A DNA stretch of 64,000 nt from a virus, in IMG/VR virus record IMGVR_UViG_3300017750_000002, positions 6,396-70,395 of that record; one strand, given 5' to 3'. The translations under genes were made by a program, and so were the position numbers. A model generated the notes under the pieces. The model was given only the letters and a program-made list of their open reading frames with translations. It was not told the DNA's origin and ran no database searches. The number at the start of each line of letters is the position of its first letter. Position 1 is the stretch's first letter. Below are positions 1 to 64,000 of this stretch, piece after piece.

Positions 1-2
1 GA

Positions 3-389
3 GTAAATACCACATTAACATTTACAGCGCACGAAGTTGCTCAAATGATAGCGGCGGGTGTTGATTCGACAGGTTTTGCTAAAAACCAAGCCTTTTCTGA
101 ATTAGTTATTTTAATGCCATCATTTGTTGATAGCAACTATGCGGCAAGAGCAGGAATAGATACAAATGATAGAAGTACGGGTGTTCTGATTCCACTGACA
201 TTTGGCTCAAGGGGTGGTGCAAATTCAAAAGATAATAAAGGTGTTCCCACTCCATTTTCAACATTTCCAGACACTTCAACTGATTTAGGACTCACAGGAT
301 TCGTTAGAAGTTTTACAACCAATTTTGAAGCAGAAGCATTTGATTTATCTTTTACTTTAGAATTTGAAGTTGCCAGCGTTGTTCCTTGA
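3..389 (+). CDS. Tail-region structural protein, 5'-truncated
   Basis: Frame is open from the window start. It lies upstream of LamG and tail genes. Confidence 0.55.
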   Translation, partial: VNTTLTFTAHEVAQMIAAGVDSTGFAKNQAFSELVILMPSFVDSNYAARAGIDTNDRSTGVLIPLTFGSRGGANSKDNKGVPTPFSTFPDTSTDLGLTGFVRSFTTNFEAEAFDLSFTLEFEVASVVP

Positions 390-398
390 GGTGATTAA

Positions 399-1538
399 AT
401 GTACGATGTATTAACAGGAAAACAAAGAGCATTAGTGTTCCCTGTTATGTGCAACGGATTTGTTAAGATTGATTACTCAGATAATGTTCCAAATTCAGCA
501 GATGATATTGGTTATGGTGTTTGGTCACATAGCGGTGACTTTACTTTTGAGGCTATTGTGACTCCTTATGATATTAACGGGGCTTCCGATTTAGAATTGG
601 ACGGAAGAACATTAACTGCATCAAAGAAAATTATGCCTAATAATGTAAATGAAAGCACCTTGACCAACTACCAAAGTAATCTATATTTATCTGGCTCAAA
701 TAGAGTTTCGCACGAAATGAGAATTTTTTCCAGCACTAATTTCTATATTTCTTTAAAAAATGGAACAGTTCGTACTCACAATCAACCAGCAGAATATCAT
801 ATTCTAGTTGGTATTAAATTGAGTAATGGGGCAGTTCAAGAATTTTTGACCACTGCTCCTGTTATTCTTCCAACTAATACAAGGTCTTGGGTTTATTCAA
901 GTATAGGTGAATTAACGGCTACTGGATTAAATGAGGAAGGAAGAGTAGAATATGAATTATGCACTGCTATACGGGGAAGTGGCTTTTCTTCGGGTAGTAA
1001 TGTCTTGCCAGTCACGACCTTTTCAACTGATGCCAACGCACCCGCACAAAGAGGTCAAGAACTCTTCGTCAGAAATGGCTTTACATACACCTCTATTGGC
1101 ACTGTGGCTAGCGTCAGTGCCTCGGCTAATACCCTCACGCTGTTTGCTAATTATGAAGGGGATTTGCCAAATACAACTCAAATTTTTAAGCGCACTTATC
1201 TCGACCCAACCTATGTTGAAAATTCATTTCATATCGCTTGCACCTATGATGAAACTGCTAAAGAATTAAATATCTACCTTAATGGTTTATTGGTTAAGAC
1301 TGGAACTCACGCACAGTCTGGCACATTTTCATTTGAGGATGAAGATTTATTTATTGGTGCAACGGGTGGTGGTGCAACAGGAGTAGATTCAGCATTTACA
1401 AATAAACAATTTATGGGGGAAATGCATGAGATGTGTTTAACATCTGTTATTCGTAGAAGGTTCCCATCTATTAATTCTTTGCATCCTAATTACAACGATA
1501 CATTATTTTACTTTAGATTTGAAGAGGTGGACTTATGA
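399..1538 (+). CDS. LamG/concanavalin-A-like domain virion protein
   Basis: HIACTYD...LNIYLNG...LFIG...FMGEMHE pattern typical of LamG domains, split by an inserted beta domain. Confidence 0.75.
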   Translation: MYDVLTGKQRALVFPVMCNGFVKIDYSDNVPNSADDIGYGVWSHSGDFTFEAIVTPYDINGASDLELDGRTLTASKKIMPNNVNESTLTNYQSNLYLSGSNRVSHEMRIFSSTNFYISLKNGTVRTHNQPAEYHILVGIKLSNGAVQEFLTTAPVILPTNTRSWVYSSIGELTATGLNEEGRVEYELCTAIRGSGFSSGSNVLPVTTFSTDANAPAQRGQELFVRNGFTYTSIGTVASVSASANTLTLFANYEGDLPNTTQIFKRTYLDPTYVENSFHIACTYDETAKELNIYLNGLLVKTGTHAQSGTFSFEDEDLFIGATGGGATGVDSAFTNKQFMGEMHEMCLTSVIRRRFPSINSLHPNYNDTLFYFRFEEVDL

Positions 1539-4500
1539 GTTTAGATTTATTCGCAACTGGCTCCACTAGCGCATATAATTTTGATGTGCCTACAAATCCC
1601 AAAATGACTACACAATCAACATTTAGTGCAGGAACGGATGTATTATATTCCGCTATATACACAGATGATAGCGAAGAAACTGTCATAAATGAAATAGTGA
1701 GTAGTGCTACATTACAAGCAGAATATGAAAATCTATCAGTAACAAAAGGATTCAACATTCATTGTTTCGATACTGTTTCTTCAGTGGGAAAGGACTTATC
1801 ATCCATAGCATCTACAATAGATGATTACTACTACTTTGTTTTAGTTCATTCCGACAACCATCTTAAACACCACTTTGCTAGAATTACAGAAATTAAAACG
1901 AGCGATGCATTAGGAGATTCTTTTGATTTTGAACCAAAGTTAGGAAACGAAATAGCACAAGGAACTAAGTTCAAGTTATTCAAAGGACCAGCAATTTCTT
2001 CTAAAGGGGTTGCTTTTTCAGCAGGTATTAAATTAGAATTGCAGAATACATTACAAGTGGCAAGACCCCACTTTTGGTTTGTTAATGATTCGTTAGATAA
2101 AAAGAATCAATTAGACCACAATACAAAATACTTTGCTAGAATGGAAAAATTTGGTGATGGTTCTAGCGTCACGATGGATGGTGCAGAAAAAGTCACATTT
2201 GTGACAGTTACAGATTATGCACAGAAAGTAATAGATTACAGTAAGTATTCTTTAAATGCTTCTATAACAGATGTTCTTAGAACTAAGGATGCAATAGCAA
2301 CTTATGTTAGCAACGAAGGTATTACATTAGCAACACAAAACGATGCTGATTATGATTTGTTTGCTCCTAATGCTGTAAGAGATACAGATGACAATGTGAC
2401 TTCAACAGGTGTTTATGTCACAAGAGGACCAAAAAGATATTTACATTATGATTATTCCCCGACCAAAAACAATTCTAATATTAATGTTATTGATTTAGAA
2501 GTTCAAGAATCTATTGGTGATAAAGCGAGTTATGTTGATTTACAAATCTCCGACCCTTATCGTATCCTATCAAAGAAAATAAACAACTATGATGCCTTGC
2601 GGATAAGGCAGATGATTCATAGAGGTGACTTTAATGATTGGGTTTCTTTCGGAGCAACGATAGATTCATTTACTTCTGAAAATGTTAGTAATCAATCTTT
2701 ATACGCTATCAAAACTTCTGTTGATTTAAGAGATTATATTAATGCTGGGGATGAAGTTTTGATTAACTCAAGAGTTATGATTGCTCTTGATATTTTTGCA
2801 TCCTCAATTAGATTTAGGAAATATAGTCGTTTGGAAACGGAAGCCTCTTTTTCCCATTCAACTTCTTTAACAAGTATTGCAGAAGACACAATAATTTACA
2901 GAAGAGCATGGAATACAACAGATGGTACTCTTTTGACAGGTATGAGAATGATTGATGGTAGGCAAGACAGTTTATCTGTTTCTTTAATCAGTAATGAGTT
3001 CTCCCAATTAGAAGCAACAGTCACTTCGTATGTTTCTCAAACTGGATTATTGACTATATCTCTATTTAATCAAGGTTATGATACTAAGACAGCATTAGAC
3101 AAAATGACTGGACAATATATGATTTACAATGAAAAACTGAATGGTAGGATTACAAACCTCAAACAAGAAAAGATTGATGGAGGGGCTACTGTTATGAGCA
3201 TTAATGGTGCTGATAAACTCAAAGAATTACTTGACCCAATTATAGAAAAAAATGCATTATTTTCAAAGGATATTGTATATTCAACGGACAGCCCATATAA
3301 CAAAGTCACAGCATTAGGAACAAACGCAACAACTGTCTTTACAAATAATACTTTAACTTTAAGCGGTAGCACTACATTAGTCACTGGGGATAAAATATTT
3401 GCTAAGACAAATAGCGGTTCAATGGTATATCTCGGAGAAGTGTCATCCGGTGGAACAGGAACTTCCTTTTCATTTACTACTACCTGTAAAGGGGAAGTTA
3501 GTGCTAAAGCGGCGTATAAAACATCAACTAAATATACTGTATTCAATAAAGCACTATCTTCTAATGCATTTGTTTCTTCTGCTACTAGTCTTTATGGTAC
3601 TGCAAATAAAGGTCTTTTCTTTGAAAGTGGCACTACATTAGTTAATGGAGAAGAAATTGTTTCTCTTCCACCATCTTCTATAAATACTACCAATCCAAAA
3701 TCAAGAGGATATTACTTAAGTGAAGCGAAGAACATAAAATCGGACAATCTTTTCCAAGCAAGGTTAGATGATAATGCTTCAAGTAAATCATATTCAACTT
3801 TCGACACAGTTAATACACTCATTGATTTTAACATTCTTTCCGTTCAAGAAGTCGAAGGAAACCAAGTTATTGAAATTGCTCCACACATTCCATTAACATT
3901 AGGAAGAGTTGATGTTAATTTTGCAAATACACAAGATACTACTTTAACTTCTTTGGGTACATTAACTGCGGCAGTTAGCGCAGGAGATAGATATGTTGTC
4001 ACCCAAACTACTACTGTTTTATCTACTGCCGTAGCCGCAAGAAACTTTCATGGAAAGCCATTATACATAGGAACAGCCTTTGTTGGAAAAATAGTTCAAG
4101 CCAATTATTTTGGAGGAAACACCAATATAAGAATTTATGTAGATAGGGACTTGTCTGCGGCTGATAATGGTTCAGCAATTTCTACTCTTGCTGGTGATTC
4201 TACCACCAATGAAACAAATAAATTAACACATGAACTTTCTTTATTAAATGGCGCACACTTACATGGTGGTAAAGTTATAGCACCATTACACCCAAGCAGA
4301 AGCGCATCTTCAAGTGATGATGGAGCCTACAATGTATTAGATTTTCCTACTTACTTTAATTCTGGAACCTTTGCCTTAACTTTATCAGATAGAGCAGGTA
4401 GCCAATATTATAGAATAATTAATATGGAAAAAGGAATTGTTAGCCACAATACACCAAAGAAGACCAACTATGCTGCATTTGCCGACCTTAATTATTATGA

Positions 4501-7500
4501 AAGCATAGTTGCAAAGATACCCTATTATGCTTCTACATATAAATTCAATCCAGCATTTTACATTGATAGTGGCATAGTCAATAACATAACCGGCGTAGAT
4601 AAAATGGATAATGTTGCAAGACCACATACCTTATTACAAACTAGAGGATATGTTCCGCCAAGTGGTTCTAAGTTCTTTGATACTTTAATTCATAAAGCAT
4701 CGGGCTCTTATGAAATATATCTTCTACCACCAGACCCATATACAAGCACAAGTGAATTAAAATCCCCGTATGTCACTCAAGATATTTTAAAACAACCTGA
4801 CCCAAAAGTCGCAAGAATGTTTTTGTTTGTTAATTCAGACCTAAGACCGTATTCTTCGACAAGAAAGGATAGCCTATTGTATTCTGGACAAACTAGAGAT
4901 ATTTCTAAATATAATATTTTAGCATTAACTGATGCTTCTGTGATTGAAAACTCGGATGCTAAGGACAATACAGGAGTAAATACAAAAACAATTTCCTTTA
5001 AAGATGGAAATTATTCTTCTTCATCTATTCTCTCTAGCGAAAAAACACTGTCTAGTTTAACTAGATTTGGAATGATGCGACTAACAGAACTTTGTTTTGA
5101 TTGGGCATTTAATCAATTTGACCCAGAAAATCCTCCCGATGGTAATAAAACCCTTCCTAGATTCTTTTATCCTCACTTGAATATAGATAACTTAGGAACA
5201 ATAGCGAGTATAAGCGGAAGCACAATCACAATGAGCGGTACTATTACAATCGCTAATGGCGACTACATTTTAGATGATGAAGGTAGATATATTGGGACTG
5301 TTGGCTCAAGTGCAACAGTTGGTTCAGATACAGTAATAACCACATCAGATGCCGCATATAAAACAAAGGGAAATGCATACTTCTCTGGTGCTGGATTAAA
5401 AGTCACTGTTGCTGATGATGAATTTAAATCACATCTTATGGGTCATGGTTCTACTGATACATTTGTTGCATTTGACAAAGAAATACATATGCTTAGAAGT
5501 GCAGTAATAAATCATGCAGAAAACGCTGGCGGTACGAGTGATGGATATGGTGGTAGTGGGGGTAGTGGTCATGCTAATACAGAAGAATTTAATACTAAAT
5601 ATGGCTCCACTTTAGGAAATGCTTCTAGTGATGCAACAAAACAACACAATACCTATGCACCTATTGATTTACACGCAGGTACTCCTTTAGGAAGTGTAAG
5701 CGATGTTGCTTCACATCATCCTTCTCATTTGCTAAAAATAATTGATGGTATTGGAACTTTTGGAGCAGGTGGAGCCGCCGCAAATAATCAACTTTATCTT
5801 AAATCTTGGCTGCCTGTATTCTTAGATAGATTTTCAATAGAAGATGGAAGTTCATTAGCGGCTTCGGGTATGGTAGGAGCACATATTACAGGCATTACAA
5901 AGTTTGAAGATAATACGGGAACAAAATTAAGTATTCTAGGCTACGCTCTAAATGAGAAATTTGCCAACAAAGAAACAAATGAATCTTCTTCTAACATTAC
6001 TTACTCAAGAACTGCCGATGGTGTAATGCTTGCATTTAAACCTAAACTAAAAGTAGTCACAGGTGATAATTATATTTCCACAGATAAAGCCATTGGTGCA
6101 TCGGATATTTATAGATATGGTTTTGAAGAAACTGGACAATATACATGGTTAAAATTTGTTGATTTAACAGGTACTTATTTAGCATCAACTCAAGGAGTTT
6201 ATAGTGAGGTTGATGGTACACAAGGAGATGTAGCCATGAATGCAACAAAGGGGCTAAACAATGTCAATCCTGCTATTTTGGCCTATGTTATTTCTCATGA
6301 AATAGACCACGCATATAATAACAGTGGCACAGGAAGGCATATTATCGTCACCGATAGAGCATTAACTTCTGACCATTTCCGTATTCTTCAACCTAATCAT
6401 ACTTGCACATATGATTTTAGCCCCAATAAAATACAATTAAATACGCTCTCTTCTGCATATACTAAAATGCCATATGAAGATAAAATGTATTCTAATATAA
6501 ACTCATATCAATTACAGAATGCTAAAGGGGATAGAGATTTAGAAGGAGATAATGAAGGAATTCTTTCTATGTATGTAGCAGTTGATATTGAAAACTTATC
6601 TTCCGATACCGAAACTATTGTGACTACTTCTTCCTTAGATACTTTATTAGAAAATAAAGATAGCAAATATTGTATTAGTGATGGTGATAGCGTATTTTCT
6701 AGTGAATTGACTTACACTAATATTTCTACTTACCAGAAATTTATTACTTTGTCTTCAATTAAAGAAACAAAGGGAGTTATTTCCGTTTCAGAAATAACTT
6801 CAATTACAGTTGGCGGAGAGTCACCGATTGATACTAATTCAAAAAGAGCCATGATTGGTTCTGTTGTTAGTATTTGTCAAGAAGCAGACGACCTCATAGA
6901 AGAATTACTTGAAGAACAAGACACACCATTTACTATTACAAAAGAAACCTATCCTCTTTTCGTTGCTCCTAACTTTGACGGCATCAGTATCTTTGAAGCA
7001 ATCAACTTCTTGTTAAGAAAGAAAGAACAGACTTTAACGCAAAAGAATGAAACCCTTGAAATAAAACCAAAGGACTCGTCTGGATTCTACAATGATTTAC
7101 TGATTAGTGATAATGGCGACATTAGAATATATGAATACGAAGTATTGGATAGTACCTTTGAAGAATACAATGAAATCATAGTCAATGGTAAATCCCACAA
7201 ATCTAAGAAACAAGACCTAAGAAGCGTAAAAAAGGTAGGAAGAAAAACACTCAAGGTATTTGAAAGAAAACTAACGACTCAAGAAGAAGTTGATACGAGA
7301 GCAAAGGAACTTCTTATTCTACATAAAAGCGACAATAAAAAACTTAGAATTAAAGTAGGACATAATAATATAAGCCAAATAAAGGTTGGTGATGTTGTTA
7401 ATGTTGAAGTTAAACAAGAAAATATTCCTAGAAACCAATATATTATTTTAGAAATTACTCACTTAATGACTGGCTTACTTGAATTAGAATTAGGAAAATA

Positions 7501-7774
7501 CAGTAAGCAGTTAGAAGATAGATTTTCCGAACTTACTGTTGATGTTGATACTGCTCAGACATTACAGAATACTAAAAATAATGAGCAATCAACTGCGCTT
7601 GGTTTCTTAGAAACTGTTAAAATTAAACCAATTAGACTATTAGTTCGCAAACGAGCAACAACGGGTTCAATAACACTTGGATTCACGACAGCATTAAATA
7701 CAGGAACAGCACCACTTGGATTCACAGGTGGGGCCACAATCACCTATACAGACTTAGTGGAGGAAGAATTTTGA
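1535..7774 (+). CDS. Large (2079 aa) tail/baseplate protein
   Basis: S/T/G-rich, beta-rich composition. The C-terminal region resembles tail hub/tip proteins (YNEIIVNG...IKVGDVVNV...YIILEITH...LELELG). Confidence 0.7.
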   Translation: MSLDLFATGSTSAYNFDVPTNPKMTTQSTFSAGTDVLYSAIYTDDSEETVINEIVSSATLQAEYENLSVTKGFNIHCFDTVSSVGKDLSSIASTIDDYYYFVLVHSDNHLKHHFARITEIKTSDALGDSFDFEPKLGNEIAQGTKFKLFKGPAISSKGVAFSAGIKLELQNTLQVARPHFWFVNDSLDKKNQLDHNTKYFARMEKFGDGSSVTMDGAEKVTFVTVTDYAQKVIDYSKYSLNASITDVLRTKDAIATYVSNEGITLATQNDADYDLFAPNAVRDTDDNVTSTGVYVTRGPKRYLHYDYSPTKNNSNINVIDLEVQESIGDKASYVDLQISDPYRILSKKINNYDALRIRQMIHRGDFNDWVSFGATIDSFTSENVSNQSLYAIKTSVDLRDYINAGDEVLINSRVMIALDIFASSIRFRKYSRLETEASFSHSTSLTSIAEDTIIYRRAWNTTDGTLLTGMRMIDGRQDSLSVSLISNEFSQLEATVTSYVSQTGLLTISLFNQGYDTKTALDKMTGQYMIYNEKLNGRITNLKQEKIDGGATVMSINGADKLKELLDPIIEKNALFSKDIVYSTDSPYNKVTALGTNATTVFTNNTLTLSGSTTLVTGDKIFAKTNSGSMVYLGEVSSGGTGTSFSFTTTCKGEVSAKAAYKTSTKYTVFNKALSSNAFVSSATSLYGTANKGLFFESGTTLVNGEEIVSLPPSSINTTNPKSRGYYLSEAKNIKSDNLFQARLDDNASSKSYSTFDTVNTLIDFNILSVQEVEGNQVIEIAPHIPLTLGRVDVNFANTQDTTLTSLGTLTAAVSAGDRYVVTQTTTVLSTAVAARNFHGKPLYIGTAFVGKIVQANYFGGNTNIRIYVDRDLSAADNGSAISTLAGDSTTNETNKLTHELSLLNGAHLHGGKVIAPLHPSRSASSSDDGAYNVLDFPTYFNSGTFALTLSDRAGSQYYRIINMEKGIVSHNTPKKTNYAAFADLNYYESIVAKIPYYASTYKFNPAFYIDSGIVNNITGVDKMDNVARPHTLLQTRGYVPPSGSKFFDTLIHKASGSYEIYLLPPDPYTSTSELKSPYVTQDILKQPDPKVARMFLFVNSDLRPYSSTRKDSLLYSGQTRDISKYNILALTDASVIENSDAKDNTGVNTKTISFKDGNYSSSSILSSEKTLSSLTRFGMMRLTELCFDWAFNQFDPENPPDGNKTLPRFFYPHLNIDNLGTIASISGSTITMSGTITIANGDYILDDEGRYIGTVGSSATVGSDTVITTSDAAYKTKGNAYFSGAGLKVTVADDEFKSHLMGHGSTDTFVAFDKEIHMLRSAVINHAENAGGTSDGYGGSGGSGHANTEEFNTKYGSTLGNASSDATKQHNTYAPIDLHAGTPLGSVSDVASHHPSHLLKIIDGIGTFGAGGAAANNQLYLKSWLPVFLDRFSIEDGSSLAASGMVGAHITGITKFEDNTGTKLSILGYALNEKFANKETNESSSNITYSRTADGVMLAFKPKLKVVTGDNYISTDKAIGASDIYRYGFEETGQYTWLKFVDLTGTYLASTQGVYSEVDGTQGDVAMNATKGLNNVNPAILAYVISHEIDHAYNNSGTGRHIIVTDRALTSDHFRILQPNHTCTYDFSPNKIQLNTLSSAYTKMPYEDKMYSNINSYQLQNAKGDRDLEGDNEGILSMYVAVDIENLSSDTETIVTTSSLDTLLENKDSKYCISDGDSVFSSELTYTNISTYQKFITLSSIKETKGVISVSEITSITVGGESPIDTNSKRAMIGSVVSICQEADDLIEELLEEQDTPFTITKETYPLFVAPNFDGISIFEAINFLLRKKEQTLTQKNETLEIKPKDSSGFYNDLLISDNGDIRIYEYEVLDSTFEEYNEIIVNGKSHKSKKQDLRSVKKVGRKTLKVFERKLTTQEEVDTRAKELLILHKSDNKKLRIKVGHNNISQIKVGDVVNVEVKQENIPRNQYIILEITHLMTGLLELELGKYSKQLEDRFSELTVDVDTAQTLQNTKNNEQSTALGFLETVKIKPIRLLVRKRATTGSITLGFTTALNTGTAPLGFTGGATITYTDLVEEEF

Positions 7775-8133
7775 TAACTGACCTATTACGAGATAAACTT
7801 GCGGCCTATATTTTAACTTTAGCAAATCACGCAAATGCAGAAGGTGATGTTGGATTAGGTGGTAATTCAACAAGTCCAGCCGCAACCACATTAGATGTTC
7901 CTTTAGGTGTCACTACTTCACAATATGTCGCAACACGCTCCGGCGACAATGTAGTTGAAATTAAAATAATGGTTGAAGGTGCAAACATTACAGGTAAAGT
8001 TATTCGTGAAGCAAGTTTCGGAGGAAACGATGGTTCAACTGATGAAATGTTATCAAGAGTAGCATTTGAAGGCGTTGGCCCCTTTGCGTCAAACGAACAA
8101 TTAGAAATATTTTTAATGTTAGAGGTGGAGTAA
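7771..8133 (+). CDS. Small tail/baseplate-associated protein
   Basis: MITDLLRD start, VGLG, IREASF and LSRV motifs resemble tail-collar/baseplate proteins; context agrees. Confidence 0.55.
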   Translation: MITDLLRDKLAAYILTLANHANAEGDVGLGGNSTSPAATTLDVPLGVTTSQYVATRSGDNVVEIKIMVEGANITGKVIREASFGGNDGSTDEMLSRVAFEGVGPFASNEQLEIFLMLEVE

Positions 8134-8134
8134 G

Positions 8135-9541
8135 ATGGTAGATACAGAAAACATACATAAAATTTCTCAAATGGGAACAGGTGGCTCTTTAGCAGTAATA
8201 ACAGATGAAGCGGACTTTCCGCACACAGGTTTAATTAAAGCATTAAATCAAATGTCTTCTGGAAACATTGTTGTTAAAACCGGTGCAGATTTTGACATTA
8301 ATCAAACTGGTGGTAATATAATAGTTGATGCAGGTAAAATATTAAGAAATGGAATGTATCATTCAGTAAATACCAAAACCTTTGCAGACACAGACCTTAG
8401 CACTTTAGATAAAGGCTATCATTTGCTAGTTGTTGCCGATGGAAGAGAAGTCGGTGAAACTGTAAATAATTTATATCTTAGAACACCAACAGCACCAAAT
8501 GTCGTGGCTGATTTTAAACTTGGCGATACTATCGTTGCTATGATTGAATATTCATCGGCTACTTCTGCGGGTAGTAGGTTAATTCAGTTCTTTACTACAA
8601 ATAAAGAAGAAAATGGTTTGAGCATCGCTTATGCTAGTTCTAATGTTTATACTGAGGTTGGTAGTATTACAGGAGATGCAGATAGTATTGATATTGTTTC
8701 TACTATTACAAATGCTGATATTAACATTACCCCAAATGGAAATGGTAAGATTGTTCTTGACGGTCTTAACTGGCCTATTGCTGATGGTGCGGCCAATACT
8801 CTTTTGAAAACGGATGGTGGTGCTGGATTATCCTTTATTGCTGGAGGAACAGGAATTACAATTGGTTCGGATATTGCAGTAGATGTATCTGATTTTATGT
8901 CTAACGGTGTTAATAATTATATATTAACTGCTACTGGTACTGACGGTTTTCAAGGAGAAACAGGTCTTCAATATGATAATAGTGATTTAAAAGTTGTTGG
9001 TGGATTACAAGTTGGCCCTGCTTTACAGTTCACAATTACTGAACATAATAGCGGCGATATTTATTTATCTAATACTGGGAATGATAAAACTATTGAAATA
9101 GCCGTAAAAAATGGTGGCGGAGCAAGTAAAAGAGCCGTCTTTACTGCTGATACTCATTCGGATGAAGTAATTCTTCTAGGTGTTGAAGAAATAATTATTG
9201 TTTCTTTATCCGATGAATCAACAGATTTGGCTACTGGAACAGGAAAGGCTTCATTTCATATGCCTTATGCTATGACATTATCTAAAGTTAAAGCAAGTGT
9301 AAATACTGCCCCCGTAGGAGCAACTATCATTGTTGATATAAATGAAAATGGAACAACTATTCTTTCTACTAAATTATCAATTGATGCTTCTGAAAACACT
9401 TCGGAAACTGCTGCAAGTGCGGCTGTAATAAGCGACACTAATTTAGCCGATAATTCTTTAATTACCTTTGATATAGACCAAGTAGGCGGTTCAACAAAAG
9501 GCAAAGGATTAAAAGTAACTTTATACGGAAAGAGGGTTTGA
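8135..9541 (+). CDS. Tail fibre/adhesin protein
   Basis: Gly-rich fibre-like segments (INITPNGNGKI, LKTDGGAGLSF) and a C-terminal beta-sandwich (FDIDQVGGSTKGKGLKVTL). Confidence 0.65.
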   Translation: MVDTENIHKISQMGTGGSLAVITDEADFPHTGLIKALNQMSSGNIVVKTGADFDINQTGGNIIVDAGKILRNGMYHSVNTKTFADTDLSTLDKGYHLLVVADGREVGETVNNLYLRTPTAPNVVADFKLGDTIVAMIEYSSATSAGSRLIQFFTTNKEENGLSIAYASSNVYTEVGSITGDADSIDIVSTITNADINITPNGNGKIVLDGLNWPIADGAANTLLKTDGGAGLSFIAGGTGITIGSDIAVDVSDFMSNGVNNYILTATGTDGFQGETGLQYDNSDLKVVGGLQVGPALQFTITEHNSGDIYLSNTGNDKTIEIAVKNGGGASKRAVFTADTHSDEVILLGVEEIIIVSLSDESTDLATGTGKASFHMPYAMTLSKVKASVNTAPVGATIIVDINENGTTILSTKLSIDASENTSETAASAAVISDTNLADNSLITFDIDQVGGSTKGKGLKVTLYGKRV

Positions 9542-9542
9542 T

Positions 9543-10004
9543 ATGGGAGTAATTATAATTAACCCTTATTCTCAAATAAGTGGAGCCAGCCCTAGCCCTC
9601 CTTCGGGTCTTTATAGTGAAGATAATGTAGGTAATGGTACGAGTAATTTTGGGGACAGTAAAGTTACCTTAACTGATTCTATTTATGGTGTTCAGCATGA
9701 TAGGGCGTTGGATGGGAAACCAATTGAAGTCCGAGCAGGTTTCACATCCACATTTGAGTTTAATGGACAAATGACAGGAACAGCCACTTCTATTTCTTGG
9801 ACAGTAAATACAATAGATAATTTTGCTGGATTAGTTACTGGGATAACCCCTAATACTGGAACAGCAATTAATTTTGCTCCTGTTTTTAGCATTAATCCTT
9901 CTGGAAATCCGGGAGATATGGCAATATTTGAAGTAGATTTTACAGCAGTAAATAGTGCCGGAAGTGGCAATGTTGTTTTTGATGTTGTTTTGATTTTGCC
10001 TTGA
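9543..10004 (+). CDS. Putative virion/tail accessory protein
   Basis: Directly follows the fibre gene; beta-rich sequence. Confidence 0.5.
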   Translation: MGVIIINPYSQISGASPSPPSGLYSEDNVGNGTSNFGDSKVTLTDSIYGVQHDRALDGKPIEVRAGFTSTFEFNGQMTGTATSISWTVNTIDNFAGLVTGITPNTGTAINFAPVFSINPSGNPGDMAIFEVDFTAVNSAGSGNVVFDVVLILP

Positions 10005-10018
10005 TTTATTAGAGTACA

Positions 10019-10129
10019 ATGATAACTAAAGAAAGATTATTAGATGTTGCAGTGATTCTTATTGGTGTTATTTATTTGATAGGGCTTTGGTGGGTTCCTG
10101 AATTGGTAGGTAATAGGTATAACTATTAA
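10019..10129 (+). CDS. 36-aa single-TM peptide (not in ORF track)
   Basis: Manual translation: MITKERLLDVAVILIGVIYLIGLWWVPELVGNRYNY. Confidence 0.4.
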   Translation: MITKERLLDVAVILIGVIYLIGLWWVPELVGNRYNY

Positions 10130-10155
10130 GCAAAAAAATTCAAAAATTTTTGCAT

Positions 10156-10190
10156 AAAAAAAGACGAGCCGACCCGTTAGGGCCGACCCG
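10156..10190 (-). terminator. Hairpin plus T-tract terminator at the convergent junction
   Basis: Minus strand reads CGGGTCGGCCC-TAAC-GGGTCGGCTCG followed by TCTTTTTTT. Confidence 0.7.
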
Positions 10191-10335
10191 CTATTTTAGT
10201 TTCTACACTCCAAATACCATTACACTCTCTACATTCCCAAAGTTTTGTTTGGTCACTTGAACCAACATAAAAACCCAAGATACGCTTCGCAAGCGTACTC
10301 TCTCCGCAATACTTACAAGTTTGTTTTAAACTCAT
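10177..10335 (-). CDS. Small Zn-ribbon protein (52 aa, not in ORF track)
   Basis: MSLKQTCKYCG...WECRECNG, with two CxxC pairs. Confidence 0.6.
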   Translation of the reverse strand: MSLKQTCKYCGESTLAKRILGFYVGSSDQTKLWECRECNGIWSVETKIAGRP

Positions 10336-10487
10336 TTTTGCTCGCCTTGATTATCTTCACCAAGTAGTCGAGCGATGTATTCTTCAACGCTTTTTTCAGT
10401 GATATTAGAACCACCAAATGCTGCAAAGAATAGCAACGATACTACAATTAAGAAAATAAACAGGCCAAACCATTCTGCGGTGGACAT
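10332..10487 (-). CDS. Small membrane protein (51 aa, not in ORF track)
   Basis: MSTAEWFGLFIFLIVVSLLFFAAFGG...; coupled to both neighbours by overlapping start/stop codons. Confidence 0.55.
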   Translation of the reverse strand: MSTAEWFGLFIFLIVVSLLFFAAFGGSNITEKSVEEYIARLLGEDNQGEQK

Positions 10488-11089
10488 TACCAATCAACTC
10501 CCAAATCTATAAATTCTTCCTTTTCAATTGAGAAGGCTTTTACAATGCCATTCTCTTTACCATATCCCCAAAGGTCATAGACCAATTGAGTATCTTTCAT
10601 ACAATATTCTACTACTTCGTCATATCTTCCCATTTTCCATAACTTAGGTGCATCTGCACTATCCATAAGTTTTGCATCATCCATAGTACATTTAACTAAG
10701 TTCTTTAGTTGGAATCTTTCTCCGTGTCCTTTGAGTAAATCCTTACTTGTGTCAATGTATTGTTTGTCATTCAAATACTTATGAATGCAATATATATCCA
10801 TTGAATCTCTCAAGATAGGTAAATCAAACGCTACAATATTATGTCCGAGTAATTGTCCACCCTTTTGAAAGTGTTCGTCTAAATCATACTTTAATTGTTG
10901 TAGTGATTTTACAATGTGTCCACTCTTTGCGAAAGAATCAACTGGCTCATCAACATAAACAGTTCCAGTATTTCCATCCCAAGTTGCAACTGTTGATACT
11001 TGAAACATGTGGGTATTACCAAAGCCGCCAATCTCATGTGACATGTTTTTTGTTTCAATATCCAGTGCTAAAACAGACATAGAAATCAC
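10487..11089 (-). CDS. DEDD/RNase H-like 3'-5' exonuclease
   Basis: LDIET, HNIVAFD and YCMKD motifs (ExoI-III). Confidence 0.85.
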   Translation of the reverse strand: MISMSVLALDIETKNMSHEIGGFGNTHMFQVSTVATWDGNTGTVYVDEPVDSFAKSGHIVKSLQQLKYDLDEHFQKGGQLLGHNIVAFDLPILRDSMDIYCIHKYLNDKQYIDTSKDLLKGHGERFQLKNLVKCTMDDAKLMDSADAPKLWKMGRYDEVVEYCMKDTQLVYDLWGYGKENGIVKAFSIEKEEFIDLGVDW

Positions 11090-11307
11090 GAACCGTTAGA
11101 CCAAAGTTTTGAAATCTTTGCGCTTTCTTCATCGACAGGTTCTTCTCCGCCAATTCTACGCTTAAGGAATGCTACAATGTTTGTGTTTGCTACGGATAGC
11201 ATACTGCAACATTCCCAACCTTCATCACCATAAGTATCTAATGTTTCAATTATTACCTTCGGGCCTTTCGTTATGTCAAAAACGACATATGTATTTTCGT
11301 ACTTCAT
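11086..11307 (-). CDS. DUF4177-like small protein
   Basis: KYE...LDTYGDEGWE...FLKR pattern. Confidence 0.6.
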   Translation of the reverse strand: MKYENTYVVFDITKGPKVIIETLDTYGDEGWECCSMLSVANTNIVAFLKRRIGGEEPVDEESAKISKLWSNGS

Positions 11308-12878
11308 TTATTCACTTCCTTTAGTTTAATGTAATTTGATTTTCCAATCTTCTTTATTTCAAAGTTCATTTGTACCTTATCTTTAAAGATTAAATTTGTC
11401 TGTGAGTTAGACTTCTGTATTACTTTACACATTTCAGCAATATACAGTTTTCTATTAACCCAGTTGTCTTCTGTCTTTTTAGCCATCTCTTCGTATTTAT
11501 CTTTAAATGGCTTTGCATTGAACAATGGCGAAGCCATTCGACGCTCCTTTAGGCTACGCTCAAGCCATTCTACCAATGACATATAACATTGTCGGGTAAT
11601 GGCCCCTGCTTGCCTAACATTTTGACCCGAAACTACAAACCTAGCCTCTTTGTTTTTAATATAAGGTGCTTGAGCAACTGCACACAATACTGCTAACTTT
11701 GATGTTGTAATATACAAACGGTTAATAAAGAGGTTTGCTACCTCTCTTACAAACAACCCACAATCGTTAATATAACCAACCATGTTTTCATATTCCAAAT
11801 CTAACAAATCACTAGCGGCATCAGTATATTCCATCATAGTACACTTGGTTTCAATCTCAGACTTTCCTTCCTTTAACATTTCTTCATATCTTTCTTGAAC
11901 CAAGTCATACATTTTAATAAACTCTTTTGAGAACTTATCCATTGGGCCTTGTCTATCCTTAAACTTACCAAACTTTTTGATTTTCTTCTTTCGTATGTTG
12001 TGTTGAACTGCTTCAGGAACTTCTCGAATATAACAAAGCATTCTTTGAAGCAATCCAGTTTCAGTCATAATCCTGTTCAATTCAGTAGGTGGATAAGTCA
12101 TAGCCAAAACAGAACGCTCTCCATAGGTTTCCACAATATCCCCTTCTTTCAATTGTTTCTTCATTACCCAAGATTCTCCATGTAATGTGTTCAACATAGT
12201 ATTCAAAAATACAACCATGTCTACTTGATGTGAATTAGGGCTAAAGATACCGGAACGCTCGAATTCATCCCAGTGAGCCAATCCACTACCTTCTAAAGCA
12301 CCAGTCATTTTAACTGAAACCTTCTTTCCTGTAAGGCGAGAGTTTCCATTATCATCTGTCTCCATTTCATCTTGAAGTGCATAATGCCCAACAAGTGCGG
12401 CTGATGTTGCTACTTGAACAGAAAACACATCAAACTTCTTTCTTTCGTAATGAGTGAGAGGATTACCATCAGCATCCTTTTGCACATTTCCATTCTCATC
12501 AAGTAGCGGAACTTCCGTATTCATATTATATGGGTGTTTATTCTTTTCATTTATCTTTTCAAAAACTGCTCTTGCTATCGGTTGTACGAAGTTAGATAAA
12601 GTCGTTTTACCTGTACCTGAAGTTTGAATATGCAAGAAGTGAATTCTTGAATCTTCGTATTCCTCTTCAAAGGGAACAGCAATAAAGTCTTTACATAATT
12701 GTCCTAGAATAGTAAAGAAACTAATTACAGCAGGTGTTTCATTAAAGTGCGAAATATCCATCGCTGACTTTTGAAACTGCCGAACAACCGCCGGTAAGTT
12801 TTGTTGGAAGACAGCACTTGCTTGTTGATAGTCTTCAAAGATTTCATTTTCATATTCTTCATCATATTCATTATTCAT
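11304..12878 (-). CDS. MCM-like AAA+ replicative helicase
   Basis: Walker A SGTGKT, TSAALVG, GALE and Walker B WDEFE, in a replisome context. Confidence 0.7.
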   Translation of the reverse strand: MNNEYDEEYENEIFEDYQQASAVFQQNLPAVVRQFQKSAMDISHFNETPAVISFFTILGQLCKDFIAVPFEEEYEDSRIHFLHIQTSGTGKTTLSNFVQPIARAVFEKINEKNKHPYNMNTEVPLLDENGNVQKDADGNPLTHYERKKFDVFSVQVATSAALVGHYALQDEMETDDNGNSRLTGKKVSVKMTGALEGSGLAHWDEFERSGIFSPNSHQVDMVVFLNTMLNTLHGESWVMKKQLKEGDIVETYGERSVLAMTYPPTELNRIMTETGLLQRMLCYIREVPEAVQHNIRKKKIKKFGKFKDRQGPMDKFSKEFIKMYDLVQERYEEMLKEGKSEIETKCTMMEYTDAASDLLDLEYENMVGYINDCGLFVREVANLFINRLYITTSKLAVLCAVAQAPYIKNKEARFVVSGQNVRQAGAITRQCYMSLVEWLERSLKERRMASPLFNAKPFKDKYEEMAKKTEDNWVNRKLYIAEMCKVIQKSNSQTNLIFKDKVQMNFEIKKIGKSNYIKLKEVNK

Positions 12879-13570
12879 ATTTTCACCTTCTTTTCAGAAT
12901 TTAGAGTATTTAAAATTCGTGAAGCCAATACTTGACCCACTCCATCGAGGTACTGCAATTCCTCTTCTGTTTGTTCTCCTATTTCCATAATGGAACCATA
13001 TTCTTTAATTAAGAGTTTGGCTTTTTTAATTGATACTCCTTTAATACTTGTGAGAACATCAAGTCTTAAATCATCAGTAGTTACTCTTTTAAATACTTCT
13101 GGCCGTATAACATCTCTTTGTATTGGTTTCATTTTGCATATTGCAGTAATGATTAAGGATGCTTCTTCTTCTGTTGGAACCCAAAAAGCCTTTACATCTG
13201 TATCTAATGTAATTCTTCCCACTGCTCCTAAGAATTTATTATTTAACATTATGCTTCTTGCAGGTTCTTGTATATTTGACTTTGAGTATTTCTTTACATT
13301 AAAGATAGCCTCTTCAATTGTACCGTAAATAATAACTACATTTGTTTTGTAGTGTCTATCCATGTTGTCTATCTGTGTCCAAAGTCTTTTACTGATTACT
13401 GAACCCAAGAAATCAGTCGTTGATTTTGCTTCAAAACAAACATCATCAAAAACATAATCGCCTATTTCAAGCCACTTCTTTTCACATTGGATATTAAGGG
13501 CTTTCGCTTTGCTCTCAACTAGTTTAACTAGCCTAGAGCCTTCTTTTTCTCTACTGTCTATAATTAACAT
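12875..13570 (-). CDS. ERCC4/XPF-family nuclease with C-terminal HhH
   Basis: IDSRE, GDY and EAKS motifs; HhH segments IKGVS and LDGVG. Confidence 0.88.
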   Translation of the reverse strand: MLIIDSREKEGSRLVKLVESKAKALNIQCEKKWLEIGDYVFDDVCFEAKSTTDFLGSVISKRLWTQIDNMDRHYKTNVVIIYGTIEEAIFNVKKYSKSNIQEPARSIMLNNKFLGAVGRITLDTDVKAFWVPTEEEASLIITAICKMKPIQRDVIRPEVFKRVTTDDLRLDVLTSIKGVSIKKAKLLIKEYGSIMEIGEQTEEELQYLDGVGQVLASRILNTLNSEKKVKI

Positions 13571-13571
13571 A

Positions 13572-14645
13572 TTAGTCCTCCTTGTCTAAAAAGGTCGGGT
13601 ATCGCCAACACTTCCCCACGCAATACCCATCGGGGATTAGCACAGTTTTACAGAATGGTGTTTTATAATTACCAAATACTGTAAATCGTGCATGTTTTCT
13701 TGTTTCATGTTCATTCCAGTCTAACCAAATTTCTTCATTGTTTTCTACTAACTCTTTAATTTCATTTACAATTATATTCAATACTTTTTGTTTTTCTTCT
13801 GTTGTTATTAATTTTCTTCTTTGTGTCAATAAGTCTCTATACCAAGAAACAAGGTATGCTCTTGCCATATGCGAGGGATTCTCTACCATGATAGCACTAT
13901 GCAAACAAGGTAGTATTGGTAATTTACCACTGTATTCGGGTACAGAAATCTCACCTGCAACCGCTTCAATAGGGGGTGCGATGGGAAACTTGACCCTGTT
14001 TTTGCCACCCTTTTGGAAAGGGATAAGGCGCATACTTGATGCTAAAGAAAGAATATGGCTTACATCATTTGATAGGTCTTCTTCAAGCAAAGGTATGCAA
14101 TAATAAGGATTACCGTTCTCATCTGATGAAGACATATTTACAGTATTAGGTACTCTTCTCAATCTTGTTGATTGTCCTACCCTATCATCAAGAGTAATGT
14201 CTTTACCAACTTTAGAAATTAAATAGTTTTTTATTTCCCTAAAAAAGAATTGAATACTTCTCATATCTTCTGCGGGTTCTCCGAAAATAAACATATGAAA
14301 ACCACGACCTGAGAAAAATAATGTATATTCAAATTCTTGTTCTAGTACCATTTCCATAACTACTTTAACATCTCGATATGCTTTCTCAATCTTTTCGCCA
14401 TGAGCATCAAAATCTAAAAAGATTCTATCTAATATTACAGACGAATCAATTTTAGCCCTTTCCGAAAAGTGCTCAAAATCATAGACTGTTGTATATACAT
14501 TTGTTCTATTGTTTTGAGCATTAACGAACTCGGCATAATCATTCCTCGATAAGACTACTTTTCTTTTCATTTGCGGTGCGTTCTTTATGTGGCTCCCCGC
14601 CCATACTTCCCTCGGATATTTCATTTTCATTACCTCCAAAATCAA
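13572..14645 (-). CDS. Archaeo-eukaryotic primase, PriS fused to a PriL-like Cys-containing C-terminal domain
   Basis: LDFD, SGRGFH and RLRRVPNT motifs; C-terminal LPC...PFC...YCVGKC. Confidence 0.85.
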   Translation of the reverse strand: MILEVMKMKYPREVWAGSHIKNAPQMKRKVVLSRNDYAEFVNAQNNRTNVYTTVYDFEHFSERAKIDSSVILDRIFLDFDAHGEKIEKAYRDVKVVMEMVLEQEFEYTLFFSGRGFHMFIFGEPAEDMRSIQFFFREIKNYLISKVGKDITLDDRVGQSTRLRRVPNTVNMSSSDENGNPYYCIPLLEEDLSNDVSHILSLASSMRLIPFQKGGKNRVKFPIAPPIEAVAGEISVPEYSGKLPILPCLHSAIMVENPSHMARAYLVSWYRDLLTQRRKLITTEEKQKVLNIIVNEIKELVENNEEIWLDWNEHETRKHARFTVFGNYKTPFCKTVLIPDGYCVGKCWRYPTFLDKED

Positions 14646-14913
14646 CTGTTGCTGTGTTCAGCATTATTCTAATTACTCCGGCAATTTCACCGGAGAGTTT
14701 TGTTTTTATTGCATTTCGCATAACATCTTCAAATGTATGCCCAACGAAACCTTCGTTTATTTTTATTTCTCGGATTAAGTCAAATCTCTCACTGAGTTTC
14801 GACTCGCTATAAATTTCATTAGCGAGCGAGTCTATGGTTTGTTTGAGATTAGATATTTCTGAGAATGTCCAAGACCTTGCTAATACTTTTAATTTGATTA
14901 TCTCACTGTTCAT
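14539..14913 (-). CDS. Hypothetical protein
   Basis: ORF within a coupled operon; its 3' end overlaps the primase start. Confidence 0.5.
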   Translation of the reverse strand: MNSEIIKLKVLARSWTFSEISNLKQTIDSLANEIYSESKLSERFDLIREIKINEGFVGHTFEDVMRNAIKTKLSGEIAGVIRIMLNTATVDFGGNENEISEGSMGGEPHKERTANEKKSSLIEE

Positions 14914-15041
14914 ATTTAATCGCCTCGAATCTATTTAGAAGGGCTTCTGCATATCCCTTTACATCATCGTCATATCTACCAAGATGTAATAGAATAGTTA
15001 TAGCGTCTTCTGCAATTTTATACATATTGTCAGACATAATA

Positions 15042-15971
15042 TCAAACCCATGTGTCTTCTTGTGCCGCATCACAAATCCCAAAGAAACTACAAAAAGAAC
15101 AAGTCTTATAATAGAATTTAGTAGGAAATTGCTTCATTTCATAAGCCCTTAGTAATTTTGCTATGCTATACATAACAGAAGTCATTGACCTCTTTTTAAC
15201 TTCCTGTGCAAAGACATAGTTTGATACAGGATAATACCAACCCCAATGAGTTACAGGTATGTTCGGGTCAAGACCATTCTTAATCAAGACTTCGGGTTCT
15301 GCGTTTTCGATAAGCAATTGATAAAAAGCCATCTCTTTACGCATCATTCCTGCTTTATAATCTTTCCACGGACCTGTTTTAAATTCAAAAGGAACATAGC
15401 CACCGTTTTCTAGGAAGATTCTATCAATGATTCCTTGAATATGAATCTTATAATCCCTTTGCAAAGTAAAAGGTTCATACCCAAGTGAAGCATCACCCTT
15501 GTATGGGCCTTGAGGAATGGTTATTTCCGCATCAAATTTACCTTCATTACAGACAGGTAGATATTCTTCTGTCTTATTTTCTGTTCGGGCTTCCAAATAC
15601 CTGTTTGTTTCAAACGATGCTATGTTTAGTGAAATATCATAGTATTCATCAACGGGTGTTAAAGCAACTACATACTCTTCAATTTCACTAGCACTCATAC
15701 TTTCTGCCTTCTTAATATCAAACTCATTGAAAAAGTCTTCTCTATGGTTGTGTAAAACTGTACCTTTACGCATAGCCTCGCTTTGGTCTTGAGGCAAACG
15801 CTGGATATAAGAAAAGTCATACTTTTTATTGCACCAATCAAAAGAGCCAAGAGAAGACTTGGTTATTTTCAAGATAGGCTTAGACGGGTCATCATAATTC
15901 TCCGGCTTCCAATCATAGGTAAATTCGCTCATAGCGGAAATCACCGCTTCATATTTTTCATCGTCATTCAT
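15042..15971 (-). CDS. Cas4-like PD-(D/E)xK exonuclease
   Basis: N-terminal Cys, GTVLH, GIIDR, EFKTG and C-terminal CSFC...IC cluster ligands. Confidence 0.85.
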   Translation of the reverse strand: MNDDEKYEAVISAMSEFTYDWKPENYDDPSKPILKITKSSLGSFDWCNKKYDFSYIQRLPQDQSEAMRKGTVLHNHREDFFNEFDIKKAESMSASEIEEYVVALTPVDEYYDISLNIASFETNRYLEARTENKTEEYLPVCNEGKFDAEITIPQGPYKGDASLGYEPFTLQRDYKIHIQGIIDRIFLENGGYVPFEFKTGPWKDYKAGMMRKEMAFYQLLIENAEPEVLIKNGLDPNIPVTHWGWYYPVSNYVFAQEVKKRSMTSVMYSIAKLLRAYEMKQFPTKFYYKTCSFCSFFGICDAAQEDTWV

Positions 15972-16856
15972 TTAAAACCACTCATCCAATTTTTTCTGTA
16001 TTTTTCCTGTTCTTATGCTTGATAAGTCCCAATTCATCGCTCGATAAATCGGTTCAGCCTTTTTCAAGACCTGTTGTGCGTAGTGTTCCCAATCCGGTTC
16101 ATAATTATTGAAGTCTTCATAGGTTGTGCCGGAAATGTATTCCACCGACTTTTGTTCCTTCGTTAGTGGGTTGATAAAGGTATCGTTATGATTAACTTTG
16201 AGAAATAAATATGAATCGTCAAATGTCATATTTAATTTTTGATGAGCGTATAAAACGCCAGCAATTCCCGAACCCACACTTGGTCGTTTTCCTTGTAAAG
16301 TCACAAACTTACTTGTTTCAGTGCCGCACCTTGAACACCATTTAATATCCAAGCATTCATACAATCCATACTTTGAATTGCATTCATTACACTTAACAGT
16401 AAATCTTTCACTTTTCAATCTACTTCTCTTTACTAAAGAAGAAATTGGTATTTCTTTTTTCAACACTGATGAATAGATAGCAAACAAAGAAGCGTTTATC
16501 TTTTCTATGGATTCTTGATTAACCCACTTCTTCAATACTCCTGTTTGTATCTCTTTAGCAAAAGGAGTTTCGCTCACTCTTTTGGCAGTAAAGCCAGTCA
16601 TTGTGAACTTAGGTTTATCTAACCATTCTCCATCATCCCAAGTAATCATACCTGCGTTTCTGTTTTTTGTTGTTCCTACACCTAATGCGGAGTAATACTT
16701 TTCAAATTCCAGCACTACGGGGTGTTGCTCTAAACCCATCACATTAGGGAAGTGTTCTCTAACAGAAGACTCTATTTCTTTAATAGCCTTCTGTGCTGTT
16801 TCAACAGAATCTATTTGAACATAGATTGAATCTGTATGCCCATAAACTACCTTCAT
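15972..16856 (-). CDS. polB: Family B DNA polymerase, C-terminal part (motif C and thumb) of a split gene
   Basis: Starts MKVVYGHTDSIY; contains LEFEK, KNRNAG, a CxxC insert and YAQQVLKKAEPI; ends in a PIP-box-like QKKLDEWF. Confidence 0.9.
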   Translation of the reverse strand: MKVVYGHTDSIYVQIDSVETAQKAIKEIESSVREHFPNVMGLEQHPVVLEFEKYYSALGVGTTKNRNAGMITWDDGEWLDKPKFTMTGFTAKRVSETPFAKEIQTGVLKKWVNQESIEKINASLFAIYSSVLKKEIPISSLVKRSRLKSERFTVKCNECNSKYGLYECLDIKWCSRCGTETSKFVTLQGKRPSVGSGIAGVLYAHQKLNMTFDDSYLFLKVNHNDTFINPLTKEQKSVEYISGTTYEDFNNYEPDWEHYAQQVLKKAEPIYRAMNWDLSSIRTGKIQKKLDEWF

Positions 16857-17959
16857 CCACTTCTCTCCCAAACTGATTGCTCTTTTTCTTTTAGCAACTT
16901 TTCTTGATGTTCATTATATGCGTCTATTCTCCACTGCATATATTTCATATTTTTACTGGGTAGTTTTGGTAGTTTTGTTAAATCGGGTCGCTTAATTTCA
17001 GGTAGTAGGAAACAACTTACTATCCATTTTTTGATTTTAATCCATGCTCCACTGTGTCGAAGACCGTGTTCTGTTAAATCTAATATATATTTATTCATAT
17101 TATCAACCCAAGTAATAAGTGAACTTAGAAGCCGGAGCGTCATGTTGTTCTTGTAATTCTTGGATTGCTTTATACATCTTAACAAGATGTTCATTCTCCT
17201 TATACAAGGATTCAATCTCCGCTTCTAGCATCTTAATTTTCTTTTCCATTTGTTTCATTCCTATTTCTTTCATAGTATCACCGTCACTATTGTTATAATG
17301 GTTGCTATGTTCACGATATTTACCATCATTAATATCTTGTTTGATTTTGCTATCATAGCCAGCAATTCTTCTAGCAGTTCATTCGTTTTGTCCATCATCA
17401 TTATTAACACCTTGTTCAATTTCAACAATGATAGCATTACGCTTTAAATTGTTCATCATCTGGAGAATTTCCTTTACTTCTTGTATAGTCAATTCCCAAG
17501 TCTCTTCGGTATCATAAGATACCTTTACAGTCACAAATTTAGTTCTCATCTTTCTTCCTCCAGTATTTGTTTTCTTTTCCAATCCTTTCGGTATTACAAA
17601 TTTGATTTAGATAGAACCCAACAGACCAAGCGTTAGTAATGAAATGACTGTTCTTTGTTCTCATGTCTATTACTTTTTGGTGGATTACCTTTGCCGTAAA
17701 TGGCTCCGGCTCATTAACAATTGCTTGTTCAATCCACCTTTTCATATTACTATTTAATCGTGTCATTTTATTTCCTCCTGTAAGTTCCATCGGAAACCCT
17801 TCTAGCATGTCTTTTACAATAGTGTGCAAACTGCGTTCGATTTCCAATGTAAAGGCTATTTCCTTTCTTTGCGACTATTGCACCTCTAATTTCATCGAGA
17901 GTAAATTCTCCTTTGAAAGTTGCCATCGCTTCTAATATCCATCTTTCAATTAATTTCAT
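16853..17959 (-). other. Six small translationally coupled ORFs between the two polB halves
   Basis: Approximate spans 17768-17959, 17539-17766, 17379-17549, about 17270-17398 (TM-like), about 17100-17273 and 16853-17098. All are on the minus strand with overlapping or adjacent starts and stops. Confidence 0.65.
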
Positions 17960-18062
17960 TCTTCTTCACCTGTTATTTCTTTTATTATTCTTTCGGCTTC
18001 ACACAATTTACAGTGAATCCTCGCCTCAAATTGAGGGTTATGTTTTATTGGTTTTATACATT

Positions 18063-19757
18063 TCATATTTTCATCTCCTTTGCTTTGAATGCCGCTAATC
18101 TAATTGCTTCTCTTGCGCTTGCTGTAATGCTTGCGGCCAAATTAACATCAGCCCAACCAAATCCTTGAAAGGCAACAATGCCATAAAAAGATGCCATTAA
18201 ACGCTTTACAGCCATTTGATTGTTATGCCACTTAACTGCTTCTAAATCATCTCCGGCTTCCCTTGCATCTCGCATAAGTCGCTTATATTCATTTCGCAAC
18301 TCTTTCAATTCAAGAACTGCTCTTGGCAACAAGCCTAATTTATCTGTTTTGTAGTAAAGCATATGAGTTCTTGTCGCTTCGCTAAAGTCTCTTGGTGTAG
18401 CAATATCACAACCAAATTCAGTAGGTTCTTCACTTTTAGTTTCCCATGAAATATTGCGAGCAATCATCATTGATGGGTACAATCCAGCAAAATCAAAAGC
18501 GGCTACTTTAAGATGTAGTCCGTTTGTTCCTTCACTAAGCGGGTCGTAAATCATAGCACCTTCGTATTCTTCTCTTTTATCCACTTTACTTCCAGTCTTA
18601 CAAATCCAATCTGCATGACGCATAAAGTAAATAGAACCCATATGACTTGCATAAAAACACGCTTCAAAGGGTGCTTTAAGTAATCTTTGTAATGCAATAA
18701 TAGCCTCACTACAAAAGTTTGTTTCATCTATTCTTACAAGCAATTCAACATCTATTAAAGCATATTTCAAATACGCTTCTGTGTCTTCAAGCCAACCCCT
18801 GCGATAAAATTCATTCGGGTCTTCAAACTTAGTTTCTTTTGATTTACCTTCACCGAATAAAGTCTGTGAAACATATTCAAGACTCATTGAGGGTAATGTT
18901 CCTCTTTGTGAATCATTCCACTGACGCTCAAAAGCAAGGTCTAAATTGAGGGTTATGCGGCCCCCTAACGGCTGTTGTATGGGAGAGAACCCGATTTCAC
19001 CCTTAGAGAAAACAAAGCCATTACCAGCCTTCTTTACGCCTTCTATGCGGTTAATTGGTGACATGAGCATGGGATTAATCCCCAACGCACAACACCTTTC
19101 AAGTAGTTTAGGTAAATCGAATTTAAGGCCAAACCATGCAATTAACATATCTGGGTCTTTGTCTACCATAACTCGAATAAATGATTCAATCATTTCTTTT
19201 TCAGTATTAAACCACTTAGTTTGAAACTCATGTATAGTTTTACCCGAAACCTGATGGTCAGTAATATTAGGTTCTAATCCTTTAGGAAACCATACCCATT
19301 GATAATATTTTTTATCATAATTATCATAAACAACTATGACAGTAATTTCATCATGGTGTTCTCCACCTTGTTGCCATTCCATATCCCAATACCACTTTCG
19401 CAGTTTAAATTCGGGTAGTTCGTCTAACTTATCAATAGCATATCTAAAACCAAAAGGTACATCTGCTTCGTAAGTTTTACCAAACATTTTACGAGCCTTG
19501 TAAATATCATTGGCTTGTTCAACAATAACTTTCTTCAATGGTTTCCCTTTCAAAGAAACCCAATCGCCCTTTTCATATTTGAATGGTCGCTTTATATGCC
19601 TACTTGCGGAATACTGATTAAATTCAAATTCATCATCTTCAATAAAGAAGTATGGTTCAAATGCTTCCAGTTTGAATTTGCGTTCTCCGTTTTCTCTCCA
19701 TGCTGTGTATATGTGTTTTTCATCTATGCATTTACTAATTATCATTTTAATTACCAC
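18063..19757 (-). CDS. polB: Family B DNA polymerase, N-terminal part (exonuclease, motifs A and B)
   Basis: WDME, KFDLP and YALID (Exo); DFAGLYPS (motif A); KRLMASFYG (motif B); ends after ITASARE. Confidence 0.92.
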   Translation of the reverse strand: MVIKMIISKCIDEKHIYTAWRENGERKFKLEAFEPYFFIEDDEFEFNQYSASRHIKRPFKYEKGDWVSLKGKPLKKVIVEQANDIYKARKMFGKTYEADVPFGFRYAIDKLDELPEFKLRKWYWDMEWQQGGEHHDEITVIVVYDNYDKKYYQWVWFPKGLEPNITDHQVSGKTIHEFQTKWFNTEKEMIESFIRVMVDKDPDMLIAWFGLKFDLPKLLERCCALGINPMLMSPINRIEGVKKAGNGFVFSKGEIGFSPIQQPLGGRITLNLDLAFERQWNDSQRGTLPSMSLEYVSQTLFGEGKSKETKFEDPNEFYRRGWLEDTEAYLKYALIDVELLVRIDETNFCSEAIIALQRLLKAPFEACFYASHMGSIYFMRHADWICKTGSKVDKREEYEGAMIYDPLSEGTNGLHLKVAAFDFAGLYPSMMIARNISWETKSEEPTEFGCDIATPRDFSEATRTHMLYYKTDKLGLLPRAVLELKELRNEYKRLMRDAREAGDDLEAVKWHNNQMAVKRLMASFYGIVAFQGFGWADVNLAASITASAREAIRLAAFKAKEMKI

Positions 19758-20514
19758 CAGTATATGGTGCTTTCAATATTTTTCTGTCGTTGGCTACAAT
19801 GAGCAAAGGGAACTCATCTTTAACATAAAAGTTAAGTTCTTGTCCTTTCTCAAAGAATCTGTGTAATGGGCCGGAGTATTCTAATGTCGCCGCTTCACCG
19901 ATATGTGATTCCACTTCAATCTTCTCTTCATATTTGTTAGAAACATTTGCTGTGCTTGAGAAGGTTAGTTCACCTTCTTCAAAGTTCAACTTGAATACTC
20001 CACTCTTAACTAATTCACAAAGACTGATTGCTTCATCAAAAACATCGCTACTTAATTTAAACGCCCCTTCAAACTTAGAAGAACCAAAAGACCATAGTTT
20101 ATCTAATTCCTCTTCATAAGAAATGTGCTTAACCATTTCACTAATGCGGGTGATTGCCGTCATGTTTGGATGATTTACAATCATAGGCAAAGAAGCAACT
20201 TTACTTCCCGACGAAAGTTTCAGAAAGTCACCAATCTCAAAACTAACATCATCTCCGAACTTTTTGAGGTATGGGATTATTAGTCCAGCATCACCAATAA
20301 AAGCACCGTTTGTAATGCCAACGACCTCTAATGTAATGTTCATACTAAAGGTCAAATCACCATTCCAAATTTCAAGAGTATTGCCTTGAAGACTCATGTA
20401 AAAGTAAGTTCCCATCTTTGATGAACCAAGTCCACCATTTCCGATATACTTTCCTTTACCTTGAATGTCTGTCAATGCTTTCTCCATGCTTTTGTTATTT
20501 ACTACGAATTTCAA
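19747..20514 (-). CDS. pcn: PCNA-like sliding clamp
   Basis: 255 aa, clamp-like two-domain pattern ending PLLI...ILKAP; adjacent to polB and near RFC. Confidence 0.7.
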   Translation of the reverse strand: MKFVVNNKSMEKALTDIQGKGKYIGNGGLGSSKMGTYFYMSLQGNTLEIWNGDLTFSMNITLEVVGITNGAFIGDAGLIIPYLKKFGDDVSFEIGDFLKLSSGSKVASLPMIVNHPNMTAITRISEMVKHISYEEELDKLWSFGSSKFEGAFKLSSDVFDEAISLCELVKSGVFKLNFEEGELTFSSTANVSNKYEEKIEVESHIGEAATLEYSGPLHRFFEKGQELNFYVKDEFPLLIVANDRKILKAPYTGGN

Positions 20515-21284
20515 ATCTTACCCTCCCTTAATTCAGGAACACCGTTCCATTGAATATTAGGGGGAGTTCCTTCTCGCACAGTCCATTTATTTCCTACCAA
20601 ATTACCGTTGGTTCGTGAACCAATCAATTCAGCAGTAAAATGCAACTCGTTCTTTACCTTCTTCTTTGAGCAGTAAATCTCTTGTTCAAGTTTTCCGCCC
20701 CAATCTTTCCAAGCAGGTTGAACACCAACAGGGGTATTATCAACATACTTTTCTGTTTCGTGAGTAATGTAAATTACATCACAATTCAATTGGTAAATTG
20801 CTTCCAATAGGAAATAGAAAGTCTTGTTTCTATTACCATACTGAAACGGCATAATCTTTGTCACAACTCTTGGGTTAGGATTAACCTTTAGAATACAACT
20901 ATCAAGCCAAGTATCAACACCATCCATAACGAATACAATGTCTTCACCTGCTTCCATTTGTTCTTTAGCAAAGTTAATGAAGTCAAGAGAGTTTTGTTCG
21001 CTCTTGTCAATATCCATAATGTTATCCTTTCGCATTACAATAGGACAATATACATTGATTCGTTCTGTTGCATCATGGTGTTCAAACCAAGTTGATTCAA
21101 CACCTCTATCCCAATCAAGAACATAAATATTCTTATCGGGGAAGTCCAATGCAATTCCGGTTTTTCCGGTCTTGGGTTCTCCCCAAATACCTAATACCAT
21201 TCGTGCTTTTCGTTGCGCTCTTTTTTGAGCCATCAATTCTTTAAAATTCGTTTTTTCTTTCTTAGTCCCTAGCAAGCCAATCAC
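20511..21284 (-). CDS. RecA-superfamily/Sak4-like P-loop ATPase
   Basis: GEPKTGKT, LDWDRG, VMDG and YITHE motifs. Confidence 0.75.
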   Translation of the reverse strand: MIGLLGTKKEKTNFKELMAQKRAQRKARMVLGIWGEPKTGKTGIALDFPDKNIYVLDWDRGVESTWFEHHDATERINVYCPIVMRKDNIMDIDKSEQNSLDFINFAKEQMEAGEDIVFVMDGVDTWLDSCILKVNPNPRVVTKIMPFQYGNRNKTFYFLLEAIYQLNCDVIYITHETEKYVDNTPVGVQPAWKDWGGKLEQEIYCSKKKVKNELHFTAELIGSRTNGNLVGNKWTVREGTPPNIQWNGVPELREGKI

Positions 21285-21528
21285 CTATATCATTTTCATT
21301 TATATCTACATTTTTACCATTTGCTTGACACCATGCTTTAATGATGCCGAGTAATTCTTTCTTTGATGAACAGACAAACCTCGTTTCTTTTGTTCCAATG
21401 TGGAACTTAACAAAATAAGTTTCTGCTATCTTATCGTTCTCATTCCAAGTGAGAAAATCAACCTTTTGCAAATCTGCAATATAACTTTCTCCTTTTAGAA
21501 TGAACTTATTTTCAATTATATCATTCAT
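21262..21528 (-). CDS. Hypothetical protein
   Basis: Likely start MNDIIE, following a GGAGG RBS. Confidence 0.55.
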   Translation of the reverse strand: MNDIIENKFILKGESYIADLQKVDFLTWNENDKIAETYFVKFHIGTKETRFVCSSKKELLGIIKAWCQANGKNVDINENDIGDWLARD

Positions 21529-21615
21529 TTTTTTTCCTCCTTTTAGGATGGGCTTCGCACCCATTCGACCTACATTCATTGGAATTAGATTACACACGCA
21601 CAAAGTATTTTACTT

Positions 21616-22836
21616 TCAGAACCAATCAAATGATTCTTCAACAGGGGCATCCACTTCAACGGGAGAACCACGCTTTTCAGTCACAAGAACCGAAGAAACA
21701 TTGATAGTCACTGGGTCAGCAACGCCATCAACCAATCGTTGAGAAGTTCGACCAATTACAACAATAGTTGAACCAATACCGAAGTCAATATTTAGATGTT
21801 CGGGAATCCAACAAGTAGTCATATTTGACTCATTATCATAATCAAATTCAGCATTCAAATCAGTAATGTTTAGAATACGATTGCCGTTTGAAGTAGGCAT
21901 CATATTCATATTACAAACAGTACCACTTGTAATTACAAACCTATCCTTTGCAGGTAGAGTTTGTCGAGTAATATGCGCTCGGTCAATTTCAACCAATTCA
22001 ACCATATGACTTTCAAAGTTTTCATTAAGAATACTAACCCAATCAACATCACCCATATCTCGATAGTCTGAGTTTTCTGGGTCTAAATCAGCATTACGGA
22101 TAAGGCTGTTCTTTGTTGTCATAGTCATTCCATAAAGACTGTTTCCATCTTCTGAAGGAATACCAACAAAGTGAACAAAGTCATAGCAATCGGGAATAAA
22201 TTCTACTCCACCTTGATTCTTGTAAGAAAATTGATAAGGCTTCATATCAGCACCATCAACACTTCCATAGAAAACACCACTTCGTCGCATTTGTTCCAAA
22301 GGCAAAGGCTTACCATAATTACGGTTTTCTCCACCATTCATGTATGCTTTAGTATTATCCAAAGGAATAACCATTACACCATCTGGCATTTCTTCCGCAC
22401 CTGTTGGCAAATCGGAAACCATTCGTTCTTGATATTCACCATTATGATAACGGCTAATCATCCACTTACCCAAAGCATTTTGAGTAGCAATTGCTACATG
22501 GCCCTCATTCAAAGCATTATCCGAATCACGGTTGTATTCTTCTTTTGCTCGATTACGATTCCAACTCATCATATCTCTTGGTGCTTCTAAAGCAATAAAG
22601 AAACCAAAGCACTTCTTAACTAAAGAATTGCTTCCACTGCTTGCTGTTTCGCCTTGCTTTTCTCTACGCTTTGCTTGTGCCGCAAAGTTTCGCCAAAGAC
22701 CGATTCCTAAATCGTCATTCAGTTCAACATTGTTTTCGGAACAAATCTCCGTATATTTCGCTGTTGCTTCCTCTACCGTCATACTCAGGTATTGTGCGCT
22801 CTTTTCCAATTCGTTTTGCATTTTTTCGCTTAACAT
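21616..22836 (-). CDS. RPA/SSB-like OB-fold protein
   Basis: C-terminal OB-fold-like strands and an acidic aromatic tail (EESFDWF); replisome context. Confidence 0.6.
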   Translation of the reverse strand: MLSEKMQNELEKSAQYLSMTVEEATAKYTEICSENNVELNDDLGIGLWRNFAAQAKRREKQGETASSGSNSLVKKCFGFFIALEAPRDMMSWNRNRAKEEYNRDSDNALNEGHVAIATQNALGKWMISRYHNGEYQERMVSDLPTGAEEMPDGVMVIPLDNTKAYMNGGENRNYGKPLPLEQMRRSGVFYGSVDGADMKPYQFSYKNQGGVEFIPDCYDFVHFVGIPSEDGNSLYGMTMTTKNSLIRNADLDPENSDYRDMGDVDWVSILNENFESHMVELVEIDRAHITRQTLPAKDRFVITSGTVCNMNMMPTSNGNRILNITDLNAEFDYDNESNMTTCWIPEHLNIDFGIGSTIVVIGRTSQRLVDGVADPVTINVSSVLVTEKRGSPVEVDAPVEESFDWF

Positions 22837-22852
22837 ATTTTCACTTCCTTTT

Positions 22853-23773
22853 TTATATTAGATGTCCAACCATCCATGATATTAACACTTTAGGGGTCAT
22901 GGTAGTCGAACGGTATTCGCTTTCCCCTACTGTTCTTAACAGTTTATACTTGGTTGTGTTATCCAAGCCAGCCGAAGCAATAATAGCATTGTGCAAACCT
23001 AAACAGATTTGTTTTACGCTACGACCCTCATAAACAAGTTTATGTAGGTCTGTTAATGCTTTGTTTGGATTTTTATTAAGTATTTCAATTAGTATTTCAT
23101 TGTATTCTTTGTGAGATGATTCTATTTGTTTCGATAATGAGAAACCGGAAGACTTAGCCGCCTGTATCTCGGTAATCGCCCTGCGTAAGTCACCATCCAC
23201 CTCGTATATGAAGGTTGCCAATTCATCATCAGCAAAGACATTTACTTGCTCTTTTTGAAGTATTGATTTGATTACTTCTAAAATTACTTCATTGTTCAGT
23301 GGCTTAAAATGATAGTTAGCGCACCGACTTTGAAGTGGATGAATAATCTTGCTTCTATCATTACAAGTAATAATGAAACGAACATTATTAGCGTATCTTT
23401 CTGCCATTCGTTTCAATGCACTTTGAGCATCAATTGTCATGCCGCCTAATTCATCCAGCAGGATAATTCTAAATGGTGCATCGCCAATTGTGCCACTTTG
23501 AGCAATAGTCTTGATTGTAGTTCTAACAACTTCAAGTCTCCTATCATCCGAAGCATTTACTTCAACAAAGTTATCTTTGAAACTATCACCAAGAATACCT
23601 TTTGCTAAAGCGATACCTGCGGCTGTTTTACCTGTACCAGCATTACCAAAAAATAGAACATTTGGCATATTTCCTTCTTCAATCCAAGTAGTTGCATCCA
23701 TTACAAAGTGTTCTTGTCCTACAATTTCACCAATCTTATTGGGCCGGTATTTTTCTGTCCATAACATTTTCAT
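22853..23773 (-). CDS. rfcS: Replication factor C small subunit
   Basis: WTEKYRP, GNAGTGKT, NASDDR, LLDE, SRC and GDLRRAI motifs. Confidence 0.95.
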   Translation of the reverse strand: MKMLWTEKYRPNKIGEIVGQEHFVMDATTWIEEGNMPNVLFFGNAGTGKTAAGIALAKGILGDSFKDNFVEVNASDDRRLEVVRTTIKTIAQSGTIGDAPFRIILLDELGGMTIDAQSALKRMAERYANNVRFIITCNDRSKIIHPLQSRCANYHFKPLNNEVILEVIKSILQKEQVNVFADDELATFIYEVDGDLRRAITEIQAAKSSGFSLSKQIESSHKEYNEILIEILNKNPNKALTDLHKLVYEGRSVKQICLGLHNAIIASAGLDNTTKYKLLRTVGESEYRSTTMTPKVLISWMVGHLI

Positions 23774-24038
23774 ATTCCTCCTTTAATTTCCATATTGTTT
23801 GTCTTGTTTCTTCACAAAAGCCATGTTTTTCTGCAATTGGGCGCATAATCATTCCTAGTTGTGTTGTTGTTGGAACATCCCACCTTGTGTTTCTTTTGTA
23901 TTTTACCTTACCACTACGCCTTCTTCCCGAAATGGAAGGAGATTCCTTCAACAAGGTTAGTATTTCAGAAGTGGTCATAGGTTTTGCATATTCATTCATT
24001 AGTTTTTTAATTCTTTCTTTATTCTTTTTATTCTTCAT
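23736..24038 (-). CDS. Small basic, putative winged-helix protein
   Basis: Lys/Arg-rich; MTTSEI...PTTTQLG pattern. Confidence 0.45.
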   Translation of the reverse strand: MKNKKNKERIKKLMNEYAKPMTTSEILTLLKESPSISGRRRSGKVKYKRNTRWDVPTTTQLGMIMRPIAEKHGFCEETRQTIWKLKEEYENVMDRKIPAQ

Positions 24039-24886
24039 AGGTAATCCCCCAGTGTTTTTTGCTGAACCTTAACAGGGTCAGTCTTCTTTCTTCGCCTTTT
24101 CTCACCAAGACCAAGAATACGGCATTCTCCGTTATTCAGTTTTGTCTTAGCATATTCGACAAATTCTTCGTCTTTTAAATACTGTCGAAGTAGGCGTTCT
24201 TCTCCGGTTTTTATTCCTACCCTTTTAATAAGTTTTGGCTTCTGTGAATACTTTCCACGCTTAGGCATTTTAACTTGACCAAATTGTTTTCCAGCATGTG
24301 CATATGCCAACATTTCATAAAAGTAATTCTGTGACCATCTTCGCTTAACAACTCCATCAACGAACAATATCTTATTTGGGTGTAGGTTTTCTACCAACCA
24401 AGAAAGTATTTGAGTATCTGCTGGTTTGTTGTGTTTCAGTATCTTTGCTATCAAATCTCTATCAGTTTCTCTAAGATACATTGACACTAAACTGTAAGTA
24501 TCTTGTTCAATTGATAGTGGTTCTAAAGAACGAGGGGCCATTTCCATAATGTTCTCTAACAAGTATTTGTTAGAACCTGCTCTCTTTATTTGGCACATAG
24601 CCTTAATGTCTTTAGGTACGCTTTTTTCGTTGATAGAAGTAATAATAACTTGTCCTCTATACTTTCTAAGGACATTTAAAATTTCATCCTTCTTAGGTTT
24701 AAGATGAATATCTTCTATGATTATTCCATCATCTTTTGACATTGAACCCAAATCTTTGATTCCCATTTCATTTGCATAGAAAATTGGAGCATTAGGTAAT
24801 AGTTCCCTTGCCTTAAAGGATTTACCTGTTCCAGTTTTTCCAGTTAAAAGAAACGGCCTTTTTGTTTCCATTGTTGTAAAACCCAT
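24035..24886 (-). CDS. RFC large-subunit-like ATPase
   Basis: GKTGTGKS, IIEDIH and C-terminal PIP-box-like QKTLGDYL. Confidence 0.65.
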   Translation of the reverse strand: MGFTTMETKRPFLLTGKTGTGKSFKARELLPNAPIFYANEMGIKDLGSMSKDDGIIIEDIHLKPKKDEILNVLRKYRGQVIITSINEKSVPKDIKAMCQIKRAGSNKYLLENIMEMAPRSLEPLSIEQDTYSLVSMYLRETDRDLIAKILKHNKPADTQILSWLVENLHPNKILFVDGVVKRRWSQNYFYEMLAYAHAGKQFGQVKMPKRGKYSQKPKLIKRVGIKTGEERLLRQYLKDEEFVEYAKTKLNNGECRILGLGEKRRRKKTDPVKVQQKTLGDYL

Positions 24887-25284
24887 TACTCAACACCTTT
24901 GAGTTCAAAGAGTCTTTCAAGTCCTTCTAATTGAAGGTGTCTGTCATTAGCAACAATGTCAACTGCTTCTCTAAATACAAGCCATTCTTTCTTTGCATCC
25001 GGTAGATTATCTGGAATAAGTTCACAAAGTCTATACAAGTTCTTAATACCACCAATCCTAAGAATTGGTTTAAGGCGACTACTATGTTCTTTATCACGAT
25101 AAGTTGTTGTTATTTGGTGTTGAAGTAAAGCCCTTTCAACTGCTTTTAGAAATGCTTCTGTTGCTCTAAGATTAACTCTTAGCCTGACTCGATAGCCAAT
25201 TTGTGACTTATCACTTCTATCTAAATGAATTTCAACTTTTGACAGTCCTAACATTATTCCAATTAACATATCTTTACTAAACAT
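24886..25284 (-). CDS. Degenerate LAGLIDADG-fold protein
   Basis: LIGIMLGLS helix, YRVRLRV strand, and a C-terminal HLQLEGLERL like LAGLIDADG homing endonucleases; lacks the catalytic acidic residue. Confidence 0.6.
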   Translation of the reverse strand: MFSKDMLIGIMLGLSKVEIHLDRSDKSQIGYRVRLRVNLRATEAFLKAVERALLQHQITTTYRDKEHSSRLKPILRIGGIKNLYRLCELIPDNLPDAKKEWLVFREAVDIVANDRHLQLEGLERLFELKGVE

Positions 25285-25286
25285 AA

Positions 25287-25736
25287 TTATTCCTCCTTCT
25301 TTGCGTATTCATTGTTGTCCGGCCAATATCCATCAACTTGCATATTAGTTTCCAACCAAAAGAAATGCGCCGCTTCAATAGTTTCTTTGCCACGAATTAT
25401 GGCATTCCTTTCAGCATTAGCAACCATATTTCTTATTGCTGTATCTGCCCATTCTTTCAATAGTCGGATTGCACCATGACTGATTGATAAATCAGTTTCA
25501 CTGTTAGCAATCTTACGAAGGCTGAAAGTAGTATTCATCTTGTATTTTTCAACAGGTTCAGGTTCGGGTGTAATAAACTCTCCATCCTTAAAATAAGGAA
25601 CCCTCTTAGCCAGCATTTTAGTTGGTCTTCCTTGAGTAGTGGTAATATCTTTCAAATGTGCATATCCTTGTGAATCAATCTTAACACAAGAATATGTCTT
25701 AAAATCAATTACTGTTAATTTTCCTACTTCTATCAT
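25287..25736 (-). CDS. Protein with C-terminal archaeal histone fold
   Basis: LRKIA...SISHGAIRLLKEWADTAIRNMVANAERNAIIRGKETIEAAH matches the histone-fold pattern. Confidence 0.7.
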   Translation of the reverse strand: MIEVGKLTVIDFKTYSCVKIDSQGYAHLKDITTTQGRPTKMLAKRVPYFKDGEFITPEPEPVEKYKMNTTFSLRKIANSETDLSISHGAIRLLKEWADTAIRNMVANAERNAIIRGKETIEAAHFFWLETNMQVDGYWPDNNEYAKKEE

Positions 25737-27262
25737 ATTAATCTCTCCACATCTTCAATCGTGTTTATGTCTGCTACGAACTTATCGTCACGGATTCTAT
25801 TCATCCGAGGGAATCGCAAACCAATATTACCCTTTGCATCGGTGCTAACTAAATCAGCCTTAACTTCTAAAACAATTCTTGGTAAGAACTCGTATCTTCC
25901 GTTCGAGAAGTTCTCAACAATCTTTCTCAATTGTCCTGTCAAGCGAATTAAATCTAAATCTGAAAAGCCAGTACCAATAGAACCAATGTTAGTAAAGCCA
26001 TTGTCGGACTTTACGCCGATTTCAAATGTACCGAATACATTTGACCTACGACCTTCACCATAAGAAGCCGCAAGAATAACCACATCTAATTCAATTTGTG
26101 GGGGTTTGTATTTAGCCCAACCCGTACTTCTTTTACCTGCTTCATAAGGCATAGATGCATCTTTGACAATAATACCTTCAAAGCCATCATTAATTGCTTG
26201 ATGATAAAAAGCCATTACATCTCCATCTTTATCCATTCGGTGCGCTTGGTCTGGATTTGATTTAAAAATCTCTAATCTGTCAGAATAAGATAAGTCCATA
26301 ATCGTGCGCTCTCCCCACTTCAAACAGTCGAAGATAACCCACCGTACCGGCACTCTATTCATGGCCTCCGTATGGTCCTTAGAATGCACTCTCGTACCCA
26401 TTTTCTTATGCTCATCGGGCGTTCCGTCGTCTTTGACTGGATAAATTTCACCGTCTAAAATCACCTGCATAACCTCATATTTACTTACCAGTTCTGCAAC
26501 ATCAGCAAATTGAGGTGTGACTATTTTACCCTTTCGATTAAAAATAATCACATCATTTCCATTCTTATGGATTTGATACCTATTACCATCATACTTGTAA
26601 TCAACAATTCTATTTGTCGGCCACTTAGCCATAGGTACTTCTTTCGCAAGCATTGGTTTAATGAACTTACCATGTGTTAAATTACAAGGTGGAATTTCTT
26701 CTCGCTCATAATAAGAAACAACATCTCTAATTGAATTGAAGTTACAGTGCTTCTTAACTACACCAAGTTTTTTATTGAAATGCTTTGCAATAATCTTCTT
26801 TACTACTCCATCTCGCAAACCATTCCTCGTTGTCTTTAACCAATGACGAATAAACCATTTTGCTTCTAAAGCAGATAAGTCTGCTAAGAAAGCATCAATT
26901 GTTCTATATGCTTCCGAATCAACCCCACCACAATCTAATGAAATGATTCTGTAAAATGTAGCAAGACTGTGTTCTGTTTGTGTCACCGCCGATGGGTCGA
27001 GATAATAAATAGCATCTCCCAAATCATCATGGGCGTTGTATTCTTGTTCAATCTCATCATCAAAACAGTTATACATCTTAGTAAGCCATTTCTTCGCCTT
27101 TGCCAAACCAATATTGTTTGATTCGTATTCCTGTGAAAGAATAGCAAAGAAAGTTGCCTTGTCTTCAAAATTCTCCAGTTCCTTCGAAATTACTATTACT
27201 TGTCGTGTTGGTGTCAATAATTCTGTCGCTTCCATTAATCTCGCCATTTTTGTCATCGTCAT
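25733..27262 (-). CDS. lig: ATP-dependent DNA ligase
   Basis: PMLA, KYDGNR, LDGE, FD, EGIIVK, WAKYK and LRFPR motifs. Confidence 0.96.
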   Translation of the reverse strand: MTMTKMARLMEATELLTPTRQVIVISKELENFEDKATFFAILSQEYESNNIGLAKAKKWLTKMYNCFDDEIEQEYNAHDDLGDAIYYLDPSAVTQTEHSLATFYRIISLDCGGVDSEAYRTIDAFLADLSALEAKWFIRHWLKTTRNGLRDGVVKKIIAKHFNKKLGVVKKHCNFNSIRDVVSYYEREEIPPCNLTHGKFIKPMLAKEVPMAKWPTNRIVDYKYDGNRYQIHKNGNDVIIFNRKGKIVTPQFADVAELVSKYEVMQVILDGEIYPVKDDGTPDEHKKMGTRVHSKDHTEAMNRVPVRWVIFDCLKWGERTIMDLSYSDRLEIFKSNPDQAHRMDKDGDVMAFYHQAINDGFEGIIVKDASMPYEAGKRSTGWAKYKPPQIELDVVILAASYGEGRRSNVFGTFEIGVKSDNGFTNIGSIGTGFSDLDLIRLTGQLRKIVENFSNGRYEFLPRIVLEVKADLVSTDAKGNIGLRFPRMNRIRDDKFVADINTIEDVERLI

Positions 27263-27375
27263 CTATAATCACTTCTCCTTTGTTTATTTTTATAATTAAT
27301 TCTTTTAGAAGGTTGCTTATCTTTCCTTCGTTCTTTTCTGAATAAGACCACATAGCATTTGCTAAGTATGTCCAA

Positions 27376-27711
27376 TCATTCTTCTTCATCAAGACCACCT
27401 ATTAATCTAGCAAAATTTACATTCATCATGTGAACAGTATTTGCTTCTTGGGTCTTATTAATTGCCAAGAACTTATCAGTCATGGTTAGTAGTGTTGCTT
27501 GAGTGGTAAAGATAGCATACTTGGATAACTCATCATCTGTTTGAATTTCCCAATACATTACATAAGTAGCCTTAGTATATTGATTGGCTTTACTCATTGT
27601 TGCGAATTGCTGATTAAAAGCATCCAGCCATCGGCCTTCTAGTTTCTTTCTAATTCCTTTAGCCCATACATTCATAGACTTATCTGTTTGCCAATGTTTT
27701 TCATAATTCAT
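27376..27711 (-). CDS. Hypothetical protein
   Basis: Coupled ORF in operon. Confidence 0.55.
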   Translation of the reverse strand: MNYEKHWQTDKSMNVWAKGIRKKLEGRWLDAFNQQFATMSKANQYTKATYVMYWEIQTDDELSKYAIFTTQATLLTMTDKFLAINKTQEANTVHMMNVNFARLIGGLDEEE

Positions 27712-28043
27712 TCTTCTTCACCACTTGCTCTTTTTAGTTCTGCCTTAACAGTGGACATTCTGTTTCTCTCTTCTTCCATAAACTTATCAATTAAGTTCTC
27801 AAACTTTGAGTAAGCCATTTCAACATGATATGTTTGAACACGGCATCCTTGTCCTGTATTTGGTTCTTGTAGCATTTGTTCTTCAATAAATAATGCAAAC
27901 CTATCAACTAATGCGCTTGCTTTGTATTGGAATCTTGCAACAGAATTACCATTTGAACTTCCATGTTGTCTTCTTGGATTTGCCTTCTTTAAAGACTTTC
28001 TCGCTTGTGCTTCCGCAATTCTTTTTTCTTGATAATCACTCAT
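27708..28043 (-). CDS. Hypothetical protein, weakly histone-fold-like
   Basis: Basic N-terminus, a long helix, then RVQTYHVEMAY. Confidence 0.45.
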   Translation of the reverse strand: MSDYQEKRIAEAQARKSLKKANPRRQHGSSNGNSVARFQYKASALVDRFALFIEEQMLQEPNTGQGCRVQTYHVEMAYSKFENLIDKFMEEERNRMSTVKAELKRASGEEE

Positions 28044-28239
28044 CTAAAACCCTCTTTAATATATTCAATAATATTTTTGCTTCTTCCATATTCAAACGAA
28101 TACCTTTTCTTGTTGGCTTATTGTTTGAGTGCCAACGAATATCCAAGACTTTGATATTGTAATACTCGCCTGTTTTAACAAGAATCTCATCTGTTGAGTT
28201 TCTTGCTATTGTTCCTTTAGTTTCAAAATCATCACTCAT
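28036..28239 (-). CDS. PC4-like ssDNA-binding protein
   Basis: LDIRW...PTRKGIRL is the PC4/Sub1 signature. Confidence 0.8.
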   Translation of the reverse strand: MSDDFETKGTIARNSTDEILVKTGEYYNIKVLDIRWHSNNKPTRKGIRLNMEEAKILLNILKRVLDE

Positions 28240-28633
28240 TGAACCACCCCTGTTTGAATTTATCCAATTCTTTTCTTGAAGTGAAGTATCTCGGTGTATC
28301 TAATTCATCTAGCCGATTAACAATCCAACAGGAACCACCAATGCTTGATACTTGAACTACTTCATACTGACCATCATTAACATTAACTACTTCAATAGTA
28401 TTCATTTCTGGAACTAATCCATAGGTCTTCGTGATTTCATTTGCTACTTCATGGATATTATCAACAACATATTTAATAATGTGCGCTCGTTGAATGGGTA
28501 TCTTCGGTGCAACTTTGATTGATAACTTACCTTTCATTCCACAAACCTTACATTTGTTTCCTTCACAAATAGGGCAGGGTATTTCAGCATTATGTGGTGC
28601 TGGTAATGTCACTGTCACTGCTCTCTTTTTCAT
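28232..28633 (-). CDS. Protein with DnaJ-type Zn-finger repeats
   Basis: CPICEG...CKVCGMKG. Confidence 0.5.
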   Translation of the reverse strand: MKKRAVTVTLPAPHNAEIPCPICEGNKCKVCGMKGKLSIKVAPKIPIQRAHIIKYVVDNIHEVANEITKTYGLVPEMNTIEVVNVNDGQYEVVQVSSIGGSCWIVNRLDELDTPRYFTSRKELDKFKQGWFNE

Positions 28634-28738
28634 TTTATCGCCTCACTTTTAAATCATAAAGACAATCAACACACATACCATGATTTTTTATGTAGTGGGC
28701 ATTTGTTTCTTCACCGCACTTTGGACACTTAATCATAT

Positions 28739-30250
28739 TTATTCCTCCAATAACACAGCAACTTCAGTAGTCAAGAATAATGATGCAATTGACATAGCCG
28801 CATTAAAACTTCCCTTAGTCACCTTTACGGGGTCAATAACCCCTGCTTCAAACAAATCTTCATACTTTTCAGTAAGAGCATTATAACCATAGTGCGGGTT
28901 TCCATTTTGGAATACAGGGAAAGGTTCATCACTATGACCACCATTTCGCAGTAAAACAACTGCAGGTTCAGATAAAGCGTCATAAACAATCTTATGTCCG
29001 GTCTTTTCAATTGCTAGGTTCTTTCTAGCATTTAGCAAACCATATCCACCACCAACAATAATACCTTCAGCAAGAGCGGCCTTAGTTGCATTTAGAGCAT
29101 CATCTAATCGTTCTTTCTTTTCACGCATTTCAAGAGATGAAGATGCACCAATTTGAATTGTAGCAATACCTCCACTCAACCGAGAGATGCGCTTCTTCAA
29201 ACGCTTCTTATCGAAATCATCATCAATTGTATCAAATACTGACTTAAGAGTATTGATTCGTTCATCGGCAGATTTACCTCCAATAATAGTAGTAGATTCC
29301 TTTGTAATGATAATCTTCTCACAACTACCAAGTTCATCAAGAGTCACCAATTCGGGGTCGTCTTTACTTTCATCTGTATGGAGCCTACCACCAACAATAG
29401 AAACAATATCACCAAGTTCATCTAATTGAGCATCACCAAAATTAGGTGCGGTGACAACAGCAACTTCAATTGTCTTTTGTAGAATATTCATAATGATATT
29501 GTTTAATGCAGTACCATCCATTCCTTTGACGAATAGAACCATTGGTCGCTTTTCTACTGCGGCCATTTCCAACATTGGCAATACTTCTGAAAAGTTCTTC
29601 ATAGCCAAATTAGAAGTAAAGATTAGAGGATTAGTGAAGGTTGTTTTCCCATCTTCACCATTAGCCATTAGGTGACTTAAGTACCCTTCATCAATCTCCA
29701 AACCTTTACGAATAACCATATTCGTTCTATGGCTATTTGACTCTTCAACAGTAATAATTCCATCACGACCAACTCCTTCCAAAGCAGTGCTAATTAGACC
29801 ACCAAGATAACTATCATTGTTTGCCGCAATAGTAGCAACATTTAGAATATCAGCATCGCCAATATCACAAGCCATCATTTCAAGATGTTCAATAACAATA
29901 TCTTGTGCTTCCTTCAATTCCTTAGAAAGAGTGTGAAGGTTAGCAACATCAGCGTTATTGATTTGTTCACACAATGCTCTTGCAATAACACAAGCAGTTG
30001 TTGTTCCGTCACCGGAATTATCTTGTGCTTTACTTGCCAAGTTTTGAACCATTTGAACACCCATTTGAACATAAGGGTCTTCATGTGAAACATACTTCGT
30101 AATAGTCACACCGTCGTTAATAATAACAGGTGGATTACCTTGAAGAATTACTGTCTTTGCTTGTGGCCCAAGTGTAGGCAATACAGTATCAGCAACCAAA
30201 TTAATTCCTTGTAATAGTTTTTCTTTTACTTCTTTTCCATGTATAATCAT
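28739..30250 (-). CDS. groEL: Group I chaperonin (GroEL/Cpn60)
   Basis: TLGP, NDGVTI, GDGTTT, IAANND, APNFGD, ERLDDALNAT and GVIDP motifs; no GGM tail. Confidence 0.95.
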   Translation of the reverse strand: MIIHGKEVKEKLLQGINLVADTVLPTLGPQAKTVILQGNPPVIINDGVTITKYVSHEDPYVQMGVQMVQNLASKAQDNSGDGTTTACVIARALCEQINNADVANLHTLSKELKEAQDIVIEHLEMMACDIGDADILNVATIAANNDSYLGGLISTALEGVGRDGIITVEESNSHRTNMVIRKGLEIDEGYLSHLMANGEDGKTTFTNPLIFTSNLAMKNFSEVLPMLEMAAVEKRPMVLFVKGMDGTALNNIIMNILQKTIEVAVVTAPNFGDAQLDELGDIVSIVGGRLHTDESKDDPELVTLDELGSCEKIIITKESTTIIGGKSADERINTLKSVFDTIDDDFDKKRLKKRISRLSGGIATIQIGASSSLEMREKKERLDDALNATKAALAEGIIVGGGYGLLNARKNLAIEKTGHKIVYDALSEPAVVLLRNGGHSDEPFPVFQNGNPHYGYNALTEKYEDLFEAGVIDPVKVTKGSFNAAMSIASLFLTTEVAVLLEE

Positions 30251-30254
30251 ATCT

Positions 30255-30269
30255 TATTCCTCCTTAAAA
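30255..30269 (+). repeat. 15-bp direct repeat TATTCCTCCTTAAAA, copy 1 (copy 2 at 31018-31032)
   Basis: Identical copies flank ORF 30264-31013. Confidence 0.85.
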
Positions 30270-31013
30270 TAGGTAGTTCCATATCAGTATCGCACCCATG
30301 ATGCTTCCAAATAGTGCTGCTTGTTTCATGCTGTCTAGTGCTTTAATATCCAAAAACATAGCACTCACTTTATTATCCAGCCAAAAACTACTATCATCAA
30401 TAGTAATGCTTGTCCACTCTAATGCACTATCAATGGTAGGAAGGCAGAAATGATACCAATAACCATCCGTTACAATAAAACGATACTCATTAACATTAGG
30501 AACGGAAGCCAAAAAGTCCTCCACTTGTTCAATGCCTTTATGAGTTTGGTTGGGGGCTTCTGCTTCAATTAGCCACTTGATAGGTGCTTTGTGTCCCTTA
30601 AAAGAAACAGTGAGTAAATAATCCAAATACTTGTTTTTGTTATCAACTGTTTTAAAATGAGGTTCTCTACTAAATTCAATCTTGCGTTTTTCACTTTTGG
30701 CTCTTGTGGAAATAGTTTGAATCATTGGCTCAATCAATAATTCTTGAATCGCAGTTTCTGGTTTTGTTTGAACCAAAAAATGTGCGCTACGCATAAACCC
30801 ATTATTTAATAATGCAGTTTTTCCTTCTTCTGTTAATTTCTCAAGAAGAGGTGCAAGGCTTTTAGATTCGGAATAGTAATATTTCTTAGCCTGTTTTCTT
30901 TTAGCCTTTCTTTCTTCCTTAACTGCTTGTATTTTCTTTTCTTTACATGTTCTAGCGGTATGGCCGGTAGCCCCGCAGAATCCACATTTCATATCTTTTA
31001 CTGTTTTATTCAT
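30264..31013 (-). CDS. Zn-knuckle plus restriction-like PD-(D/E)xK domain protein with hydrophobic C-terminus
   Basis: CGFCGATGHTARTC; LDYLL...LIEAE...Q...IVTDG resembles HsdR_N-type nucleases. Confidence 0.6.
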   Translation of the reverse strand: MNKTVKDMKCGFCGATGHTARTCKEKKIQAVKEERKAKRKQAKKYYYSESKSLAPLLEKLTEEGKTALLNNGFMRSAHFLVQTKPETAIQELLIEPMIQTISTRAKSEKRKIEFSREPHFKTVDNKNKYLDYLLTVSFKGHKAPIKWLIEAEAPNQTHKGIEQVEDFLASVPNVNEYRFIVTDGYWYHFCLPTIDSALEWTSITIDDSSFWLDNKVSAMFLDIKALDSMKQAALFGSIMGAILIWNYLF

Positions 31014-31026
31014 ATTCTATTCCTCC

Positions 31027-31353
31027 TTAAAACGATTTGCCATGCATATATTCACGGCTTTGATTGTATTCAATCTTAGCGATAATCGCACCCGCTACAT
31101 CTAAATCTTTACCAAACGAATAATCCATAATACGAATTACAGCGTCGGCTAATTCTTCTTCGAGAGAAGAAAACTCCATAATCTTACTTGATGAAGGATT
31201 TCCATCTCTAAGGGCTTCAAGTGCTTCACTGATTTCAGCATGGATTAAAGCCATGCGTTCACCGTCATTTGGGTCTTCTTTCCAGAAACCATGATTTACT
31301 GCGTTCTTGTAAATCTTCTTAGCAATTCTTTCCCATTCCTTTTCAAACTTCAT
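31027..31353 (-). CDS. MazG-like NTP pyrophosphohydrolase
   Basis: AEISEALE...EEELAD...KIEYNQSR. Confidence 0.88.
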   Translation of the reverse strand: MKFEKEWERIAKKIYKNAVNHGFWKEDPNDGERMALIHAEISEALEALRDGNPSSSKIMEFSSLEEELADAVIRIMDYSFGKDLDVAGAIIAKIEYNQSREYMHGKSF

Positions 31354-31586
31354 TCTTCCACCTCGTAAGCATATATCTTAGAAAATGGAACTACTGTTAG
31401 AGTTCCAATCATTTGATACTTAGTACCTGTATTATCAAAATAAACCGTATTACCTACCAAGTATTCGTATTCCTTACTGGCACTTAGGCACTTGCCTTTA
31501 TTATCGGATTTACTAATAATACCACTACTTCGACTTGTTTGTTCTGTTTCAACAAGAATCCATTCTCCACAACCTCTTAGAATCAT
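31350..31586 (-). CDS. groES: GroES-like co-chaperonin
   Basis: GEWILVE, SSGII, VGNTVYF and IYA pattern; close to groEL. Confidence 0.65.
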   Translation of the reverse strand: MILRGCGEWILVETEQTSRSSGIISKSDNKGKCLSASKEYEYLVGNTVYFDNTGTKYQMIGTLTVVPFSKIYAYEVEE

Positions 31587-31832
31587 TCAATCCATCCCCC
31601 GTCGATGAGGCCAAGAAGATGCGAAGTTTCTTTTAGCGATTAATCGAAGTGATGCAAATAACTTTAGACGCTTATCTTCTGCTTCTTCGGAATCATCTAA
31701 CAAAGTGCTTTCTAATTCAACTAGAATCCTACGAATAATTGTCACCTCTTCTTCATTGTCCTCCATAAATTCATCGTCTAGGGTATTAGACCAATCATAT
31801 ATCTGTGCAATTCTTTCTTCCCAATTAATCAT
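31587..31832 (-). CDS. Acidic hypothetical protein
   Basis: Likely start MINWEE, coupled to the upstream ORF. Confidence 0.5.
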   Translation of the reverse strand: MINWEERIAQIYDWSNTLDDEFMEDNEEEVTIIRRILVELESTLLDDSEEAEDKRLKLFASLRLIAKRNFASSWPHRRGMD

Positions 31833-32107
31833 TCTTCTTCCTCCTTTCCAGCAATTCGGACCCAAGCCTTGTTCATGTCTTTATCAACAAATGTATATAC
31901 ATGTGTCTTATAGAACTCTTTCAACTTCTTTGCGCTTTTGCCCTCTTTATTCCATGTTACACCCCGTCTGTTTGTTGGACGGTTTGAATCGGAGGGGTGT
32001 CGGTTTGAATGTGCGGTAGCCCTGTCGGTTAGCGTAATAGATTCATAAGAAACCATTGGCCTATCTTGATATTTATGCATCGTACTTATTCCTTCTTTAA
32101 TAGTCAT
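31829..32107 (-). CDS. Hypothetical protein
   Basis: Coupled ORF. Confidence 0.5.
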   Translation of the reverse strand: MTIKEGISTMHKYQDRPMVSYESITLTDRATAHSNRHPSDSNRPTNRRGVTWNKEGKSAKKLKEFYKTHVYTFVDKDMNKAWVRIAGKEEEE

Positions 32108-32640
32108 TCTTCTTCACTTCCATTTTTGTATTGTATTGTATATAATCCATCTTTATGAATACATAATTCATTTGGGGTAGATTGTTCCCAATGCCCGAAA
32201 TGGTCGGGACCACCTAAAACATAAGCAGTTTCCATTAGCGGTTGCCAAACAGAAACAGTTCGCCAATCAGTGCCACTAAAATATGCGGCTCCAAAAGGAT
32301 GAGTATGAATCCAACATTTAACAGGTAAAGTCATACCAACAGGGTCAATCTTAAAATCAACAAAACCTGCTGTTCCGTAAGAGATATGTAGTTTATCATC
32401 ACCATCAACCACTACTTGAACTTCAAGCCCATTTAGAATAATAGTAGAGGCATTCCAAATAGAAAAGTGGAATGCTTCACTACTGAAATCTTTCTTTTCT
32501 TTTAGGTATTCATCAGTAATGAGTTTTACAATGGCATCTTGAAAGAAAGTCCTTTCTTCCACCATATCCTCAAATGCTTGAATGCTTTGCCTATCCATCT
32601 CGTCTAAATAATCTGGGTCATAACTGCTCATCTCAAACAC
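32104..32640 (-). CDS. JAB/JAMM (MPN+) metalloprotease
   Basis: Upstream Glu (GLEVQ) and WIHTHPFGAAYFSGTD, matching HxH-x7-S-x2-D. Confidence 0.9.
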   Translation of the reverse strand: MFEMSSYDPDYLDEMDRQSIQAFEDMVEERTFFQDAIVKLITDEYLKEKKDFSSEAFHFSIWNASTIILNGLEVQVVVDGDDKLHISYGTAGFVDFKIDPVGMTLPVKCWIHTHPFGAAYFSGTDWRTVSVWQPLMETAYVLGGPDHFGHWEQSTPNELCIHKDGLYTIQYKNGSEEE

Positions 32641-33799
32641 CTCGCAACTTGTTCAACTTCTTCTCCAACTTGGCCGCCTTCTTAGCCTTTCGTGCTATTC
32701 TACGACGCTTCCAACGGCTCATATTGGCATTCTTAGCCTCTTCCTTCTTCCGCTTTGAAATAACCTTAGTTGCCTCCTTAAGCATAGCAATATGCTCAGG
32801 TTGTTCACTATCAACAATCATTTCTAACCTTTGAGCAAGTGAGGCATAACTTCGACCAAATTTATTTCTTGCTTCATCAATTGACAATTCATAGAAATTA
32901 CACAGTAGTTCGAATTCCTCTTCGTGTTTCCAATGCTTTTGACTTCTTTCATGCTTTCGTTCTGGAAGTGTTTCTAATACTTCCTTTACTTCACTAAGCA
33001 TTTCCTTCTCATCGTTTGAAAGATGGCGAGTTGTTGGATTACCATGCTTTTCAACAAATACATCAATCTTCTCAGGTAGATTCTCTACCTTTGTTTCAAT
33101 TGGCTTAGGTGGCTTCCCGTCACCACGATGAGTTCCAGTCATGTCTAAAATATCTATCATCTTTTGACGCTTAAAAGCAGTGTATCTTGAAGAAACCCCA
33201 CCTTTCTTAAGTATAGACCACTGTTGCTCAATAGAACGAATAGTTCGGTTATCGAATCTTTCACTAGCAATCTTTCGAATTACCTGTCCTTTACTGCTTT
33301 TTTTAACCTCACATTCATACATACAATGGAGAAGAATAAGTTTTTCATCTTCCGTCCATCGAACCTTTGAACCTGTTCCACGACCTTTTGCCTTGATAAC
33401 TGACTTTTCAGAAATTTCCGCTTTAACAAGAAGTTCAGCAATTGCTTTTTGCAGGAAAGACTTACTTAGTTTTCCTTTCAGTGCATTACCATACAGGAGT
33501 TCAGTAGTGCGCTTAAGTTCTTTCTTAGAAATATTATCATCAGTTGTTAGGTTAGCGTAAAACCTACATTGTTTCTTTGTTGCTGGCTCATAATTTTCTG
33601 GTATTTTCATTTTATTTTCCTCCTTATTTTCTTTTGTTTTTCCTGCCAATGCTGACATTCTAGTATTAATATTCTTTCCTGTTCTCTTAACAGAATAAAC
33701 TTGTTCTAACCTTCGTGAAATGACATTCCAAGTTAATCCTTCTTCTCTCAATTTCAAAACAAACTCAATTTGTTCTTCTGTCCATTTATTGTACTTCAT
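32633..33799 (-). CDS. Myb/SANT-like repeat DNA-binding protein
   Basis: Three W-T/K-x-x-E-type repeats (KWTEEQ, RWTEDE, HWKHEEE), each followed by an HTH-like segment; Lys-rich. Confidence 0.6.
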   Translation of the reverse strand: MKYNKWTEEQIEFVLKLREEGLTWNVISRRLEQVYSVKRTGKNINTRMSALAGKTKENKEENKMKIPENYEPATKKQCRFYANLTTDDNISKKELKRTTELLYGNALKGKLSKSFLQKAIAELLVKAEISEKSVIKAKGRGTGSKVRWTEDEKLILLHCMYECEVKKSSKGQVIRKIASERFDNRTIRSIEQQWSILKKGGVSSRYTAFKRQKMIDILDMTGTHRGDGKPPKPIETKVENLPEKIDVFVEKHGNPTTRHLSNDEKEMLSEVKEVLETLPERKHERSQKHWKHEEEFELLCNFYELSIDEARNKFGRSYASLAQRLEMIVDSEQPEHIAMLKEATKVISKRKKEEAKNANMSRWKRRRIARKAKKAAKLEKKLNKLRGV

Positions 33800-34353
33800 A
33801 CATTCACAACCTTAAAGTCACATACTTCTTCATTATTAAAGAATCTTTGAGTCCACTGTGCGCCCATTCCTGCGATAGCAATTTGCATAAAGTGAACATT
33901 TTTATTTGTTCCATCCCAACTATCTCCTTGACAACTAAATGAACCATCTTTACCTGCTAAAAGCGTATCGTACATTTTGGGGTCGGCTTGATGGCTAACA
34001 AGGGCGGCGTTCCTACCTTGTGCCCGTAAGTCCAACCACTTAATACTTGTGTTGTAAAGGGTTCGCCTAACTGACAAATTATCAACACAACAGATAACCA
34101 AGTCAAATCCGTTCATTTGTTTCTCAGTTAGAATTGGGAACTTAGAAAAGTGATTAACTGATTCATATTCATTCATCATTACACTTGCCTTATTTTGCCC
34201 AACATGCCCTTTCATAAAGTTTTGATAGGTTAAGTTCTTTGTTTCAACTGAATCGGGGTCTGCAACAGTAATGTTGTATAGTCCGACTTTATCTAAGAAC
34301 TGAGTCAAAAATGACCCAATTCCGCCTGTTCCAATTATTAGTATTTTTCTCAT
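33796..34353 (-). CDS. E1-like ThiF/MoeB adenylyltransferase
   Basis: GTGGIG, DPDSVETKNLTYQ, GQNKA, CCVDNLSVR and a candidate catalytic Cys in SCQ. Confidence 0.92.
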   Translation of the reverse strand: MRKILIIGTGGIGSFLTQFLDKVGLYNITVADPDSVETKNLTYQNFMKGHVGQNKASVMMNEYESVNHFSKFPILTEKQMNGFDLVICCVDNLSVRRTLYNTSIKWLDLRAQGRNAALVSHQADPKMYDTLLAGKDGSFSCQGDSWDGTNKNVHFMQIAIAGMGAQWTQRFFNNEEVCDFKVVNV

Positions 34354-34354
34354 A

Positions 34355-34369
34355 TTTATTCTCTCCTTA
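34355..34369 (+). repeat. 15-bp direct repeat TTTATTCTCTCCTTA, copy 1 (copy 2 at 34851-34865)
   Basis: Identical copies flank ORF 34367-34849. Confidence 0.85.
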
Positions 34370-34849
34370 TTTTTGCATTCGTTGTTCTCTCATTTTTCTG
34401 TCGTAGTCTTCTTCCCACTTCAAATAGTCTTCTTCATTCAATATGTGCATATGCCAATCATAAGAATGTTCTTTCATTTTTTCCCAATCAATTTTGATTG
34501 AACAGTATTCGCATTTTTTATCATCACATAGTTCACTGCTTCTTTCTTCTGTATCAAAACAAAGATAAGAATCATAGTGAAAGTTATAATCAATAAAATA
34601 TCCTTTTCCTCTCCTTTCTTTAAGCCATTTACCTTCAGGTGTAAGAGGCAAAACATCAAACCTAGCGACTATATGAGTTTCACATATAGGACAATCCCAT
34701 TCAGTTTCTGCCAAATGCCATTCTTCCATAGCCATAGTGCGGGTTCTTAGAAGAACTTCTGCCTTTTCACGACAATACGGGCAATCGCTTTGTAGGTTTT
34801 TCATAGTCTCAACTATGTTGTTTTCTTTTTCAATCTCGAATTCATTCAT
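34367..34849 (-). CDS. Cys-rich Zn-binding hypothetical protein
   Basis: CPYC, CPIC and CDDKKCEYC; likely start MNEFEIE after an RBS. Confidence 0.6.
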   Translation of the reverse strand: MNEFEIEKENNIVETMKNLQSDCPYCREKAEVLLRTRTMAMEEWHLAETEWDCPICETHIVARFDVLPLTPEGKWLKERRGKGYFIDYNFHYDSYLCFDTEERSSELCDDKKCEYCSIKIDWEKMKEHSYDWHMHILNEEDYLKWEEDYDRKMREQRMQK

Positions 34850-34851
34850 TT

Positions 34852-35703
34852 TTATTCTCTCCTTAATTCGCTTAGTTGTTTGCCTTTTACTTGGGCACAA
34901 GTTTCCAAACCAATTAAAACCAATAAGTCCTTAGTTTGTTTTTTAATTGCAGACCTAGAATAATCACTTCTTTCTGCGATGAGTTTCAATGTTATGTTTG
35001 GATGAACAAACACATTCTTTGCAATCCAGCATATACTTTCGTAGTATGCACCACGCTTATTATATTCTGACCTTTCTACAATAGGCTCAAAGAACTCTAA
35101 GGTTTCCATACATCTAGAAATGAAAAGTATATCGTCAGTAATCTTATTTGCTGCTTTTTTGAGCAAGAAAGGTGGGTCTGCTTGTATGTGTCGCAAACGA
35201 CTACCATAATAGGTAGTTATCTTTCTCATCAACCTATTCAGTGTTTTACCATTACAAGCAAATTCAGTACAGGCTTCCTTAATAGTAATTGGTGTTTTAT
35301 TTTCCTTTAAAACATACCATACTACTGCTGTTGCTCTAATCTCAAGAGAGTGAGCATTAGAAAATACACTCTTAGAGTGTAATTCTCTATAAACAGAATC
35401 TACTCTATCTTTAAGGGTTTCAGTAGAATTGAAATTCGACAATACCATATGAGAAAAGACTATCGCCTTTCTAAGATGATTATCCCTTGTTGAATACCTA
35501 TTATGCGTTTTCTTTAATTTACCAGAAGTAATTACACTACCAAGACCAATTCTCTCTTTAGTATGAGTTTCTACACTGTTAGAGACAGCCCTCACTGTTT
35601 CCTCAAACATTTCAGTAGCGACAATCAAACCACACTCTTTACAAGCGGTTTCTCCCATCACTTCGTCATATTCAAATTCATTGGTTTGACATTCTATGCA
35701 TTT
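34852..35703 (-). CDS. tfb: Transcription factor IIB (TFB)-like protein
   Basis: N-terminal Zn ribbon CIEC...GETACKECGLIV, LGSVI, and two cyclin-like repeats. Confidence 0.8.
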   Translation of the reverse strand, partial: KCIECQTNEFEYDEVMGETACKECGLIVATEMFEETVRAVSNSVETHTKERIGLGSVITSGKLKKTHNRYSTRDNHLRKAIVFSHMVLSNFNSTETLKDRVDSVYRELHSKSVFSNAHSLEIRATAVVWYVLKENKTPITIKEACTEFACNGKTLNRLMRKITTYYGSRLRHIQADPPFLLKKAANKITDDILFISRCMETLEFFEPIVERSEYNKRGAYYESICWIAKNVFVHPNITLKLIAERSDYSRSAIKKQTKDLLVLIGLETCAQVKGKQLSELRRE

Positions 35704-36861
35704 CATTAAAATCCTTCCTATTTGCATTTGCAGGTGCTACCAAATATCTTTTGATAGTATTCACTATTTCTATTGTGTGAGTATCATTTATAAGAGCCAG
35801 TGCTCTTGTTGCGAATTGGTCGCCAAGCGAAGAACCTTTACTCATATTGTCAATACAAATTGGCCCTTTCCATTCCCATTGGCAATCTTCATAGGCCTTT
35901 GGAACTCCTTCTTCGTCTGTTTCCAAAACAGGTTGTAAAACATAAGTTGATACCATTTGAATATCTGACTTAAATTCAGTGTTTGATAACTTCCAATCAT
36001 ATCCATTACCTTTGATTAACAAAGTTTGTGGTTGCTTACCATCCATAGTTAATTCAAGACGCTCCGGTTGTTGTGTAACCATTTCGTGAAGAAGTTGAAT
36101 TGCTCGGTCTTCAACAATATCTTGTTGTCGGTTTTGTCTTAGGAACTGGCGCATCAATTCTAATTGCGAATCAGTTGGTTCTTTGCCCATCAAGTAGGTA
36201 TATAACCGCTTGATTCCCATATACTTGAACTTTCCAACTTTCTTACCATGTAAGAAGAAAGAACAAAAACTCTTTAGTTCAGTGTTCTTAATTGGTGCCC
36301 AAACACCGTCACTGATTTCAATTGCACATTCCTTTTCAGAAATTTGCTGAACCTTCAATCTAACCTCAACCTTTTTAAAATCAATAAAGTAGTGGAATGG
36401 AACACGATTTTCCAATACATACTTTACATCTTCGGATAGGCTAAGAACCTTCATTAGTGAAGTCATTAATTTAGTCGGGCTATTTTCCCGCATGGCTGTC
36501 ACAGTCACTCTTGCTAAGGCATTAGCAATTGTATTCGCACTTTCAGTTTTACCATTCAATTGAAACCTGCTACCAGTTTTAGTGATAGCAATAGGTAGTT
36601 CGCCAATGTATAGCAAAAAAGGCACACCATCAGTAAATCCTAGTCTTGGGGTATTTCCTGCCCTTCGTGCTTTTCTTGAAGAAAGAACTCCACTCCACCA
36701 ACTAGTCAAACTAAAATGAATAGGGTCTTTTGCTCTTCTATTAAAATCAATATCATACGAAGTAATACTACTCCATGCGTCAAACTTTTCCATTTTTATG
36801 GTGACGGGTGGATAGTAATCTCTCGAATCATCAGGTTTTCTTACTTTTAATTTTATTTCAT
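35678..36861 (-). CDS. Hypothetical 395-aa protein in the Ubl neighbourhood
   Basis: Long ORF coupled to tfb; C-terminal GPICID...GD...ALAL.ND motif. Confidence 0.7.
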
Positions 36862-36869
36862 GCATATAA

Positions 36870-37037
36870 TCACATCATATATATATTATCACTTTTATTT
36901 TTAGCACAGTCAAGGTGCATTTCTTTTTTAATTTCTTCCGGTAATAGCAACTGTTGGCCGCAAATACGGCAAGAGGTTGCAATTCTCTTTTTGTAGGCTC
37001 TATGACTACTTGTATATTTTGGGTCTTTTTCTTTCAT
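36870..37037 (-). CDS. Small Zn-finger protein (55 aa, not in ORF track)
   Basis: CRICGQQL...HLDC. Confidence 0.55.
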   Translation of the reverse strand: MKEKDPKYTSSHRAYKKRIATSCRICGQQLLLPEEIKKEMHLDCAKNKSDNIYMM

Positions 37038-37038
37038 A

Positions 37039-37362
37039 TTACCACCCAAATGCTATTTTACAGACCTTACAGTTGTCGTCACATTCATCACTATTTTCTT
37101 CGTGATATTTAATCGCTTCGCTTCGCAAAACTAAATGTTTATTCTTCCAAGAAGCAAAGCCTATTTCTACTGCTTCGTCTTTTTCCCATAAACAATAGTC
37201 AATGCTTTGTTCTAGTCTATACTTTCTATCTGCGGGTTCTAAATCATCACAAACTTCAAATGCTAGAATTAATTTGTTTCTTGATTCATCACTAAAGGTA
37301 TGTAATAATGATAATATTGCCTTCTTATAATCCTCAAACTTAAGAGAACGATAATCCGGCAT
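37039..37362 (-). CDS. Hypothetical protein
   Basis: ORF with GGTGA RBS and C-terminal Cys cluster. Confidence 0.5.
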   Translation of the reverse strand: MPDYRSLKFEDYKKAILSLLHTFSDESRNKLILAFEVCDDLEPADRKYRLEQSIDYCLWEKDEAVEIGFASWKNKHLVLRSEAIKYHEENSDECDDNCKVCKIAFGW

Positions 37363-37373
37363 TGATTATCACC

Positions 37374-39248
37374 TTAGATTTCGCAAAGTCCACCTGCACA
37401 GGCTAATTCACCGGAAAGGTCAGTATTATCCTCCGATTCAATAACCTTAGTTAAATCAATAGAACCTAACAAACTATACATTTCATCGTATTGTTTCTTG
37501 GTGATTGTTTCAAAGGGTGCTTGTTTGTAAGTTCCACCATCATAAGGAAGAACAGCAAGGCCGTTGTAGTAATGTCGATTAAACCACATCCATTCCGCAA
37601 CATCATCCCATTCGTCTTCTTTGATTGAAATAGTAGCGGAAACATTGTGAGTATTCATACCATCAACATGACCATTACGAACCCAACGAATGCTAAACTG
37701 CTTTACTCTTTCAAGTAAATCAAATACAGATTCATCACGAGTTGTTGCTCCTTCTGGTGCTTTTTGTGGAATACTAATAACTGCTTGTTCATCAGGATTA
37801 AAGTATTCGTCTTCAACCAATTCTGGATGATTTGCTAATAGGTATTGATAAATCGCTTCATTCTTTCCTACACGAACACGGCGAATATAATACTCATCAT
37901 GCCATGCGTGAATACCGCTACTTGTTCCAAGAACGAGAGAGGTAGTCCCTGCTGGTTTTACACAAGTAATTCTACTTGCCTGATTGATTCCAATCAATTT
38001 GGCAACCCGATGATTCTCAAGTTTTGCTTGAAGAGAAGCAGATTCAATATCTAACATATCAACAACATTAGAAGCAATACCTGTCATAGAAACACCAAGC
38101 AAAGAATCTTTTTCGGTAGTCTTTCGCCAAATGTCACGAAGGTAATGGAAGTCTGTATATCCAGCCTGTAATGTCCCTAAGAAAGCGGCGGCTTTTACAC
38201 GGTCTTCTAAATCCTTTTGTCCTTCAACAGTAGAAGCATTTACTTCTGTTAGATTACAGAATTGGAAAGGTCTTAGTGCAATTTCACAACAAGGATTAGT
38301 TCCCCAATCTTTGTCATTACTGAAATAAATTCCGGGTTCTCCCGAACCACTTAATTGAATTCTTTCCCAAACCTGCATAAAGAACTCTTTATTGATTCTA
38401 TGCCGTAGTAATACTGCTGAATTGTTTGCTCTTCCCCGTTGTGGATTATTAACATACCATTCACCTGCTTTACAAGCAAGCATTTTAGAATCATCTGCAC
38501 TAAACAAACTAATCATAGCGGCACGACGAATACCTCCTGCAAGGACAGCATCAGCCAAATGGCACATAATATCATGTGCTTGAATAGGTTCAAGTTTAGA
38601 ACCATTAGGCATATTTTGTAGGATACCTTCAACCTTTACTAAACATTCACGCAAAGGTTGAGGTCCGGGGGCTTTTCCTCCAGAAGTCTTCAATAAAGAA
38701 CCTTTAGGTCTAATATCAGAATAGTCAAACTTAGGACTATCCTTCTTAACTCCCATATAACATTCCATTAGAACTTTAACTGCGTCAGCCCAACCTTCAA
38801 TAGAATCATTAATTAAATAACGGCGTTGTCTTGAATCATTAGGTTGTCTTATTTCTGGTAATTGTTCAATATGGTGGCGTTGGACAGAATACCCAACCCC
38901 CGTTCCACCGAGAAGAAGAAACATAGATTCACTAAAAGCAACATAGGAGTCAATAGGCATATAAGCGCAGTTATAAACCCTATTCGGGCTAATTTCCACA
39001 GGCTTTCCACCAAACTGCATAGAACGCATTGACGGTAAGACCTTTCTTGTTCTAACATAATTTGTGTAAATCTCATTTATCTCATCTCTTAATTGAGGAT
39101 ATGTTTTAATGTGCATATCCTGATTTCGGGTGACTATCTCATCCCATGTTTCTCTTCGTTCTAGTTCTGGCAAAAATCTTGCATATTTCATATGCACTGT
39201 TATGTCAGAAAGTATCTGTATCGCTTTGTTTGGTTCCATATTTAACAC
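37374..39248 (-). CDS. nrdJ: Class II (B12-dependent) ribonucleotide reductase
   Basis: VYNC, GTGVG, TNPCCEI, CNLTE, VKPAGT and C-terminal ACAGGLCEI; no small-subunit gene nearby. Confidence 0.92.
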   Translation of the reverse strand: MLNMEPNKAIQILSDITVHMKYARFLPELERRETWDEIVTRNQDMHIKTYPQLRDEINEIYTNYVRTRKVLPSMRSMQFGGKPVEISPNRVYNCAYMPIDSYVAFSESMFLLLGGTGVGYSVQRHHIEQLPEIRQPNDSRQRRYLINDSIEGWADAVKVLMECYMGVKKDSPKFDYSDIRPKGSLLKTSGGKAPGPQPLRECLVKVEGILQNMPNGSKLEPIQAHDIMCHLADAVLAGGIRRAAMISLFSADDSKMLACKAGEWYVNNPQRGRANNSAVLLRHRINKEFFMQVWERIQLSGSGEPGIYFSNDKDWGTNPCCEIALRPFQFCNLTEVNASTVEGQKDLEDRVKAAAFLGTLQAGYTDFHYLRDIWRKTTEKDSLLGVSMTGIASNVVDMLDIESASLQAKLENHRVAKLIGINQASRITCVKPAGTTSLVLGTSSGIHAWHDEYYIRRVRVGKNEAIYQYLLANHPELVEDEYFNPDEQAVISIPQKAPEGATTRDESVFDLLERVKQFSIRWVRNGHVDGMNTHNVSATISIKEDEWDDVAEWMWFNRHYYNGLAVLPYDGGTYKQAPFETITKKQYDEMYSLLGSIDLTKVIESEDNTDLSGELACAGGLCEI

Positions 39249-39616
39249 CTAAATTTACTTGCTTTTGGTAATTCTAGAATAGAAGTAAAGGAATGGAGCC
39301 ATTCACCATTTTTGTAAATGACCCATTCTTTTTCTTCAATAAACTTCCAGTTATCAAAATCTCCGATTGCTGAATTACCATGCTTAGAGATAAGCATTTC
39401 AACACTATCGAAGGTATCACCCCGATAATTTATTTTTGATTGGCCCTTAGCGCAAATTTTCCCGTGTTTGCCTTGCGCTATCATATACATCTCTTCATAG
39501 AAGTCTGGCTTAAATAAAGCCAATTCTTTGTATATAATTGGTTTGAGCATCTTCCACCCTTTTGTTTCCAAAAAGAGTTTCAATGCGTCTGCTGATACAT
39601 TAGTGCATAAGTTCAT
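39242..39616 (-). CDS. Hypothetical protein
   Basis: ORF upstream of RNR; likely start MNLCT. Confidence 0.55.
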   Translation of the reverse strand: MNLCTNVSADALKLFLETKGWKMLKPIIYKELALFKPDFYEEMYMIAQGKHGKICAKGQSKINYRGDTFDSVEMLISKHGNSAIGDFDNWKFIEEKEWVIYKNGEWLHSFTSILELPKASKFRC

Positions 39617-39629
39617 AGGAGCCACACCC

Positions 39630-39669
39630 AAAAAAGGGTAGGGTACAGCCTAACGGCCATACCCCACCC
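39630..39669 (-). terminator. Terminator hairpin downstream of the Ubl gene
   Basis: Minus strand reads GGGTGGGGTATGGCC-GTTA-GGCTGTACCCTACCC-TTTTTT. Confidence 0.75.
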
Positions 39670-39704
39670 AAATTTGTCAACTTGTGACCGGCTTATGAAC
39701 CTAT

Positions 39705-39905
39705 TTATCCGCCAACGATAGCAGGTGTCAAATCGACAGAAGTAACTTCATCCCAATTGATTTGGGCGATGTTTTCTCTTGTCACCATGACGCTATCAAC
39801 GAACACCCAATGAGTCGGGTGTGTGTCAATTTGCTCAAGAATGCCTTCGCTTTCCATCACAAGGTCAGTATGTCCTGTTTCGTTCAAAATTCGTAGTTTA
39901 ATCAT
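39705..39905 (-). CDS. Ubiquitin-like (beta-grasp, SAMP/ThiS-like) protein
   Basis: 66 aa with N-terminal beta strand MIKLRIL, WVFVD, and C-terminal VDLTPAIVGG-stop. Confidence 0.82.
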   Translation of the reverse strand: MIKLRILNETGHTDLVMESEGILEQIDTHPTHWVFVDSVMVTRENIAQINWDEVTSVDLTPAIVGG

Positions 39906-39924
39906 TCATATTCCTCCGTTGTGT

Positions 39925-39958
39925 TCTTGCTACCATCTACTCCCATATAAAGGGAGCC
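39925..39958 (-). promoter_or_regulatory. TATA promoter of the Ubl gene; near-identical to 47033-47066
   Basis: Minus strand GGCTCCCTTTATAT...GTAGCAAGA; 29/34 identical to the second copy by manual alignment. Confidence 0.65.
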
Positions 39959-40019
39959 GTTTGGGGCTGTCTTTTCATTTTCGTTCATTTCTCGTTTATT
40001 CATTTTTTCACTTCCTTTT

Positions 40020-40283
40020 TCAGTATTGGCTTTCATAAGCCCTATCTTCTTTCTCGAAATTTCTTTGTTCCAAAAGGTATGCATCTAAGATGGAATCCAT
40101 CTTTACTTGCATATTATCGAGAATACCTGCAATTACCTTACGATTATAACTAATCCAAATACGATGATAAGTATTCACTATAACCTTCGGTTCATCTCGT
40201 TCATTCATTGTAATTACAATTGGTGGCAACTCATTGTCGTCAACAATCCTAAATTCAACTTTCTTTTCTTTTTCCATTACTTG
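40020..40283 (-). CDS. Hypothetical protein
   Basis: ORF in minus-strand operon; start approximate. Confidence 0.5.
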   Translation of the reverse strand, partial: QVMEKEKKVEFRIVDDNELPPIVITMNERDEPKVIVNTYHRIWISYNRKVIAGILDNMQVKMDSILDAYLLEQRNFEKEDRAYESQY

Positions 40284-40306
40284 CATTCCATCTCTATTTC
40301 TAGTAT

Positions 40307-40675
40307 TCATATATATTCCTCCATATCAAAATCTGGTAGAACTTTGGCAACTACCTCTCCTTCTTCGTCGTACTCTTCTTGCATAATTTGGTCAAATACC
40401 CACTTAGCATCTTCACTGATAACCAGTCGAGTTTTATCAGACCTCAATGAAAATAATGCACACTCTACATTTTCAAGAAATCGCTTTTGCAAAAAAATTA
40501 CACAATTCTCACTGTATTTAACAATGCTCTCTTCGTCCAAATCTAAATCACTTTCCTTCACAACTTCAATAACTTGGTCAAAGGTAATATAACCTTGATT
40601 ATAAAGAAGGTTTAGCAAATGCCTATCTATCAATCCCATCATGTCATATTCCTCACTTGTAATTTTGATGGTCAT
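40307..40675 (-). CDS. Acidic hypothetical protein
   Basis: Coupled ORF. Confidence 0.55.
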   Translation of the reverse strand: MTIKITSEEYDMMGLIDRHLLNLLYNQGYITFDQVIEVVKESDLDLDEESIVKYSENCVIFLQKRFLENVECALFSLRSDKTRLVISEDAKWVFDQIMQEEYDEEGEVVAKVLPDFDMEEYI

Positions 40676-40971
40676 GCCATCACCTGCAACAGTGATATGA
40701 GCGACTCTTTATTCTTTGTGGCTACAAGTGCATGAAGTCGGTCAAAATCGGGTGAATCATCTTGGTCAATAAGACCAATAAGTGTATCTGATAATAGTTT
40801 AGCCATTCTACTTGGATTGGTGTTGATTAACACCTTTGCCATATCCATACTTAGACTTGCTTTCATTACTTCATGTGCCATACAATCTAAGCATTGAACT
40901 CGCATCATTACATCATGCTGATAGTCCGGCTTTAGTGTATATCCTTCGTTATTACATTCTTTACAATTCAT
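40672..40971 (-). CDS. Zn-finger hypothetical protein
   Basis: CKEC...CLDC. Confidence 0.55.
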   Translation of the reverse strand: MNCKECNNEGYTLKPDYQHDVMMRVQCLDCMAHEVMKASLSMDMAKVLINTNPSRMAKLLSDTLIGLIDQDDSPDFDRLHALVATKNKESLISLLQVMA

Positions 40972-41228
40972 TTTGATTCCTCATTATATTCTTTAATTCT
41001 TGCGGGTATTACAACCTCCGCATTACATTTGTCACAACACCTGCCATTGACAACAGGTTGTGCATTGTGTCCGTGTACCCAAAAAGCATTACCATTTGTA
41101 TCATAGTGAATATCAACTGGATTTCCACAAATATCACAAATTCTATCTGATTCCATACCCCATTCATTCAATTCCCTTTCATATTCTACATCTTCATCAG
41201 CATTGTAGGCATCTCCTGTCCAAGTCAT
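40968..41228 (-). CDS. Small Zn-binding phage protein
   Basis: CDICG...GHNAQPV..GRCCDKCN...VIPAR motif common in phages. Confidence 0.65.
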   Translation of the reverse strand: MTWTGDAYNADEDVEYERELNEWGMESDRICDICGNPVDIHYDTNGNAFWVHGHNAQPVVNGRCCDKCNAEVVIPARIKEYNEESK

Positions 41229-41316
41229 TCTTCTTCACCTACCCCAAGATGCTTGTTTAGTTTTCTTAGTTCTTCTAAGATTAGATACATCGTTAGTTCA
41301 TTAATATCCATATTCA

Positions 41317-41952
41317 TTATTCTTCCTCCAGTTTGGCATTATATGTTTGGTTGAATGCCTCAACCTTTTTTGCCATCATAGTATCATAATGGCCTTTAGG
41401 CCACCAATTAGGTGGCTGTGTTTTCCAAGTGGCAAATTCCCACTTTCCTTCAAGATAGTAATGTTGATAAGACCGAATAACAAAATCCCAAGTGTGTTCT
41501 TCTTGGGGTAATCGGTATTTATCAAACATAGCAATAGTCACAGGAGTTAATCCATTGACAGGGTAATCGTGATTTTCAATCAATTTACGGTATGAACCGC
41601 AATCAACAATTCTTTTTTCTGTTCCGTGTTTTTTCTCATAACGATGAGTGTATTCAGAACAAAGGAACACACCGTGATATAAAAGCCAGTCAAAATTATC
41701 AAGAGATTGCCTCGCCCAAATGGTTGAGGGGTGATTTAGCATGGCTGGCTTCATCAATCCCGAACCAATATTTAGATGAAAAGCCTTTAAGTCTTTCAAT
41801 TGAGGCTTTTCACCATAAACATGAACATATTGCATGTAAAGAATGTTGGTATGCAACATTTGACATGTTTCAGTAGGCATCTTGACGATATGTTTGTCAA
41901 GCATTTCTTTTGCTGATTGACTCGGACTTTTTGATAGTGCAAATATATTCAT
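41317..41952 (-). CDS. Pyrimidine-dimer DNA glycosylase (DenV/endonuclease V-like)
   Basis: MNIF.L...DKHIVKM..E..QML, NHPSTIW, EYTHRY and YQHYY motifs. Confidence 0.8.
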   Translation of the reverse strand: MNIFALSKSPSQSAKEMLDKHIVKMPTETCQMLHTNILYMQYVHVYGEKPQLKDLKAFHLNIGSGLMKPAMLNHPSTIWARQSLDNFDWLLYHGVFLCSEYTHRYEKKHGTEKRIVDCGSYRKLIENHDYPVNGLTPVTIAMFDKYRLPQEEHTWDFVIRSYQHYYLEGKWEFATWKTQPPNWWPKGHYDTMMAKKVEAFNQTYNAKLEEE

Positions 41953-42221
41953 TCGGATTCCTCCACAGCACAGTAAGCATCTAGCAGAATGTTAATTACA
42001 TCTACAATCGCATCATTCACTTCATAGTCCATACCATTTACTCGTTGCCTTGCTACTTCTTTAATGTAGCAAAGTAAGTCAAATTCAGTATCTTTTATTT
42101 GTATTAGTTCTTTCATAATTTTAACATCCTTATTGATTTTTGGTATGCTTCAAAGTGGCGCATACCATTCGCCACATATTCTTTGAACAGTATTACTCGC
42201 TGTTCTTCGAGGGCTACCGGC

Positions 42222-42464
42222 CTATTCAAGAATTTCGGCTTGAACAGGCGGTGGGAGCCAATTGGGATTATATCTTTCATATATTTCGTCATAACAACCA
42301 TCACATATTTTTATCATTATTTTTTCTTCTATTTCTATTAGTTCAAGAGTTTGAAACTCTATTAACATATATTTGGTAGCACCGAGGCCACATGCCCCAC
42401 ATTTGGGGCGTTTGTTTGTTTCTTTATCTTCGCTTACGAAGAATTTCTTTATCCAATCTATCAT
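42222..42464 (-). CDS. Small Zn-finger protein
   Basis: CGAC...CDGC. Confidence 0.5.
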   Translation of the reverse strand: MIDWIKKFFVSEDKETNKRPKCGACGLGATKYMLIEFQTLELIEIEEKIMIKICDGCYDEIYERYNPNWLPPPVQAEILE

Positions 42465-42590
42465 AATAAAACCTCAAGTATTTTGGGGGAAGGCAAGAGG
42501 CCAAAAACCAAACCCCTAACCGGAACGCAATTTCTTGCGGGTGAAACCTTAATCCTTCATTACTCCATAAAACCCAAATACCTGCCAGAA

Positions 42591-43742
42591 TTAACCGGCT
42601 GGATTACTCTTGTTAAATATTCGCCTAAGCGCAGTTAGATGAGATTGTTCTAATGCATGTCCTAGTGCTAACATATCTTTAATAGTTGCTAGACTTGTAA
42701 TCTCATGACTTTGCAGTTTATTAATATCATAGTCAGGAAATCCATAATAGTCTTTCATTTCCTCAAATGTTTCATCAGCCCTTTCTAAGATAGCCAATGC
42801 TTGCTTTCTCTTCTTGATTGCACGAATACGACGCTGTTTTTCTTCTTCTATTCGTGCTTGTTCAGCAAGTCTTTCTCTTTCTTCACGACCTGCTTCCCAA
42901 GCGAGATTTTGCAAACGACGCTTTTCACGGTATTCTTCTGCTTGCTTTGCCTTAAAACGATTTTGTTCAACAAGTCTTTCTGTATATTTAGCAAGTTGTT
43001 CATCCTCTTTATCAACAGTTGCTTGGTGAACATGACGAAGAGCATAGAATAAATTCAAATCAGCCCAAAGTCGGTCATTAGGATAACCATACTTTGTCAC
43101 TTGATTCTTTGGATTATCTGCATGATTCCAACGCCAAACAATAGAGGCCATTTGATAACCATAGTCGCCAAATTTGCCTTTTGCTCTTGTCATTAAGTTT
43201 GAATGCATGTAATATTCTACGCTAAGACCTCCACCTCTAGTCGTATAATGCTTATCTTTAACATTGATTCGTGCGTCAAGTTGTTGAATTGCTTCAAACA
43301 TCTCATTAAAGTGTTCACCATTTTCTTCCCACCAAGCATCGCTTTTCATTGTTTGAATGCGAGTCTTGAGCCAATCCTCAACCATAGCATCAGTAATATC
43401 TTCTTGTCTTAGATTAGTATTTTTCATAATTTGACGGATGATAAGATAAGAACCAATATGGTCGGAACCAACGACTTCTTTAACACCCGTTACAGTATTC
43501 TCAACTTGGAAATGATATGCGATATTACGACCACATAGACAATATCCCAAATGTCCTGTTTCTTCAACCCAATCAGGTTGTTGACCATAATGAGTGTGTT
43601 TATACACTTTACCAGTAGTTTCCCATTCATCCTTTGCTTCTTCGTAGTTATCTGCGAATGACAGTTCAACCATCTTTCGTTTTAGGATTTTATCCCAACG
43701 ACCATTTCCTAGACTTCTCTTTGCTTCAATAATTTCTTCCAT
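42591..43742 (-). CDS. Hypothetical protein with Zn-binding motif and coiled coil
   Basis: CLCG...VGSDH; charged helical C-terminus. Confidence 0.65.
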   Translation of the reverse strand: MEEIIEAKRSLGNGRWDKILKRKMVELSFADNYEEAKDEWETTGKVYKHTHYGQQPDWVEETGHLGYCLCGRNIAYHFQVENTVTGVKEVVGSDHIGSYLIIRQIMKNTNLRQEDITDAMVEDWLKTRIQTMKSDAWWEENGEHFNEMFEAIQQLDARINVKDKHYTTRGGGLSVEYYMHSNLMTRAKGKFGDYGYQMASIVWRWNHADNPKNQVTKYGYPNDRLWADLNLFYALRHVHQATVDKEDEQLAKYTERLVEQNRFKAKQAEEYREKRRLQNLAWEAGREERERLAEQARIEEEKQRRIRAIKKRKQALAILERADETFEEMKDYYGFPDYDINKLQSHEITSLATIKDMLALGHALEQSHLTALRRIFNKSNPAG

Positions 43743-44037
43743 TTTGATTCCTCCAATATCTTTCTCTTTGTTGTTCGTTTCTAATATCTGTATTTACCTT
43801 ACTTCGGTATTCGTCAATCACCTTGAAAAACACTTGGTACTTAATATCACCTAACTCAAATTCATCTTTGACTATATTACAAAGCACATTAAACTGTTCT
43901 TCAGTGATTCTCTCCCAAAGACTATAACTTGTTACTTTTCGCCTAGTACGGAAATGTTTCGATTTCCTTGTGTCCTTTAGAGGGACACCAAATACTTCAC
44001 AAAGAAATATTTTACTTTCAGTTATATTGCTTCCCAT
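43726..44037 (-). CDS. Hypothetical protein
   Basis: Coupled ORF. Confidence 0.5.
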   Translation of the reverse strand: MGSNITESKIFLCEVFGVPLKDTRKSKHFRTRRKVTSYSLWERITEEQFNVLCNIVKDEFELGDIKYQVFFKVIDEYRSKVNTDIRNEQQRERYWRNQNGRNY

Positions 44038-44046
44038 TTTAATTCC

Positions 44047-45498
44047 TCAGTTCTTTGGTCGTGGGCCGACATAGTACAAATTCTTTTTTGCCCTTGTAAT
44101 TGCAACATAAATAATATTGCGTTCTTCTCTCGGATTAGTTGCCTTCGGGTGTGGCATTCTCTCCGGTGTTAAGATATAAACATTATCTGCTTCAAGACCC
44201 TTTGCTTTGTGAACTGTTGAGAGCATAATGTCTCCCTTTTGATTAGAGTTGAAAACACGCTTAATTTCAGCAAGTATTCCACCAACAGTATCAGCACGAC
44301 CAGCGAAAACAGTGATACACTTATGCTTGTCTTCTAATGCATTTGCTTGATTTTGCTTATTAGCATTAACAAGGCGAAGGTATTTAGTATTGAAATCAGT
44401 CCTTGCAAGTTGAACAAATTCTTTTGCTGACATATTTTCCTTGTTAGTAATGTTCTTAACTTCATTAATGAGGCCTTTGTGCATGTCTCTTCCGAGAACA
44501 TATGCTGATTTACCTTGAGAAAGCAAATCATAAAAAGCACTCACCAACGGAGCATTGTATCTACAAAGAACAATATCATTCTTCTGTGGATTGAAGTGCG
44601 AATCAACATGAACCGCTCCTTCTTCAGCAGTATCAAGGCAATTAAATTCCTTGACATATCGGTTTGCTTCTTTAACAACCGACTTTGGACAACGCCATGT
44701 GAGTGTCATTGGGAAATACTTGACAGTTTTTCCCATCTTCTCCAAACGCTCGGAAAAAATAGCAATTGAATTCGAGTCTGCGCCTCGGAATCCGTAAATT
44801 GCTTGGTTTTTATCACCGACAATAATACATCGGCCATTTGTCGTACATCGAACAATCAACTCTCTTTGCATTTCATTGAAGTCTTGTGCTTCATCAACGA
44901 ATAGAATGTCAAATTGAGGCCAAGCCCAATCAAGAACAAGCGGTAGCCAAATCATATCATCAAAATCAATTTGGTTTGTATTTTCAATACATTCATCAAT
45001 GACACTACATACATTTTCAATTGACAACTTTTCTTCAAGGGCTGATGCAAACTGGATATTATAATAATCAATAATTTTAAGAACTGCGTCTTCGTCAGTA
45101 CAATCGGTCATTGACCCTTTGATAAGACTAACCAATTTAACCAATTGATTTGCGCTTTGGAAATCTCTACCAAATACTGGCATACTGTCGATAATGTTCT
45201 TTACCTTGAACTTATTAACTTTAGGCTTGATTCCTTGCTTAAAGAAAGCACCAAATCCTAATGCGTGGAAAGTCTTTGCTTCAACTCCTTCCGGTAGTCT
45301 TTCTTGTAGTTCAGTTTGAATAGACTTGTTAAAGCAAAGAAACCCTCGCTTTAGATAAGTTGGTAGTCTTCCAGATGCTTCAACAATAGTAAATGTTTTA
45401 CCAGTTCCAGCACCAGCACCAACAACAATATCATCATTAGTGTTTTGAATTGCATTCCAAATTGCTTGTTGTTCGGGTGTTCCTGTGATATTACTCAT
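44047..45498 (-). CDS. UvrD/Rep-like SF1 helicase
   Basis: AGAGTGKT, TFH, VDEAQD, VGDKNQAIYGFRGA, STVHKAKGLE and YVAITRA motifs. Confidence 0.93.
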   Translation of the reverse strand: MSNITGTPEQQAIWNAIQNTNDDIVVGAGAGTGKTFTIVEASGRLPTYLKRGFLCFNKSIQTELQERLPEGVEAKTFHALGFGAFFKQGIKPKVNKFKVKNIIDSMPVFGRDFQSANQLVKLVSLIKGSMTDCTDEDAVLKIIDYYNIQFASALEEKLSIENVCSVIDECIENTNQIDFDDMIWLPLVLDWAWPQFDILFVDEAQDFNEMQRELIVRCTTNGRCIIVGDKNQAIYGFRGADSNSIAIFSERLEKMGKTVKYFPMTLTWRCPKSVVKEANRYVKEFNCLDTAEEGAVHVDSHFNPQKNDIVLCRYNAPLVSAFYDLLSQGKSAYVLGRDMHKGLINEVKNITNKENMSAKEFVQLARTDFNTKYLRLVNANKQNQANALEDKHKCITVFAGRADTVGGILAEIKRVFNSNQKGDIMLSTVHKAKGLEADNVYILTPERMPHPKATNPREERNIIYVAITRAKKNLYYVGPRPKN

Positions 45499-45854
45499 TC
45501 TTCTTCCCCCTGTGAAAATTCTGGGAATAGATATAATTGACCAATCATTTGTCCCATTTCGTCGTATTGTGGTTCGGCATAGTTAAATCCGATATGCTTA
45601 ATTGCTTCTTCTGTAATTGCATAGTCTGTTCCTGCTGGACCACCAATGTTAATTGTGTAAAGAACAAAACCCAATTCTTTGCACTTTCGTTGCAAAGCAA
45701 TCATATTCATTCTAACTGTGTTCTTTACAGGTAGTGGGTCAATTCCACAATGTCCATTAGCAATTAGCGCATCGGCTAACATTTGCTTAGTCACAGACTG
45801 TTTGTTCATCAATTCATTTATCAGTATTCGCTGTTCTATTTGGTGTATATTCAT
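45495..45854 (-). CDS. Hypothetical protein
   Basis: ORF with RBS, coupled to the helicase. Confidence 0.55.
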   Translation of the reverse strand: MNIHQIEQRILINELMNKQSVTKQMLADALIANGHCGIDPLPVKNTVRMNMIALQRKCKELGFVLYTINIGGPAGTDYAITEEAIKHIGFNYAEPQYDEMGQMIGQLYLFPEFSQGEEE

Positions 45855-45920
45855 ATTTATTCCTCTTGGTTAACAGTTTGTTTCTTTATATGCTTAGGAA
45901 CTGTTAGTCCTAATGTGAAA

Positions 45921-46028
45921 AGGTGGGCGAAGGAGATACGAATTAAATTGTTTAAGAAACGACAAAGAAACTTAAACAATCTACTACTTCTTGTTGCACC
46001 CGTTTCGATATTACTCTCAACTTCGCCC
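45921..46028 (-). ncRNA. Candidate structured RNA immediately 3' of the tRNAs
   Basis: 8-bp closing stem GGGCGAAG/CTTCGCCC followed by ACC; internal 10-bp stem ATTGTTTAAG/CTTAAACAAT. Confidence 0.4.
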
Positions 46029-46036
46029 TTGAATGA

Positions 46037-46111
46037 TGGAACTTATCGGATTTGAACCGATGGTCGCTCGGTTATGAGCCGAGTGCATTAACCATACTAT
46101 GCTAAAGTTCC
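46037..46111 (-). tRNA. tRNA with CAU anticodon (Ile2 or elongator Met)
   Basis: GGAACTT/AAGTTCC acceptor stem, CTCGG-CTCATAA-CCGAG anticodon arm, GTTCAAATC T-loop; CCA not encoded. Confidence 0.93.
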
Positions 46112-46116
46112 TTAAT

Positions 46117-46202
46117 TGGTGTCGAAGGCAGGATTTGAACCTGCGAACCTTTTAGGACAGGAATTTAAGCCCTGCGTGTTTGACCTACTCCACCACTTCG
46201 AC
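46117..46202 (-). tRNA. tRNA-Leu(UAA)
   Basis: GTCGAAG/CTTCGAC acceptor stem plus ACCA, CAGGG-CTTAAAT-TCCTG anticodon arm, long variable arm, GTTCAAATC T-loop. Confidence 0.92.
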
Positions 46203-46442
46203 AATTGTTTGAAAATGACTTTTATTCACAGATATTGTGAATGTGAGTTTATTAGCACATCTTCAACAGTAGGGGTCGCCTAAGTATATAAAAGGGTTGT
46301 CCGTCGGTGCGACCTATTGAATAGAATCAATTAAAACAAAACAATAGCCCTTATTGTTGAATAGATGCACTACTGGCGGGGAGAAAACTTTCACCGGAGA
46401 TGCGTTGAGTTTTTTTAAACAAGAACAAACTCCCCATGTAGC

Positions 46443-46481
46443 AAAAAAAGAAACAAAGGGGGGCGAACCCCCCAATGTTTC
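46443..46481 (-). terminator. TTCG-loop hairpin plus T-tract
   Basis: GGGGGG-TTCG-CCCCCC followed by a T-run on the minus strand. Confidence 0.75.
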
Positions 46482-46529
46482 GGCTCTCTTAATCCTCAGA
46501 TTAAGTGATAACTTCAAAGTGAATTAAAT

Positions 46530-47006
46530 TCACTCTTCGGTTGTTTCCGAAGAAAGGAGCGAATTAACGCTTCCGTCCCATGAACCATCACGGTACATAG
46601 CCGAAAGTTTGTTTCGCATTTTCTTGGTTTGTGCAGATGCAAATTCATCAGCATCTTCGTAAAGGCCGCCACCGGACTTTGTGTGCTTAAACGACAATGC
46701 GGAGATAATTCCGTCATGGTTGTAATAAGCCAAGTTTGCTTCGTTGACAACACCGCAAATTCGGTCAATTGCGACACGAACGCTTGCTGGCACACTGCTC
46801 TTTTGTCCTCGGCGGAACGGAGTTCCGTCACGACCCTTAAGGAGAGCCTTTAGAGCGTTTTGCGCCGCTTCTCTCTCGGTTGGGTTTTCCTGTCCTACTT
46901 GGAGGTGCAATTCAACAACTTGTCGAAGTGCGGCATCCAATGTTTCATCTGCTTCTAAATAATCGTTAATCTCTATGCATAGAGAATCCCACTTTACTTG
47001 TTCCAT
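46530..47006 (-). CDS. Hypothetical helical protein, paralogue of 48728-49252
   Basis: Shares MEQxK, P(F/I)RRG, EFA and W(D/N)G with the paralogue; has its own promoter and terminator. Confidence 0.7.
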   Translation of the reverse strand: MEQVKWDSLCIEINDYLEADETLDAALRQVVELHLQVGQENPTEREAAQNALKALLKGRDGTPFRRGQKSSVPASVRVAIDRICGVVNEANLAYYNHDGIISALSFKHTKSGGGLYEDADEFASAQTKKMRNKLSAMYRDGSWDGSVNSLLSSETTEE

Positions 47007-47032
47007 ATTTTTTATCCTGCCCTGTTGGGCAA

Positions 47033-47066
47033 TCTTGCTACTTTCTACCCATATATAAAGGGAGCC
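47033..47066 (-). promoter_or_regulatory. TATA promoter; near-identical to 39925-39958
   Basis: GGCTCCCTTTATATAT on the minus strand, upstream of ORF 46530-47006. Confidence 0.65.
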
Positions 47067-47242
47067 AATTTGAGCAATAGGTGTGAATCTCCATCATTGA
47101 GATTGGCAAACTCAACTTTATCATCAGTGAAAATCGAAGTCTCAGAAAAACGGCCCGTTTTTCCCTTGCCGTACTTTAAGAAATTCATTTTGAATCAATT
47201 ATTAGATTTGAGCCATTTTCAACATCTGAAAAATCCTCGTTC

Positions 47243-47536
47243 CATCCTATTCTCAATCCTACCCCTTTAGGATTGAAAAACGCCGTACTGCGGCCATGCG
47301 TCCTATTCATCCTATTATCCTATGGGGGGGTGTGTGTTTCTCAAGAGAGAGAGGTTCTCATAAGTACCATAATAAAAATAGGTTATAGTGTCCCTGTGGT
47401 GAGAGTAAGGGGGGTATAGGATGATAGGATGGATAGGATAGATAATAAAAACTATATAAAAATCAATACTTATTATCATAACCTTGCTTTTATTTAGAGG
47501 TTAACCATCCTACAAAATAGGATGAATGGTAGGATG
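47243..47536. repeat. Inverted array of (A/G)TAGGAT repeats, origin-like
   Basis: Three TCCTAT at 47300-47323 face three ATAGGA at 47416-47440; further copies at 47243, 47255, 47268, 47506, 47517 and 47529. Confidence 0.8.
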
Positions 47537-47708
47537 GAATCTTTTTGTCATTATAGTATAATATAGTTATACGATATATGATATAAAGGCAATAGGAATT
47601 AACTGAATGAAATGATATACAAATGTGGTATAAATATATTCTACCCATTTGATGGTCACAAAGGACTACTATGTTTGGTTGCGCTTTGGTTAGTCAACCT
47701 CGATATAG

Positions 47709-47747
47709 AAAAAAAAAGAGAACGGAGGGCCGAAGCCCCCCATTCTC
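47709..47747 (-). terminator. CTTCGG-loop hairpin plus T-tract
   Basis: GAGAATGGGGGGC-TTCG-GCCCTCCGTTCTC-T9 on the minus strand. Confidence 0.75.
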
Positions 47748-47778
47748 GCCCAATCGAACAAACCACACCCAAAACCAC

Positions 47779-48001
47779 TCAATACTCTAACTCAATCAAT
47801 TCCCTCGCAACCCACTTTGTGAAGAATTTTCGACCCATTGTTTTAGAGAGGACGACTTCAAGCAAAAGGTCGCCGTCGTCTTCTTGAAATGAAATCATTA
47901 CATCATTAAACAGATGCGAGCCATGCCATGCTTTTTCAAAGCGGTATTGTCCCTCAGCCAAATTGACTCGTTGCCATGTTTTCGTTGTCTTAAATTCCAT
48001 T
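47779..48001 (-). CDS. Small hypothetical putative early protein
   Basis: Likely start MEFKTT after a GAGGTG RBS. Confidence 0.5.
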
Positions 48002-48279
48002 AGTCCCACCTCGAAGCCAATTGGTCGGCTTTCAACGACTCCAACTCTCGATAGCAATCATCACAAATGAATTGGTCCGAATCGTGATAATCCTCCAAAA
48101 TGCAAATGGCGCATAAGTCAAAATCATTATTCATCCAATCACCCCACAGTCACAATTGAGTGCAAGGAAACGGTACGCATCGACCATAGCAACAGCATTG
48201 TCCTTTTCGTACCAAGTCTTCTTTTTCTTACAATGGCATCGCATTGTCGCTTTTTTCCACTTCTTGTCTTTCTTGTCTT

Positions 48280-48546
48280 TCATTCTTCTTCCCCCGTCTT
48301 GACTGTTGGTTCAGCATCGGTTTGTTTGTACCAAAGGTGGCAAGCATTGTGATGCAAGAACCAATTTTCAGTAAAGGTGGTCAAATTGGTTTCATCGCCA
48401 TTTTCGACTTTGAATACGACTGTTGTTTTGGTAATTCCCTTGTATTGTCCGGTAGGGTTTGCCTCAATCAATCGTTCAAATATCGCCAATGGAACCCAAT
48501 GGTGGGCTATTGTCATTTCAGTGTGTATTGCATAGTTTTCAAACAT
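48280..48546 (-). CDS. Small hypothetical putative early protein
   Basis: GGAGTGA RBS with promoter module upstream; weakly similar to 49489-49698. Confidence 0.6.
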   Translation of the reverse strand: MFENYAIHTEMTIAHHWVPLAIFERLIEANPTGQYKGITKTTVVFKVENGDETNLTTFTENWFLHHNACHLWYKQTDAEPTVKTGEEE

Positions 48547-48561
48547 CTTTGTTCACTCCAT

Positions 48562-48626
48562 TAGTAATCTATTATTATGTATATAACTCAGGGTATCGCC
48601 AAAGCAACCATATGGTACTGCTTTGT
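48562..48626 (-). promoter_or_regulatory. Promoter module with ACCATATGGT palindrome (module 1 of 4)
   Basis: TAGTAA...AT-rich box...CAAAGCAACCATATGGT; repeated at about 49306-49395, 50194-50250 and 50654-50710. Confidence 0.75.
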
Positions 48627-48654
48627 TGCCGTAGGCGTACCTCGATTTTGAAAT

Positions 48655-48693
48655 AAAAAAAATCCCCTCCGACCCTCGAAAGGGCCGGAAGGG
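48655..48693 (-). terminator. Hairpin plus T-tract
   Basis: CCCTTCCGGCCCT-TTCG-AGGGTCGGAGGGG followed by a T-run on the minus strand. Confidence 0.75.
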
Positions 48694-48727
48694 TGCAACA
48701 TGAGGCGAGGCGAATCAATCACTCAAT

Positions 48728-49252
48728 TCACTCGGAGTCGGAAACCTCCGAATTGTCGGCCTTTGGAGCAGGTAGGTCCATACCTGTGAGGTCTGCGGCG
48801 TTATACGCCCCGTTCCATCGCTTTTCGTTGATAGCCACCTTCAACTTTCGTTGAACGGATTGGGCCATGTCTGCGGCAAACTCTTCAATTGAAGAGTATC
48901 GGCCACTTCGCTTGTTGGTCTGTCGTGGTAGCATTACATCAAGAATGAGGTCTGCTTCACCAATTGAAGCAAATGCATTTTCGATACGACTCGTGACAGA
49001 ATCCACAGTTGCCATTTGCTCCGCCGTGAGGTTGGATTGAATACCTCGGCGGATAGGGGATTTTGGGAGAGTACCACACAATGAACGAACTGAAGCCCAA
49101 AATTTATCTCGGTCCTCGTCGGAGTCTGCGGTCAATCCTGCTTGAAGTGTTGCTTCAATGACCGGACCCAATGCACCTGCGTCATTGTGTTCAAGCCATG
49201 TTAAAATCTCGTTTGCCTTTGTTTCATATTTTTGTTGTTCCATAATTTTCAC
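48728..49252 (-). CDS. Hypothetical helical protein, paralogue of 46530-47006
   Basis: Same shared motifs as 46530-47006; stand-alone cassette. Confidence 0.7.
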   Translation of the reverse strand: MKIMEQQKYETKANEILTWLEHNDAGALGPVIEATLQAGLTADSDEDRDKFWASVRSLCGTLPKSPIRRGIQSNLTAEQMATVDSVTSRIENAFASIGEADLILDVMLPRQTNKRSGRYSSIEEFAADMAQSVQRKLKVAINEKRWNGAYNAADLTGMDLPAPKADNSEVSDSE

Positions 49253-49305
49253 CTGTCCTATTCGTTTGTGAACGAATGATTGGATTGCCTCGCCTCACGA
49301 AGCAA

Positions 49306-49395
49306 TAGTAACATGTCTGTAAGTATATAGTTAGGCCGCCAAAGCACACCATATGGTTGTATTTATTTTATTTACAACCATATGGTTCTTCTTTG
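49306..49395 (-). promoter_or_regulatory. Promoter module with two inverted palindromes
   Basis: ACCATATGGT at 49348-49357 and 49377-49386, inside the larger inverted repeat CCATATGGTTGTA...TACAACCATATGG. Confidence 0.75.
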
Positions 49396-49418
49396 TGGCT
49401 TGCGAACCCCAAAATGAC

Positions 49419-49461
49419 AAAAAAAATAGGAGGAAACCGGCCCGAAAGCCGATTTCCCCCT
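49419..49461 (-). terminator. Hairpin plus T-tract
   Basis: GGGGAAATCGGC-TTTCGG-GCCGGTTTCCTCC followed by a T-run on the minus strand. Confidence 0.7.
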
Positions 49462-49488
49462 TTATCCACGCTTTTCGAGGGTTAATCT

Positions 49489-49698
49489 CTATTCTTCTTC
49501 GCCTCGGTATTCGTCAATGTCTTCATGTTCCAAAAACCATGTTTCTTGAAAGTTTCTTTCTTGCCAAGACTGTTTGAACACAATGGTATTCCCCCCCAAA
49601 TCCCGATATTCGCCTTTGGGATACATTTTAATCAATCGAAGGAATGTGCCCAAATCAACGCCAAAGTGATTTATTGAATAGGTTGTTCTTTGATTCAT
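49489..49698 (-). CDS. Small hypothetical putative early protein
   Basis: ORF within cassette. Confidence 0.55.
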   Translation of the reverse strand: MNQRTTYSINHFGVDLGTFLRLIKMYPKGEYRDLGGNTIVFKQSWQERNFQETWFLEHEDIDEYRGEEE

Positions 49699-49701
49699 GC
49701 T

Positions 49702-50112
49702 TCACCACTCCACCTTAATCAATGAGCCATCCCACAATTCGCCGTTCAAATACCACTCGAAGTCTTTTTGAACAATGTTCACCATATTGAAACCGTTCAA
49801 GCGTTCCTTTGTTGTCACGGTTTGCCATCCAGCGTCACAAATCCATAATTCGCCGTGTTGTGACATTTCAGCAATAACATTACCATGCAAATGAAGGAAC
49901 CTTCGCCCGTGAACACATTGAACCCATGTATTACCTCGCTTGAAATCTTGATTGTTCCTAAATGCTCGAATTGCGTCTTCTGTTATCTTTCTCATATCAT
50001 TCAACTCCTGTATCTGCGACCAAATCCCAAGCAACTTGGAAAAAGGTGAGGGTTCGGTCATTGTCTCCGTAATAAACGGGTTCATCCATTGGAAAGTCTT
50101 CATCTTCATCAA
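49702..50112 (-). CDS. Conserved-looking phage hypothetical protein
   Basis: LHGNVIA...AGWQTVTTKERLN...QKDFEWY motif seen in many phage early proteins; true start probably MRKITE. Confidence 0.65.
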   Translation of the reverse strand: MMKMKTFQWMNPFITETMTEPSPFSKLLGIWSQIQELNDMRKITEDAIRAFRNNQDFKRGNTWVQCVHGRRFLHLHGNVIAEMSQHGELWICDAGWQTVTTKERLNGFNMVNIVQKDFEWYLNGELWDGSLIKVEW

Positions 50113-50179
50113 TTGTCACTTTCATCAATTGTAGGGCTACAATGGATTCGGTCAGTCGGTTTAGTAATGCTTCAATCAT
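49997..50179 (-). CDS. Small acidic protein
   Basis: MIEALL follows a GGAGTGA RBS and promoter module. Confidence 0.55.
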   Translation of the reverse strand: MIEALLNRLTESIVALQLMKVTIDEDEDFPMDEPVYYGDNDRTLTFFQVAWDLVADTGVE

Positions 50180-50193
50180 TGGTTTCACTCCAT

Positions 50194-50250
50194 TAGTAAG
50201 ATAGTTGTAAGATTATGAATCAAGGTCACAAAGCAACCATATGGTTGTAT
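50194..50250 (-). promoter_or_regulatory. Promoter module with ACCATATGGT (50236-50245)
   Basis: Same architecture as module 1. Confidence 0.7.
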
Positions 50251-50293
50251 AGGCTTCTTTGTTATCATTCCTATTGAAACCTCAAATTTTGAC

Positions 50294-50334
50294 AAAAAAA
50301 AAGACCCACACCCCGCCGAAGCAGGGTGCAGGTC
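50294..50334 (-). terminator. CTTCGG-loop hairpin plus T-tract
   Basis: GACCTGCACCCTGC-TTCG-GCGGGGTGTGGGTC-T9 on the minus strand. Confidence 0.75.
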
Positions 50335-50383
50335 GGCTCTCGACCCCGCAGGGTCGTGTTTGTCGTCAATTCATCGAATTGAT

Positions 50384-50638
50384 TCACCAATCGGTGTTGA
50401 TGCGAATCGCCTTGATGTAGTATCGAGGTGTTGCGACGGATTCGATGGCGTTGTTGAATTCTTGCACATTCTTGCCTCGAACGGTTCCGGTCATTTTCAC
50501 GACTTTCGTCATGATTGAACGGACATGTCGCTTCATCATTCGATTGAGTGCCTTTTCAGCACCACCACGATGCTTGTAGTGGGTTTCCGAGCAGTATGCG
50601 TTTTCGTCTTCTTTGTCAATAATCTTGTAAATTTCCAT
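50384..50638 (-). CDS. Small basic putative early protein
   Basis: GGAGG RBS with promoter module upstream. Confidence 0.6.
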   Translation of the reverse strand: MEIYKIIDKEDENAYCSETHYKHRGGAEKALNRMMKRHVRSIMTKVVKMTGTVRGKNVQEFNNAIESVATPRYYIKAIRINTDW

Positions 50639-50653
50639 TTGGGTTGCCTCCGG

Positions 50654-50926
50654 TAGTAAGGTAGTCCTATCTTAATAAATGTGGGCATACAAAGAAGCAT
50701 ATGGTTGTGCTTATTAATGTCTATATAGGTCTATGATATGGCTGATATTACCATATGGTTTGATTAGTAATTCAGTAAATCAATTAGGTTTAACTTGCTT
50801 CATTGCTATTGTTTTAGTCTTATTTGACTCTATTGCTATTGTTTCACTTAATATATATAGTATCTATATATCTCTACGATGTTGACTCTATTAGCATTTA
50901 TGCAGTTATACAACCATATGGCTTTG
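50654..50926. promoter_or_regulatory. Promoter module plus further palindromes at the strand switch
   Basis: AGCATATGGT at 50696, ACCATATGGT at 50750 and ACCATATGGC at 50913; AT-rich surroundings. Confidence 0.65.
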
Positions 50927-51102
50927 TCTAAATTTTTTATTTAATTAATTTGTTTATTTAATAACTAATTTAATGCTTATTTAATGATAATAACTAATAA
51001 TAAGGTATTATTAAGCAAATAATCGGCACACAGAACAACATATTAACCCTAAAAACGATACGCTTAATACCACATACCGATACCGAAATACAGGGGAGTC
51101 TT

Positions 51103-51327
51103 ATGGCTGATGATAATGAAGTATTAGAACAGTTATCTGCCATTATAGAATCTATTAATCCTATACTCGAAGATATACGAGCAAACTCGACAAAGGACAA
51201 TATACAGACCTCTAAGGCTAATAGGCTTATATTAAAGGAAATAGCATACAAACTACGGTTATTAAAGAATGATGTTATTACTATAATGCACCCTAATAAA
51301 ACAAGACAAACTAAACTATTCAATTAA
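51103..51327 (+). CDS. Small coiled-coil protein
   Basis: GGGGAG RBS; ends in PIP-box-like QTKLF. Confidence 0.5.
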   Translation: MADDNEVLEQLSAIIESINPILEDIRANSTKDNIQTSKANRLILKEIAYKLRLLKNDVITIMHPNKTRQTKLFN

Positions 51328-51459
51328 ATATTATATTAATAACTATTTTTAAACTGGGAATACATTAAAAAACAATTAAAATAGAACGCTAGTGCCACAA
51401 AAATTCCGCCACATTTTTTTCAAAAACGACTTTTCATTAAATTTAATAGGGGATATAGC

Positions 51460-51669
51460 ATGACTTGGACAGATAAACTTCAAAAAGGAAGTGTGAACGA
51501 AGACAAAGCAACTAAACTAATTAGGTATGCTAGAAATGAACTGAACATTAAAGGGAGAAACCTAGAAAATGTTCTTAGGATTGCATTACAGGAATTAGAA
51601 TTAATGCGTGGCGAAAGTGAAGAAGAAGGCCGAGTTGATTCAGTAGCCGGTTCTAGATTTGAAAGGTGA
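51460..51669 (+). CDS. WxxILK-leader family protein (variant MTWTDKLQK)
   Basis: N-terminal motif. Confidence 0.6.
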   Translation: MTWTDKLQKGSVNEDKATKLIRYARNELNIKGRNLENVLRIALQELELMRGESEEEGRVDSVAGSRFER

Positions 51670-51674
51670 TTATT

Positions 51675-52592
51675 ATGAATTGGTGGGCTATAATTAAAAG
51701 ACCCGATATTTCCATGCCTGAAATTGATAAGTATTTTGAGTGGAATCCAGATTTTTTGGAAAAGACAGTGAAGGATTGGGATAAGGATAATCCTGCTAAG
51801 GTTCTTAGTATTGAACCACCACAAAGTCCTGACCCTGCCGAAAGAATGGAAGACGGTAGTATTCGATTTGCACCAAAAGGCTCAAAGAAGTTTATTCAAG
51901 ATTCATTTAAATTTATCACAGATAGGGCAATTGACAATCAATCTGGCCTTTTGAACATTTTAAGAGAAAAAGGATATAAAGTCACTGTCAAAGATTCTAG
52001 TTGGATTAAGTCACATTACGGTAATAAATTAAACAGAATCTCAGTCCCAGAAGAAGCAAAAGCATATCTTATCACAGTCGGTTCAAAAATAGCGGAGTCA
52101 ATGAGAAAGAAGAACCCCAAAAGAAGTGCTAGATTTCCAGATAAGAAAAGAAGTGCTAAAAATGTTGAACTATGGAATAAAGAACATAAGAAATTTAAAT
52201 TAGATACATTAGAAGGTTTTCAAGATAGAATCCTACGAATAATTGGGAGAACGGAGGGTGATGTTATGAGATATATACAAGAAAATCCTAGTTTTATTAA
52301 AAATAAACACGACCTATATCTAACACAACGGGCCTTCCTCAATGCTCTTTGGGTTTGGCAAAACATAGAAAGGCCGATTTACAAGAAAATCGCAAGGGAA
52401 GACGATGAGCGAAAGAGAATCGACGACGAAAAAAGAGCCGAACTATACGGAAGGATGGAACAAACTGACGACAGACAAAGAGAATTTTCTCGGCGTGGAA
52501 TACCCCGAAACACTAAAAGAAATAAGGACCTACAACCTAGAGGAAAAATAGATGTTAATCAATTTAGGCAAAATAGGAGGAAAAAACAATGA
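51675..52592 (+). CDS. WxxILK-leader family protein, basic
   Basis: MNWWAIIK after a GGTGA RBS. Confidence 0.7.
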   Translation: MNWWAIIKRPDISMPEIDKYFEWNPDFLEKTVKDWDKDNPAKVLSIEPPQSPDPAERMEDGSIRFAPKGSKKFIQDSFKFITDRAIDNQSGLLNILREKGYKVTVKDSSWIKSHYGNKLNRISVPEEAKAYLITVGSKIAESMRKKNPKRSARFPDKKRSAKNVELWNKEHKKFKLDTLEGFQDRILRIIGRTEGDVMRYIQENPSFIKNKHDLYLTQRAFLNALWVWQNIERPIYKKIAREDDERKRIDDEKRAELYGRMEQTDDRQREFSRRGIPRNTKRNKDLQPRGKIDVNQFRQNRRKKQ

Positions 52593-52855
52593 ATTGGGAA
52601 AATATATTAAAGGTTAAAACATTAAGCGATGCTGACGGAAATTACAAGGTTAGTGATGTTTATACTCCTTCCCAGTTTAGTGACATTGTTCATAGTGATT
52701 TAGATGAATACCACAATCAGCGTCGTTATTTTGATATAACTTATGACGGTGGGCATCCTCATGTCGGTGGCGCACATCAGTATTTTAAACCAACTAATCA
52801 GTATATTAGAGATGCCGTTTGTATGCGATGTATGGTAAGGATAAACGCTCAATAA
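52589..52855 (+). CDS. WxxILK-leader family protein
   Basis: MNWENILK. Confidence 0.7.
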   Translation: MNWENILKVKTLSDADGNYKVSDVYTPSQFSDIVHSDLDEYHNQRRYFDITYDGGHPHVGGAHQYFKPTNQYIRDAVCMRCMVRINAQ

Positions 52856-52869
52856 AGGAGGAAACAAAA

Positions 52870-53130
52870 ATGACTTGGCAAAATATACTAAAGGAACTTT
52901 CTCCTAAACAGAAGAAATTAGACCGTAATAAAAACGGTGAAATTGATGGTGAAGATTTTGCCATGCTTAGAGAAGAAAAGGTTTCAAAGGAAATTAAGAC
53001 ATTCGAGAAGGATAAGAACGAGGCTGCATCAGCAGCAAGTTTGTCCGATTTAAAGGAGCAATTAAAAGATGCTCCTAAATACATTAAGACAGCATTAAAC
53101 GAAATCGAAAGATACTTACAAGGTGAATGA
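52870..53130 (+). CDS. WxxILK-leader protein with EF-hand-like loop
   Basis: MTWQNILK; DRNKNGEIDGED. Confidence 0.7.
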   Translation: MTWQNILKELSPKQKKLDRNKNGEIDGEDFAMLREEKVSKEIKTFEKDKNEAASAASLSDLKEQLKDAPKYIKTALNEIERYLQGE

Positions 53131-53131
53131 T

Positions 53132-53371
53132 ATGACTTGGAAAAAAATAATTAAAGAAGAAAGAGAAATAACGCCAGACGACGAAAAACTTGAGGATTTG
53201 AAGGAAGAAGTTAAAGAGTTAGTTGAAGCAATTGTAGAACTTCATGAAAAAAGAGACGATGTTAAGTACTTTTTAGATGTTAAAACTTTAGATGAAATGT
53301 ATCGAGAAGAAGACATTAAACAAGCATTTAAGGGATTAAATCTCATTTTCCGTGCATTAGATTTATACTGA
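53132..53371 (+). CDS. WxxILK-leader family protein, acidic
   Basis: MTWKKIIK. Confidence 0.7.
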   Translation: MTWKKIIKEEREITPDDEKLEDLKEEVKELVEAIVELHEKRDDVKYFLDVKTLDEMYREEDIKQAFKGLNLIFRALDLY

Positions 53372-53380
53372 GTGATTATT

Positions 53381-53815
53381 ATGAGATGGGAAGACATATT
53401 AAAAGTTAAAGACATGAAAACCGGCGAAATGCTAAAGGTTGATATTGCAGAATTTATTGCTGAATTAAAATCTAATTTGGAAGATGCCGCATTAGGATTT
53501 GAAGGATTAGTTGAATCTGGTAGAAAAGCCAGACTTGAAGTTTCAAGGGTTGATGGTAGATTAACAAGACCACGACTTGACAATGATGTTGGTTGTGGTG
53601 TTAAAGTTATTGCAAGAAATCTTGGTGAGGAAAAGGTTAGATATGATATTCAAATTCGATTTGACCCTAGAGATGATACTAAAGGTACTGTTGGGTTAGT
53701 CAATGGTAATGAACTTAAGTTGGGTATGAACGACGAAGTTAATGGAATTGGTGGTTTAACAAACAGAATTAAACAAGCCATTAAGGATTCAATAAATAAA
53801 AGCAGGAGGCTTTGA
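53381..53815 (+). CDS. WxxILK-leader family protein
   Basis: MRWEDILK. Confidence 0.7.
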   Translation: MRWEDILKVKDMKTGEMLKVDIAEFIAELKSNLEDAALGFEGLVESGRKARLEVSRVDGRLTRPRLDNDVGCGVKVIARNLGEEKVRYDIQIRFDPRDDTKGTVGLVNGNELKLGMNDEVNGIGGLTNRIKQAIKDSINKSRRL

Positions 53816-53816
53816 T

Positions 53817-54509
53817 ATGTCTTGGGAAAGCATTCTAAAAGCAGACTTCTCATTTAGAGATGTTATTAAAAATTCAAGAGGCGTATATGCTGGTATCTTT
53901 GACCGTATTCAAATTACACCCGACCTTAGTAAATTAGGCGGTGCAGTTTTAGGAGATGCTCTTAAAGTAGTTGAAGGTATTGATGGTATGACTGTTGCTG
54001 ATAAAAGAAAAGCGGCTGAAGTTGTTTTAATGGAACCTATGCTCATAGGTCTTGATATGATGAATGACCCTTCTATGGAAAAAGACCTTGATAATTTAAT
54101 GGAAATGAGAGTGACTACTATTTCTCAAGAAAAAGATAATAAAGGCGAAGAATCTTTATCTCCTGAACAAATTAATACTATTGAAGAAATTGCTAATAAA
54201 GCAGCACAGAAAGTTCACGATGAAATGAAACAAACAATCAAGGAAACACTTCAAGATAAATTCGGTGAAGAGTTGCTTGGAGCCGAGAAACAAGAAGTAA
54301 TGGAAGGACTTCTTGAAGTTGTTTCAAGTCAAGAATTTGTTGGATATACAGCAGTAGTATTAAATGCTCTAATTATCAAAGTCGCTAAAGAATCTGAAGA
54401 AAAAGCAACAGAATCGGATTTTGAAGTTGAAGTAAATCCAGACCAAGCCTTTTCGGAAGACTTCATGGAAGCAAACAAAATGGATTGGTTCTCACAGATT
54501 AAGCGGTGA
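53817..54509 (+). CDS. WxxILK-leader family protein, acidic, motif at both ends
   Basis: MSWESILK at the N-terminus and MDWFSQIKR at the C-terminus. Confidence 0.7.
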   Translation: MSWESILKADFSFRDVIKNSRGVYAGIFDRIQITPDLSKLGGAVLGDALKVVEGIDGMTVADKRKAAEVVLMEPMLIGLDMMNDPSMEKDLDNLMEMRVTTISQEKDNKGEESLSPEQINTIEEIANKAAQKVHDEMKQTIKETLQDKFGEELLGAEKQEVMEGLLEVVSSQEFVGYTAVVLNALIIKVAKESEEKATESDFEVEVNPDQAFSEDFMEANKMDWFSQIKR

Positions 54510-54514
54510 TTTCC

Positions 54515-55045
54515 GTGTGGTGGGAGATTCTTAAGAATGCTAAAGTTAGTGGCAAAGCCACTGGCAAGGGTTCTAGTTTTGATGCATCTAAAATTAAGAT
54601 TAATATTGATGAACCAGACGACTGTTGCGATGAAGTCTATAATAAACTTGTTAAATTTATAAATCGTAATGATGTTGTTGCTTATGCTTTTCCTAATGTG
54701 TATATGGTAAGTGATTTTACTAGAGAATCTTTAGATGGATTAGGTCACAAGTTTTATTTAAAATACCAACCTCTTCCGCCACTTAACAGGAAAGCAACCT
54801 GTAAAGATGGTGTTTTTTTATACATCCAACTCCGAAGAATTCACCACGATTGTTCGGACACGCTAAAGTCTGACGCTTATCCTTTTTCTTCTGAACAATA
54901 TCGTAATGCCAAAAAATCATTTGAAGAATCAATTAAAGAATGGAAAATGCTTAAAAATACTTTCTCAAGAGAGTTTAACACATTATGGGATGATATTATG
55001 AAGTGTGATGATTTTAAGCGAGAACTTTACCGTACTCCAATTTGA
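54515..55045 (+). CDS. WxxILK-leader protein, tandem paralogue A
   Basis: GTG start, then WWEILKNAKVSGKATGKGSSFDASKIKINID. Confidence 0.7.
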   Translation: MWWEILKNAKVSGKATGKGSSFDASKIKINIDEPDDCCDEVYNKLVKFINRNDVVAYAFPNVYMVSDFTRESLDGLGHKFYLKYQPLPPLNRKATCKDGVFLYIQLRRIHHDCSDTLKSDAYPFSSEQYRNAKKSFEESIKEWKMLKNTFSREFNTLWDDIMKCDDFKRELYRTPI

Positions 55046-55055
55046 AGGTGTTGAT

Positions 55056-55625
55056 ATGAGGTGGTGGAAAATTCTTAAGAATGCCAAAATTAGTGGCAAA
55101 GCAAAAGGTAAAGGTTCTTCCTTCGATGCCTCCAAGATTAAGATTAACATTGATGATAAAGACGATTGCTGTGAAGAATTTTGGAAAACTATTCAAGAAT
55201 TTAAGAATGAACATATAATTGTTTTTAAGGTGATGGGAGATGAGATGTTCGACACTGAAAATTTTAAAAATACTACTTTTGATGGTATAGGCCATATGTA
55301 TTATGAAGGAGATACCTTAGTTATGCCCATGTCTTCAAATAAACCTTGTTCGGATTCACGCTCGCTGTTTAGTCTTATAGAAGATATTTACTTTGATATT
55401 ATCGAATCCGGCTACAAAGAGAGCGATTTTGTATCGGTAGTGGACAAGGAATGGAAAAAATTTGGACATTATGTAAAAGGTAATATGTATCCTTTTTTAC
55501 CGAAACATTATGGACAAGCCACTCTTATACAAGTTAATGAGTGGCCCAAACTTGTAGGTAAATTTCTTGAAGAGTATAATGATTTGTGGCGGAAGTACGA
55601 AGCCTGTGAAGAATTAAAGGGATGA
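55056..55625 (+). CDS. WxxILK-leader protein, tandem paralogue B
   Basis: MRWWKILKNAKISGKAKGKGSSFDASKIKINID. Confidence 0.7.
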   Translation: MRWWKILKNAKISGKAKGKGSSFDASKIKINIDDKDDCCEEFWKTIQEFKNEHIIVFKVMGDEMFDTENFKNTTFDGIGHMYYEGDTLVMPMSSNKPCSDSRSLFSLIEDIYFDIIESGYKESDFVSVVDKEWKKFGHYVKGNMYPFLPKHYGQATLIQVNEWPKLVGKFLEEYNDLWRKYEACEELKG

Positions 55626-55629
55626 TACT

Positions 55630-55797
55630 ATGAAATGGTGGAATATAATTAAAGGCTCATGTTGCGATGCTTGCGGCAACTTGAATAAGGAGTCCGGCGG
55701 TGTAGCGTTTGGGGGTCATGGCAACGACCCATCTAAATTCAACATAAAATACGGAGGTGACAAGAATGACGAAAAAGACGAGGAAATCAACAGTTGA
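55630..55797 (+). CDS. 55-aa WxxILK-leader protein (not in ORF track)
   Basis: Manual translation: MKWWNIIKGSCCDACGNLNK...EEINS. Confidence 0.6.
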   Translation: MKWWNIIKGSCCDACGNLNKESGGVAFGGHGNDPSKFNIKYGGDKNDEKDEEINS

Positions 55798-56884
55798 AGT
55801 AAATGGCAACACTATTGAAGCACCGCAATATAAATTTAAAGCGGAATATGCAGCATGGAGAAGAAAGGTTGATAGTATTTCTTCTGAGAAAATTGCCAGC
55901 ACAGGAAGTAAATTTGCAGATGCAAATAGAGCAAAATACCCTGCAACATTATACGGGCAATTAAGTCACCATGTCAATAAGTATCTTCGGGATAATTCTA
56001 GCAATACTGGTGACGATGGTATATTTGAAGTGTTGGATGCAATCAATGAATTACTCAAAGATAAAGAAATTTTCTTTACTCCCGAATTAAAAATATTAAT
56101 AAAGTTTAGAGATAACATTAAGGGTATAGAAGATGATGAAAAATTAAATCCTAGAAATACTCTTTTTACTCGCCCTACTCGGTGGAAAAGAGGCGAGAAA
56201 TTAAAGAATAGTAAAACAAGGGCCAAATATAAAATTGATGTTTTGAATGATAAGCCTCAAAGTATTTATGGACATTATCGAGATAATTACTTTGAAGATA
56301 AGTATGGTGAGCCGGAAAAGAAAGGTTGGTGGAGTACCGAGAAGAATACTGCAAATCCACCATTAGCACAAGCCATTTATGGTAAAGGTGATTTAGGAAT
56401 TACTAAGGGGCTATTAACCATTCTTGAAGAGGCTATTAAAGAAATATCGGAAAAGCCAATACCAAATATAGGATTAAGAGTTCAAAGAAATGCTGGTTCT
56501 TTAGCGGCAATACCATCTGTTAGAAAGCAAGTTTTTGCACTACTAAAAAGGAATGATTTATTTGTAGGTGGAAAACCTAAACTAAGACAAATGAGTTCTA
56601 TATTACAAAATATGGAATTTGTTGTTGGTGAAAAATCATTTGGTGGTCGAGCATCGCCTAAAAAGATTATTACTTTCGTTGGTAAATTAGATAACATTCC
56701 AAGTCCCATTGAAACATTTACATTGAAGACTTTCGGCCCTACTGCTATGGCTTCTTTAATCATGGCAGTTATTGGAAAGAAGACCTATAAACTTAAGAAC
56801 GGTAATTACTTAGATATTAAAGGTAGGACAGAAGTTCCTAAAGAAGAAGTAAAGAAGTCTTGGATGGAACACCTTTGGAGGTAA
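55766..56884 (+). CDS. Basic hypothetical protein with C-terminal W motif
   Basis: Long ORF ending KKSWMEHLWR. Confidence 0.7.
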   Translation: MTKKTRKSTVEVNGNTIEAPQYKFKAEYAAWRRKVDSISSEKIASTGSKFADANRAKYPATLYGQLSHHVNKYLRDNSSNTGDDGIFEVLDAINELLKDKEIFFTPELKILIKFRDNIKGIEDDEKLNPRNTLFTRPTRWKRGEKLKNSKTRAKYKIDVLNDKPQSIYGHYRDNYFEDKYGEPEKKGWWSTEKNTANPPLAQAIYGKGDLGITKGLLTILEEAIKEISEKPIPNIGLRVQRNAGSLAAIPSVRKQVFALLKRNDLFVGGKPKLRQMSSILQNMEFVVGEKSFGGRASPKKIITFVGKLDNIPSPIETFTLKTFGPTAMASLIMAVIGKKTYKLKNGNYLDIKGRTEVPKEEVKKSWMEHLWR

Positions 56885-56888
56885 GAAT

Positions 56889-57548
56889 ATGACTATAACC
56901 CGTAAGCGATGTGCCTTTTGTCAGCACGAACAAAGAGAAGAACTTGAAGCCTCTATCGAACAAGGTATGTCAAGTTGTGATGATTTAGATTCAAGAAACA
57001 ATTGGAGAAGTGGCACTGCGGCCCAACATCAAAGAAATCATATGGGAGAATACACAAACAGTAGTAATCCAAAATGCAAGTTATGTGTGGACCCAATGCG
57101 AAAACATTACGAGGAAGCCCTTTCTAACGGTTCTATCACAAGTGACGCTATTTCTCAGGTGTTAGACATCTCGAAACAGCAGGTGCAACGCCACATGAAG
57201 CACCACTTGGCCCCATTGGTACAGCAATCTGCGGCCACTATGATAGCGAAAAAGGAAGTAAATGAGATTGATTTGCTGAGTGCGAATGTTCAGCGATTAG
57301 ATACCAAACTCAACGAACTATTCCTTAATACAGAATTAGAACCAAGAGAGATTGATAGTCTAACTAAACTCGCAAAAGAAGTTCGAGAGTCATTAAAGTA
57401 TCTACTTGAGTTCAAAGGCAAACTTGTTCACAAGAGACAAGATACAATTATTGTCGCACAAATGCAGGTTGTTCAAGAAGTGTTAGCACAGAACAATCCT
57501 GAGATTTGGCTTGACATTAAGAAAAAGATGCAGGAGAGATTACAATGA
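56889..57548 (+). CDS. Duplicated Zn/HTH protein, possibly terminase small subunit
   Basis: Two CxxC...HxxxH HTH repeats followed by a coiled coil. Confidence 0.5.
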   Translation: MTITRKRCAFCQHEQREELEASIEQGMSSCDDLDSRNNWRSGTAAQHQRNHMGEYTNSSNPKCKLCVDPMRKHYEEALSNGSITSDAISQVLDISKQQVQRHMKHHLAPLVQQSAATMIAKKEVNEIDLLSANVQRLDTKLNELFLNTELEPREIDSLTKLAKEVRESLKYLLEFKGKLVHKRQDTIIVAQMQVVQEVLAQNNPEIWLDIKKKMQERLQ

Positions 57549-57739
57549 GTTGGAAAGATATAATTAAAGAAGAAATGCCTAGACCGCCAAAAAGCAGACT
57601 AAATACACCTATGACTTGTGAAAACGGCCATAGTTTTACTTCGGGTGAAGTGAAATATACGAAAAAACTAGGTGCGCCTAGTAATTATACGGTTTCTAAA
57701 AAATGCCCTACATGTGGAAAAAAAGCAAAATTTGTTTAA
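57545..57739 (+). CDS. WxxILK-leader Zn-ribbon protein
   Basis: MSWKDIIK; CENGH...CPTCG. Confidence 0.65.
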   Translation: MSWKDIIKEEMPRPPKSRLNTPMTCENGHSFTSGEVKYTKKLGAPSNYTVSKKCPTCGKKAKFV

Positions 57740-57752
57740 GTGAGAGATTACA

Positions 57753-58073
57753 ATGAATTGGATGAGCATTCTCAAGAATAAAGATGAAATGAAAAATGAG
57801 TTTTTCAAAGTAATTAGAAAAGAATATGAAAACATGGGTTGGGCTAAAGCAGATGAGTTTGGGGAACCTACGAACTATTCACAAAAAGGCTATGCTGATT
57901 TTTTAATAGAAGATTTTGAAAGTCAATTAAAAGATGGGGCAGATATAGTTGATATAATCATTAGCGAAATCAAAGAAAATGAAATCGTTATGAATAGTGT
58001 TAAGAAAGATGACCCTGAAAGAGCAAAGTATATTCAAAATTTCATTAATGAATTAAAAGCAGTAATGGCTTAA
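57753..58073 (+). CDS. WxxILK-leader family protein
   Basis: MNWMSILK. Confidence 0.7.
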   Translation: MNWMSILKNKDEMKNEFFKVIRKEYENMGWAKADEFGEPTNYSQKGYADFLIEDFESQLKDGADIVDIIISEIKENEIVMNSVKKDDPERAKYIQNFINELKAVMA

Positions 58074-58106
58074 ATGCAGGAAAGATTACAATAGGTCGGT
58101 TTTTCT

Positions 58107-60092
58107 ATGCAGGTACAGAAAGAAAACTTTATGGATTTTCTAAGTGCTGATGCATCTACTGATGTTTTGATAAATAATAAAGAACTTAAAGGAATATCGA
58201 GAACAGGTGGAAGAGATTGGATTTTGAAGTTCATGGATGATTTTGAATATATTAATAAATTTAATAAATTCTTTGCAAAAATTGATACTCCAGAATATAA
58301 AGTCCATGAGGATGCACTCGATAGAATCCTTAAACCTGCTGGCATTGACTACGATAAAAGAAAAGAAATCAAATTAAGAATATTTTCTAATTTTCAAAGG
58401 CTTAAAGATAGTCTTTCTCAAAAAAAGCGTAAGTTCTATGGTAAGTCGGAAAAAGAAATTATGGATATTGCGATTAAAGAAAACGATAAAGATACTTTAT
58501 TATTAATTTATAATAAACTTGTTAAAAATCACAAAGAGAGATGGCTAAAGGGAGATGAAAACTCTTTGAAATTTTTACGAAATAGTATAAAAAAAGATAT
58601 AATTAGCCCTTCAAAACTCTATTCTGCATTCGTTAGAAACCTTCCAGAAACAAAACCATCAGCCGAAGAATTCTTAAATGCCGAGAAGCCAATTTATTCT
58701 TTTTCTCTTGTTGAACTTAGTGCCGTAGTTAATAAGCCCAAAAAAGTAGATGGTTGGGAACTTGGCAAAAAAAACTTTCCGGTTGGAGATTTACCAACAT
58801 GGAGAAAAGTTGTTGATAAAACAGATAGGGAATACATTCCAGCAACAACTGGACCAATGGTTTCCAAGTTGCAAGAATTGTATTCTGCAATAGGAAACCC
58901 ACCTGTCGAAGATACAAGGTTTAACCGACAAGAATCCCTTTTGAATACAATACTTCTTCCTAAAAGCAAAGCATCTGCGAAGTTTTCTACGGAAGAGTTA
59001 GAAGGAATCTTGGAAATTAAATTACAAAGAATTGACTCCTTAACTGATAATCAAGTTCGCCTCTTCATTGAATCGTTAGATAATGTTAGGGGAGATAAAT
59101 CTAAAAAAGCGCCAAATCAAATCTTTTCTAGATTTAGAATAAATAACCAAAAGCCAAGAGATTATCTATATTATTCTAAAAACAGAAACATTAGAATGGT
59201 TCCATTCATTAAAGAAATATTGTCCTCTCCAACCGGAGGAAGGCTATTTGAAATCGCTACAAAGAATATGCCAACAGTAAAAGCACAAAGTTTAGAAGCA
59301 TTTACAGTGGATTACAAAAGAAAAAATCCAGATGCTGGCGATGATTTACAATCAGAATATGCTAAGTATTTAAGAAAGAAATCTATCTCTTCCGATTCTG
59401 TTGAACTTTTAAGAAAAGAAGTAGAAGATGATGAAGACGAACTGGAAGAATTAGAAAATCTTTTATTGAATTTGGAAAGAGTTGGAGATGTTTATTTTGC
59501 TGAAGATAAAGAGGGAATAGAAGCAATAGATGAAATTTATCAGCAAATTGAAATTCAATTAGAGTTTGAAAGTATTAGCCGAGAAGAAGCAGGTGAGGCG
59601 AAAAGAAAATTAGAAAATAGCAGAACTCTTTCATTTGCTATTCTTAAGACTATTACAGATTTACCAGAAACAGACGGTAAAAAACAACCTTTAAGTTCAG
59701 TTTTGAAAGAAACAGGGCCATTGAAGGAATATTCTGGTAGTTCTTCTTTTGGTGATATTGGTATTTCCGAGGCTCTAATCATTTCACATAGGTTAGTTCA
59801 AAGAATAATGCAAGTAAATTTAACTTCTAGGGTTGAAAAAATTGACTCAATCATTGAAAAGGAAGGAGAATCTTTATCCCTAACAGACCCCACCTTGAAG
59901 CAAGCAGTTGATGGTCTTGCAGATGCCATCAACAAAGGCTTAAACGACTTAAATAATAAATTTAGAGAAGAAATCATTTCTCGATTGAATGCTTTGATAG
60001 AAAATCCATCTGAAACACCTGAAGTATTTCAAGGGTATGTCTATAATAAGTTGATTAAAGCAGGAATATTCGTAAAGGAGGAACAAGAATGA
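58107..60092 (+). CDS. Large charged hypothetical protein
   Basis: 661-aa ORF, Lys/Glu-rich. Confidence 0.75.
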   Translation: MQVQKENFMDFLSADASTDVLINNKELKGISRTGGRDWILKFMDDFEYINKFNKFFAKIDTPEYKVHEDALDRILKPAGIDYDKRKEIKLRIFSNFQRLKDSLSQKKRKFYGKSEKEIMDIAIKENDKDTLLLIYNKLVKNHKERWLKGDENSLKFLRNSIKKDIISPSKLYSAFVRNLPETKPSAEEFLNAEKPIYSFSLVELSAVVNKPKKVDGWELGKKNFPVGDLPTWRKVVDKTDREYIPATTGPMVSKLQELYSAIGNPPVEDTRFNRQESLLNTILLPKSKASAKFSTEELEGILEIKLQRIDSLTDNQVRLFIESLDNVRGDKSKKAPNQIFSRFRINNQKPRDYLYYSKNRNIRMVPFIKEILSSPTGGRLFEIATKNMPTVKAQSLEAFTVDYKRKNPDAGDDLQSEYAKYLRKKSISSDSVELLRKEVEDDEDELEELENLLLNLERVGDVYFAEDKEGIEAIDEIYQQIEIQLEFESISREEAGEAKRKLENSRTLSFAILKTITDLPETDGKKQPLSSVLKETGPLKEYSGSSSFGDIGISEALIISHRLVQRIMQVNLTSRVEKIDSIIEKEGESLSLTDPTLKQAVDGLADAINKGLNDLNNKFREEIISRLNALIENPSETPEVFQGYVYNKLIKAGIFVKEEQE

Positions 60093-62617
60093 GTTATCCC
60101 CTATTAAATACATATTTACCTGACTTTGAGCAGGTTTTGATGGAAGAAATCAATCAAAGTAATTGGAAAAGTGCTAAAACAGCCCAAAATCCAAAGAAAG
60201 CAAGGGGCCGTTTTGTTAGAAAACTAAAAACTGCGGCAAAAACAAGAGATATTCTAGGTTTAATTAAAGAAATTAAGGAATTTTACGATAATAAAGGGAT
60301 AAAAGGTAAAGCAAGTGGCCTTGATGCTCAAGTAAATGAGCGTTTTAGGCCTCTTATACGGGGTATGACTCATATTTTCTATAACGGTCAAAAAATACAG
60401 TTAGAAGACCTCACAGATGAAGATTTTGAAGAAAGAGATGTGACTATTTCCCAAAAAAAGACAAAAAGAGGTTCTTTTGCAGTGACTTCTGACGATATTA
60501 ATGAATATGAGAAGAAATTTGATAGATTACTTACTAAAGGAGCAGGTGTTTTAGCCACAGAAAATGTCGTTGGAGGGCAAAAATACCTAAAAAAGAACAT
60601 GGAAAGGCTATTCAAGAGGCTTAAAGAGCAAGTTCAACTAACAAAAAGGGGCAAAATAAAGGGCAAATTGGCAGTTATTGGTGATATAGACTTCGAAATT
60701 AGCAGTGTTTTTAATGCAAAAAGCATGAAAAATTACGAAAATAGGAATAACGCATACAACTATTGGAAGTCTGTAAGCAAAAAATTCGATAAATTACGCA
60801 CCGAATTTAATAAATTTAAGAAATCTATGGCGGATTCTAAGGATAAAAGGAAAGAAACTGCTGATTTACTGGCATTTGATATAGATAGCATCAACTATAT
60901 TGTTGAATATGATAGAAAAAGCATAAGTGTCAAACAACTTGATGTTGCAGCGCATGATGCTTTTTCTGCTTTCCTTAATTTACTTGGCGGCATAATGGAA
61001 GTAAATGATATAGATAATGTTAGGCAGATAACAGAAGAGATTTTCTTAGATGAAGGTCAACAAACAAGACAAGTAGATATTAGTGAAGATACTGCAACTG
61101 ATACTTTACCGACTGAAATTGTAGATGCAAGGAAATTAATTAATGAAGAACTTCCTCTCGACCCGTTAGGTATCATATACTTTAGAAAGGAACTGAATGA
61201 GATTGGTTTAGTAAATACTAATCTTGTTGGTTTAACTGAACAACTCAGAAAATACTATGAGGATTTGACAGAAGAAAACGAATATCCTAATTTAGATGTG
61301 GAAGATGCAAATGCCTTATTTGACAATTTCTTAGATAAGTTGGATAATGTTAGAGATACAGGTGATGAGTTATTCTTGCCTATATTTATGGCTAATGACG
61401 AAGCATTAACTGTTGAGTATAGGGAACTTAGGAATAAAGCGGCTGAAATAGAATCAAATATAAAAAAGTTCATGGACCTTTTCTTAAATTTCCTACAAAG
61501 AGATAGGGCGATATTAACTAATCAAATTAATTTAGATATGTTAGGTCTTGGTAGTGGAAAAGGTGGAGAAGGTACTTTTCCAAGAAGCGGCGGAAGAACA
61601 TTTCCGTGGTTTAACTATAAAAACTTCGTTGCTGGCTCAAGAGGGACACAACGATACAATATGAAAGAAGCAAAGAATCTAAATGAAGATATTACAACGC
61701 AAGTTAATAATATTTGTAAAATCATAGCAGATTGTTTCTTAGGTCCACAATTTTCAAAGTATCGGGCTGGAATAAAATTACCATTCGAGGGTGATTTTAC
61801 TTTGCGTTTGATTGCAGCAACAAGACCAATAGGTGAAAAGTATAGGGCTGTTTCGATAGTAAATGAAAGGCTTCTTTCGAGAGATACTGCTTTTATGACG
61901 GAAGACGATTTTGATGATTTAATAGCATATCTTAAAGAATTGGCTGGTGCAGATAATATTAGGGAATATAAAAAGTTGTATGAAGTTTCCAAAAAATTTG
62001 CTGATGCTCTCGATAACATTTTTGATGATGAGCAAGTAGAAAATTCTATAAATGACGATGTTGCCTCTATATTAGGTTCAATATACCGATTGCTCAATGA
62101 TGAAGAAAAAGCCCAAGCAATAGATGATGGAGAGCATAAATTTCCTAAAGATTCCAACAAAACAGTTTTAGATATTTACAATGAGAGAGATACGGATGAA
62201 CCGCAGGACATATATGCAGTTCAAGCATTAGTTGAAGCAATTAGAAGTAGAGGAACAAATTTAACATATAGAACAAGTGGTGGAGAATCAGGAGATAACT
62301 TCAAAGATGATAAAATTCAGCAATTGTTGCAATTATTAGATAGAGTTGCTAAGAGTGTAGTGCAAAGAAAATTACTTGAAGCCCACGATACATTACGAAT
62401 ACTTAAATCACAACCAGTATATCACTCAATGAAGAATGAAAATAATTTTGAAGACATGGACAGTATTATCAGTAAGATGGAAAACGAATATAACATTGAC
62501 ATGAATGCAAATGAAATTGTTAGTATTGTTAAAGCAGTTGATTCTTTTGAAGGTATTGCTAGAGAATACGGAATTGATGCAGAACATGTATATATCTTAA
62601 AGGCGAACTTTAGGTGA
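60089..62617 (+). CDS. Large charged hypothetical protein with possible C-terminal HTH
   Basis: 842-aa ORF; C-terminal SFEGIAREYGIDAEHVYILK. Confidence 0.75.
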   Translation: MSYPLLNTYLPDFEQVLMEEINQSNWKSAKTAQNPKKARGRFVRKLKTAAKTRDILGLIKEIKEFYDNKGIKGKASGLDAQVNERFRPLIRGMTHIFYNGQKIQLEDLTDEDFEERDVTISQKKTKRGSFAVTSDDINEYEKKFDRLLTKGAGVLATENVVGGQKYLKKNMERLFKRLKEQVQLTKRGKIKGKLAVIGDIDFEISSVFNAKSMKNYENRNNAYNYWKSVSKKFDKLRTEFNKFKKSMADSKDKRKETADLLAFDIDSINYIVEYDRKSISVKQLDVAAHDAFSAFLNLLGGIMEVNDIDNVRQITEEIFLDEGQQTRQVDISEDTATDTLPTEIVDARKLINEELPLDPLGIIYFRKELNEIGLVNTNLVGLTEQLRKYYEDLTEENEYPNLDVEDANALFDNFLDKLDNVRDTGDELFLPIFMANDEALTVEYRELRNKAAEIESNIKKFMDLFLNFLQRDRAILTNQINLDMLGLGSGKGGEGTFPRSGGRTFPWFNYKNFVAGSRGTQRYNMKEAKNLNEDITTQVNNICKIIADCFLGPQFSKYRAGIKLPFEGDFTLRLIAATRPIGEKYRAVSIVNERLLSRDTAFMTEDDFDDLIAYLKELAGADNIREYKKLYEVSKKFADALDNIFDDEQVENSINDDVASILGSIYRLLNDEEKAQAIDDGEHKFPKDSNKTVLDIYNERDTDEPQDIYAVQALVEAIRSRGTNLTYRTSGGESGDNFKDDKIQQLLQLLDRVAKSVVQRKLLEAHDTLRILKSQPVYHSMKNENNFEDMDSIISKMENEYNIDMNANEIVSIVKAVDSFEGIAREYGIDAEHVYILKANFR

Positions 62618-62621
62618 TTTT

Positions 62622-63398
62622 ATGAAGAAGCAAGGTCCGAGGGTTTTAGAACAAGTATTTTCGTATCAAGGTATGCAGAACCAATGGAACAGCGATAACC
62701 CCGAAGAAGAGTATGTTAGGAATATTCCGTCTTGGTATGAATTAGATAAATGGTTAATTCGTGTCGATAGTAACAATAAAGTAATTGCAACAATTGGTTG
62801 GAAGGAGTACGATACATATCTTGTTTTAGGTGGCCTTAAGTCTGTACAAAAGAAAAAAATACCTAGTGGAAATGCAGATGCCTTATATGCTGCTAGAGAT
62901 GCTAGATTACCAAACAAACCAAAAGTTATGGGATTCAGACCTAAAGGTAATATAGAAACTTGGATAGACAGATATAGAGGAAAAGGATTCACAGTTCAAA
63001 AAGATGTGGATGAAAATAACAAAGTGATAAACTTAGTTCCTGAAAATGTTCAAGAAGAATTTGAATCAAGATATAAAGGAAATTGGGCAGTTAAGAAGTG
63101 GTTTGATATGTTAAGAAATTCCGATGCTGTTCTAAAAGCAAGGTCTAGGGCGGATATGATATGGATTAAACTAGGAACTTCTATTATGCAAGATAAAATA
63201 CCATTCAAGAATCCTGAGAAATTTGTGAGATATTCTAACTTAGGAAGAGATAACAAAAGAGCGATAAGGTTTTATTTGGAAACAGGATTAGCCAAACCTA
63301 AAAGAAGAAATAAATTCTATCAAAATATACAAGAAGAAATGCTTCGTTCAAGTAATGTTCGATATGATGTTGAAGACCAAAGCCGAGGTGACAAGTAA
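62622..63398 (+). CDS. Possible GNAT-fold protein with internal W motif
   Basis: VIATIGW...LVLGGLKS...GNADALY...YRGKGF resembles GNAT; followed by KKWFDMLR...VLKA and a second domain. Confidence 0.5.
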   Translation: MKKQGPRVLEQVFSYQGMQNQWNSDNPEEEYVRNIPSWYELDKWLIRVDSNNKVIATIGWKEYDTYLVLGGLKSVQKKKIPSGNADALYAARDARLPNKPKVMGFRPKGNIETWIDRYRGKGFTVQKDVDENNKVINLVPENVQEEFESRYKGNWAVKKWFDMLRNSDAVLKARSRADMIWIKLGTSIMQDKIPFKNPEKFVRYSNLGRDNKRAIRFYLETGLAKPKRRNKFYQNIQEEMLRSSNVRYDVEDQSRGDK

Positions 63399-63802
63399 TG
63401 ACAGAAATATGGTTTGAAGTATTGAAAAAGAAAAAAGCAGGTAAGGCTACTGCTACTCATAATAGTAAAGGTGAGAAAAAAGACCAATGCGCTTTAAATG
63501 CTGATGATTCATATGGATTAAAAGGTTCTGCGTATAAATCGGGATATATGACTCGTTGCCGTCAAGGAAAACTAAAGAAAGGCGGAGATAATTTCAAAAG
63601 AGAAAAAGAATCGGGATTACACGGTTGGTTTTCAAGAAGAGGCGGAGATGGACAGAAAGGTTGGGTTTCTTGCCAATCATGTGAAGATGATAAGAAAGGA
63701 ACAAAACCTTGTGGTCGTAAAGATGCTTCTAAAGGAACTAAACAAAGATGTAGGCCGACTTGTGGTGCTTGTAAAACTTATAAAAGGAGGAAAGGTGCAT
63801 GA
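63398..63802 (+). CDS. WxxILK-leader Cys/Lys-rich protein
   Basis: IWFEVLK; C...SAYKSG...C and GLHGWF...GWV.C...PCGR...CRPT modules. Confidence 0.65.
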   Translation: MTEIWFEVLKKKKAGKATATHNSKGEKKDQCALNADDSYGLKGSAYKSGYMTRCRQGKLKKGGDNFKREKESGLHGWFSRRGGDGQKGWVSCQSCEDDKKGTKPCGRKDASKGTKQRCRPTCGACKTYKRRKGA

Positions 63803-64000
63803 ATTGGGAAGATATATTAAAAATGGACATTGAAGCAAAAATACTTGCTGAAATTAAGAAAGAAGGCGGTGCATTGGGTATGAAGAACCTAAAACAGTTT
63901 GGAGAAGAATCTGAAATTAAAGCAGCACTATCTAATTTACAAAAGAAAGGAAAAATATTTATGCACCGAGATGGAGACATTTATACTCATAAGCCTAAAA
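63799..64000 (+). CDS. WxxILK-leader protein, 3'-truncated, winged-helix-like
   Basis: Manual translation: MNWEDILKMDIEAKILAEIKKEGG... Confidence 0.65.
   Translation, partial: MNWEDILKMDIEAKILAEIKKEGGALGMKNLKQFGEESEIKAALSNLQKKGKIFMHRDGDIYTHKPK

Follow-up and report, generated by a model that had tools for sequence, protein, structure and literature searches.

Magroviruses infect marine group II archaea, have not been cultured, and rank with the most abundant archaeal viruses of the surface ocean; most of their genes are without an assigned role. The stretch of DNA analysed here (the window; 64,000 nucleotides) is the end of a 70-kb contig from a magrovirus-like archaeal tailed virus, and its plus-strand arm from 51.4 to 64 kb raises the question of why a series of different proteins should all begin with the same eight residues. 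A sequence-only reading had counted about 14 such proteins and proposed that the shared leader targets them to the capsid. All of them are present. In a six-frame regular-expression scan of the window, eleven starts fit the strict pattern M-x-W-x-x-[ILVM]-[ILVM]-[KR], all on the plus strand between 51675 and 63799 (51675, 52589, 52870, 53132, 53381, 53817, 55056, 55630, 57545, 57753, and 63799), and the same 11 also fit the narrower M-x-W-x-x-[IV]-[IL]-K, with three further starts as variants. The sole minus-strand match, at 26220, was rejected as a protein start because a stop codon lies inside it, and no genuine protein start of the minus arm therefore carries the motif, in agreement with the first reading.

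All genes of the arm lie on the plus strand. It opens with a 69-aa gene (51460..51669, ATG start) bearing the degenerate tag MTWTDKLQK, in which W3 is kept and positions 6 to 8 have diverged, followed by a basic 305-aa gene without a known family (MNWWAIIK; 51675..52592). Tagged genes of 88 aa (MNWENILK; 52589..52855), 86 aa (MTWQNILK; 52870..53130), 79 aa (MTWKKIIK, acidic; 53132..53371), and 144 aa (MRWEDILK; 53381..53815; homologues in loci L106, L108, and L109) come next, the body of the 86-aa protein falling into a nine-member BLAST cluster with the gene at 63799. The 230-aa gene at 53817..54509, with 97 homologues, combines the N-terminal tag MSWESILK with a C-terminal tag-like MDWFSQIKR. 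It is followed by two paralogues (31% identity, E 8e-29), namely a 179-aa gene with a GTG start and a tag shifted by two residues, M-I-S-V-W-W-E-I-L-K (54506..55045), and a 189-aa gene with MRWWKILK (55056..55625). A 55-aa Cys-rich tagged gene (MKWWNIIK; 55630..55797) precedes the 375-aa core gene of the arm, which has no N-terminal tag and ends in the variant KKSWMEHLWR (55757..56884). An untagged 219-aa Cys-rich/HTH-like gene (56889..57548; HTH hits sub-threshold only) is conserved in the relative G001 (218 aa). Beyond it lie a 64-aa gene in which the tag MSWKDIIK, a Pro-rich linker, and a zinc-ribbon-like body follow one another (57545..57739), an acidic 106-aa tagged gene (MNWMSILK; 57753..58073), and, still within the array, three larger untagged genes (58107..63398; 661, 842, and 258 aa), of which the 842-aa gene has a homologue of 884 aa in G001 that lies upstream of TerL. 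A very basic 134-aa gene with the displaced tag MTEIWFEVLK (63398..63802) and a tagged gene cut off by the contig end (MNWEDILK; 63799..64000) complete the arm. The C-terminal and internal copies that the first reading reported are all present: MDWFSQIKR ends at 54509, KSWMEHLWR ends at 56884, and KKWFDMLR, at 63099, belongs to the untagged 258-aa gene. When the first 10 residues were removed, BLASTP among the 14 window proteins (E<=0.01) linked only 54506 and 55056, in agreement with the view that the bodies are unrelated save for one paralogue pair.

Ile6 is written as ATA, ATT, or ATC, Lys8 as AAA or AAG, and position 7 with all six Leu codons as well as Ile and Val codons, while the residue exchanges in the tag stay conservative (I/V/L and K/R). 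Because the codons vary and the exchanges remain conservative, the tag is conserved at the peptide level. This part of the earlier claim holds, although codon choice is still biased. ATA occurs 50 times against 24 expected, AAA 78 times against 63 expected, and 65 of 93 tags have A-N-T as their second codon. To some degree, therefore, a signal from translation start or common descent contributes as well. A chance origin is excluded because the reversed DNA pattern gives 0 matches in four relatives, compared with 3 to 8 forward matches in each, on a single strand. Across the 93 strict-tag genes from nine sequences, the logo stops at residue 8, with no conservation beyond.

Every tagged start in the window also has a Shine-Dalgarno site, GGTGA/GGAGG-like, 5 to 9 nt upstream. 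Together with the A-rich codon bias (ATA, AAA, and the second codon), this Shine-Dalgarno-like site before all tags could be attributed to a conserved translation-initiation or N-terminal stability element with no role in assembly. We consider this very improbable, as the invariant Trp codon and the I/V/L and K/R exchanges indicate a peptide, the peptide is kept at C-termini and in protease tails, away from any translation start, and the replication-arm genes are wholly without it.

Four complete relatives of ~96 kb (G001 to G004) carry 10 to 17 tagged genes apiece, always on the head-gene strand. For one head, 10 to 17 different cargo proteins from each genome, the largest of 766 aa, would be much, and this counts against packaging. 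In G001, tagged genes flank TerL and lie directly upstream of the portal gene, and in both G001 and the window the replication arm is entirely untagged. The first tagged block begins directly after a divergent AT-rich regulatory region. Early genes are often located beside such regions, and this position also counts against packaging. The relatives that carry a head module have ~70% PolB identity to the window's contig.

The 93 strict-tag genes form 58 BLAST clusters, and 321 tagged open reading frames (ORFs) in 120 further viral loci form 196 sequence clusters. The tag is thus a hallmark of the whole virus group: it is real, hundreds of unrelated bodies bear it within the head-gene array, and it is under peptide-level selection. 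Some pattern matches were discarded. Among the first 80 loci picked up by the pattern, 11 contained no tagged ORF and were chance matches, and the one Pfam Phage_portal match among tagged ORFs (locus L221) was likewise rejected because that locus has a single motif, placed 67 codons inside the ORF, and long ORFs on both strands. The tagged 741- and 766-aa proteins of G003 and G002 are not BLAST-related to the untagged 661- and 695-aa proteins, so that no gain or loss of a tag within one family is shown there.

A-N-T at codon 2 and upstream strings common to some neighbours suggest that tag DNA has been copied, and the tag might accordingly be pictured as a functionless relic of one expanded and diverged gene family. 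This is exceedingly improbable given bodies that range from 45 to 766 aa and carry unrelated Pfam domains. Moreover, eight residues have stayed near-invariant while the rest was lost; therefore, selection acts on the tag itself. The Pfam domains on tagged bodies comprise pentapeptide repeats, EF-hand, zinc ribbons, HTH_3, CCA-adding enzyme, PAP2, and DUF6321. The CCA-adding enzyme and the HTH_3 regulator have functions for which packaging is unnecessary, which counts against a packaging role. The 16 residues past the tag (positions 9 to 24) are 38.6% charged, compared with 26.9% in untagged proteins, and multiple membrane segments were found in no tagged protein examined.

Two families of the arm were followed further. 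In the 230-aa family, both ends are conserved: an alignment of 18 sequences, with identity as low as 42%, keeps M1, W3, K8, and W224 without exception. Scans of viral contigs for close relatives matched only four with this family and none with the 842-aa protein. For the 230-aa protein, the AlphaFold2 (AF2) model is all-helical and of low confidence, with pLDDT below 50 at both termini. Most of the 23 local homologues of the 375-aa protein end in W-x-x-x-L-W-R or W-x-x-I-L-[KR], and the members from loci L201 and L176 have an N-terminal as well as a C-terminal tag. The 375-aa model (AF2, pLDDT 84.8) is a confident novel fold with a terminal helix at residues 367 to 374 after a coil. In these predictions, tag ends are flexible or stand apart from the fold. 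Neither structure nor database searches yielded a function for the 375-aa and 842-aa proteins: PDB sequence matches had E-values of at least 0.11, Foldseek matches against PDB of at least 1.5, and the ESM Atlas gave no usable match. Encapsulin shells that topped the Foldseek list were rejected as evidence (TM 0.07).

The GenBank phage collection contained no DNA or protein match for the tag arm, and PolB matched only haloarchaeal viruses and cyanophages there, at ~24% identity. Contigs from two marine RNA runs match parts of the arm, although such matches cannot show transcription, timing, or strand. In the oligo-dT run X2, matches without any difference cover 52424-52506, 53225-53375, 53404-53554, and 58526-58728, with DNA carry-over as a possible source.

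The first reading had suggested scanning related viruses, including their scaffold proteins, and this was productive. In all five head-module relatives (G001 to G004 and G007), the C-terminus of the S78 prohead protease-scaffold fusion reads M-[DE]-W-S-[DE]-I-H-K-M-V, and a scaffold-like protein of ~80 aa has the same ending in G001 to G004. Among these relatives, a maturation protease and a separate small head-module protein thus share one conserved C-terminal tail of ~20 residues; similar tails occur on ORFs of ~75-81 aa and ~396-416 aa in other loci. A profile built from N-terminal tags only ranks the protease and scaffold tails among the top 2 to 5 of ~29,500 non-N-terminal positions per genome. 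Matches of at least 7 bits and no more than 13 residues from a C-terminal end number 4, 2, 1, and 4, whereas shuffled sequences average 0.05, 0.04, 0.01, and 0.07. Exact tags also form the C-terminal ends of other families, of 165 to 1345 aa. The tag is therefore present at either terminus and resembles the protease/scaffold tail. The two are similar, not identical, because position 7 is Leu or Ile in tags and His, Arg, Asp, Glu, or Gly in the tails of the protease and the scaffold-like protein. The protease link rests on the relatives, since the head module is missing from the contig of the window.

Other viruses offer a precedent for such a tail. The herpesvirus protease/scaffold pair, lambda C/Nu3, and HK97 gp4 have common C-terminal capsid-binding tails, and the capsid-docking element of other tailed viruses occupies this same tail position. 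The magrovirus protease-scaffold fusion and its separate small partner, ending in one tail, are similarly arranged, and by analogy that tail would bind the major capsid protein and be freed by cleavage. To our knowledge, in herpesvirus, lambda, and HK97 the tail does not double as a tag on many unrelated nonstructural proteins. A C-terminal propeptide of the SPN3US protease (gp245) has also been proposed to target that protease into the prohead (PMC7411985).

A further likeness concerns the end of the tag. The capsid protein has an invariant L30-K31 within x-L-L-K-Q-A-G near its N-terminus, possibly a cleavage site that matches the tag's end. I-L-K in the tags, I-H-K in the tails, and L-L-K in the capsid protein all end in hydrophobic-x-Lys, and the motif could be read mainly as a site at which the prohead protease cuts, after [IL]-x-K, and not as an address, with the proteins entering the head otherwise or being processed in the cytoplasm. 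Such a site would require neither an invariant Trp five residues upstream nor an exact terminal position, and trimming eight residues would be pointless unless they had acted beforehand; as the main role of the motif, we hold it to be decidedly improbable. Cleavage overlaps with a docking role for the peptide and does not exclude it.

Taken together, the chances are in our view somewhat better than even that M-[STN]-W-x-[DNS]-I-[LI]-K is a movable terminal peptide through which proteins dock to the procapsid. Usually the first eight residues of a protein and sometimes the last, the tag probably forms a short amphipathic helix, one face of which presents W3, I6, and L7. It would bind the procapsid interior at the docking site of the protease-scaffold C-terminal tail, the head would thereby enclose small soluble proteins from a large and rapidly changing repertoire, and the prohead protease may clip the tag after Lys. 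That tagged proteins bind the capsid protein, enter the head, are cleaved, and reach the host is our inference. The capsid-targeting leader originally proposed survives in part, as a portable tag on unrelated soluble bodies, encoded on the head-gene strand in the closely packed array that also contains the head genes, and resembling scaffold tails. What does not survive is its restriction to N-termini: because the same peptide also serves as a C-terminal end, that picture is too narrow. A complex prediction for the G001 capsid protein with the 64-aa tagged protein of the window, run without controls, scored 0.00 with a mark of 0.32 and carries no weight on either side of the binding question.

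The tag might instead dock another common partner, such as the portal, the virus's own GroEL-type chaperonin, or a host hub, with the protease and scaffold tails using that same partner and no encapsidation taking place. The virus does encode a GroEL-type chaperonin, a short peptide with a hydrophobic face could suit many grooves, tagged enzymes and regulators would act in the cytoplasm, and hub-binding motifs, too, occur at either terminus. However, outside the tagged proteins the motif is confined to proteins of head assembly, the tagged genes lie among head genes, and a chaperonin is encoded by only 12 of 26 magroviruses (PMC5434244). A chaperonin scan of genome contigs, aimed at host (Poseidoniales) genomes, retrieved bacterial GroEL loci only. 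We regard a partner other than the procapsid as unlikely.

Docking to the procapsid has its closest known counterpart in T4. The T4 capsid-targeting sequence occurs on diverse internal proteins, directs them to the prohead core, and is cut off by the prohead protease, the cargo being variable anti-defence proteins (PMC3012670, PMC7411985). As on IPI-III and Alt of T4, a short N-terminal peptide is common here to otherwise unrelated proteins of a tailed virus with an HK97-fold capsid. The two systems differ in that the host is archaeal, 10 to 17 genes per genome are tagged instead of about four, the magrovirus tag is also C-terminal and resembles the protease-scaffold tail, and the protease is S78 (HK97-like) and not of the T4 type; for the magrovirus tag, packaging and cleavage are predictions. 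No homology to T4 internal proteins, in tag or cargo, was found by Pfam or PHROGs: Pfam returned no T4 internal-protein family for 10 window proteins and further sets of 91 and 150 tagged proteins, and PHROGs gave two weak matches only for the 10 window proteins, both to families of unknown function.

Encapsulin cargo-loading peptides provide a second comparison. They are described as terminal consensus peptides of ~10 residues, usually C-terminal and rarely N-terminal, which are joined to the cargo by a flexible linker, dock in a luminal pocket of an HK97-fold shell, and serve to recognise new cargo by sequence (PMC8229669). The logo, which ends at residue 8, and the AF2 models likewise show a short terminal consensus peptide held off the cargo body by a flexible stretch, with charged residues enriched just behind it and, in the 64-aa protein, a Pro-rich linker. 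Encapsulins, in contrast, are cellular compartments with one or few cargo types, whereas the shell here would be a virus capsid that must also take 96 kb of DNA, with dozens of cargo families.

A full-text literature search for the motif strings found no paper, a term search of the main texts of magrovirus papers found no N-terminal motif mentioned, and no paper combined 'magrovirus' with 'metaproteom'. The likeness between the tag and the head-assembly tails, as judged from sequence, is new. A wider reading, for which the prospects are somewhat short of even, is a general address system in which an octapeptide at either end of a protein leads it into an HK97-fold head through the scaffold-tail site, to be injected with the DNA. 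If true, the octapeptide would be a ready tool for packing foreign proteins into capsids, and a tag of eight residues usable at either terminus would be of practical interest for loading HK97-type shells.

For the viruses themselves, one sequence rule would give 10-15% of magrovirus genes a testable role as candidate virion cargo, would indicate that cargo is loaded by mimicry of the scaffold, a mechanism so far undescribed in archaeal viruses, and would open the question of what magroviruses inject to experiment. If the general address system is true, more than one-tenth of magrovirus genes, in hundreds of families that turn over fast, would form an arsenal of injected effectors that far exceeds the T4 internal proteins in size and modularity.

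A strict pattern, M-x-W-x-x-[ILVM]-[ILVM]-[KR], matched 11 times in a six-frame scan of the window, always on the plus strand and between positions 51675 and 63799. The tag, an N-terminal octapeptide of the form M-x-W-x-x-I-[LI]-K, is nearly absent from the minus-strand arm, as the sequence-only reading had held, and the sole minus-strand match straddles a stop codon. The looser starts that it had claimed (51460, 54506, and 63398), together with C-terminal and internal copies, were all found in the window. From 51460 to the contig end the genes are tightly packed, with gaps of at most ~35 nt, and a GGTGA/GGAGG-like ribosome-binding site precedes every tagged start in the window. The bodies behind the tag had been described as unrelated save for one pair, and BLASTP with the first ten residues removed agreed, matching only the proteins at 54506 and 55056; the window's tagged proteins belonged to no significant family by Pfam or PHROGs.

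The tag recurs among relatives of the window virus. Viral contigs hold 517 relatives of the DNA polymerase, and four complete genomes of ~96 kb (G001-G004) show ~70% PolB identity to the window virus. Exact matches to the DNA pattern numbered 3-8 per genome in these four, on a single strand in each, and the pattern read backwards gave 0 matches. With a simple greedy ORF caller, strict tags headed 10 of 108 called genes in G000 (where the caller missed the 55-aa ORF at 55630), 17 of 143 in G001, 10 of 139 in G002, 13 of 134 in G003, 15 of 145 in G004, and 6-9 genes in each of four partial loci (L106-L109). The 93 tagged proteins form 58 BLAST clusters, and their logo (M1, [STN]2, W3, x, [DNS]5, I6, [LI]7, K8) shows no conservation past residue 8. 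A wider search of viral contigs, pairing a Shine-Dalgarno site with the tag pattern, gave at least 120 stretches (1.09 Mb in the loci listed). Among the 120 loci listed, tagged ORFs of 45 aa or more numbered 321 and formed 196 clusters, 244 of the 321 started within 10 codons of an upstream stop, and 89 loci held at least one tagged ORF (21 exactly one). The single match in one viral locus, L221, was dismissed as chance, as some other single matches likewise are. Pfam, run on 91 of the 93 proteins and 150 of the 196 cluster representatives, named few bodies (pentapeptide repeats, EF-hand, zinc ribbons, HTH_3, CCA-adding enzyme, PAP2, DUF6321, DUF5754, and DUF6782), each family in one or two proteins only. 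The CCA-adding enzyme (tRNA nucleotidyltransferase; 416 aa, tag MGWMQILK, L203:7976-9223, minus strand) lies in a genuine multi-tag locus with three tagged ORFs. No tagged protein had multiple membrane-like segments. Set beside this diversity of bodies, the possibility that the tag is a functionless family remnant seems extremely unlikely.

Codon usage in the 93 tags, drawn from nine sequences, bears on whether peptide or DNA is conserved. Ile6 is encoded by ATA, ATT, and ATC, position 7 by all six Leu codons as well as Ile and Val codons, and Lys8 by AAA and AAG, while the amino-acid exchanges are I/V/L and K/R. The earlier claim that codons differ and conservation is at the peptide level is upheld by this variety and these exchanges, which are the signature expected of peptide-level selection. 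There is a nucleotide-level bias too: ATA and AAA occur more often than genome usage predicts, and 65 of the 93 tags have AGT, AAT, or ACT as codon 2, a bias compatible with both helix-capping Ser/Asn/Thr and copy-based spread of the tag. Pairs of tagged genes also have bases immediately 5' of the ATG in common, GTGATTATT at 51675 and 53381 and GAGAGATTACA at 57545 and 57753. These upstream bases, together with the mostly A-N-T second codon, suggest that DNA comprising the tag and ribosome site has been copied from gene to gene. Weighed against both the nucleotide-level features and the peptide-level pattern, a translation or stability element appears very unlikely.

The window covers bases 6396-70395 of a linear 70,395-base IMG/VR record with an estimated completeness of 75%. 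Its minus arm (~10-50 kb) carries replication genes for a family B DNA polymerase, ATP-dependent ligase, Cpn60-family chaperonin, class II ribonucleotide reductase, and UvrD-like helicase, and tail tube and tape-measure genes stand at the start of the record. The tail module includes a 2079-aa ORF (1535-7774, plus strand) with no Pfam or PHROGs family and a 2340-aa counterpart in G001. The gene set fits the group B magroviruses as described by Philosof et al. (PMC5434244), with a GroEL type, ribonucleotide reductase, two tRNAs, and GC of ~35%. The adjacent tRNA-Met (CAT) and tRNA-Leu (TAA) genes lie at 46037-46202 on the minus strand, where GC rises to 0.41-0.43 from ~0.35. The chaperonin (28739-30250, minus strand) had bacterial GroELs as its best matches among 19 genome loci (36-39% identity), consistent with the GroEL-bearing groups of that description; the virus pairs this bacterial-type chaperonin with archaeal-type replication genes. 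An AT-rich region (50640-51100), in which TTATTTAAT-like units form short tandem repeats (50931-50986), separates the divergent arms and is probably a regulatory or origin region. One contig from the marine RNA-library run X1 skips 137 bases of it (50766-50904). Terminase, portal, protease, and capsid protein are absent from the window's contig, and this head module must lie past base 64000.

In G001, one long same-strand array holds tagged, head, and tail genes. From the divergent intergenic region it runs through ~13 tagged genes, a 374-aa gene (homologue of the window's 375-aa gene), a 218-aa gene (homologue of the window's 219-aa gene), two further tagged genes, genes of 695, 884, and 257 aa, the large terminase, an HNH-like gene, seven tagged genes, the portal, a 1109-aa protein starting MSWKAVL, a 121-aa split-tag protein (MTW...ILK), an 82-aa protein, a second ligase, an S78 prohead protease, the capsid protein, and tail genes. 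The G001 replication arm has no tagged gene. The second ATP-dependent DNA ligase domain belongs to an 841-aa protein between portal and protease (L086:8709-11234, minus strand; L086 is the locus handle for G001), and a ligase of this kind within the head module is commented on for magroviruses in PMC5434244. The split tag, M-T-W-D-Y-Y-...-I-L-K (L086:11943-12308, minus strand), has 5-7 residues inserted between Trp and I-L-K, a form also seen in some members of a 230-aa family (alignment A1).

A likeness to the tag also lies in this head module. In the 413-aa G001 protease, a long acidic, helical extension comes after the S78 domain and ends ...S-M-D-W-S-D-I-H-K-M-V-N-N-I, and the 82-aa protein ends ...S-M-D-W-S-D-I-H-K-M-M.... 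Protease and small protein both terminate in M-[DE]-W-S-[DE]-I-H-K in G002, G003, and G004, as does the protease of G007, a relative whose tag arm is closer to the window's and whose capsid protein is 87% identical to that of G001. ORFs of ~75-81 and ~396-416 aa in other loci end in MSWDEIRK, MDWDDIHK, MSWSDIHK, MSWDDIHK, or similar. Tag and tails have in common M1, W3, an acidic or polar position 5, I6, and K8, and differ at position 7. When a profile of N-terminal tags alone was scanned across the complete genomes, as the sequence-only reading had proposed, the two tails were among the best 2-5 of ~29,500 non-N-terminal positions per genome; several other top matches probably mark true gene starts that use TTG or another start codon. 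Within 13 residues of a C-terminus, matches scoring 7 bits or more numbered 4, 2, 1, and 4 in G001-G004, against means of 0.05, 0.04, 0.01, and 0.07 over 100 shuffles.

Other proteins, too, carry the tag at the C-terminus. In other loci, proteins of 165, 172, 188, 308, 484, and 1345 aa close with exact copies, K/P-S-W-x-D-I-L-K/R. The window's 375-aa gene (55757-56884, plus strand) is a member of a conserved family. Of its 23 local homologues, 19, read by eye, finish with K-S-W-x-E-x-L-W-R, K-S-W-Q-D-I-L-R-W, or a similar peptide (a strict regex picks out five), and the members in loci L201 and L176 carry an N-terminal tag in addition. In the window's 230-aa family, the N-terminal tag and a C-terminal M-D-W-F-x-x-I-K are both retained down to 42% identity. 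Structure prediction agrees with tag-bearing ends free of the fold: the 230-aa model is weak (pLDDT 60.7), with residues 1-10 and 223-230 below 50, and the 375-aa model, which is good (pLDDT 84.8, pTM 0.78), places a long coil before its last helix (367-374). Compared with untagged ORFs, a set that includes some spurious ones, tagged proteins are richer in charged and poorer in hydrophobic residues at positions 9-24. In BFVD the 375-aa family had just three matches (E 1e-16 to 1e-17), all to unnamed viral proteins, and in PDB it had none at E<=0.001; this family, at the centre of the tag arm, may have a new fold.

In tailed phages and herpesviruses, a C-terminal end common to protease and scaffold anchors both to the capsid protein. 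Here, a tail-like peptide stands on many unrelated small soluble proteins among head genes, for which the simplest account would be docking and enclosure: tagged proteins would occupy the scaffold's docking site on the capsid protein and would become enclosed in the procapsid. We lean slightly towards this docking-and-loading reading; docking on a different common partner is an unlikely alternative. For SPN3US, PMC7411985 proposes the anchoring role described above for the protease C-terminal propeptide. At the capsid protein N-terminus, L30-K31 is invariant within x-L-L-K-Q-A-G in 29 sequences; given also that the tags hold I-L-K and the tails I-H-K, protease cleavage after Lys would be at most a reasonable guess, and that the tag is a bare cleavage site is quite unlikely.

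A full-text search found the tag motif strings in no published full text, term searches in the text of magrovirus papers gave no mention of an N-terminal motif, and one such paper gave none of a scaffold. Under docking and loading, the T4 capsid-targeting sequence and encapsulin cargo-loading peptides would be functional parallels. By this analogy, the tag would join a known class of terminal peptides that target proteins to a capsid or shell. It would stand out there for the host domain, for the scale on which it occurs, for being used at either end of a protein, and for mimicking the scaffold tail.
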